Shown here: positions 1-28,832 of the stretch, one piece after another
Layout: every line of letters starts with the position of its first letter
How positions within the stretch are numbered: position 1 is the first letter of the stretch
Assembly (NCBI GenBank): GCA_022570975.1
Contig: JACZYS010000004.1
Location: forward strand, 1-28,832
DNA length: 28,832 bases
Reading direction: 5' to 3'
Source: Candidatus Zixiibacteriota bacterium
Lineage (GTDB): Bacteria > Zixibacteria > MSB-5A5 > GN15 > FEB-12
Made by a program: the position numbers and the translations under genes
The notes under the pieces: model-generated
Told to the model about the DNA's origin: nothing
The model's input: the letters and a program-made list of their open reading frames with translations, nothing else
Databases searched by the model: none

Positions 1-931
1 ACCGTTTCAGGTAATTAATAAGTTTACTGATCGGTGTCTGATTTATTTCTTCAAGATATTTTGTTGCGTAATCATACTCCCATTTAGAAGGTTGGCTATG
101 CTCTTTTGCCAATGCCAAATAATGTTTAGCCTTCTCTTTTTCCCCTAACCTTAAGTATGCCATTCCTGCATAATAATATGCCTGAGATTTATAGTTTCTG
201 TGAAGAAATTCTTCCTCTATCAATTTGAACGTATCCAGAATTGCTTGATAGTCGTACTTTTCATAATGGATCCGCAATAGAGTCATGTAGTAATCTTGGT
301 GAAAAGAGTCATACAGCAATTCAATATTTATTTTGGTTAAGTAATTCGCTGCCTTTTCGATTTCATTCATATGAATATAAGCTCTACCGATTTCGAAGTT
401 AATCAAGTTGAGTTTGGCATTATTCTCATTAACTGATTCAGTTTTATTTAACTCGCTTACAGCTTTATGAAATTCGGACAACCCATCCTCATTTTGGCTC
501 AGGAATATAAGACACCTCCCCTTATGCAATCTAAAACTAAACCTTGAGGTCGCCCAATCTTGGTTGGTATAAGAATCGAAGTATTTTTCACCTATATTAA
601 AATACTTTAATGCTTCTTTGTATCGGCCGATTAACAAGAGTGATGTTGCTAAATTCTTGAGGATATGTATTAGATTAAGTCCATGTTCATCTTCTGAACT
701 CAAGTCCCAAGCCAATTTCAAATGATGAGTGGCTTGATCATATTGCTTCAAGAATCTATAGCATGAACCCATCCACTGATGGATTTCTGTCTCTTCTACG
801 ACATCTAAATGATGTTCTAACAAGTGAGTTAGAATTTTTAGTGATTTTACTTGTTTAGAGTCACTTTCTAATTCAATAGCTTCTTCAAGTAGTGCTTCAG
901 CTTGCTCTTGGGTATGTTCCCAACAGGGCAT
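1..931 (-). CDS. TPR-repeat protein, 3' end runs off the window (>=310 aa); absent from the ORF track
   Basis: Manual translation from the ATG at 931 (MPCWEHTQEQAEALLEEAIELE...) stays open to base 1. It contains TPR-like helices (HQWMGSCYRFLKQYDQA, KNLATSLLLIGRYKEAL, YYYAGMAYLRLGEKEKAKHYL). A purine-rich GAGGAAAGG lies upstream. Confidence 0.85.
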   Translation of the reverse strand, partial: MPCWEHTQEQAEALLEEAIELESDSKQVKSLKILTHLLEHHLDVVEETEIHQWMGSCYRFLKQYDQATHHLKLAWDLSSEDEHGLNLIHILKNLATSLLLIGRYKEALKYFNIGEKYFDSYTNQDWATSRFSFRLHKGRCLIFLSQNEDGLSEFHKAVSELNKTESVNENNAKLNLINFEIGRAYIHMNEIEKAANYLTKINIELLYDSFHQDYYMTLLRIHYEKYDYQAILDTFKLIEEEFLHRNYKSQAYYYAGMAYLRLGEKEKAKHYLALAKEHSQPSKWEYDYATKYLEEINQTPISKLINYLKR

Positions 932-998
932 AATAATGCTTTTTCCTTTCCTCTTTTAAAGATAATGCAATCCCAATGTTGGAGTAAAGCACTTTTAC

Positions 999-1202
999 TT
1001 ATATCTGGTTTTCCACACTTAAAACCCTTGGCTGAACAGGTTTTGGAGGAGGTACTTGATTTTGTTTCTTTTCCTCTTTTTTCTTTTCTTCTTTCTTCTT
1101 TTCATCCTTCTTGTACTGAGTATCAAGTGATTTCTTTTCTTTTTCTCTCTTATCCAGCTCATTTTTTTCTGGAGAACCTAAGATTATTGCACGGGTGCCC
1201 AT
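999..1202 (-). CDS. small Lys/Glu-rich hypothetical protein (67 aa)
   Basis: Same strand as both neighbours and fills the gap between them. The sequence is charged and ends in a Pro-rich tail. No clear RBS and low complexity. Confidence 0.35.
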   Translation of the reverse strand: MGTRAIILGSPEKNELDKREKEKKSLDTQYKKDEKKKEEKKKEEKKQNQVPPPKPVQPRVLSVENQI

Positions 1203-1322
1203 CCGTTTGCGGTGGGTTTCTTGTTACCTACTTACAAGGTCGCTCAAAAACAAATATTGATATTGTCAGTTTATTTTATAATGCACTACTAAAACAATTT
1301 GGGGAAATTTGGACAATTAACG

Positions 1323-3212
1323 CTAATTGCTTTGTTTTAACAGCAAAAGCTTCTTCGTATATTCCTCAAATTTCTTTTTATTTCCTCTTAACTTATAAAT
1401 ATTTGCGAGAGAACGAATAGTCATTATATCTTTAGAATCTCTTTCATATGCTTGAAGATATGACTTTTCGGCTTTATCAAGATCTCCAAGTTTTTCATAT
1501 GAATAACCTACGTGTCGGAATATGAGTTTGCTGTATGGGTTTAATCCCAACGCAGTTTCCAATATTTCCCTGGCATCATCGAATTTATTTATCTGATTAT
1601 AACTCTTGCCGAGATTGAAATATGCAGCTGCAAAAGCTGGGTTTATTTTAATTGCTTGCTTCAGCAGGCTTATTGCTTGCACGAATTTGTTCTGATTCAT
1701 CAAGTTTGATGCCTGTTCGTTTAGTTGATATTCACGATAATTTTTGTTCCAAAATACTCTGAGGGAGTCGACGATATCAGTATGTCCGTTGTTTTTTGCG
1801 TAAGTGTTTACAATTGGTATATAATTCATACTCTTCCTTACGTCGACTTCGAAATATGATTGAACCTGATCAAGTGCTGCTTCCGGATTAACATTAATGT
1901 ATAGTCTAGGTGTGAGAACAAGCCATCCAAGTATTGTTGAAAGCATCAAAACCTGGCGATAGCATTTTATCTTATCTTTGGATGAAATGATAAACAAAAT
2001 TAGAAGCGTGGATATTGGAATGCCAACTGCTGCAAAGAGATCCCAGTCTCTGGGCATTCCTAGTTTCGGGTCAAACAAGAATAAGAGAAGAAATGCTTCT
2101 ATTGACAGTAAGACTAAAAAAACAAATGAATTGTCTTCGAACAATTTCTTCGTAACGTTTTTGATAAAAAGGTATAAGAGCAAAGGGAGGGCGGGGAGGA
2201 GAATCAGGGACTGATTGGCAATGTCTAATAAATGTTTTGTTGAAAATATGGTGTAGCCATCTAAGACAAACCTGTTGCCTGCGTATGGAACTATCGCTAA
2301 TTGGAAGTACAAGTAGTTGTTATAGGCATAAATAAATCCAACAATACCTAGAAATATTAAGCCAAATAAAGAATATTTGAATGTCCTTTTCATTAATAAT
2401 TCTGATACAGAGAGTTTTGTTGTTTTAATTAACCATAAGAGAACAAGCGGTGGAAAAAGAATAATTCCGAAGATGTGAAAAAACGGTGATATCAATGCTA
2501 AAACAGTAGGGTATATAATATTGAGTTTATTCTTTAGATTGAGAAACCCCGTGACTATAAAAGCAAAGATGATTGCATTAAAAAGAGAATAGTTTTCTAC
2601 ATAACCAAAAAAGAGGAGCATCTGACCGCAAGAAAGTAATGCTATTATCAGAATTACTCTATCTGTTAATTTCTTAGAAAGATTTTTGGCCAGGAAAGTC
2701 GAAATTATGACAAATAATATGCCTGAGAAATATGAGATAGATTGGATAGCCATTAATGCTCTATCAATTAGCTTCGTAGGGATGAGAGAATATACAAATC
2801 GATTTATCTCGACCGCTCCCAGATTACTGAATTTGGTGAATCTGTTTTCGGTTTCGATTCCACTAAGTGTTTCGTATCCATCGCCCAGGAAGTGAGTGGT
2901 AGAACGGAAAAAATAAAAGAGTAAGACAAAACTAACAAGGATAATTCCGGAAATCAAATAGAACTTCTTGTCGCTGGGTGCGTCATCAGTTTCCCCGCCA
3001 ATTTTCTTGAGAGTTAGACCGGTAATAATTGGTGCGACAATTCCAATAGTCAGCAGAAAGTATTTTAGTGTACTTGGAATAAATGCCCAATGATTGTATC
3101 CCCAAACTCTGGAGTCAGGGAAAAACGATGCCACAAAAATAGCCGAAAGAATGGCGTAGTAAATTAAATATATCTTTGAAAGGTTCTTGTCGGTTCCGCT
3201 TAACAAATTCAT
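1323..3212 (-). CDS. polytopic membrane protein (GT-C/PMT-like architecture) with C-terminal TPR repeats
   Basis: More than 10 hydrophobic segments, a DGY motif in the first loop, LLFFGYVENY, and clear C-terminal TPRs (AIKINPAFAAAYFNLGKSY...). The glycosyltransferase function is inferred from architecture only. Confidence 0.7.
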   Translation of the reverse strand: MNLLSGTDKNLSKIYLIYYAILSAIFVASFFPDSRVWGYNHWAFIPSTLKYFLLTIGIVAPIITGLTLKKIGGETDDAPSDKKFYLISGIILVSFVLLFYFFRSTTHFLGDGYETLSGIETENRFTKFSNLGAVEINRFVYSLIPTKLIDRALMAIQSISYFSGILFVIISTFLAKNLSKKLTDRVILIIALLSCGQMLLFFGYVENYSLFNAIIFAFIVTGFLNLKNKLNIIYPTVLALISPFFHIFGIILFPPLVLLWLIKTTKLSVSELLMKRTFKYSLFGLIFLGIVGFIYAYNNYLYFQLAIVPYAGNRFVLDGYTIFSTKHLLDIANQSLILLPALPLLLYLFIKNVTKKLFEDNSFVFLVLLSIEAFLLLFLFDPKLGMPRDWDLFAAVGIPISTLLILFIISSKDKIKCYRQVLMLSTILGWLVLTPRLYINVNPEAALDQVQSYFEVDVRKSMNYIPIVNTYAKNNGHTDIVDSLRVFWNKNYREYQLNEQASNLMNQNKFVQAISLLKQAIKINPAFAAAYFNLGKSYNQINKFDDAREILETALGLNPYSKLIFRHVGYSYEKLGDLDKAEKSYLQAYERDSKDIMTIRSLANIYKLRGNKKKFEEYTKKLLLLKQSN

Positions 3213-3342
3213 TTTCTACCAAAAATCCTGATATCTTTTGATTATTATCATATTCAATAATTGTGTCGCAATCAAACTACCGCAAACCAAATCGGATTCC
3301 CGTGGGCGGCAGATGCCCTCGTCTGACCCATTATCAACGATA

Positions 3343-3363
3343 ATGGCGGAGAGGCAGGGATTC
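3343..3363 (-). repeat. outer att core: 21-bp copy of the tRNA-Ser 3' end
   Basis: ATGGCGGAGAGGCAGGGATTC is identical to 3648-3668 and 23044-23064. Identity with the inner copy extends to 28 bp (3342-3369 vs 3647-3674). Confidence 0.95.
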
Positions 3364-3490
3364 TCCGTGGTGTGATTTTGCAAGGCTCTGACTGGTAGCA
3401 AGATACGAGATAAGATGTTGAAATATATAGTTTTAGGTTCTTTATGTTTTTTGGTCGTTTTACAAGGATTTTGATAGTTTTTGAATCCAA

Positions 3491-3512
3491 GTTGGCAGAA
3501 ATTTGGCAGAAA
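3491..3512. repeat. tandem 11-bp repeat, putative integrase arm-type sites (outer att)
   Basis: GTTGGCAGAAA followed by TTTGGCAGAAA, starting 128 bp after the last base of the outer core; resembles 22951-22972. Confidence 0.6.
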
Positions 3513-3647
3513 TAAAGTGGACTAGTATAAGTATTATTAGTGTTGAAGTCATTTTTAGTTAAGAGTCTGACCAATTAATAATAATCATCGAATCTACTAT
3601 TTTGCTTTATTCAGGAAAAGTAGATGAGATTTATTTGATTAATTTAA

Positions 3648-3668
3648 ATGGCGGAGAGGCAGGGATTC
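3648..3668 (-). repeat. inner att core: 21-bp copy of the tRNA-Ser 3' end
   Basis: Exact match to 23044-23064 and 3343-3363. Confidence 0.95.
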
Positions 3669-3740
3669 TCCGTGTGGCTTTTTTGCTAACTTCAATCACT
3701 TCAACAATATAGGGCAAAATGAGTATGTTGTAAACACTTG

Positions 3741-3780
3741 AGTAGATACAAGTAGGAGCAAGTAGAGCCAAGTAGATGCA
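3741..3780. repeat. four 10-bp-period repeats AGTAGnnnCA, putative Xis/RDF-binding tract
   Basis: AGTAGATACA AGTAGGAGCA AGTAGAGCCA AGTAGATGCA lies between the inner core and its arm repeats. The repeat is seen directly; the function is inferred. Confidence 0.55.
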
Positions 3781-3795
3781 ACTTACTCGAAATAG

Positions 3796-3817
3796 ATTGT
3801 TAGAAAATTGTTAGAAA
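3796..3817. repeat. tandem 11-bp repeat ATTGTTAGAAA x2, putative arm-type sites (inner att)
   Basis: Perfect tandem duplication starting 128 bp after the last base of the inner core, the same offset as at the outer att. Confidence 0.6.
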
Positions 3818-3907
3818 AGAATCGGTCTTTATTTCTATAGTTCTAGAATTTGCTGAAACAGGGAGAAAAAAAAGGGAGATTGTTGATTTGTTATTATATC
3901 TGAAAGG

Positions 3908-6862
3908 TCACTTTAAGAGCATCATTTTATTACTAGAAGAATTTTGATTTGTTACCAATCTATAAATGTAAATTCCACTGGGGAGTTGCTTGCTATTGTT
4001 GTCCTTTCCATCCCAACTAACAACATGATTCCCTGCCGACAATATTCCACTAATTAAAATTCTAACTTTTTGCCCATTGACATTAAAAATTTCTAATTTG
4101 GTTACAGATGATCTTGGTAAAGAAAACTCGATTTTTGTTTCAGGATTAAAAGGATTGGGATAATTCTGTGAAAGTGTAAACTGCTCTGGTAAATCCTTTT
4201 CAACTTCATCATCTATCCCAACAGATATTCCTTTGTCATAAGCGGTTTGTGCAAAAAGTGCAGCAGAAAATATTTCCGCTGAATCTGTTCCAGCTAGTAA
4301 AGCAAATGCTATAGATTGTGATTCATCTGGCAGAAGATCTATTGGACCTGAGGAGAGAACTTGATTAAGATCGTCGTAAACGTTTTTGTACAAGTTTGCT
4401 GTTGAAAATCCTGTATAAAGGGCAAGATATTTCTCAGATTCGGTAAATCCATCGCCATCGGTTGGATAATCAACCTCAACTATTGTTTGGGTTAAAGCAG
4501 CTCTTGGCGATCCTCCGAGAAGTTTTATTCCTCTATAATTTCGAAGATCAACTCCGTTATTGTAAGCAGTCCAAAGAAACGCTCCTGAAGAATCATAACC
4601 TCCCGCATTGGAGTTATAGGTTACTATATCCCAGTCCAAGTATATACCAACGAATATACTGTTAACTGAAAATGAATTCACATTTGTTACATCATACACT
4701 AGAATGATGTAGTTGTCGTTTGGGCTGTTTGCAAAAGCATATGAATTCTGTTCTACTTTTAGTCCAATTGGATTCTCAGCTCGAGAGTCATCAAAAATTG
4801 AATAGGAATCTTGATCAGATGTTATACCCGGTTGCAGCAAAGAAATATTACCACCGTTTGATACTGCAAAATCACCGTCTGGTTCACCAACAGGATTCCT
4901 GACCCCATCTGAAACTTGTGTTGGACCTATTCCAATCATAAGGCCACCCTCGTAAAGGTCGTTAAATCCAGAGTTAAACTTGAACCCAACTCCACCAGCA
5001 GGAAATTCGCCCCCATCAGCCATCCCAAATGTACCAAAATTACTAATACTGAATTCAATATTGTTTACGTTGTGAGTTGCGAATGACCTTTCTCTCTTGT
5101 TGCCTACCTGAATATAGAGCCTTGCTGAATTTGAATAACTACCACCATCTGAAATCATTATATCAGCCGTTAAGACTGAGCCGTTCCTGGCTGAGGGATC
5201 AATTGCAATTCTAAGTGAGTCTCCAGACCTGAGAGTATCTCCTTCTCCAATAACTCCATAGAAAGCCGTACCATTCAAAACATTCAACAATGGATCAGAT
5301 GCTGTGACAGTCAGTGAGATATTGGAAGCAGTTGCGCCTCTATTTAGCAATTTTATAGTTCCAATTGCAGTATTTCCTGAATTGAGCGGTTGATAATCAA
5401 AGGAATGGACCACTACATTTGGCAATGAATTGTCAACTGACAGCGCATTCAAGGCCCCCATACAGTCAATTACACCCCAACCATAGTTATTATCTGGTAA
5501 ACTCAATCCATAAGTTTGAGTCGAAGTCAGAATTGCCGTTTTTATTTCATCAACTGTTGCGTTTGGATTCTTTTCTCTCAATAATGCCACTAATCCTGAA
5601 ACGTGAGGAGCAGCAAAAGATGTCCCATCCAACTCCACATATCCACCTCCTAATTCTGTTGTAATGACATACTTGCCCGGTGCAGTAACGTTCGGCTTTA
5701 TGGCACCGTTGCAGTCAGATGGACCGCGTGATGAAATTGATGCCACCTGTGGCACAGAAAAAGAATCAACTGCACCTACCGCAAAACAGTCAATAGAATC
5801 CAAGGCACGGTTGGCAGGATTAACAATATTTGTTCCACCAGCGCCCGAATTGCCTGCTGCAAAGATATTAACAATACCCAGTGCTTCTATGTTATCCATT
5901 AGCGAATAAAAAATGTCCTGACAATCAATTCCAGAAACTCCCCAGCTATGGTTGATGACATCTGGTAAATCCGAAATAGTATTGAAATCCCCATCAGGAT
6001 TTGCCGCCCATTCAAGACCGTCTATCAGTGATGCACCGGGAATGTTTAGTACTCCTGCAGCAATCCATTGAGCATTGATTGCCACTCCAATTGTATCACC
6101 TGTTAAATCATCTCGACCAACAATTATTCCCGTTGTCCTTGTTCCGTGAAAAGGGGTGTTTCCTGTTGGAATGCCGTGAGGATAATTCAATTTATAGGCC
6201 GGATCAAACCACGCCGCCGATGAATCACCATCTCTCCCTTTCCAACTATTAACTAGCGCTGGATGACTTGCATCGACTCCACCATCAATCGAACAAACAA
6301 TTCTTCCTGCTCCGGTAAATCCCGCTTTCCAAGCAGAATCAGCTTTGATAGCTCTCAGATTTGTTCCAACTGTTGAAGAGATTGCATCAGTAAAATTACT
6401 GAGTTTCTTCCTCTTGTTTTTTATGCCTACCGACGTGATTTTGGGAACCGAATATATTATTTCAATATCGTCTCTCTTTAACAAACTCCTTAAGGCATTG
6501 ATTCTAATCTCTGCTTCAACTATATTTACCAACCAGTGAGAGTTATATGACTTTACATTGTCTTGCTTTTTCAACAGATCTAAAGCCGATAGTAATTCAT
6601 GTTGAGCACTCAAGTGGTTAAGTTCTAACTTGTCTGCAGTTGCTTTGTAGCGAACCGCTCTGTCAACTGGTAGTGCTTTTGCAATTCGCTTGAGTTCTGT
6701 GGAAGACTGAACTTCAGGAAGCTTAATCCATACAGAGACAAATTCATTGTTACTTATCTTTGAAATTTTATCTGTCAATTCACCAGACAACTTACCTGCG
6801 CTGAGATTTGCAGATATAAGTAAGACTATGAGAAATAATACGTTGGCAACTTTATTTTTCAT
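3908..6862 (-). CDS. secreted S8 (subtilisin-family) serine peptidase with C-terminal FlgD-Ig/T9SS type A sorting-like domain
   Basis: Signal peptide and prodomain; catalytic triad motifs SIDGGVD, FHGTRTTG and GTSFAAPHVSG; oxyanion AAGN; C-terminal LSQNYPNPFNPETKIEFSLP...SGIYIYRL. Confidence 0.92.
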   Translation of the reverse strand: MKNKVANVLFLIVLLISANLSAGKLSGELTDKISKISNNEFVSVWIKLPEVQSSTELKRIAKALPVDRAVRYKATADKLELNHLSAQHELLSALDLLKKQDNVKSYNSHWLVNIVEAEIRINALRSLLKRDDIEIIYSVPKITSVGIKNKRKKLSNFTDAISSTVGTNLRAIKADSAWKAGFTGAGRIVCSIDGGVDASHPALVNSWKGRDGDSSAAWFDPAYKLNYPHGIPTGNTPFHGTRTTGIIVGRDDLTGDTIGVAINAQWIAAGVLNIPGASLIDGLEWAANPDGDFNTISDLPDVINHSWGVSGIDCQDIFYSLMDNIEALGIVNIFAAGNSGAGGTNIVNPANRALDSIDCFAVGAVDSFSVPQVASISSRGPSDCNGAIKPNVTAPGKYVITTELGGGYVELDGTSFAAPHVSGLVALLREKNPNATVDEIKTAILTSTQTYGLSLPDNNYGWGVIDCMGALNALSVDNSLPNVVVHSFDYQPLNSGNTAIGTIKLLNRGATASNISLTVTASDPLLNVLNGTAFYGVIGEGDTLRSGDSLRIAIDPSARNGSVLTADIMISDGGSYSNSARLYIQVGNKRERSFATHNVNNIEFSISNFGTFGMADGGEFPAGGVGFKFNSGFNDLYEGGLMIGIGPTQVSDGVRNPVGEPDGDFAVSNGGNISLLQPGITSDQDSYSIFDDSRAENPIGLKVEQNSYAFANSPNDNYIILVYDVTNVNSFSVNSIFVGIYLDWDIVTYNSNAGGYDSSGAFLWTAYNNGVDLRNYRGIKLLGGSPRAALTQTIVEVDYPTDGDGFTESEKYLALYTGFSTANLYKNVYDDLNQVLSSGPIDLLPDESQSIAFALLAGTDSAEIFSAALFAQTAYDKGISVGIDDEVEKDLPEQFTLSQNYPNPFNPETKIEFSLPRSSVTKLEIFNVNGQKVRILISGILSAGNHVVSWDGKDNNSKQLPSGIYIYRLVTNQNSSSNKMMLLK

Positions 6863-6896
6863 TTATTCGCTATTTGGTTAGAGCCAATAAAACTAG

Positions 6897-8552
6897 CTAT
6901 TCCCAAGGGTTGAATTTGCCCATGTTGGGGCGGATGCCTTCGTCTGGGGTGTTTGGTGCCGAACCGCCTTTGAAAAAGTAATTTACCAAATATGTTAAAT
7001 CAGCAATATTACCATTACTGGAATCTGCATTGAAATCCAAAATATTACGCGGCCAATAAACATCATCACCACCTTTGAACATATATCTCACCATTGATGT
7101 CAGATCAGCGATATTGCCAGATAAGTCAGCATTAATATCTCCTGGCGTAAATCTCCCCACTTGATCATATGGCATTAGCTGTGCTCTTATACGGTGTTCA
7201 GGTGCAAAGTCTCTCCAAATAAACACCGCCTGACCAGCGTCGTTGATATCACAATCAAAATGGAGCCCATGAATACCTGCAATACCGGGGATATTATTGA
7301 TCCTCATATTATGGCCAACTAAATTTCCAGTTGGATCAACCTTTTGTGCAAATACATCCAATTTTTGAGATGCCCCGTTATCAGGGTGAAGTCGTGCATC
7401 TGACCAGAAAACCAATACATTACCCAGTGAATCACAGGCGAGAGTTGGATGGATAACTTGTTGCAATAAGAGCCATGTGGTATCGGCATCATTTACCCTG
7501 ACAGGGTCATACTTTGGTGTGCCATCTGCATTAAATCCTCGAACCCAGATATGGTTGCGAACCCAATAGAACGAGTTTAGCTGACTTTCGAACCAGACTA
7601 TATAGAAATCTCCATCCGGTTCCATCATCATATCTAGTCTATGAACATTCTCAGTTGCACAATTGGCCGTATCCATGTAGCCGGCCGAACAGTCGGCCAT
7701 CATGGCATCAGTTCGTGGAGTGCCGTCGGCGTTAAAAACTGCATAAAATACATGGGAATACGGTGAACCGTAGTCACTGGCATTCCAGGCTACGGCAAAG
7801 GAATTGTCATCGGCAAGTCCAATTGCTGGTTCACTGAAGATATCATATTTACCTTCATAATTAGGAACTCCCAGAAGGGGATGAGGTAGAAACATTGCAT
7901 TTATAACCGAAGACATGCTATCAATATCTTGATAATATAATCTTATAAGGACTGAATCTTTGGTTACCAGATTTTGATGGGGATATACTTCACAGACCAT
8001 TGCAATAACATTGTTATTATTTATTGCTCCGTAGGGACGGTTAGAAATATAAGGTAAATATTCTGGCTCGCATAGCATACATACTGGATCTTCAGCATGT
8101 GGCGCTCCATTCTCATCAAATAAATATGCGAAAATCCTAGAGAATAATTCCAGAGTGACAGTATCTTTTTCCGCTTTTGTTGATATCAACACTTTTCCAA
8201 TATCGTTGCAATAGATAGGTAGAGAAGCAACACTTTCCCAGATCGAATCAGAGATTGTATCCGGGAGAAAAACTGTTACCGGCTGGAGCTGGTTACCAAA
8301 TTTGTCAAATCTATTGAATTGCTGAAAACTAAATCCTTGACCTAACGTAACGTAATCAATTTCATATAGATTTCCTGCGGCATCAATGGCAACAGAAGGC
8401 CAAACTGATCTATCTGGGTAACCAAGGGTAGTATCATAGCACATAAAATCATCACGAGTTACAAGTGAATCTGCGTTGGCAACTTGAATATAACATATTA
8501 TCAATGACAATATTATTGAAAAAATTATCTGCTTGACTCTTGTTTTTCTCAT
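6897..8552 (-). CDS. secreted beta-propeller-like repeat protein with C-terminal dockerin-like domain
   Basis: Signal peptide; repeated PxxAxDxxGxFxxxW / F(D/N)xxG units; duplicated dockerin-like motif (GDINADLSGNIADLTSMVRYMFKGG...DFNADSSNGNIADLTYLVNYFFKGG). Confidence 0.75.
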   Translation of the reverse strand: MRKTRVKQIIFSIILSLIICYIQVANADSLVTRDDFMCYDTTLGYPDRSVWPSVAIDAAGNLYEIDYVTLGQGFSFQQFNRFDKFGNQLQPVTVFLPDTISDSIWESVASLPIYCNDIGKVLISTKAEKDTVTLELFSRIFAYLFDENGAPHAEDPVCMLCEPEYLPYISNRPYGAINNNNVIAMVCEVYPHQNLVTKDSVLIRLYYQDIDSMSSVINAMFLPHPLLGVPNYEGKYDIFSEPAIGLADDNSFAVAWNASDYGSPYSHVFYAVFNADGTPRTDAMMADCSAGYMDTANCATENVHRLDMMMEPDGDFYIVWFESQLNSFYWVRNHIWVRGFNADGTPKYDPVRVNDADTTWLLLQQVIHPTLACDSLGNVLVFWSDARLHPDNGASQKLDVFAQKVDPTGNLVGHNMRINNIPGIAGIHGLHFDCDINDAGQAVFIWRDFAPEHRIRAQLMPYDQVGRFTPGDINADLSGNIADLTSMVRYMFKGGDDVYWPRNILDFNADSSNGNIADLTYLVNYFFKGGSAPNTPDEGIRPNMGKFNPWE

Positions 8553-8577
8553 CTAATTAGATTCCCTTAATCTTATA

Positions 8578-8607
8578 GAGTATAGAGAGCTTTTGCTCTC
8601 TATACTC
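8578..8607. terminator. 13-bp perfect intergenic hairpin (terminator or mRNA-stability element)
   Basis: GAGTATAGAGAGC-TTTT-GCTCTCTATACTC between the 8640 and 8552 genes. Confidence 0.55.
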
Positions 8608-8639
8608 CAATATATCGGTTTTTTTTAAATACGCAAAGC

Positions 8640-11453
8640 CTATTTTAACATCACCATTTTCTTGGAATCCTCAAATCCATCAGCTTTCAGGCGATAAAAA
8701 TAGACTCCGGAAGCCACTTGACTGCCAGATTCATTCTTTCCATCCCAAACAACTTCATGATTTCCGGCAGTTATCTGCCCATCATGGAGAGTTCTAACCA
8801 CCTGTCCCAAGATATTGATCACTGAGAGTTCAATCTCTGAGACCTTGGGAATTGAGAAGCTGATAGTGGTTGATGGGTTAAACGGATTTGGGTAGTTGTT
8901 ATGCAAAGAATAAGTTTCCGGAATCAACTCTTCTTTGTTAAGAGTTTTGTAGTAACCGCGGGATTTGAAAAAATATTTTATCTTCTTGCCCTTAATTACT
9001 GAATACTCAGGTATCTTAAACGATAACTGAATCTTTTCACCCGGCTGTATCGTTGCCATATTGCCATCTTCATACGATAATCCGGCAACAAGTTTACCGG
9101 CAACACTATGCACTGCTTCACTTGGTGTAATTCGGTGTTCAGTGAAATCTGTTCCCTGACCAACAAATAAGGCCTGGTAATCTGCCTTATATGATACTTT
9201 CCAGCTAATTTTGGCATTAAATGTTTCACCAAGCTCAATATCAGTTAAATCAGCATACCAGCGAGTGTTTTCGCTTTGGTATTCTCTTGAAGGTATTGAA
9301 CCAAGATAATACCAGTTTCCGTTAATGTCCTGAATCTCAGCAATAATGCTTTCACCCTCTCCACCGGTGTTTTCAAAAGTTATTGTTTTTTTCTGTGGTC
9401 CGCCTCCCGGACCAAGGGCAAAACCGTTCATGACAGTTTCAGAATACTCTCCAGATGCCGGATTTGGGAATGAGAGAATCATGTAGCCCGGCCAGTCAAC
9501 ATCCATCCAATACCCATCTTCTTTACCAATATACTCCATTAAATCTCTACCCCATGAATCAGTTGCAGAAAGTGGTGCAATTGCTTTAGTATAAGTGAAT
9601 ACCTTTCCTTCATTCGATATACCTACTTTTGTGTTTTCATCATATATCACCATCACCAATTCTACTTCGTCAAGAAATGTGATTTCATTTTCCAATTCTC
9701 TTATTTCAAAATGGAAATATCCATCATCTTCTATCAGCCTGTTTGAAAGAGGATAGAAGTCGTTTTTAATTTCAGGATTCAAATTACCCTGTGAATGAGT
9801 GAGGATTGTGTTTTCAAGCACATATCCGGACCCATACCAACTGTAAAGTGTTGGGCATCCTCCTCCTCCTCCTGCAACTCTAACAGTAAACTCACCTCTA
9901 ATAAGAGAAAGAGCACCATATCCGTTACCCATTGCGTCAAGCGAGTTAATTATTAGGGTATCGTTAGTATGTTTAATAACAACTCTGTTGAAAGCTTTGT
10001 GCATTGAGTCTGGCTCTACCTCTATAAATTTGTAGACATCAGTCCCAACTACGTCTGCATCTACGACTAGAAAGCCAACATTATCAAAAACTAAGTTACC
10101 GAGTGAAAACTCTGGCGTTATAGTTACTGATTCAAGTGAACTCGATTCAGCTGCTATTAAAGTATCAGTGGACTTAGATCTAGACCATCTTAGTGTCCCA
10201 CCTTCATAAGAAAATTCTGTTGAAATGCTTTTGGGATCGGTATGTGTTATAACGCTTGAATCAACAGCAAAGCCGGCGTTGATTTCACTAGTTACAACGT
10301 CTGTATATAACGGTGCATTGTTCTTCATAGAAAAGTAATAGCTGTAGTTCTCAGTAGCCACAACCACAACCACAGTATCAAGTTTCCACCAGGCGCGCTC
10401 TTCCACGGTTTTTAGGTAGCCATATGCACCTGCATTGTCATTAGTATCAGCATAATTGGTGCAACCTGTAAAGATGTAGTCATCTTTGATCCTTACTTTG
10501 TAATTTGCGTCGGGATCTGCAGTTACATCAACATCAAAGTCTATATGCAGGAAGTCCGCCGGAAAAGTGGTAGGTGCAGCTGGACCACCTGAGCTTAATG
10601 ATACGTCAATTGTTGTATCAGTAATGTTCGAAATAGTTGGAGTACCAGAATAATCAGTCGTCGTGAAACTATTGTAGTCCAGTTCAGAATCAAACGCCAC
10701 CGTAAATTCATAACTGTCCTCGTGCTTGAAGTTCAGACTATCCAGCACCAAAGTTGCGGTTGCAGTCCCACCTACATAAGTAGAATCCATAATCCCAGTG
10801 GTGGTCAGCTTTACTGCTGGTTCTTCGTAATACCTATATCCAGAGGTGAGAGTAGGATAATAATCTGTACTTCCTCCTGAAGTTGTATTGTAGCGATTTA
10901 TGAAAGCTCCGCTTGAATCTTTGAATTCCAAATGAACGCTATCTGTATAACCCAGACATTGAGTCAAATAGATATTTATAGTAAATATATCTATATTATC
11001 AAATTCATCTGGAGTTGATGGAATCATCTTGATTTTGAGATACTTCCCAGACGGATCACCGTAGATAATTGAATCAAGTGTTGAAGCAGTATCTGTATAT
11101 AACCAATCAATTTCATATTCTAATGCAGTGTGTCCTGTAGCATTGATTTTTAGATATATGAATAGTTCACTAACATCTGTATGAGCATCAGAATTGAAAG
11201 TGAATGTATGTGAAGATTGTTCAAGGAATTCACCTCCAAATTGAATTTCGTCGCTGGTCATAAGATATTCACATGAGCCACAGGCATCTAAAGCCATGCT
11301 CTGGTCATATCCTTTCTGCGCATTAACATTCACCGATGTAAGAACTAGTAAAAGAATTGACGTCAAAATAAGTCTTTTAAACATTTTTCCTCCCATGTTA
11401 AAATTGTCGTTTAGATTCTGTTTTTCAAAAAAATTAAAGAAAGAAATCTCCAT
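8640..11453 (-). CDS. large secreted beta-rich protein with cohesin-like modules, a GGCPxLYxW domain and a C-terminal FlgD-Ig/T9SS-like domain (alternative start 11384)
   Basis: Signal peptide MFKRLILTSILLLVLTSVNVNA begins at 11384; GGGGGCPTLYSWYGSGYVLENTIL motif; C-terminal LHNNYPNPFNPSTTISFSIP. The cohesin-like call is a by-eye fold guess. Confidence 0.7.
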   Translation of the reverse strand: MEISFFNFFEKQNLNDNFNMGGKMFKRLILTSILLLVLTSVNVNAQKGYDQSMALDACGSCEYLMTSDEIQFGGEFLEQSSHTFTFNSDAHTDVSELFIYLKINATGHTALEYEIDWLYTDTASTLDSIIYGDPSGKYLKIKMIPSTPDEFDNIDIFTINIYLTQCLGYTDSVHLEFKDSSGAFINRYNTTSGGSTDYYPTLTSGYRYYEEPAVKLTTTGIMDSTYVGGTATATLVLDSLNFKHEDSYEFTVAFDSELDYNSFTTTDYSGTPTISNITDTTIDVSLSSGGPAAPTTFPADFLHIDFDVDVTADPDANYKVRIKDDYIFTGCTNYADTNDNAGAYGYLKTVEERAWWKLDTVVVVVATENYSYYFSMKNNAPLYTDVVTSEINAGFAVDSSVITHTDPKSISTEFSYEGGTLRWSRSKSTDTLIAAESSSLESVTITPEFSLGNLVFDNVGFLVVDADVVGTDVYKFIEVEPDSMHKAFNRVVIKHTNDTLIINSLDAMGNGYGALSLIRGEFTVRVAGGGGGCPTLYSWYGSGYVLENTILTHSQGNLNPEIKNDFYPLSNRLIEDDGYFHFEIRELENEITFLDEVELVMVIYDENTKVGISNEGKVFTYTKAIAPLSATDSWGRDLMEYIGKEDGYWMDVDWPGYMILSFPNPASGEYSETVMNGFALGPGGGPQKKTITFENTGGEGESIIAEIQDINGNWYYLGSIPSREYQSENTRWYADLTDIELGETFNAKISWKVSYKADYQALFVGQGTDFTEHRITPSEAVHSVAGKLVAGLSYEDGNMATIQPGEKIQLSFKIPEYSVIKGKKIKYFFKSRGYYKTLNKEELIPETYSLHNNYPNPFNPSTTISFSIPKVSEIELSVINILGQVVRTLHDGQITAGNHEVVWDGKNESGSQVASGVYFYRLKADGFEDSKKMVMLK

Positions 11454-11539
11454 CGCACCTCCTCATTCGAAAAGATATTTATGTCTATTGCAATGTCATG
11501 AACCGGGAGATACGAAATTCTCCACAACCCATCATAGTT

Positions 11540-11574
11540 AATATATGAGCAGGGGTGACAGTTTCTGGCAGTGG
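11540..11574 (-). promoter_or_regulatory. operator-promoter for the secreted cluster: TGCCA-N5-TGTCA-N10-TATATT
   Basis: The minus strand reads CCACTGCCA GAAAC TGTCA CCCCTGCTCA TATATT, the same layout as at 17842-17875 and 17909-17941. Confidence 0.65.
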
Positions 11575-11673
11575 GATTGAAAATAATTGAAAAAAAGTGA
11601 AGAAATTTAGGTGATTGAGATTTTCCGCAACCAAGACCATTAATAATTGACTTTTACGTAATTTATCTTCTAG

Positions 11674-11696
11674 CCACTGCCAAATTCTGGCAGTGG
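11674..11696. promoter_or_regulatory. perfect palindromic operator CCACTGCCA-N5-TGGCAGTGG
   Basis: 9-bp perfect inverted repeat with a 5-bp spacer, 83 bp upstream of the 11780 start. No TATATT at +10 on either side. Confidence 0.7.
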
Positions 11697-11779
11697 ACTT
11701 CCAGTTTTTTTCATTTTCAGTTAGTAAATTTGTGATTTTTGGGTATATTTCTATGTATAACAGGAATTAGGACCGAATT

Positions 11780-14700
11780 ATGAAATCAAATTATTACAGT
11801 TTCGAAAAAATTATATCAAAAAATCTATTTTGTGAGTCTTGGTTAGCAGTTGACAAGGAATCAGGCGAGAATGTCTTCGTAAAGATTCCACTTTCAACAT
11901 CTGAAAGAGCCGATGTAAGAATAGAAGAAATTCTATACAATTCCTTTCAGAATCAGAAAGTTATTGGAAATGGAAGAATAGTAACTGCAAGGCGAAAAAC
12001 CAAAGAGAGCAAGAGACTTCAAATAGAATATCCATATCTGAGTGAAGAAATCTATATTCCATTGTCAAGCGAAAAATTTTGGAGTAATCTTGAAAGCATT
12101 TTACCTCAAATGGCAGTACTGCTTGATTACTTGCACTTGTACGGACTTGTTCACTGTGATATTAAGTTGAATAATTTCCTGGTTAAATCTACAGCAAATG
12201 GACCTCAATTGTATCTGAATGACTTAGATTTTTTAACAAAAGATAAATCAATTCCAAGGGGGATGATATTTGGAACAAGAGACCATATTCCTCCAGAAAT
12301 AGATTCAAATGAAATTGTATTATGTTCGTCAGATAATTACTCCATAGGAGCAATGTTAAAGAAATGCTTATCAGAGTTGAATAGAGAATTAGATAAATCC
12401 GTTCCCGAACAGACACAATTCTCGATAAATGAACTCGCAAATCTCTTATCGAATAAAGATCCATACAATAGACCAAGAATCCTCATGGATGCGTTGGTGG
12501 ATGCAAGTATTATCGATGAAGAGTCCAGATCAAATTATAATAGGGCAGTTATTGCAATGAAACTCTTGTCATCTTTTAAGTTTTTTCTTAGAAATGGTGA
12601 TAGCAATACTAATGAGTTAATGCAACATTTCTTTGATAAAAACAATATAATGGGAATTTCTGATGAACTAAAAAATGACTTTCAGTTATCATTGAATTCG
12701 AATAGATCTGCTACTATTAGAGTGTTCAAGAAGTTTTTCAAGATCGCATCTATTGCTAGGCATGGAGATTACTGGCATTTTGAATGCAAAGATTCTGATA
12801 TGTATTCTATCTTGGTTGAACTGGATAAAATCAAAAACACAAATGTCTTGCAGTTTCAGGATTCTTGCGACTTAAGAGAATTACAATATATCATCAAGAT
12901 AGTTGACAACTCAATTGTTGATGGAAACTACGAAAAGGCATACCATCTCAGTATCCATTTATTGGGAGCTTTTGAGAATCAAAATCTATCAAAGAGTGCT
13001 TCTCTTTATGAAAACATCCTAATCAAACTTGTGTCTCTTTCGAGAGATTTGAACAGAAATGGAGAGTTGAGAAAATTTCTACTCAAACTTTACACTTTGA
13101 GAAAGAGGCATGGAAATAGGGACATAAATTTATTATATGAATACAATACTCAGTTGTTATTGATTAGTTTTTTCATTAGAGCAAAGCGAATCATAAAAAT
13201 AGGAAAATTAATTTCAGAAAAACGTTCAGATCAAATTTCGCTAAGTAAATTCTTGGTGCAAGAGGCCTGGGTCAAGATTCACGAAGAGCATTACGAGGAA
13301 GCAAGGATTGTATTAAATAATTGTCAAACAATGGTTAATAGAATAGATGATAGAACACTTCTAATTGGAATTTATTATTCTTTAGGAATATTGGATTGGA
13401 GAAGAGGTAAGATAGAATCTTCAACTGATAATTTGTTGAGAGCATTTAATATAGCAGAAGAAGAAGACCATCTTTCAAAATCAGAATCAGTATCATTATT
13501 GACTGGGTTAATAATGCTATTAATAAATCAAATGGAAATAAATAAAGCAATAGAGATTGGAAAATCGGCAGTATTAGAAATCTCTGAAACCAGAGACAAG
13601 TCAAAGCTATCAAGAATTTATATACTTATGGCAACCGCATATAGTTTGATTCCCAATGAAGCAAAAGCGAGGTATTGGATTCAAAAAGCTTATCCTTACT
13701 TAAGAGTTAGATATAACAGACCACTTATAATCTATTACTATTTAATTCTTGGAATGATTGAAATAGATAGTTTCCATCTTAATAAAGCAAAGATTATCTT
13801 GTGCAATGCTTTAGAGCTTGCAGCTCCTAAAGAAAATGATGTTAATACTTGCGCAATTTACCAACAGCTTGCAAAAATTTCCTTTTACGAAGGGAAGAAA
13901 CTAGATTTTGAAAAATATTTACAACATGCAAGACAAATTAGCAAATCCATAAAAGATAAAGTTTCATATTTTGAAATTGAAAGTATGTCAGCATTATTTG
14001 ATTTTTATTACTCTCAAGAAGCTTGTCTAGAAAATGTTGAATTATCTTTTATTAAGCTTGTCAGCAATAGCGCTCATAATTATTCTTCAATTCTCCTCTT
14101 CCATATTTTACTAAACTCGACTTCCAAGAACGATAGAGAATTAATTGAAAAAATGTCAAACAAGAAAGTTACGATCTCTTTGAATTCAAATATTAGGCTG
14201 TTTAAGATGATAAGCTTAGTTCAGAAGTCAAATGAAAAGGATATTTCAAGAATTGACCTGAAGTTAAATTTCCTTAAGGAGGCTTACAAAGTATCGAATG
14301 AATCTGGAAATAGATTCAATTCTCTACTCCTTTCACAAAAAATCGCACAGTTGTATCTGAAAAAAGGGGAAACAAGACAAGCAAGAAAATACTTGGAAAA
14401 TGCAAAGAAGATTGCTGGGTTTATTGGGAATAGTTTTTTCTTAGACAAAATTGAGAAAAATATAGAGGAAATTAAATTGACAAATAGAGCAGTAGGACAG
14501 GAGCTTGAAGGATACAAACGTATTGGAAAAATTCTTGGTGATATTGATAATTATGACAAATCTATCAAAGAAGTCATAAAATTTGCAGTTTCTGCTACTG
14601 GAGCAGAAAGAGGTGTTTTGTTCCTAAAGAACATGCATGAAGATAAATTACGGATGGAAGCCTATGTAAATTGTGACGAAGAGAGCATTGAGGATATCAT

Positions 14701-15955
14701 CGATTTTAGCACCAACTTACCTAATAGCGTTCTAATAAATAATGAAACGCTTACAATTGAGGATGCTACAAAAGACAAAAGGACAAGGGATTACAAGAGT
14801 ATTATCCAGAACAATATTCTATCGGTACAATGTACTCCGATTTATTATGATGAGGGTCTATTGGGAGTGATATATTTGGATAACCACACAATTCCTGCAT
14901 TATTCGAAGAAAAAGATTTGGAGTATATCAAATCAATGTCAAATATTATTGCTATAATGATTATGGTTTTACGGGGACAAAAGGACCTTAAATATATAAA
15001 CAAGCAACTTTCGGAAGACTACAACAAAGCTAAAGGATCTATTGGATTCATATCAGAAAATAAGATTGTATTAGACATGTTCAAAATGATTTCAAAATTT
15101 GCTAAAACAAACGTTCCAATCTTAATAATTGGAGAAAGTGGCACTGGGAAAGAAATTATTTCCAACATGATACATGAACTTAGCGATAGAAAAGGTAAAC
15201 CATTCTTGAAACTTAACTGTGCAGCATTGCCAGCAAACCTTATTGAAAGTGAACTCTTTGGAGTTGCTAAGAAAGTAGCTACAGGTGTTGATGCAAGGGA
15301 GGGGAAATTTAAAGCAGCAGACGGAGGCACCCTCTTATTAGATGAGATAGGTGACATGCCTATGGAAATTCAGGCCAAAGTGTTAAGAGTTTTAGAATAT
15401 CAAGAATTTCAACCTGTTGGAAGTAATATTACTGTATACACCGATGTCAGATTTATTTATGCAACCAACAAAGATTTGAAAGAATTAATTAGGTTAGGGA
15501 AATTTCGAGAAGATTTGTATAGTAGAATACACTCAATAGATATTAAGATCCCTCCTTTAAGAGAGCGAGTTGATGACATCTTATTGCTACTTGATAAATA
15601 CATAAAATTTTACTCAAATATTAAACCTGCTCCTAGATTCTCCAATGATGCGATAGAATGTTTAATGAACTATCATTGGCCAAGTAATGTGAGAGAACTA
15701 AAAAACTTCGTTGAAAGATGTTGTATATTATATCCTGGAGATGAAATAAGTAAAGGGATGCTTCCTGAGGAATTTCAATCTCAAGAAATTAATGATAGAG
15801 ATTTGAACAAAAAAATAATTTCAAGTGAAATATCGAAATATAGGCTGGCATTAAATAGATTTGCTGGAAATGAATCTAAGTCGGCGAAATATTTGAACAT
15901 ACCGCTATCAACTTTTAGAAGAAGACTTAAAAAATATAATTTAGATAAAAAGTAA
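11780..15955 (+). CDS. Ser/Thr kinase-like / TPR / GAF / sigma54 AAA+ / Fis-HTH fusion enhancer-binding protein
   Basis: N-terminal kinase motifs (VFVK, HCDIKLNN, GTRDHIPPE, SDNYSIG); helical TPR-like middle; GAF (GAERGVLFL, GVIYLDN); AAA+ motifs GESGTGKE, NCAA, ESELFG, GGTLLLDEIG, RFIYATN, FREDLY, WPSNVRELKN; C-terminal HTH. Confidence 0.9.
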   Translation: MKSNYYSFEKIISKNLFCESWLAVDKESGENVFVKIPLSTSERADVRIEEILYNSFQNQKVIGNGRIVTARRKTKESKRLQIEYPYLSEEIYIPLSSEKFWSNLESILPQMAVLLDYLHLYGLVHCDIKLNNFLVKSTANGPQLYLNDLDFLTKDKSIPRGMIFGTRDHIPPEIDSNEIVLCSSDNYSIGAMLKKCLSELNRELDKSVPEQTQFSINELANLLSNKDPYNRPRILMDALVDASIIDEESRSNYNRAVIAMKLLSSFKFFLRNGDSNTNELMQHFFDKNNIMGISDELKNDFQLSLNSNRSATIRVFKKFFKIASIARHGDYWHFECKDSDMYSILVELDKIKNTNVLQFQDSCDLRELQYIIKIVDNSIVDGNYEKAYHLSIHLLGAFENQNLSKSASLYENILIKLVSLSRDLNRNGELRKFLLKLYTLRKRHGNRDINLLYEYNTQLLLISFFIRAKRIIKIGKLISEKRSDQISLSKFLVQEAWVKIHEEHYEEARIVLNNCQTMVNRIDDRTLLIGIYYSLGILDWRRGKIESSTDNLLRAFNIAEEEDHLSKSESVSLLTGLIMLLINQMEINKAIEIGKSAVLEISETRDKSKLSRIYILMATAYSLIPNEAKARYWIQKAYPYLRVRYNRPLIIYYYLILGMIEIDSFHLNKAKIILCNALELAAPKENDVNTCAIYQQLAKISFYEGKKLDFEKYLQHARQISKSIKDKVSYFEIESMSALFDFYYSQEACLENVELSFIKLVSNSAHNYSSILLFHILLNSTSKNDRELIEKMSNKKVTISLNSNIRLFKMISLVQKSNEKDISRIDLKLNFLKEAYKVSNESGNRFNSLLLSQKIAQLYLKKGETRQARKYLENAKKIAGFIGNSFFLDKIEKNIEEIKLTNRAVGQELEGYKRIGKILGDIDNYDKSIKEVIKFAVSATGAERGVLFLKNMHEDKLRMEAYVNCDEESIEDIIDFSTNLPNSVLINNETLTIEDATKDKRTRDYKSIIQNNILSVQCTPIYYDEGLLGVIYLDNHTIPALFEEKDLEYIKSMSNIIAIMIMVLRGQKDLKYINKQLSEDYNKAKGSIGFISENKIVLDMFKMISKFAKTNVPILIIGESGTGKEIISNMIHELSDRKGKPFLKLNCAALPANLIESELFGVAKKVATGVDAREGKFKAADGGTLLLDEIGDMPMEIQAKVLRVLEYQEFQPVGSNITVYTDVRFIYATNKDLKELIRLGKFREDLYSRIHSIDIKIPPLRERVDDILLLLDKYIKFYSNIKPAPRFSNDAIECLMNYHWPSNVRELKNFVERCCILYPGDEISKGMLPEEFQSQEINDRDLNKKIISSEISKYRLALNRFAGNESKSAKYLNIPLSTFRRRLKKYNLDKK

Positions 15956-16028
15956 CAGCCCTCAAATTTTACCACATCATTATTTTCTTGCCAAAGTTGG
16001 TTAAGCTAAGTCATTAGCTATCAACAAT

Positions 16029-16049
16029 AGAATTCATTCTTTGAATTCT
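16029..16049. promoter_or_regulatory. candidate upstream activator sequence (AGAATTCA-N5-TGAATTCT)
   Basis: 8-bp inverted repeat about 105-125 bp upstream of the -24 element. AT-rich, so a chance match is possible. Confidence 0.3.
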
Positions 16050-16152
16050 TCGGTTAAATAATTGGCAAATCTTAATTAACGACAAAGAGCCAAAAGTCTC
16101 TATGTCTTTGTACCCAATTCACTTATCAACATATTCCTGCGCTTAAAAATCT

Positions 16153-16168
16153 CGGCACCTTTTTTGAA
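16153..16168 (+). promoter_or_regulatory. sigma54-type -24/-12 promoter (CGGCAC-N5-TTGAA)
   Basis: GG at 16154-55 and G at 16166 have the canonical spacing, with A in place of C at -12. The site follows a sigma54 activator gene and precedes an AGGAGG RBS at 16208-16213. Confidence 0.65.
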
Positions 16169-16218
16169 TAGCCTCTTAAAGTCAACTAGAGGATCAACAT
16201 TTATTCAAGGAGGTAGCC

Positions 16219-16467
16219 GTGATGAGAAGGATGCTAATCTTATCAGTATCATTTTGCATTGTGCTCTCACTGATAGTTGGATCAGTTCTTGTTCCAACTG
16301 ATTTACATGCGGGACAGGGTGGTGGACTTCCCCCTCCGCCAGATACAACCGGAACTGACAGTTATATAGGTGGTGGGGATGCTGAAAAAATACAATTTGA
16401 AGAACCAACAAGTGAAGAACTTTCACTTACCGACTTGCTTCTTTTGTATTTCGATTTAATTCTTTAA
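16219..16467 (+). CDS. small exported peptide/protein (82 aa)
   Basis: Strong RBS; signal-peptide-like N-terminus ending ...TDLHA; Gly/Pro-rich acidic middle; Leu-rich C-terminal tail; followed by a terminator. Confidence 0.8.
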   Translation: MMRRMLILSVSFCIVLSLIVGSVLVPTDLHAGQGGGLPPPPDTTGTDSYIGGGDAEKIQFEEPTSEELSLTDLLLLYFDLIL

Positions 16468-16472
16468 ACATT

Positions 16473-16499
16473 GGGGGCAATTAAACTGCCCCCTTTTTT
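16473..16499 (+). terminator. intrinsic terminator after the peptide gene
   Basis: GGGGGCA-ATTAAAC-TGCCCCC followed by TTTTTT. Confidence 0.75.
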
Positions 16500-16511
16500 A
16501 TTGAGGTCATT

Positions 16512-17132
16512 ATGAATCCTTCTGAAAAAATATTATTGCTAATTAACTTGCTTAATTCAAAATCTGATGTAAGCCTACATGAAATAATGGAGAAATGTAA
16601 AATTGCTAAAAGAACTGCCTATAGATATCTTAACTCACTTTCGGAGTATAACATTCCTGTTTACTTTGATAAGGATGTCCTGGGCTACCGACTGACAAGG
16701 AAATCATCAATTCACAATTCTAGTTTGTCTGAAAAAGACTATCTACTTGCCATAATCTGCTTAAAAATGGTAGAATGTAATGTGAGCATAGACTATAGAA
16801 ATTCAATCAAGAATGTTATACTAAAACTTTTAATTAATAATACATTGAATATTGAACATGCATTAGAATTGATTGAACAAGAATTTGATCCTGCAAATCT
16901 AAAGACACATGACTTTTCTGAACTTATGTCTTCAGTCTTGATTGTGTCGGCTATTTCTTCTAAGAGAAAAATTCGTTTATACAAGTATACATCAGAAGAC
17001 AAGAATGTTACGGATATAATTCTCAGCCCAACATTGAACTTTGAAAATCAATGGAGGGTAAGCGAAAATAAAGCAAATCATGAATTTTCTGTACAACTTA
17101 AAGATATCAAGAAGGTAGAAGTTCTGCCATAA
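16512..17132 (+). CDS. YafY-like winged-HTH regulator with degenerate WYL-like C-terminal domain
   Basis: N-terminal HTH (LLNSKSDVSLHEIMEKCKIAKRTAYRYLNSL...GYRL). The C-terminal AISSKRKIRLYKY...LSPTLNFENQWRV...KDIKKVEVL follows the WYL-domain pattern. No WCX domain. Confidence 0.65.
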   Translation: MNPSEKILLLINLLNSKSDVSLHEIMEKCKIAKRTAYRYLNSLSEYNIPVYFDKDVLGYRLTRKSSIHNSSLSEKDYLLAIICLKMVECNVSIDYRNSIKNVILKLLINNTLNIEHALELIEQEFDPANLKTHDFSELMSSVLIVSAISSKRKIRLYKYTSEDKNVTDIILSPTLNFENQWRVSENKANHEFSVQLKDIKKVEVLP

Positions 17133-17704
17133 GTAAAATTGAAGGGAAAAAAGAAAGTAAAATTGAGAACAAGTATGTTAGATTAATCCAGTTGATATTT
17201 AATCTTGAAATTAATATTGAAAAGATTTGTATAGCAACCAATCTTAACTAAATGACAAGTTTTATTATTCTCATCTTTCTTAAGTCGCGCAGAAACTTCA
17301 AGTTTACCTGTATAATCAGGTCTTTCAACTTTGAATTCTAATTCATCTATTTTCGTTATCCTCCTTTTAAATCTTTGAATTTATTTTTCAGAGCGTCTTG
17401 GATTTTTCAGGATAGATATCATTTTCAAGAAAATTTGCCCAGAACGCCATCTACAACAATTTTGCTGGCTTTTCAGATTTTGAAAAGGAAATTCTTACTT
17501 AACCTGAAAAATAGTGATCAGTGACAAATAGATTTGAGTCTATAGAAGTAAAGAAATGTATATTATTAGCCATGCATTGAAAAAAGGTTGATGGAGAACT
17601 TGAAATTCAAGTAAAATTTATGAATATAGTAAGAATTTTGGAGAATCATAGTAAACTTGAGTCTATCATCTTTATGGCTATGCAAATGATTAGGAAAGAA
17701 GGTA

Positions 17705-17734
17705 TTGACATTCTTAGCTTATTTTCGATATTAT
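17705..17734 (+). promoter_or_regulatory. sigma70-like promoter TTGACA-N18-TATTAT
   Basis: Perfect -35 at 17705-17710 and near-consensus -10 at 17729-17734. Confidence 0.5.
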
Positions 17735-17740
17735 AGTAAT

Positions 17741-17823
17741 ACCAAAAAGACCCCCCTCTGTCTCATCCTAGAGACAGCCCTGCGTTGGGCAGGATTATTT
17801 AATTAGTCCTGCCCTATTTTTTT
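17741..17823 (+). ncRNA. candidate small RNA of about 80 nt (two hairpins ending in a U-tract)
   Basis: Promoter upstream; hairpin CTGTCTC/GAGACAG (17758-17777); GGGCAGGA/TCCTGCCC stem (17787-17814) followed by 7 T; no ORF. The start position is approximate. Confidence 0.35.
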
Positions 17824-17841
17824 CAATCAAATACTAAAGTC

Positions 17842-17875
17842 AATATACTCTAACCACTGCCAAATACTGGCAGTG
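17842..17875 (-). promoter_or_regulatory. leftward operator-promoter TGCCA-N5-TGGCA-N10-TATATT
   Basis: The minus strand reads CACTGCCA GTATT TGGCA GTGGTTAGAG TATATT. Confidence 0.65.
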
Positions 17876-17908
17876 AATGATGAAGAAAAATGAAATATTT
17901 TATTTTCT

Positions 17909-17941
17909 ACTGCCATATTCTGGCAGTGAGTTGTTTATATT
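17909..17941 (+). promoter_or_regulatory. rightward operator-promoter TGCCA-N5-TGGCA-N10-TATATT for the TerY-P-like operon
   Basis: ACTGCCA TATTC TGGCA GTGAGTTGTT TATATT, ending 43 bp before the 17985 ORF. Confidence 0.7.
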
Positions 17942-17984
17942 TCAATCTATACTACATTGAGGTCAATTTATTAAGTAAAATTGT

Positions 17985-19109
17985 TTGGTTTACAAACCCC
18001 GCAAGCATGGTTTTTGGTCCCATATATTTAGTTTGGTATTTGTGTTTGGGTTCTTTCTCAGTGCTCTAACAACAGTCATTTACCACTCGGTATTTAAAGA
18101 ATCAAGACGTGTGAGTATATCTGCTAATGCCGTTCAATTGAATTCAGAGTTTCAATTAATTCAAGGACGCATTCTCTTTCAAGCAGAACCTGTTTATAAC
18201 GTAACCGTTATAGTAGATTTGGTTGACTCCCTAAGTCACAAAAGCCCCCTTAGTAGTACAGTAACAAACAAATCGGGAGAATTTCTACTTGATTCGATAC
18301 CAACCACGATCGGAAATAGAAAAGTTACAGAAATCGAGATAAATGCTAAGGGCAATTTGGTTGTTAAGGGAGACTCAATTACTGTTTCAGGAACGGAAAC
18401 AATCACTATAAGTGGTAAAGGTTCACAAGAGATTGTTAAAATTTCTATTTGGGTAATTGTAATTCTTCCGGCAATATTTCTATTAAGTTTCATCGTCCCG
18501 TTTCTTACCTTATCACCGCGCTGGAAGTATGGGTTCTCGATTAGTTTAGCAATTATATTGACTCTATCAATGATTATCGCAATATCAGGAGGTATAAGTA
18601 ATATCAATAAGAATTACTCATCTGATACTGAGAAAGTGATTTCTCTTGGATACGCATCATTATTTCATGGAACTTACGTTGAAGGAGTTCCATCAGAATG
18701 GCTGTTTTCAATAACCTCCCTACAATTAGATACAAAATCAGATAATTCGGGGAATGTTACAGTAAAAGGGTTCGGAGTGCCACTTTGGGTCCTGTTAATT
18801 GCCGTAGTTGGCGCTGGACTATTAACTGTATCTATAATAGTATCTGAAATAAAGGATCGCCCAAAATTCCATCTGATTGAAAAAAATGTACCTGATGATG
18901 AGGAATTTAAAGAATTTAGGGCTAGACTAGAACGAATCGTTCGACATCAATTCTACATTCTCTTTTCCCCTATAGGTGCAATCTTTGTTTATCAGATGCT
19001 AGTTACTGCCGATGCGGCATACAACTCTACTACAGTAGCGTTAGCGGCATTCGGAGCAGGAGCATCTTTAAATGTAATACTGGACTACGCAATAACATCT
19101 TACCGATGA
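17985..19109 (+). CDS. membrane protein (about six TM segments) with an extracytoplasmic Ig/carboxypeptidase-regulatory-like domain
   Basis: Hydrophobic segments flank IQGRILFQAEPVYNVTV...TVTNKSGEFLLDSIP. TTG start with no clear RBS. The stop overlaps the next ATG (ATGA). Confidence 0.6.
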   Translation: MVYKPRKHGFWSHIFSLVFVFGFFLSALTTVIYHSVFKESRRVSISANAVQLNSEFQLIQGRILFQAEPVYNVTVIVDLVDSLSHKSPLSSTVTNKSGEFLLDSIPTTIGNRKVTEIEINAKGNLVVKGDSITVSGTETITISGKGSQEIVKISIWVIVILPAIFLLSFIVPFLTLSPRWKYGFSISLAIILTLSMIIAISGGISNINKNYSSDTEKVISLGYASLFHGTYVEGVPSEWLFSITSLQLDTKSDNSGNVTVKGFGVPLWVLLIAVVGAGLLTVSIIVSEIKDRPKFHLIEKNVPDDEEFKEFRARLERIVRHQFYILFSPIGAIFVYQMLVTADAAYNSTTVALAAFGAGASLNVILDYAITSYR

Positions 19110-19486
19110 AGATTGATAGCTCTACAAACATCACTGCCGGTTTAAAGAAAGGTCTGGAACTATTAACTTCTTTAGATAATGATAAGGAAGCCATTCATTA
19201 TCTCCGTCCAGTTGTTTTACTATTTACAGACGGTGGACATAACACTGGATGCTTTCCCTATAAGACAGCAGATAAAATCAAAGAGATTGCTGATTTGGTA
19301 ACCGTGGCATTCGGTCAAGATGCTGACACAAAGCTTCTCAAGAAATTGGCTTCAACTGAACAGCATTTCTACAGATGTGACAGCGGTAAAGATCTTAGAC
19401 AATTCATGGCTTCTGTCGGGAAAACCATGACAATGACTTATGCCGACAACCAGAACACCACTGATCAATTAACTCAATTACAATAA
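19106..19486 (+). pseudogene. terY: TerY-like vWA domain, C-terminal half only
   Basis: TNITAGL and RPVVLLFTDGG (MIDAS Thr and Asp elements) and VAFGQDADTKLLKKLAS are present. The N-terminal DxSxS motif is missing, and none appears in about 45 in-frame codons read upstream. Confidence 0.6.
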
Positions 19487-19498
19487 AGGATAATTGCT

Positions 19499-20428
19499 AT
19501 GTTATATTCAAATAATCAAGAACAGCTTATTTATAGATATCAGCCCGCACCTATTCGTTGCTCGGAAGATTTGCTTAGTGAATTGATAGAATTCTCACAA
19601 ATCTCGACTGATATCGTTCATGAACCATTTCGAGATGAATCGAATTGGAATATGGGTTTATCTACAACAACAGGTAATGTAAGAGATGACAATCAAGATT
19701 ATGGTTTATGTTTTAACATTGGAAAATATCAAGTCATGATTGTTGCTGATGGAATGGGTGGCCCGCCTTATGGAAAGAGGGCATCTTATAGTGTTGTAAA
19801 AGCCAGTGCATTTTCAATCATGAAAGATCTTGGGAAACGATATAAAATCTTCAAACCAGTATTGAGGGATGTTGTAAAGCAAGCTGTTAGAACTGCTTCA
19901 ATGGCTTTATCAGCAAAAGCAGATAAGGTAGATAGCTACAAAAAAGGCTTAAGAACAACTCTTATTGTCATAATCGCTGATAAACATGAATATGTTTATG
20001 GATATATTGGAGACGGCAGCATAATTCTATTTCAAGGTAATTCATTTATTCACTTACTTAATCCCCATAAAGCAAATATGTATATTCCTAACCTATTGAC
20101 AGCATCTTTAGGTCCCACAATACATGGTGAAATGGTACTCGGTTCACATGAGAGAAAACCAAATGATTTCTTAATTACCGGAACAGATGGGATATTTGAT
20201 AGACTTGAAGCAAATCCTGAAGATTTCCCTCAAGGAACTAACAATTTCTTATCTCTTCTTATGAACAGTGTACTTGAGTCAGACGGTAATCTAAAGGAAT
20301 TATCAAAACAGACAATAAATGAACTTGCAGATTTTCAAGACGAACAAGGTTATATTTGTAATGACAATCTCACCCTTGGTTTACTTGGAAACTATAAAAA
20401 GCCAGAAGTAACTTGTCAAAAAGTATAG
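19499..20428 (+). CDS. PP2C/PPM-family protein phosphatase (TerY-P triad component)
   Basis: GNVRDDNQD, VADGMGG, TTL, IGDGS, TASLG, TDGIFD and DNLT motifs. Confidence 0.88.
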   Translation: MLYSNNQEQLIYRYQPAPIRCSEDLLSELIEFSQISTDIVHEPFRDESNWNMGLSTTTGNVRDDNQDYGLCFNIGKYQVMIVADGMGGPPYGKRASYSVVKASAFSIMKDLGKRYKIFKPVLRDVVKQAVRTASMALSAKADKVDSYKKGLRTTLIVIIADKHEYVYGYIGDGSIILFQGNSFIHLLNPHKANMYIPNLLTASLGPTIHGEMVLGSHERKPNDFLITGTDGIFDRLEANPEDFPQGTNNFLSLLMNSVLESDGNLKELSKQTINELADFQDEQGYICNDNLTLGLLGNYKKPEVTCQKV

Positions 20429-20436
20429 GTGGAGTG

Positions 20437-21663
20437 ATGTCAATACTTCATTCAAAAATTAAAACAAAGTCTGGCAATAAGCTTCTAATCGAAAGAGAAT
20501 TATCTTTCGGCGGTCAAGGAAGAGTCTATCTTGCACATAAAATAAAAACCAGTAAAGCTGTTGTTGTAAAGATATTCAATAATAAATTCAATAGGAAAAT
20601 TCTTCTTGAAAGAATTGAGTTTCTAATTTCAATTCAGGAAAAGAATTCATTTGAGGGGATTGAATTACCTTTTGATCTGATAGAAACTAAAGATTTGATA
20701 GGTCATTGTACTGCCTATATCGATTCAATCTCTTTGGAAGACTATTTAATGAATTCAACAAGTTCGATTACAGAGAGATTGGAAACTGCCTTGTCAATAG
20801 CCAAGCAATTTAAACATCTTCATGGGTTAGGCATTGCTCATGGAGACATCAGAGCCCAGAATTTTCTTATTCAAACAGAAAAAAGGAATTTGAATGTTCA
20901 TTGCATTGATATAGATAATTTTAATCATGCCTCTGCTCCTGAACCGAATATGGTAGGTGAAGCTCTTTACTTGTCACCTGAGCAAAGGGATAAGCTCAGT
21001 AATGATACGTATTATCCTCCAACGATTGAAACTGATCTTTATCAACTTGGTATTTTGTTTCATGAAATAGTGCTACTTCTTCATCCTGCTCATGGCAATG
21101 ACAATACTCAAGAAGAGCTTGAAAACGCTATGAGTGGTGTATGGAAACTCGATCCAACAGTTTCAAAGGAAACAAAGAACATCTCAATATCCATTCTCAA
21201 TAATCAATTATGTAATCTCTTCAGGTTGGCACTGGTCCAATGTCCCAAAAAACGAACAACAACTGATAATTGGATTAAAGCATTTCAAAATGCAATAGAG
21301 AGAATATATCATTGTCCAAAATGTAACACACCTACAATTGTTGATAGTTCAAAGATATTTTGTCCTCAAGGCCATCTGTTTGAACTACTCAGTTTAGCAA
21401 ATGCAAAAACTAACAAGAAATTGTGTCTAAATGGTAAGTCATTTTTTATTGGCAGGGCTCAGTTTAATGATGATATCAGAATTAGCAACAAGCAATTGCT
21501 CATAAGCAGAATCGGTCCTGAACTTTGGGTTGAACATATTGGAACTAATCCGACTAAGTACAAGCAAAATGGAGTATGGCTTGATTTACCAAAGTACAAA
21601 AAGATTAAACTATGCAAGAATGATTTTATAAAAATAATGAAACATGAGTTAAAAATAATTTGA
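20437..21663 (+). CDS. Ser/Thr protein kinase with Zn-ribbon and FHA-like C-terminus (TerY-P triad component)
   Basis: GGQGRVY, VVVK, HGDIRAQN, IDIDN, YLSPE and TDLYQLG motifs; CPKC...CPQGH; FFIGR...ISNKQ...GTNPT. ATG 20437 has AGGTGGAG upstream and is preferred over TTG 20413. Confidence 0.88.
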   Translation: MSILHSKIKTKSGNKLLIERELSFGGQGRVYLAHKIKTSKAVVVKIFNNKFNRKILLERIEFLISIQEKNSFEGIELPFDLIETKDLIGHCTAYIDSISLEDYLMNSTSSITERLETALSIAKQFKHLHGLGIAHGDIRAQNFLIQTEKRNLNVHCIDIDNFNHASAPEPNMVGEALYLSPEQRDKLSNDTYYPPTIETDLYQLGILFHEIVLLLHPAHGNDNTQEELENAMSGVWKLDPTVSKETKNISISILNNQLCNLFRLALVQCPKKRTTTDNWIKAFQNAIERIYHCPKCNTPTIVDSSKIFCPQGHLFELLSLANAKTNKKLCLNGKSFFIGRAQFNDDIRISNKQLLISRIGPELWVEHIGTNPTKYKQNGVWLDLPKYKKIKLCKNDFIKIMKHELKII

Positions 21664-21670
21664 TATAGCC

Positions 21671-21871
21671 ATGCCTAAAAACCTTCTCACACCTCAAGAA
21701 TTAGCCGATGAACTTGGAGTCAAAATCTCTACAGTTTATCATTGGTCTCACATCGGGTATATCCCTATTGTGAAGCTAGGAAACCTTTTGAGATTTCGGA
21801 GAAGCTCAGTTGAAAAGTGGATAGAGAAAAAGGAGAAGAAAGGGGGGCGGAGAGCAGTAGAGATTTTATGA
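21671..21871 (+). CDS. xis: excisionase / helix-turn-helix recombination directionality factor
   Basis: LLTPQELADELGVKISTVYHW...IPIVKLGNLLRFRRSSVEKW is a typical Xis-family HTH, and the gene is adjacent to the integrase. Confidence 0.85.
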   Translation: MPKNLLTPQELADELGVKISTVYHWSHIGYIPIVKLGNLLRFRRSSVEKWIEKKEKKGGRRAVEIL

Positions 21872-21877
21872 GATTGC

Positions 21878-22936
21878 TCAGAACTCTAACTTCTCAACTG
21901 CATCTGCAAGATGATCAGGTGCCAAATGAGCGTAAATCATCGTTGTTTGAATATCAGAATGTCCCATTAGATTCTTTACCGTTGGTAAATCAACGCCTTT
22001 CATTACCAAGTGGGATGCAAAGGTATGACGAAGAGAATGGATCTTTGTAACATCAGAAAATCCGCACCTCTTCGTAATTGTCATAAATCTCTCACGAAGT
22101 TTTAACTTTAATTTTTCACCATTCTTACCTGGGAATACAAACATCGAACCATTTGATTTTGATTTCAATTCTTTAAGTAAATCTCTAATCTCTTCATTCA
22201 TTGGAATTGTTCGCTCACCGGTTTTGGGGTTCCAAAATTCTTTAGAAACTATATGTATTTTCTTTTGCTTAAGATCTATATCATTCCAAGTCAGATGGAT
22301 TAACTCTCCCAATCTCATGCCAGTATTCAAAAAAGTAAAGAAGATTGGATACAAATACTCTCCACAGTTTTGTAAAAGTAAATCCACTTCTTCTTCGGTT
22401 AGGAAACGAGGTTTCTTGGCATCAGTTACTTTTAATTTTTGGACACTCTTAGTAGGGTTTTCTTTCAGGTAATTACACTTTATAGCATAGTTAAATATGG
22501 TTCCGAGAGAAACTAATTCCATATTTACCGTATTAGTTTTGGCAAACTCTCTGTGGTTGAGTGGAGTTGTGCGCCGAAAAATCTTAAAATCTTCAAAGAG
22601 TTCAGAATGTAAATCAGACAGATCAACGATATCTTTCTTACCTTCTAAAAAGAATAGGAAATTATCAACAATAGCCCTATATCTTTTGAATGTAGATGGA
22701 GCATGATTTACTGATGAGTATTTGTTAAATATTTTGAGAAATTCTCTAATAGTTATTTGATTTGGTTCAAATTTATATTCCCCTTTTGAAATTTTCACTT
22801 CAATATCTTTTAGCTGAAGGAGCGCCACTTTTTTTGATTTACCAACTTTCTTACGATACCTTTTTCCCTTAAAAGTGTAGTCAAGAAACCAAGTTGATTT
22901 CCCGTTTTTTGTTCTATAACTATAAATTCTGGCCAT
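21878..22936 (-). CDS. int: tyrosine recombinase / site-specific integrase (352 aa from ATG 22936)
   Basis: Arm-binding-like N-terminus (MARIYSY...WFLDYTFKGKRYRK), TGMRLGEL, HSLRHTFAS, LMGH and TMIYAH. The ORF-track extension to 23014 overlaps the arm repeats and is probably non-coding. Confidence 0.93.
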   Translation of the reverse strand: MARIYSYRTKNGKSTWFLDYTFKGKRYRKKVGKSKKVALLQLKDIEVKISKGEYKFEPNQITIREFLKIFNKYSSVNHAPSTFKRYRAIVDNFLFFLEGKKDIVDLSDLHSELFEDFKIFRRTTPLNHREFAKTNTVNMELVSLGTIFNYAIKCNYLKENPTKSVQKLKVTDAKKPRFLTEEEVDLLLQNCGEYLYPIFFTFLNTGMRLGELIHLTWNDIDLKQKKIHIVSKEFWNPKTGERTIPMNEEIRDLLKELKSKSNGSMFVFPGKNGEKLKLKLRERFMTITKRCGFSDVTKIHSLRHTFASHLVMKGVDLPTVKNLMGHSDIQTTMIYAHLAPDHLADAVEKLEF

Positions 22937-22950
22937 ATAAAAATTCCTTA

Positions 22951-22972
22951 CTTGGCAGATATTAGGCAGAAA
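22951..22972. repeat. imperfect tandem 11-mers, putative arm-type sites at the tRNA-side att
   Basis: CTTGGCAGATA TTAGGCAGAAA resembles 3491-3512 and lies between the int start and the core. Confidence 0.55.
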
Positions 22973-23044
22973 CACTTTCAATGAGAATATAGAGAAATGG
23001 TAAGTTATTGTCAACTAGTTAGATGGAATATGTGATGTTATTTA

Positions 23045-23133
23045 TGGCGGAGAGGCAGGGATTCGAACCCTGGATAGGGGTTACCTATACACGCTTTCCA
23101 GGCGTGCGCCTTCAACCACTCGGCCACCTCTCC
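23045..23133 (-). tRNA. tRNA-Ser (GGA), 89 nt, CCA encoded
   Basis: Acceptor stem GGAGAGG/CCTCTCC; anticodon arm CACGC-CTGGAAA-GCGTG; long variable arm; T arm CAGGG-TTCGAAT-CCCTG; 3' GCCA. Confidence 0.97.
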
Positions 23134-23310
23134 GGATATAAATAATGTCAGAGGAATATAAATTGACCCGGATTAGAAATCAAAGGCTTTTGTATGGAAA
23201 CTTTGGGTTATACCTAAAACAAAAAACAGAAACGAAATTTTCTTGAGCTAACTGATTAATTTGCATAGGAAAGAGCCATTTTATGATTGGCTGGCAACCA
23301 AAGAAGTGAA

Positions 23311-24744
23311 CTAGTTTGATTCGGTGTAAGGTGAGATTACAACGTGGTTTATGTCTAAAGTCATCTCACAGCGACCTTCTTCATCAAGAAACTCTTTATA
23401 TACATTTCCAAACGAGGCTTTGACCCCGGGGTAAATCATATTTGTAACTATAATTGATTTTTTTTCTTTTTCTTTTTCTTTCTTTTCTTCTTCTTCTAAA
23501 AGCAATTTTCTATGAGCTTCCAGCCGTTCCAGATTACCGGGGAGAGTTTCGTTAAAGGCTTCCAGTTTCTTAAGAGTTTCTTCCTGAGATTCCGGGAGGC
23601 GGTTTTCCATTTGAAGTTTATACATACCCAGAAGTGCTTTTTTTATTTTTTCACCATCTTCATTGAGCCGTTTTATCTCTTGATTAACTTTTGTAATTTC
23701 TTGTTCACTTGGAGTCTCTGTAATAATAGTGACATGGGTGGTTATGCCGGCATCTGAACCAAGAAAGGCTGTCTTGACTTCATTTTGGGCGATGATATGT
23801 CCACCCACAATTTTGCCAACCTTGCTCCTGAGTTCAACTTTATTGCCTGCCTTAATCTGACAGTTAATCATTTCATCTCCGGCAAAAATTGATCCCCCTG
23901 CGGTAATATGCTGACTTTCTGCAAATTTGAATGTTATATCACCATCGGCAAAAACTTTTCCATTCCCCTCGCCAATCAGTCCACCCTTGATAAAGATGTT
24001 ACCTTTTACTTTGATATTGCTGTTTTCAACATTGCCGTTGACTTCAAGGTCACCATCTATTTCTAATGAGAAACCTGCTTTAATATTCCCGGAGATTCTT
24101 ACCGAACCTTTAGTATTGATATTACCAACGTTAAAATCAAGGTCTCCATTGATAGGGGTAATGTCGTTGACCCATACTTTATCATTAAGTATAACAATGG
24201 CGCCGCTTGCGGTAGCAATTAATTTTGCACCGTCTTCTGAGATTTTGGTGTTTTTTCCATTCTTAAATGGGATGTCTCTTCCAACGGTACCCAAAACTTC
24301 TTCGCCTAATATATTTTTACCAGGTTCCCCGGCTGTGGGAGGAGTTTTTACAACAAGGACGTCACCTTCGGCAGCGTTTTGAATGAAGTTAATAGCTCTG
24401 TAGTCGATTTTACCTTGATCATCTTCTACCGGCTTCATTGACTTTTCAGTTTCAAAATTATATTCAAAAGTGGAAGGATGACCTTTTTCAGGCACTGTTC
24501 CGTCTGCTATTTTAATTGGCTGATCATATTTCTTTTCATTAATGCTTGACCTTATCAGATCTTCGTTGATTCCAAAAACCACACCGGCAGCATTTAATGA
24601 ACTTATAATCGAATCTACCGATGGTGGAGCTTCCCCCGATGGTGGTTGCTGGATTACTACGGAAGCCGCCATTTTATCTTTTGCGAGAATAACTTTTACG
24701 TTTTTATCTGTCGACGACTCTGTTGTTGTTGGTGTTCCGGACAT
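23311..24744 (-). CDS. FapA/DUF342 family protein
   Basis: N-terminal DKMAASVVI...GVVFGINED, GRDIPFKNGKNT, GDLDFNVGNINTKGSVRISGNI, beta-helix-like repeats and a C-terminal coiled coil. Confidence 0.85.
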   Translation of the reverse strand: MSGTPTTTESSTDKNVKVILAKDKMAASVVIQQPPSGEAPPSVDSIISSLNAAGVVFGINEDLIRSSINEKKYDQPIKIADGTVPEKGHPSTFEYNFETEKSMKPVEDDQGKIDYRAINFIQNAAEGDVLVVKTPPTAGEPGKNILGEEVLGTVGRDIPFKNGKNTKISEDGAKLIATASGAIVILNDKVWVNDITPINGDLDFNVGNINTKGSVRISGNIKAGFSLEIDGDLEVNGNVENSNIKVKGNIFIKGGLIGEGNGKVFADGDITFKFAESQHITAGGSIFAGDEMINCQIKAGNKVELRSKVGKIVGGHIIAQNEVKTAFLGSDAGITTHVTIITETPSEQEITKVNQEIKRLNEDGEKIKKALLGMYKLQMENRLPESQEETLKKLEAFNETLPGNLERLEAHRKLLLEEEEKKEKEKEKKSIIVTNMIYPGVKASFGNVYKEFLDEEGRCEMTLDINHVVISPYTESN

Positions 24745-24757
24745 TGGCTATTTCCTT

Positions 24758-25174
24758 TTAGGAACTACTTTCTGCAAGTGCGTTTCTGACCGAAAGGATT
24801 CTCCAGTATACTTTCTCAATAATCATAACTATTTCCTGTGACTTAAACGGCTTGCAGATGTATTCATCTGCTCCCAAAAGCAATGAATCTTTTATCGAGT
24901 AGATATCGCCATATGAAGTCATGATTATTACACCTATTGTAGGATGAACCTCCCTGATCTGTTTCAACAGTTCAAACCCACTCAGATTGGGCATATTCAT
25001 ATCCGATAATACAATATCAACGCTGTTGGTTTTTAAGATTTCAAGCGCTTCTGATCCGTCGCGGGCTGAAGAAACATGATAACCTTCTTTATTGAGTATT
25101 CTTTTAAGTAGGTCTCTGATTGCTTCATCATCATCTACTACTAAGATTGTTTTTTGCCTGTCAAGATTTTCCAT
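24758..25174 (-). CDS. single-domain response regulator (receiver)
   Basis: ILVVDDD, SDMNMP (phospho-Asp), IMTSYG, YICKPF. Confidence 0.9.
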   Translation of the reverse strand: MENLDRQKTILVVDDDEAIRDLLKRILNKEGYHVSSARDGSEALEILKTNSVDIVLSDMNMPNLSGFELLKQIREVHPTIGVIIMTSYGDIYSIKDSLLLGADEYICKPFKSQEIVMIIEKVYWRILSVRNALAESSS

Positions 25175-25198
25175 CTCAATTATTCTTACCCTCTTTTA

Positions 25199-25615
25199 TC
25201 AATCACAAAGAACAGAGCTTATTTCAGTCAAAAGCCCAATTAAGTCTACCGGTTTATAAATTACCTTGTTCGCTCCCATGAATCCGGCCTCATTGACCAG
25301 TTTTTCTGTTGCGTTGCCGGTTATAATAAAAACAGGTACACCGGGGAGTTTTTCTTTCATCTTTGGAATTAAGTCAAGCCCCGAGACCTCCGGCATAATT
25401 ATGTCAACTGTAATAAGGTCAAAATGATCTGTATTGATTTTTTCCAGTGCCTGGGTTCCGTCTGAAGCAACTTCTATCTTAAGAGCCTGAGATATTTCAC
25501 ACATCTCTTTAAAAGCTTGCTGAACAGGAAGTTCATCATCTATTATAAGCAGCTTGAACGGCTTACCCCTGCGCTGGGCGGTGATGTTTAATTTCTCAAG
25601 AACTTCTACAGGCAT
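25199..25615 (-). CDS. single-domain response regulator (receiver)
   Basis: LLIIDDE, VDIIMPEVSG, IITGNA, VIYKPV. Confidence 0.88.
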   Translation of the reverse strand: MPVEVLEKLNITAQRRGKPFKLLIIDDELPVQQAFKEMCEISQALKIEVASDGTQALEKINTDHFDLITVDIIMPEVSGLDLIPKMKEKLPGVPVFIITGNATEKLVNEAGFMGANKVIYKPVDLIGLLTEISSVLCD

Positions 25616-25810
25616 CTGACACCTTTTTGTTTTTTATCTATGTTGTTCAGAAACAAATATTACTCGCTTATCTATCGTACACGACAATAGGTGCCAGTAC
25701 TTTTGGGTTCAATATCTGAACATATTCCTATTAGTTATATCGTCAGAATACGGGATGAGTTTATGCTGATTTGTTATTGTATTATAACGGAATGTCAGCA
25801 TATGACAATT

Positions 25811-26173
25811 CTAACCGGATTTATTATTGCTGTCAATTGTCAATTTTGCCTTGATTATATAACATTGTTCAAGAACATGGTTCAGTTTTATTTCAATATG
25901 GTCTTTCAATTCCCGGCCGGATTGTATTTCATAGACCATTTTTTCATTATTACTTGCCGCTTGTAAGATGTGTGAAATCTCCTGAGCCGCCTTGATGGTG
26001 CCATTAACCAAGCGGATAAACTCCGGCTCAAGATTTAAAAGTGTTTCAGATTCATTTTTTACCCTGGCCAGATGAATGGCCAGATTTAAGGCCAGCATTT
26101 TGACCTCCTCATTTAGCTCATCGACCTGATTATGAAGCTCAATGAGATTATTTCTTTTTAAATCTTTTTCCAA
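25811..26173 (-). CDS. hypothetical helical protein (120 aa)
   Basis: Co-oriented within the gene cluster; coiled-coil-like composition. Confidence 0.65.
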   Translation of the reverse strand: MEKDLKRNNLIELHNQVDELNEEVKMLALNLAIHLARVKNESETLLNLEPEFIRLVNGTIKAAQEISHILQAASNNEKMVYEIQSGRELKDHIEIKLNHVLEQCYIIKAKLTIDSNNKSG

Positions 26174-26196
26174 TTTATAATCTGTTTTCTGAGTTG

Positions 26197-26796
26197 TTAT
26201 CTTCCGTTTGTCACAGCTTTTATCCGCTTTGTTAGATGCCTGGTCAGTTTTTTTTCTAATTCCTTAAAGAACTTAACTTTTTTTGAGGCGGCTATGTTTA
26301 AATCCGGGTCATTTATGTCGTTATTTAAAGTAGTATGGATTACGGAAGGACCGTTTTGTTCAATTTGAAACGGCTCAGATGTTAATGATTTACCTCTTTT
26401 GATATCAATAATTCTCAATTCGCCGACAATAATACCAACAGATTGATATTTGTGGACCAGAAAAGGAAAGCTGAACGTTTCTTTCTTTTCAATTTCATGG
26501 CTTTCAATTTCTACCAGGACAACATATCTGGCTCCCAGCTCCGCTCCCCAGTTGTAGAGGCTGTCAAAATTAAGATAATCACCTGGGAATGAAGGTAATG
26601 AGCTTGAATTCTCATCATGCATCATCACTTCAATATTCTTGTTTCTGCTGATAACTCTGCGCAGGTTTTCATCAACTGTGGACTTGAACCATATTTCTTC
26701 CGGGGTGATAACTTTTACAACCATTTTTTGTCGTGAAGCGGCAGTAATCGAAACAGCGATGGACAAAATTAATAAGAGTATGAATGATTTGTTCAT
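26197..26796 (-). CDS. hypothetical exported protein (199 aa)
   Basis: Signal-peptide-like N-terminus; its start overlaps the stop of the upstream gene (ATGA). Confidence 0.7.
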   Translation of the reverse strand: MNKSFILLLILSIAVSITAASRQKMVVKVITPEEIWFKSTVDENLRRVISRNKNIEVMMHDENSSSLPSFPGDYLNFDSLYNWGAELGARYVVLVEIESHEIEKKETFSFPFLVHKYQSVGIIVGELRIIDIKRGKSLTSEPFQIEQNGPSVIHTTLNNDINDPDLNIAASKKVKFFKELEKKLTRHLTKRIKAVTNGR

Positions 26797-27299
26797 GATG
26801 ATACTCCTTGACGGTTTTCTGAGTTAGCATGATTACTGAGGAGACTCTTTATCGCATCTTTAAAATGTGAGAACCGGTCACCCATCAAATCAAGTTCGAT
26901 CTGAGAAAGATCATCAACTAAATCATCCTTTCCGGCAAGCTCTATTCCGACGATGGAGATATCATCTTCTTCGTCCACTCTCTTAACTCTTCCAAGAATA
27001 TTTTTTATTTCACTGATGTCTTTTACTTTAAGAGTCATAAAGATAATGTCCCCTTCGGAGATTTCATCTTTCGTTTCAATCAGCAGCCCGCCTTCTGAGA
27101 AGTTTAATAGCGAGCCGTTTAATGCGGTTTGGTCATCCTCCTCATGGAACTTCCCGGAGGCGTCTTTTAGAAAGTAAATTTTAATCGGCGTAGAGAATTC
27201 AATCCTTACAAACTCTCTTTGGTTTTCTTCTGTAATCTGTAGTGACCGACTTGCACTACCCGATTTTGATTCTGATATCTGGTTGTTTTTGTTTTTCAT
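26793..27299 (-). CDS. PilZ domain protein (putative c-di-GMP receptor)
   Basis: QREFVRI (RxxxR) and LNFSEGGLL ((D/N)xSxxG). Confidence 0.8.
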   Translation of the reverse strand: MKNKNNQISESKSGSASRSLQITEENQREFVRIEFSTPIKIYFLKDASGKFHEEDDQTALNGSLLNFSEGGLLIETKDEISEGDIIFMTLKVKDISEIKNILGRVKRVDEEDDISIVGIELAGKDDLVDDLSQIELDLMGDRFSHFKDAIKSLLSNHANSENRQGVSS

Positions 27300-27308
27300 A
27301 TTGGTCTC

Positions 27309-28064
27309 CTATTTCTTTTTTTGCGTCCTTGCAATTAGTTTTGCGTTAACTAAGTCTCTTGTCAGCTTATCATACTTGAATAATTCTTCCGGCAGAGATG
27401 AAAAGAATGATTCCGAAAAGTGTTTTTGTTTATCTTCATTGAGGATAAACTCCATGCCAATACTGCTCTTGTTATTATGGTTACGGAAATTATATTTGAT
27501 TTGGGCAACAAGGATTTCTGGGATCAGATATTCTTGCAGGTTTGAATTTACAATTAAGTAAGAGTTAGAATTCAAGAGGTTTCTGATAGTCAGCATCAGA
27601 CCGCCGCTTGAGATATCAACAGTATCACTCTTAAACCATTTGAAGTTCACAATTTCTTCAGTTGAAAAATTCCTCTTTGGCAATATTGCAACCTCTACTT
27701 TGGAAGATATATTGAAGCGAGGAAATCTTCTTCTGTTGAGGGGAGTAATTCGGTTTCTTAGTATAAGCAGACGTTTACTGAAGGAAAAAGTACAGGTAGC
27801 ATCGACAGCAAATCTCTGCTCTTTATAATAAAACAGAACTTTGACTTCATTGTCATAATTGAAGTATGAATAATCATCATCCATTTTTCTGTTATCTAGA
27901 GTAATTTTATTGCCCGAAACACGGAGCACCTTAAACTGCTGTGATTTGTTTTCATTTCGGGCAAGTAAGACCGTCACTTTATGACCGAGCAGCGCATTTA
28001 AGTCAATTAATTCCAGGTCAAAAGGCTTGTAAGGGTTCAATATTTCAGTTAGAAAGTCTACCAT
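27309..28064 (-). CDS. YcgR-like two-domain PilZ protein
   Basis: N-terminal beta domain followed by RRRFPRF and VDISSGGLML. Confidence 0.8.
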   Translation of the reverse strand: MVDFLTEILNPYKPFDLELIDLNALLGHKVTVLLARNENKSQQFKVLRVSGNKITLDNRKMDDDYSYFNYDNEVKVLFYYKEQRFAVDATCTFSFSKRLLILRNRITPLNRRRFPRFNISSKVEVAILPKRNFSTEEIVNFKWFKSDTVDISSGGLMLTIRNLLNSNSYLIVNSNLQEYLIPEILVAQIKYNFRNHNNKSSIGMEFILNEDKQKHFSESFFSSLPEELFKYDKLTRDLVNAKLIARTQKKK

Positions 28065-28091
28065 AATTTTTGGCTTTCAGAAGTTAAGTAT

Positions 28092-28832
28092 TCATTGAGC
28101 TTTCTTGCTTGCTGCCAGATTTAGTTTTCCTTGTTCAATAGCCAGTTCCAAAATTTTTCTGGCTAAAGCGGTTCTTGACTGGTCATGGCGGTTCTTATAA
28201 ACAAATTCCTGTCCGTACTTAATGGTGATGTTGAAATACTGCTTGGCACCATCATAATCACTAATTCTTCTGGAGAGCTCGGCAATTAAGTATGTTGCTT
28301 GAATTTGCTGGTTGCCGGCGGAGATGCTCTTGCTGTCTTCCATAGCTTCTTTGTAATGGTAGACTGCTTTTTCCAACGCTTCATGTTCATTGGTCACAAT
28401 TCCGCTCCAGTCATCTTTTAAGTGACTCAAAAATTCAGCGAAAGAGCCAAAATTCTGGAAGTTTGACTTTCCGTCTTCGGAAAATCCGCCAAGGGCGGTC
28501 TCTTTGTAGTCAGTAATCAGAGACTCCAGGTTTTGTAACTTTAGAGTCATTCCTTCATATGGGGTGAGCAGTTCTTCAATTACATTTTCAAATTTCTCCT
28601 TATATGGAATTAACTCAGCTTTAAGCTCGCTTGATATTTCATCAGTTACAAAGTGTGAACTTATGTGGGCGCCAAATTTATTTACCTCTTCATTGAAAGG
28701 AAAGATTTTTGATGTTAGCGAATTGAATTTCATTGATAGCTCATTGACCAGTCCTCTAATAAACTGGTTGGTGGGGTTTTCTCCGTGGCTCATGTATCTG
28801 AATACCCAGGCTACTCTCAAATAAAATCTTCC
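28092..28832 (-). CDS. DUF2225-family-like protein, 5' end outside the window
   Basis: The frame is open to the right edge (GRFYLRVAWVFRY...). LRVAWVFRY and TYLIAELSRRISDYDGAKQYF resemble DUF2225 motifs as I recall them. Confidence 0.65.
   Translation of the reverse strand, partial: GRFYLRVAWVFRYMSHGENPTNQFIRGLVNELSMKFNSLTSKIFPFNEEVNKFGAHISSHFVTDEISSELKAELIPYKEKFENVIEELLTPYEGMTLKLQNLESLITDYKETALGGFSEDGKSNFQNFGSFAEFLSHLKDDWSGIVTNEHEALEKAVYHYKEAMEDSKSISAGNQQIQATYLIAELSRRISDYDGAKQYFNITIKYGQEFVYKNRHDQSRTALARKILELAIEQGKLNLAASKKAQ

Follow-up and report, generated by a model that had tools for sequence, protein, structure and literature searches.

Palindromic promoters without a -35 element on a bacterial island are candidate targets of a short WYL-family regulator

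The 28,832-nucleotide stretch of Candidatus Zixiibacteriota DNA analysed here (the window) carries four copies of a long palindrome, and we propose, with a probability of roughly 0.65, that these sites are activator-dependent promoters used by P0002, a 206-aa short WYL-family protein encoded on the same island. The four palindromes would bind a dimeric winged-helix activator of the WYL family, of the kind represented by DriD and PafBC. At three of the sites, 7 nt separate the proximal half-site (TGNCAGTG) from a downstream -10 hexamer, and the bound protein would cover approximately positions -41 to -20. These promoters combine a -10 box with A/T-rich sequence upstream and have no -35 element, so that the housekeeping RNA polymerase would need the bound activator to transcribe from them. 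P0002, the most likely binder of the island sites, would thereby turn on a cluster of T9SS-secreted proteins to the left, an operon for a membrane protein, vWA, PP2C, kinase and excisionase proteins to the right, and a transcript that runs leftward at 17.1-17.8 kb.

The initial annotation described a TG(C/A)CA-N5-TGGCA core in four copies, all of them intergenic, and both the number and the placement were borne out. The repeat extends beyond that core to a 21-bp palindrome, CACTGCCA-N5-TGGCAGTG, of which the window has three strong copies and a fourth that is degenerate (Table 1). When the window was scanned for TGCCA-N5-TGGCA with at most one mismatch, four matches were found against 0.59 expected, and none of 100 shuffles reached four; the 21-mer with at most three mismatches gave three matches against 0.03 expected. 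In the 2.34-Mb genome, which is 86% complete, the exact form CTGCCA-N5-TGGCAG is confined to the window sites. The TATATT hexamer follows three copies at the distance first reported, 10 nt past the TG(G/T)CA core, equivalent to 7 nt past the 21-mer. The half-site triplets read GCC...GGC at sites 2-4 and GCC...GTC at site 1, retaining the G and C of GAC/GTC. Beyond sites 3 and 4, the window holds no promoter of the PafBC type with a half-site only.

Table 1. Palindromes, promoter elements and regulatory genes in the window
Feature	Position	Strand	Remarks
Site 1, degenerate palindrome	11553..11573	-	leftward reading CACTGCCAGAAACTGTCACCC; distal half intact, proximal half TGTCACCC
-10 box TATATT, 7 nt past site 1	11540..11545	-	predicted start ~11533
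Site 2, perfect 21-bp palindrome	11675..11695	.	95 nt before the kinase-AAA+ gene start
1391-aa Pkinase-TPR-GAF-AAA+(Sigma54_activat)-HTH_8 protein	11780..15955	+	constant partner of P0002
Sigma-54-like promoter CGGCAC-N5-TTTGAA	16153..16168	+	before the peptide gene; position conserved in module
82-aa exported peptide gene	16219..16467	+	between both regulators; position conserved in module
P0002, 206-aa short WYL-family regulator, proposed binder	16512..17132	+	wHTH, helical bundle, WYL-like beta-barrel, no WCX
-10 box TATATT, 7 nt past site 3	17842..17847	-	predicted start ~17835, into 17133-17835
Site 3, perfect palindrome	17855..17875	-	left-facing
A/T-rich spacer, 32 bp, between divergent sites 3 and 4	17876..17907	.	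UP-element position for both promoters
Site 4, palindrome with one mismatch	17908..17928	+	right-facing
-10 box TATATT, 7 nt past site 4	17936..17941	+	predicted start ~17948

The three promoter directions originally assigned also hold: one promoter faces left towards 8640-11453, one faces left into the 17.1-17.8 kb region and one faces right towards 17985 onward. By position, the site 1 promoter would serve the genes of T9SS-tailed proteins at 8640-11453, 6897-8552 and 3908-6862, and the degenerate half-site TGTCACCC, with the same 7-nt gap and TATATT, also occurs in two relatives (L087 and L079). Site 2 has no TANNNT at 7-8 nt on either side, and its leftward flank has nothing better than GATAAA (7 nt) or TAAATT (9 nt). 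Given the T-rich/AAGTC flank of the upstream type on its right (11696-11712), site 2 is probably also left-facing. No convincing open reading frame was found in 17133-17835 downstream of site 3, where a search of 17133-17850 returned fragments only. The site 4 promoter leads into the operon at 17985-21871, which encodes a membrane protein, a vWA fragment, PP2C, a Ser/Thr kinase and an HTH_17 excisionase-like protein.

How far this promoter type extends beyond the island was assessed in 160 genomes of the same order, 80 with and 80 without a module of three genes that encode a kinase-AAA+ protein of ~1400 aa, a small exported peptide and a short WYL protein. The sequence nACTGNCA-N5-TGNCAGTn, followed at 8 (sometimes 7) nt by TANNNT and lacking a -35 element, is a conserved composite in this set. 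Of 30 recA loci in the order, 28 have this composite upstream, among them recA of the present genome, where the site is at C71:7343. Around 48 unique sites of relatives, TANNNT stood at offset 8 in 27 and at offset 7 in 7 of the 96 flanks, against about 1.7 for each other offset. A position matrix of 40 oriented promoters showed a T-rich tract upstream of the palindrome and no TTGACA-like consensus, the -35 place being occupied by palindrome positions 7-13; a sigma-70 scan detected none of the palindrome promoters. The motif class is thus an order-wide promoter type, and the initial view of an island-wide regulon motif stands only for the C/G-centred subclass, which tracks the module. Module-type sites differ from the recA type in several respects. 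Of 20 module-type sites, 13 have C as the distal central base, whereas this base is A in 28 of 30 recA-type sites, at which the triplets are GAC (28/30) and GTC (26/30). Furthermore, the spacer GC content is 0.35 in module-type sites compared with 0.67, and offset 7 is found in 7/20 compared with 1/30.

Which protein would recognize the palindromes? P0002 carries an N-terminal winged HTH (Pfam HTH_11, E = 2.2e-7), and residues R34 and R38 of its recognition helix are invariant among 40 homologues. Its AlphaFold2 model (pLDDT 88.6) places helices at residues 74-149 and six strands at 153-205. When the model was compared with the PDB using Foldseek, the top 24 matches were DriD, BrxR, PafBC and CapW structures, aligned over ~217-225 columns with a probability of 1.00; DriD chains matched best, and BrxR and CapW appeared at ranks 7-23. 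Judged from this modelled fold, P0002 is a WYL-family regulator, as first suggested. The kinship was detected by fold search only: Pfam WYL scored below threshold on P0002, and when PDB sequences were searched with a profile built from the P0002 alignment, no WYL protein matched at E < 1. Its neighbours in the Atlas are HTH_11/WYL clusters of ~200 aa. The W-Y-L position reads W-R-V, with only F177 and W181 near-invariant, and no WCX match was found in the chain, which stops at residue 206 right after the barrel. Since WCX is missing and WRV replaces WYL, both dimerization on the palindrome and control by a ligand, which for WYL domains is nucleic acid (ssDNA), are putative for P0002.

The distribution of the motif subclass argues for P0002. 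The C-centred composite ACTGCCA-N5-TGNCAG-N9/10-TANNNT was found in 22 of the 80 genomes with the module and in none of the 80 without it, with matches in 16 genera (Fisher p ~9e-8, a value overstated because the genomes are related). The recA-type composite is independent of the module (55/80 with, 52/80 without). Position also links the palindrome to the module: 20 of 43 loci have the core palindrome no more than 330 nt ahead of the AAA+ gene, and chance would give ~0.005 per locus. As the C/G-centred version is restricted to genomes with the short WYL protein, it most likely marks a small regulon of that regulator. The earlier choice of the 206-aa protein as the best candidate binder is upheld by this distribution. 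Several observations count against this reading. The exact C-centred composite is found in only 22/80 module genomes, and the exact core is missing upstream of the AAA+ gene in 23 of 43 module loci. Likewise, the island spacing, at 7 nt, is shorter than at recA and for PafBC (8 nt each), site 2 lacks a proper -10 box, and some WYL proteins, such as BrxR and CapW, are repressors.

The module is not peculiar to this island, being conserved in at least 80 of the 160 genomes. Its AAA+ protein has KVATGV (ESELFGVAKKVATGV) in place of the GAFTGA loop, and xVATGV is conserved in 43 homologues. The sigma-54-like promoter before the peptide gene is a likely target of the AAA+ protein, and a terminator lies at 16473-16493, between the peptide gene and P0002. 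A sigma-54 promoter adjoining the palindromes was also sought, and the nearest fits (TGGCAG-N5-TTCCA and TTGAA) had no -12 GC, were unconserved and were rejected. P0002 and the AAA+ protein occur together in 42 of 43 loci and are thus inseparable, so their co-occurrence does not distinguish which of them binds. Helix conservation is similarly neutral: the HTH_8 and HTH_11 helices are both conserved, and neither cleanly follows loss of the motif.

Two known activator systems provide the closest parallels to the island promoters. PafBC acts by 'sigma adaptation' at a -26 element, and DriD binds a palindrome over the -35 position. DriD of Caulobacter crescentus is a homodimeric activator with wHTH, 3HB, WYL and WCX domains. 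Its 21-bp site, ATACGAC(X)7GTCGTAT, overlaps the -35 position and keeps a constant distance to the -10 box (PMC13004042), in agreement with the geometry given in the initial annotation. The island palindromes resemble it as 21-bp pseudo-palindromes with the same G-N-C N7 G-N-C register (G-A-C N7 G-T-C in DriD), a position at the -35 place, a fixed -10 distance, no -35 element and an A/T-rich upstream region available for alpha-CTD. They differ in their flanks (CACTG...CAGTG instead of ATAC...GTAT) and in the C/G central base of the triplets. P0002 itself, from another lineage, differs from DriD in its length of 206 aa, its lack of WCX and its WRV, and its candidate targets go beyond repair genes to secreted proteins and a kinase/phosphatase operon.

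PafBC of mycobacteria recognizes tGTCgg(N10)tA(N3)T without a -35 element, the 5' part lying at -23 to -28 (PMC8635444); this -26 element, in which the GTC triplet stands at about -27 to -25, was formerly called RecA-NDp. The order-wide sites share its GTC-N12-TANNNT spacing and place the element at -28 to -23, and the corresponding form TGNCAG(N10)TANNNT of relatives becomes N9 in the window, a gap 1 nt shorter than that of PafBC. A missing -35, recA as a target and an R-x3-R recognition helix for the triplet are further shared features; R34/R38 of P0002 repeat the pattern of PafB R46/R50, which read the GTC triplet (PMC8635444). PafBC is a heterodimer that uses a non-palindromic half-site, bound only together with polymerase, whereas the full palindrome here points to a pair of DNA-bound wHTH domains, as is the case for DriD. 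The palindrome holds the -35 position claimed for it, together with the spacer region, with a fixed -10 spacing that recurs in relatives, but the term operator used at first is less apt, as the architecture points to an activator site of the PafBC/DriD type rather than a repressor operator. BrxR and CapW, repressors of BREX and CBASS defence loci, are like P0002 members of the WYL family encoded beside accessory or defence-like operons on mobile DNA, and they control adjoining operons through palindromes. Unlike our proposal for P0002, they repress, need no fixed -10 register and keep a WCX-type dimer domain.

A different paralogue may be considered for the island sites, namely the single full-length HTH_11-WYL-WCX regulator of the genome (319 aa, C161:1339-2298), a protein that likely activates recA upon DNA damage. 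In that case DNA damage would induce the island genes, and P0002 would act at these sites as a competitor or anti-activator, or join as a partner subunit, instead of serving as the activator. This regulator has all three domains of DriD and PafBC, including the WCX that P0002 lacks (E = 4e-16), and is a single-copy orthologue in 127/160 genomes. The recA composite promoter belongs to the same motif class as the island sites, and in some relatives a short HTH_11 paralogue follows a long WYL gene, as in pafB-pafC. In addition, the recognition helix of P0002 (RTAYRY) is near that of the full-length protein (ERSIYRD), and their wHTH sequences are alike (35% identity over 62 aa), so the full-length regulator could bind the same sites. 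However, the 80 genomes without the module contain no C-centred composite, though most of them have the full-length regulator and recA-type sites. The central base is A/T at recA sites in 26-28 of 30 loci and C/G at the island sites and, within this very genome, the gap is 8 nt at recA and C99 and 7 nt on the island. We therefore regard this explanation as rather unlikely. Much less probable is that the palindromes are upstream activating sequences or operators for the HTH_8 of the 1391-aa AAA+ protein, acting through sigma-54 or, in the manner of TyrR, at sigma-70 promoters. The 20 of 43 loci with a core palindrome ahead of the AAA+ gene would suit this view as well. The AAA+ protein, with its conserved HTH_8 helix, co-occurs with C-centred sites as strictly as P0002. 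NtrC-type enhancer-binding proteins commonly use activating sequences that are palindromes in pairs, placed before the gene of the regulator itself and before target genes, and a Fis-type HTH is encoded in the neighbouring gene here. Nevertheless, inspection revealed no -24/-12 promoter of the form GG-N10-GC, which an enhancer would require 70-150 bp downstream, after the palindromes at any of the four sites, and the one conserved sigma-54-like promoter of the module has no palindrome upstream. An activating sequence would not be kept at a constant 7-8 nt from a -10 box, as these palindromes are, the GAFTGA motif is altered family-wide, and recA is driven by the same palindrome even in genomes that lack the AAA+ protein, such as G001.

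The recA association and the overlap of the palindrome with the promoter core would also be expected of an SOS-type operator, at which LexA or another repressor acts over ordinary promoters, and the CTG...CAG ends resemble the E. coli LexA box. The spacing here is CTG-N11-CAG and not the CTGT-N8-ACAG of LexA, no -35 accompanies the -10 box, and a strict -10 distance is characteristic of activators in contact with polymerase. The genome yielded no LexA_DNA_bind (PF01726) match, which is weak evidence at 86% completeness. Taken together, these points render an SOS operator highly improbable. We give least credence to the notion that the palindromes are structural elements, such as terminator hairpins, recombination sites or the ends of mobile repeats. 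Site 4 scored as terminator-like, and in one relative (G013) similar 21-mers lie at several contig ends. Conversely, no T-run follows sites 1-3, and an Rfam scan of the window identified tRNA alone, with no RNA family at the palindromes or in the 17.1-17.8 kb region; a structural role is also at odds with the fixed-distance -10 box, with the location of the sites in upstream intergenic DNA and with the recA association.

The proposal that P0002 uses these promoters can be extended, tentatively, to a second promoter code. According to this extension, a short WYL protein without WCX would stand at the bottom of a cascade and read a code orthogonal to that of DNA damage, one that keeps the DriD/PafBC-type architecture but has C at the centre of the distal triplet. 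Higher up, the conserved sigma-54-like promoter before the peptide and short WYL genes would be switched on by the exported peptide and the kinase-TPR-GAF-AAA+ protein, and the short WYL protein would then activate the -35-less promoters of T9SS-secreted proteases and of the TerY-P-like operon that ends in the excisionase gene. If so, a peptide signal would jointly control secretion, a defence-like module and excision of the island.

To our knowledge, WYL activators that replace the -35 element have been described in detail from two systems only, PafBC in actinobacteria and DriD in Caulobacter. The promoter type described here unites the PafBC register with the DriD palindrome in a distant lineage and at recA, which suggests that the promoter architecture of WYL activators is old and general. 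The island represents a natural experiment, in which a giant kinase-AAA+ regulator and a secreted peptide accompany a truncated paralogue without the dimerization domain. The candidate sites of this paralogue are set apart from those of recA chiefly by a single base in each half-site and by a 1-nt change in spacing. How WYL regulators acquire private specificity and whether WCX is dispensable thus become testable questions. For the order as a whole, nACTGNCA-N5-TGNCAGTn followed at 7-8 nt by TANNNT provides an annotation rule by which regulated promoters and transcription starts may be located in uncultured genomes.

A TG(C/A)CA-N5-TGGCA motif had been claimed at four places in the window (a complete contig of 28.8 kb), all intergenic, and all four copies are present and fall between genes; TGCCA-N5-TGGCA with at most one mismatch has four matches in the window, against 0.59 expected. 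The reported core stands, but the conserved unit is longer, a 21-bp palindrome CACTGCCA-N5-TGGCAGTG. TATATT follows it after 7 nt at three of the four sites, that is, 10 nt past the TGNCA core, exactly as the initial annotation had it. Site 2 has no TATATT box at this spacing. Sites 3 and 4 stand back to back, 53 bp apart. Within the source genome (metagenome-assembled from marine sediment samples, 2.34 Mb, 86% complete), the exact CTGCCA-N5-TGGCAG was found only on the window contig in a whole-genome motif scan. A weak relative at 25790-25810 (-), AATTGTCA-N5-TGACATTC, 8 nt, TACAAT, lies 161 nt ahead of a response-regulator gene (25199-25615) and is perhaps a chance match, because a reversed-genome control yields seven matches at equal stringency.

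Palindromes, -10 boxes and flanking genes in the window, and related 21-mers in genome G013
Feature	Position	Strand	Remark
Site 1	11553-11573		palindrome degenerate
TATATT box, site 1	11540-11545	-	
Site 2	11675-11695		palindrome exact
Site 3	17855-17875		palindrome exact
TATATT box, site 3	17842-17847	-	
Site 4	17908-17928		palindrome with 1 mismatch
TATATT box, site 4	17936-17941	+	
937-aa protein	left of sites 1 and 2	-	T9SS sorting tail
984-aa S8 subtilase	left of sites 1 and 2	-	T9SS sorting tail
551-aa protein	left of sites 1 and 2	-	
1391-aa AAA+ protein	right of sites 1 and 2	+	Pkinase-TPR-GAF-Sigma54_activat-HTH_8
82-aa exported-peptide gene	right of sites 1 and 2, 16219-16467	+	
P0002, 206-aa regulator	right of sites 1 and 2	+	HTH_11
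G013 21-mers	C18:6, C57:25, C47:8464, C68:2954, C24:13934		

Promoters of this kind are already known. The PafBC motif, tGTCgg(N10)tA(N3)T, has its 5' part at -23 to -28 in promoters that lack a -35 element; PafBC slots in between sigma region 4 and the DNA, and the GTC triplet is read by PafB R46 and R50 (PMC8635444). DriD targets a 21-bp pseudo-palindrome, ATACGAC(X)7GTCGTAT, which overlaps the -35 place at a fixed distance to the -10 box of promoters that also lack a -35 element (PMC13004042). The DriD geometry given in the initial annotation was correct: the present motif also spans 21 bp and has G-N-C N7 G-N-C in the same register as DriD. From the proximal triplet to TANNNT the distance is 12 nt, the PafBC value, or 11 nt at the island sites. 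We consider it highly probable that the island sites belong to this PafBC/DriD promoter class.

The motif is real, but its class is not specific to the island: the palindrome is common across 160 genomes of the same order. Among 96 flanks of 48 unique sites from relatives, TANNNT lies 8 nt beyond the palindrome in 27 and 7 nt beyond it in 7, with an average of ~1.7 at other offsets. Forty oriented copies give the composite of a T-rich tract with AAGTTC, nACTGNCA(G)AWT(C)TGNCAGTn, a 7-8 nt gap and TAtatT, with no -35-like consensus at its expected position. Of 30 recA loci, 28 have the composite upstream of the gene, always at the same distance (ACTGACA-N5-TGTCAG, 8 nt, TATTTT; L110-L138). The strict recA-type pattern occurs in 107 of the 160 genomes, with no match in a reversed control, and the recA gene of the source genome carries GACTGACA-N5-TGACAGTC, 8 nt, TATATT (C71:7343-7363; L107, L109). 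Here, the DNA-damage response is probably WYL-driven. A second recA-type composite in the source genome, CACTGACC-N5-TGTCAGTG, 8 nt, TATAAT (C99:1335-1355; L108), lies 24 nt ahead of an uncharacterised 139-aa ORF (C99:1393-1812).

The AAA+ gene, the peptide gene and the P0002 gene form a conserved module. The AAA+ protein occurs in at least 80 of the 160 genomes, and the P0002 gene follows at ~550-600 bp in 42 of 43 loci. In 20 of the 43, a core palindrome stands no more than 330 nt ahead of the AAA+ gene, mostly pointing away from it. The distal central base is C in 13 of 20 module-type composites vs A in 28 of 30 recA-type composites, spacer GC content is 0.35 vs 0.67, and a 7-nt gap occurs in 7/20 vs 1/30. 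Of 80 genomes that carry the module, 22 have the strict C-centred composite, and none of the 80 that lack the module has it; the recA-type composite is indifferent to the module (55/80 vs 52/80). Because the genomes, with matches in 16 genera, are related, the nominal p of 9e-8 makes the association look stronger than it is, but its direction is clear.

HTH_11 is the only Pfam match of P0002. Its AlphaFold model (40 homologues, pLDDT 88.6) predicts a winged HTH, a helical bundle and a six-stranded barrel before the C-terminus, and the 24 best-ranked PDB structures in a Foldseek search are DriD, BrxR, PafBC and CapW. Its Atlas neighbours are ~200-aa HTH_11/WYL clusters, mostly from Bacteroidota. 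P0002 lacks a WCX domain and has WRV in place of WYL, and R34 and R38 are invariant among the 40 homologues. Within the module, promoter architecture and this predicted fold favour P0002 over the AAA+ protein. We put the probability that these are PafBC/DriD-class promoters with P0002 as their binder at roughly 0.65.

The source genome also encodes one full-length HTH_11-WYL-WCX protein (C161:1339-2298), of which 127 of 160 genomes have a single-copy orthologue; it is the natural candidate for regulating recA. Its wHTH shares 35% identity with the P0002 wHTH, and it might itself use the island sites, with P0002 as competitor or partner; we regard this main rival as unlikely. Binding by the HTH_8 domain of the AAA+ protein is much less plausible: no palindrome is followed by a sigma-54 promoter, the module's one conserved sigma-54-like promoter has no palindrome upstream, and genomes without this AAA+ protein have the same palindrome class at recA. 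A LexA-like repressor is slightly less probable again, given that LexA_DNA_bind was not found in the 86% complete source genome and that the site geometry differs. The least credible reading takes the palindromes as purely structural elements or as repeats of a mobile element. At L057 (8940-12992, G035), L058 and L059, a full-length HTH_11-WYL-WCX gene comes first, then a palindrome with GATATT and a short 230-aa HTH_11 paralogue, with recN convergent; the long and the short gene form a tandem reminiscent of pafB-pafC, and several genomes of family f4 hold similar pairs.

The GAFTGA loop of the AAA+ protein reads KVATGV, and xVATGV replaces GAFTGA in 43/43 homologues examined, with Walker motifs and arginine fingers kept. 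The sigma-54-like promoter CGGCAC-N5-TTTGAA (16153-16168) stands ahead of the peptide gene and keeps this placement in ~40 of 43 module loci (consensus (C/T)GGCA(C/T)-N5-TTTG(A/T/C)W), ~185-206 nt past the AAA+ stop codon in relatives (L045, L042, L066-L105); its -12 GC is mostly GA or GT. This atypical promoter pairs with the family-wide loop variant. The small ORF (~75-90 aa) between the AAA+ and short WYL genes is poorly conserved in sequence but constant in position and pattern in 43 loci: a signal peptide ending in A(D/E)G, a G/P-rich stretch (GG.PP.PP), DTTG, an acidic part and a hydrophobic C-tail. Within 16473-16511, an intrinsic terminator, GGGGGCA...TGCCCCC plus T6, ends 9 nt ahead of the P0002 start codon, so this gene may depend on read-through from the peptide promoter.

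The operon towards which site 4 points comprises genes for a membrane protein, a vWA fragment, PP2C and a Ser/Thr kinase, plus an HTH_17 excisionase-like gene, and its end abuts an integrase and tRNA-Ser. A pair of 21-bp direct repeats of the 3' end of tRNA-Ser(GGA), at 3343-3363 and 3648-3668 (compare 23044-23064), bounds the island and supports its integration. In G021 and G024, the module likewise adjoins a tRNA-Ser (GCT) and a FapA/response-regulator cluster (L042 8357-8447; L052 2164-2254), inverted and without an intervening integrase. G013, a genome without the module, has near-identical 21-mers (CACTGACAGATCCTGACAGTG) at or near several contig ends, which may be part of a multi-copy repeat there. 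The ~700 bp between the P0002 gene and site 3 (17133-17850) contain a strong plus-strand terminator (17787-17814), a second hairpin (~17745-17775) and no convincing ORF; G046 and G047 have a 114-129-aa ORF under the corresponding leftward promoter, and a gene may therefore have decayed here.

We propose that a P0002 dimer would sit on the palindrome at about -41 to -20 and recruit or adapt the housekeeping polymerase to promoters whose elements are limited to a -10 box and, upstream, an A/T-rich tract. The motif with its spacing and conservation, the P0002 fold and the co-distribution come directly from the analysis, and binding, the sign of regulation and which WYL paralogue acts are inferred. 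The predicted outputs would be the secreted-protein cluster (start near 11533), the rightward operon (near 17948) and a leftward transcript from ~17835 into the DNA where no clear ORF is seen. Site 2, whose palindrome is perfect and which has no good -10 box, may serve as an additional promoter facing left or in an auxiliary role.

What is new is the presence of this promoter kind at recA in this lineage, where the DriD palindrome and the PafBC register are combined, and a WCX-less paralogue that has its own site subclass as its putative target. Also new are the coupling of this paralogue with an exported peptide and a kinase-AAA+ regulator of giant size and, in an integrated island, its proposed connection to T9SS cargo and to a TerY-P-like operon that includes an excisionase.

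Follow-up and report, generated by a model that had tools for sequence, protein, structure and literature searches.

Organization and conservation of the cassette

The window (the whole stretch of DNA analysed; 28,832 nucleotides, positions 1 to 28,832 of contig JACZYS010000004.1 of assembly GCA_022570975.1, from a Candidatus Zixiibacteriota bacterium) contains the gene of a sigma54 enhancer-binding protein (bEBP), followed by the genes of a small exported peptide and a wHTH protein. This locus raises the question of whether the three genes form one regulatory unit, by what the unit may be controlled, and whether the peptide is its output or its input. The genes, with the elements inside and between them, were as follows.

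11780-15955, plus strand: sigma54 enhancer-binding protein (bEBP) of 1391 aa, in the order Pkinase, long TPR, GAF, sigma54 AAA+ and HTH_8 (Pfam, NCBIfam)
within 11780..15955, plus strand: small alpha/beta domain and long TPR superhelix of the bEBP, between the kinase domain and GAF (AF2)
16222..16467, plus strand: pre-peptide of 81 aa with a Sec-type signal peptide (ORF; alternative GTG at 16219)
16473-16493, plus strand: GC-rich hairpin with a T-run, between the peptide and wHTH genes (sequence)
16512-17132, plus strand: predicted short WYL-type regulator of 206 aa, with wHTH (HTH_11), helical linker and beta-barrel, without WCX (Pfam, AF2, Foldseek)

All features on which the original prediction had been built were found in place, in the order sensor-activator (bEBP), exported-peptide ORF and wHTH gene. 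The same gene order was observed in 36 of the 40 fetched loci encoding a full-length bEBP homologue: the peptide ORF started 225-278 nt past the bEBP stop codon in 34 of these 36, and a wHTH gene of ~204 aa was called directly after it in 34/36. The bEBP homologues at the compared loci shared only 25–36% identity, and their flanking genes were unrelated. The compact, ordered three-gene unit that had been proposed was thus borne out at a frequency well beyond chance. The suggested check, whether a small signal-peptide ORF with a -24/-12 box (promoter motif in 30/37 loci) and an HTH gene consistently follow such activators, agreed with it.

At least 70 of 285 genomes carried the cassette. They belonged to several families of the phylum, and in genomes other than the present one it occupied ordinary chromosomal settings, for example between glgB-like and carB genes. 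Its neighbours in the scanned genomes varied from T9SS cargo to carB and glgB-like genes, and none of those scanned was conserved, S8 protease included (an S8 gene lay near one other locus only). Since the flanks were unrelated between genomes and the S8 gene was not a conserved neighbour, the suggested processing of the peptide by this protease found no backing. A literature search retrieved no paper on the cassette architecture or on sigma54 in Zixibacteria, and the locus sequence was absent from the metatranscriptome runs of the source study. Judged from comparative sequence, the three genes are a real, previously undescribed cassette that is conserved across this sediment phylum, the sample being from marine sediment.

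The hairpin and the third protein

By eye, most of 35 loci had a GC-rich stem in this position, with differing sequences, and a T-run followed it in only 3/35, the window being unusual in this respect. The terminator originally assigned between the peptide and regulator genes corresponds to the hairpin and T-run of the window. At the majority of loci, these two genes have the appearance of a single putative operon with a hairpin in the middle, not of two units.

HTH_11 (PF08279) was matched in the wHTH protein of the window (2.2e-7) and in 29/30 members, while no match to Pfam WYL (PF13280) was obtained among the 30 short wHTH members. The AF2 model of the window protein (pLDDT 88) gave DriD, BrxR, CapW and PafBC as the top Foldseek matches in the PDB (E 3e-6, probability 1.0, full length), and residues 3-218 of DriD aligned to it with Z 9.0; re-ranking with VIA-align, in which the wHTH domain prevailed, brought little more. 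In the nearest Atlas clusters, WYL was present in 28-51% of members. The sequence terminates behind the barrel (residue 206) with no C-terminal WCX, and the matched chains comprise 266-330 residues. The WYL-like character proposed for the third protein is accordingly retained at the level of the fold, as a prediction from the model.

The operator palindrome

Four copies of a 19-bp palindrome were located around the cassette.

11555..11573, unstranded: degenerate 19-bp operator palindrome copy (2 mismatches to CTGCCA-N5-TGGCAG)
11676..11694, unstranded: operator palindrome ACTGCCA-N5-TGGCAGT (exact; 86 nt 5' of the bEBP start codon)
17856..17874, unstranded: operator palindrome, exact copy (upstream of the 17985-21663 operon)
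17909..17927, unstranded: operator palindrome, exact copy (~60-100 nt 5' of the first gene of the membrane protein-vWA-PP2C-kinase operon)

In its general form (ACTGNCA-N5-TGNCAGT, 19 bp), the palindrome was found with two or fewer mismatches 5' of the bEBP gene in 23/41 cassette loci, compared with 4/246 control windows, and lay mostly at ~-150 to -167 from a protein landmark; the other 18/41 loci carried no copy at this threshold. It also preceded recA by ~135 nt in 24/30 genomes of the family, a comM-like gene and a short WYL paralogue, and it was present at 10/16 non-cassette short WYL paralogues. No copy was found 5' of the long (~318-aa) WYL gene (0/20). The recA copy is situated 5' of the promoter elements and does not overlap them, which is an activator-type position. 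The original prediction had assigned to these operators the control of the rest of the island. Palindromes do flank the unit, and the two additional copies would place the vWA-PP2C-kinase operon under the same control, but the operators are not an island regulon because the same palindrome precedes recA and the bEBP gene in other genomes.

An alternative is that the palindrome is a variant LexA (SOS) box, and that the bEBP gene, recA and the island operon are repressed by LexA with no involvement of the WYL proteins. The outer bases CTG...CAG are those of classical SOS boxes, recA and the comM-like gene are typical SOS genes, and lexA was present in 36/41 genomes of the family. We nevertheless regard this as unlikely: the outer spacing is CTG-N11-CAG and not N10, the lexA promoters have a distinct CTG-N10-CAG box of their own between -35 and -10 and lack the 19-bp palindrome (0/17), and the copy at recA does not cover the promoter elements; furthermore, no lexA was found in the present genome, which is only 86% complete. 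A WYL-family match was obtained in 106/108 genomes of the family; the secondary WYL matches listed were mostly ~320-aa frames, and the 20 sampled represented a conserved ~318-aa protein. We infer the palindrome to be the site of a WYL-family activator, in a LexA-independent damage or stress regulon.

The sensor-activator and the exported peptide

In the bEBP, Pfam matched Pkinase (residues 22-201, 2.8e-10), TPR_12/TPR_MalT in the TPR region, GAF (residues 929-1060), Sigma54_activat (PF00158; residues 1091-1255, 9e-58), AAA_lid_14 and HTH_8 (Fis-type). The Walker motifs of the AAA+ domain (GESGTGKE and DE) were invariant among the homologues. The kinase domain retains all catalytic residues: K35, D127, N132 and D150 were invariant in 32 homologues. 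Its Gly-rich loop was degenerate. The AF2 model of residues 236-925 (pLDDT 86) formed a long, groove-forming superhelix, for which the best bacterial structural matches were MalT domain III and the anti-sigma factor DdvA.

The peptide has the features of a predicted signal peptide, namely a K/R n-region, a hydrophobic core and a cleavage-type site (LHA|GQ), and would measure ~50 aa after cleavage. An alignment of 34 members revealed a common build of the mature part: a conserved head (GGG..PPPP..DTTG), an acidic/Ser-Thr linker and a 14-aa amphipathic hydrophobic tail. The mature N-terminus, and not the tail, was best conserved, and none of the 34 aligned tails contained a PEP motif or a basic cluster. 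The sequence evolves fast yet keeps this build. The gene has a strong ribosome-binding site, an SD core preceded the start codon in 36/37 loci, and closely related pairs showed purifying selection (e.g. 23 synonymous versus 19 non-synonymous codon differences). The gene is single-copy in the genome, and the family comprised 182 representative clusters in 1.84 billion proteins, with lengths among the 150 clusters listed of 63-137 aa (nearly all 69-95). Structure in the 5'-UTR of the peptide mRNA, or an anti-SD element there, was considered and rejected: the mean z of -0.3 was not significant, and the CCTCC element was situated 5' of the expected start.

The TPR region had been proposed to sense the peptide, which would be exported, processed, re-imported and bound by the bEBP in a sigma54-based quorum or feedback loop resembling RRNPP systems. 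In its favour, one cognate peptide gene is strictly paired with one TPR-bearing activator, the peptide evolves fast with a retained build, the superhelix of the TPR region forms a groove, and the tail is short, hydrophobic and usually starts near an acidic residue. In these traits the tail recalls SHP, the pheromones of Rgg regulators. The evidence obtained for the TPR region and the peptide gave this loop no support, and we consider it quite unlikely. Neither an RRNPP receptor among the top 50 structural matches of the TPR region, in which MalT domain III and scaffold TPRs led, nor an RNPP_C Pfam match on the bEBP was found; it is the head of the mature peptide that is conserved, not the tail; no conserved protease or importer lies nearby; re-import through two membranes is unprecedented; and the kinase and GAF domains are other possible inputs. 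Co-folding of bEBP residues 236-925 with the mature peptide scored 0.01, which is not evidence either way and therefore lends no support to binding between peptide and TPR. We infer instead that the peptide serves as an exported output, in the form of a small protein that is membrane-active or associated with the surface, and not as an input signal.

The cassette in the tRNA-Ser island

The cassette of the window is part of a 19.4-kb tRNA-Ser island, in which it stands between att repeats and next to an integrase. This setting, the two operators in front of the vWA-PP2C-kinase (TerY-P-like) operon and the presence of BrxR and CapW among the best structural matches of the short WYL protein could indicate that the cassette is mainly a regulator of a mobile element or of defence, in which the short WYL protein, like BrxR and CapW, controls the adjacent operon and the bEBP and peptide are accessory. 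This interpretation is very unlikely, given the spread of the cassette over at least 70/285 genomes of several families, the ordinary chromosomal contexts elsewhere (in which no vWA, PP2C or integrase genes were found near it) and an operator held in common with recA.

Control region of the peptide gene

The intergenic region between the bEBP and peptide genes had a full enhancer layout: direct repeats, inverted copies, two IHF-like sites and a -24/-12 element.

15968..15993, plus strand: distal activator half-sites TTTACCA (15968-15974) and TTGCCA (15988-15993), directly 3' of the bEBP stop codon
16018..16030, plus strand: IHF-like site 1, weak here, with 2 mismatches in the TTR part (134 nt 5' of the -24 motif)
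16063..16068, minus strand: proximal activator half-site TGGCAA, inverted (reverse half-site enrichment)
16124..16136, plus strand: IHF-like site 2, TATCAACATATTC, 1 mismatch (clustering across loci)
16153-16168, plus strand: sigma54-type -24/-12 promoter CGGCACCTTTTTTGAA, i.e. CGGCAC-N5-TTGAA (matrix over 37 loci)
16207-16213, plus strand: Shine-Dalgarno AAGGAGG (motif upstream of the peptide start)

The half-site T(T/C)(G/A)CC(A/G) occurred as two or three direct repeats just past the bEBP stop codon; across 37 loci, 49 forward copies were counted in the first 50 nt against 5.8 expected (8-fold), and 17 reverse copies at +100 to +150 against 6.2 expected. IHF-like sites, counted with one mismatch or fewer to WATCAA-N4-TTR, were enriched 10- to 16-fold at two fixed places relative to the -24 motif: -140 to -121 (17 across the 37 loci, ~1 expected) and -60 to -21 (22, ~2 expected). 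The half-site variants TTTGGC, ATTAYCC and ATGTGCC coincided with altered HTH_8 helices while the recognition helix of the wHTH protein was constant, a co-variation that is confounded by phylogeny. Since the half-site changes where the HTH_8 helix changes, the bEBP probably binds the repeats via its Fis-type HTH. The promoter consensus was YGGCAY-N5-TTG(A/T), without the usual -12 C: in the matrix of 37 loci, GG was present in 37/37, C and A in 34 each and TTG in 34-37/37, and C occupied -12 in only 4/37. A GG-N10-TG motif fell within -80 to -45 of the peptide start in 30/37 loci, compared with ~1% expected per 36-nt window. The sigma54-type promoter originally predicted for the peptide gene was thus substantiated by GG and TTG at sigma54 spacing, the activator sites and the IHF-like sites. 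A sigma54 promoter 5' of the bEBP gene itself, considered for autoactivation, occurred in only 3/41 loci, which is the chance level, and was discarded.

Contact of enhancer-binding proteins with sigma54 involves the L1 loop of the AAA+ domain (PMC3467059). In the bEBP of the window, this loop reads KVATGV; all 40 homologues have an (N/K)VATGV-type loop from which F is absent, in place of GAFTGA, while four bEBP paralogues in the same genome read GAFTGA. The loop phenylalanine is essential in PspF-type activators. VATGV-type loops were also found in four GAF-AAA+-HTH proteins of Acidobacteria and Myxococcota by an L1-loop alignment search, the matches of which were mostly generic bEBPs of other phyla. 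Because the essential phenylalanine is missing, sigma54 dependence is read from the promoter footprint alone, and open-complex formation via sigma54 is a prediction from that footprint. The GAFTGA-less relatives Rhodobacter NtrC and TyrR act on sigma70-type holoenzyme, and the loss of the loop phenylalanine in the window protein and all 40 homologues, with the -12 C missing in 33/37 promoters, might be taken to mean that the present activator does likewise and that the GG-N10-TG motif is something else; this is highly improbable, considering that both GG and TTG are invariant, with precisely the spacing of sigma54 promoters and a constant distance to the start codon, that the distal sites, IHF-like sites and ~200-bp enhancer form a classical sigma54 layout, that the L1 loop retains its Thr-Gly core in an AAA+ domain otherwise scoring 9e-58, and that rpoN is present in the genome (as are two HU/IHF-family genes).

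Proposed mechanism and significance

The explanation that we favour, and hold to be probable, is that of a self-contained, phylum-wide sigma54 cassette that would be subordinate to a LexA-independent, probably WYL-run damage regulon and that was here captured by a tRNA-Ser island. A WYL-family activator may act at the palindrome, the candidates being the 318-aa WYL protein, which is near-universal, and the short WYL proteins, in the manner of DriD, which activates recA from a palindrome (PMC10853764). If the palindrome is indeed the site of a WYL damage activator, damage would license production of the bEBP. The AAA+ engine of the latter stands behind three candidate inputs (the Hanks-type kinase domain, the MalT-like TPR superhelix and GAF). 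The bEBP would bind the direct and inverted repeats through its Fis-type HTH, oligomerise and open the sigma54 promoter despite the F-less L1 loop, which may be matched by the promoters without the -12 C. The transcript would yield plentiful peptide and, where the hairpin is read through, a smaller amount of the WYL regulator, which could feed back on the same operator palindrome.

A more speculative and unlikely extension is that of a damage-licensed, sigma54-amplified alarm peptide: DNA damage would be read by WYL proteins at the operator of the recA type and turn on the sensor-activator, a lineage-specific peptide would then flood the periplasm or surroundings, and the TPR region of the producer or of its kin would sense it in turn. 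If true, this would be the first peptide signalling loop of a diderm phylum to be based on sigma54. In addition, the clade of bEBPs with an F-less L1 loop seems to have co-evolved with promoters that are without the -12 cytosine.

The cassette offers a defined, testable regulatory circuit for an uncultured sediment phylum, with the operator, activator and bending sites, promoter and attenuator hairpin readable from comparative sequence. It also amounts to a natural experiment in how sigma54 is activated: none of the 41 activators examined has the loop Phe, and 33/37 promoters are without the -12 C, which bears on the way in which the -12 fork junction is read by the L1 loop. Moreover, the cassette suggests that a regulon independent of LexA, with an operator at recA, exists outside Actinobacteria and Caulobacter. 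WYL proteins are its likely regulators, a truncated, WCX-less WYL protein presumably being made on demand. Finally, ~180 sequence clusters of small exported peptides are defined, each tied to its own multi-sensor activator.

Relation to known regulatory systems

The PEP-CTERM regulatory system PrsK/PrsR/PrsT (Haft et al. 2006, PMC1569441) resembles the cassette in linking a kinase, a TPR protein and a sigma54 bEBP to single small genes; its targets likewise have long intergenic regions with an activator motif and a -24/-12 promoter, and their products are exported and Ser/Thr-rich with a hydrophobic tail. The cassette differs in fusing the three regulatory functions in one cytoplasmic protein, in having a Hanks-type and not a histidine kinase, in serving one target gene next door with a WYL regulator in the unit, and in a peptide without the PEP motif and basic C-terminal cluster of PEP-CTERM proteins.

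GAF, Sigma54_activat and HTH_8 follow one another in the cassette bEBP as in NifA-type bEBPs, and NifA gave its best NCBIfam score (316 bits over residues 908-1328, against a NifA cut-off of 529 bits). The cassette protein differs from this type by 900 extra N-terminal residues (kinase and TPR) and by KVATGV in place of GAFTGA in L1.

The cassette regulator shares with DriD, PafBC, BrxR and CapW a predicted fold of wHTH, helical linker and WYL barrel. DriD activates recA and other damage genes from the palindrome ATACGAC-N7-GTCGTAT (PMC10853764), which is similar in size to that of the cassette, and both DriD and PafBC are known to bind ssDNA as their ligand (PMC9186387, PMC11804915). Unlike these proteins, the cassette regulator has ~205 aa, no WCX dimerisation domain and no Pfam WYL match, and it is predicted to be expressed from a sigma54-type promoter, behind a peptide gene.

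As in RRNPP systems (PlcR/PapR, Rgg/SHP, NprR and Rap), a cytoplasmic TPR regulator adjoins a small exported-peptide gene. In the cassette, however, the TPR is joined to a sigma54 AAA+ engine as its output and not to an HTH or a phosphatase, the peptide measures ~50 aa after cleavage, the host is diderm, and no match to the receptors was found by Pfam on the bEBP or among the top 50 structures for the TPR region. In the ZraSR-ZraP and PspF-PspA units, the target of the bEBP is likewise an adjacent sigma54 promoter, from which a small protein directed to the envelope is expressed. The cassette differs from these in that its peptide has no sequence relation to ZraP or PspA and its activator is a cytoplasmic multi-sensor, not a response regulator or a PspA-controlled protein.

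Gene set and conservation of the cassette

The three-gene layout and the promoter of the original prediction were correct as written, and their features were located in the window as follows:

11780-15955 (+), activator ORF, 1391 residues
16153-16168 (+), -24/-12-like element downstream of the activator ORF
16207-16213 (+), strong Shine-Dalgarno (SD) sequence preceding the peptide ORF
16222-16467 (+), peptide ORF, 81 codons, with a Sec-type signal peptide
16473-16493 (+), GC-rich hairpin with a T-run, between the peptide ORF and the HTH_11 gene
16512-17132 (+), HTH_11 gene, 206 codons, third gene of the cassette

When 285 genomes of the phylum were searched in six frames with the kinase-TPR-GAF part of the activator, collinear full-length matches (21-32% identity) appeared in approximately 70 genomes of several families; 40 of these loci were retrieved with their flanks for comparison. 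A small ORF of like build was found in 36 of the 40 loci, starting 225-278 nt past the activator stop codon in 34, and a wHTH gene of ~204 codons was called downstream of it in 34 of the 36. Two slightly diverged copies of the peptide gene occur in tandem at one locus (L045, G105:C16), each followed by a hairpin, and then the wHTH gene. The flanks differed between genomes, and included T9SS cargo as well as carB and glgB-like genes. Since the order was conserved in most of the 40 loci despite these unrelated flanking genes, the three genes are the compact unit that had been proposed. On the other hand, the S8 protease, which had been assigned to the circuit, is outside this unit: among the neighbours scanned, an S8 peptidase recurred near a single other locus. 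Judging from its flanks, the cassette is not normally island-borne, and consists of the three genes without the S8 protease of the window. It is real, conserved and undescribed, with parts that are all of known kinds. The source sample was marine sediment.

Enhancer and promoter preceding the peptide gene

Among the 37 loci compared, the peptide gene was preceded by (T/C)GGCA(C/T)-N5-TTG(A/T), with GG in 37/37 and TTG in 34-37/37, while the -12 position was C in just four. The relaxed pattern fell within a 36-nt window at 30 of the 37 loci (~1% expected). A half-site, T(T/C)(G/A)CC(A/G), was found immediately past the activator stop codon (49 occurrences vs 5.8 expected), and inverted copies peaked 100-150 nt further downstream. 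IHF-type sites (WATCAA-N4-TTR, up to one mismatch; positions counted from the -24 element) clustered at approximately -135 (17 vs 1 expected) and at -60 to -21 (22 vs 2), and the genome of the window encodes rpoN and two HU/IHF-family genes. The predicted sigma54-type promoter was thus borne out by a footprint conserved together with activator half-sites and IHF-type sites. By phylogenetic footprinting, the intergenic region has a textbook sigma54 enhancer layout, and this cis-architecture is strongly supported at the level of sequence. The half-site variants TTTGGC, ATTAYCC and ATGTGCC coincided with an altered recognition helix in HTH_8 of the activator, while the wHTH helix encoded by the third gene remained constant where the half-site varied. 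Since the half-site changed alongside the former helix and not the latter, we infer that the activator binds these repeats, a covariation confounded by shared ancestry. At all 37 loci, a C-rich element, often CCTCC, was also present 5-9 nt 3' of the -12 TTG, before the expected transcription start, and probably belongs to the melted region.

Predicted exported peptide

The 34 aligned peptides share a K/R-rich start, a hydrophobic core and an AxA-type site, mostly followed by DG, a GGG..PP..P head (with frequent DTTG), an acidic Ser/Thr-rich linker, and an amphipathic, hydrophobic tail of 12-14 residues. An SD core precedes the ORF at 36 of 37 loci, and close pairs showed synonymous change above the expectation for non-coding sequence; by these signatures the ORF is a real gene. 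A profile search found it to be single-copy in the genome of the window, and the profile matched 182 representative clusters in 1.84 billion proteins (63-137 residues, nearly all 69-95, among the 150 listed). Its nearest Atlas cluster gives Zixibacteria as a tentative label for the phylum.

Sensor-activator protein

Pfam assigned to the activator a protein kinase domain (residues 22-201), TPR_12 and MalT-like TPR matches, GAF (929-1060), and the sigma54 interaction domain (1091-1255; 9e-58), followed by the lid of that domain and a Fis-type HTH in the C-terminal part. The nearest NCBIfam model for the C-terminal 480 residues was NifA, with a score far below the cut-off. The catalytic Lys, Asp and Asn and the DFG Asp of the kinase domain were retained in 32/32 aligned members.

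The L1 loop was of the ELFG(V/I)xxxxAT type instead of GAFTGA in the activator of the window (KVATGV) and all 40 homologues (mostly NVATGV), while four further enhancer-binding proteins encoded in this genome have GAFTGA. Since the phenylalanine of this loop is considered essential in model sigma54 activators, the F-less loop is a feature by which these proteins depart from that class; it coincides with the absent -12 C in the target promoters. Four Acidobacteria/Myxococcota GAF-AAA+-HTH proteins of 509-518 aa (loci L082, L083, L084 and L096) also have an F-less loop (GVATGV or RTATGV), and the variant is therefore wider than the cassette, the phylum and the kinase-TPR architecture.

Third gene and hairpin

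The AF2 model of the third-gene protein (pLDDT 88) comprised a wHTH, a helical linker and a beta-barrel, with the WCX domain missing. All 22 Foldseek matches at E <= 0.001 were WYL regulators (DriD, BrxR, CapW and PafBC), with alignments spanning the full length. A further alignment, to DriD residues 3-218, gave Z 9.0; Pfam WYL matched 0/30 members. The predicted fold thus favours the WYL-like regulator that had been proposed. In the window the hairpin has a T-run; at most loci a GC-rich stem, differing in sequence, occupies this position, and a T-run was found in three only. We read the stem as acting within the operon, either to attenuate transcription or to stabilise the 3' end, which would give much peptide and less regulator.

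Island setting and operator palindrome

The cassette of the window is enclosed in an integrated element of ~19.4 kb, the tyrosine integrase of which adjoins a tRNA gene:

3343-3363, 3648-3668 and 23044-23064, 21-bp direct repeats of the tRNA-Ser(GGA) 3' end, element boundaries (the first two 305 bp apart, at the end far from the tRNA)
17985-21663 (+), operon for a 374-aa protein (weak DUF6795), a 126-aa partial vWA, a PP2C phosphatase and a Ser/Thr kinase
21878-23014 (-), tyrosine integrase, next to the tRNA
23045-23133 (-), tRNA-Ser(GGA)

Of three large genes in the left part, 3908-6862 (-), 6897-8552 (-) and 8640-11453 (-), one encodes an S8 subtilase and another a 937-aa protein, each with terminal FlgD-Ig/T9SS sorting domains; a 551-aa protein there had no Pfam match. 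They diverge from the activator gene across a 326-bp intergenic region containing the operator. The genes beyond the island (23311-28832, -), for FapA, a PilZ protein, two single-domain response regulators and further small products, suggest a motility or chemotaxis-type region in the host chromosome.

The window contains three copies of the palindrome ACTGCCA-N5-TGGCAGT (11676, 17856 and 17909) and one degenerate copy; the rest of the 2.3-Mb assembly has no further instance of the exact CTGCCA form. A more general form, ACTGNCA-N5-TGNCAGT, was distributed as follows:

Upstream of the activator gene, 23/41 loci at <=2 mismatches (9 exact; controls, 4/246 windows), mostly at ~-150 to -167
Genome-wide in five genomes, 2-5 exact copies per genome, of which one is invariably at the cassette
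Genome of the window beyond the window, a single copy, 137 nt upstream of recA
Upstream of recA in other genomes of the family, 24/30 at <=1 mismatch, ~135 nt upstream
Elsewhere, in front of a comM-like gene and adjoining hsp20/dnaJ
Short WYL paralogues outside cassettes, 10/16

Its presence at recA and at the activator gene contradicts operators confined to an island regulon. Two exact copies precede the membrane protein-vWA-PP2C-kinase operon, and the island thus appears to have linked an operon of its own to the host operator.

In front of recA, the palindrome precedes the conserved promoter elements. In these regions (L176-L205; G000:C71:7344-7362), cTATTTT follows ~9 nt on and, ~20 nt further, the extended -10-like AAATGTGATATATT; ATATCACATT, also from recA upstream regions, recurs in reverse orientation upstream of lexA. 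The palindrome was found in 0/17 lexA upstream regions, where a CTG-N10-CAG box lies between TTGACA and -10. The candidate there, CTG(C/A)(C/A)CA-NN-TG(G/A)GCAG (L207-L234), stands ~40-80 nt upstream of lexA starts, between the TTGACA -35 and the -10, is conserved in most of 21 regions, and is probably the LexA box of the family.

DriD senses ssDNA and activates recA through a palindrome comparable in size (PMC10853764, PMC9186387). By this analogy, a LexA-independent damage or stress regulon may be run by WYL proteins, with the activator gene of the cassette as a member; its short WYL protein, a candidate binder, might feed back on the regulon. WYL-family matches were found in 106/108 genomes of the family. 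A highly conserved WYL regulator of ~318 aa starts MGMAKYDRLLYILNLLRSRRNLNA (G000:C161:1345-1950 and L266-L285), and the palindrome was found upstream of 0/20 sampled genes of this type. In several genomes, a short (210-230 aa) WYL paralogue and the long gene are separated by no more than a few kb, a pairing reminiscent of PafB/PafC.

Peptide feedback and comparison with known systems

The original prediction put forward, as a hypothesis, a peptide-feedback circuit with sensing by the TPR region, by analogy with RRNPP receptors. The model of residues 236-925 (pLDDT 86) contained a small alpha/beta domain and ~13 TPR-like repeats, and its structural neighbours were scaffold TPRs, with MalT domain III and the anti-sigma factor DdvA as the bacterial matches; the 50 best included no RRNPP receptor, nor was there any likeness by sequence. 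Co-folding of this region with the mature peptide scored 0.01, a value that speaks neither for nor against binding, and no conserved processing or import genes were found near the cassettes among the neighbours scanned. With no positive evidence for the circuit, feedback from peptide to TPR is improbable.

The vWA, PP2C and Ser/Thr kinase genes of the island operon resemble a TerY-P-like triad. As for the cassette itself, its peptide differs from PEP-CTERM proteins in having no PEP-CTERM signal; by analogy, its closest functional counterpart is nevertheless the PEP-CTERM PrsK/PrsR/PrsT system, in which a kinase, a TPR protein and a sigma54 activator govern single small exported proteins that are Ser/Thr-rich, have hydrophobic tails, and lie behind long intergenic regions (PMC1569441).
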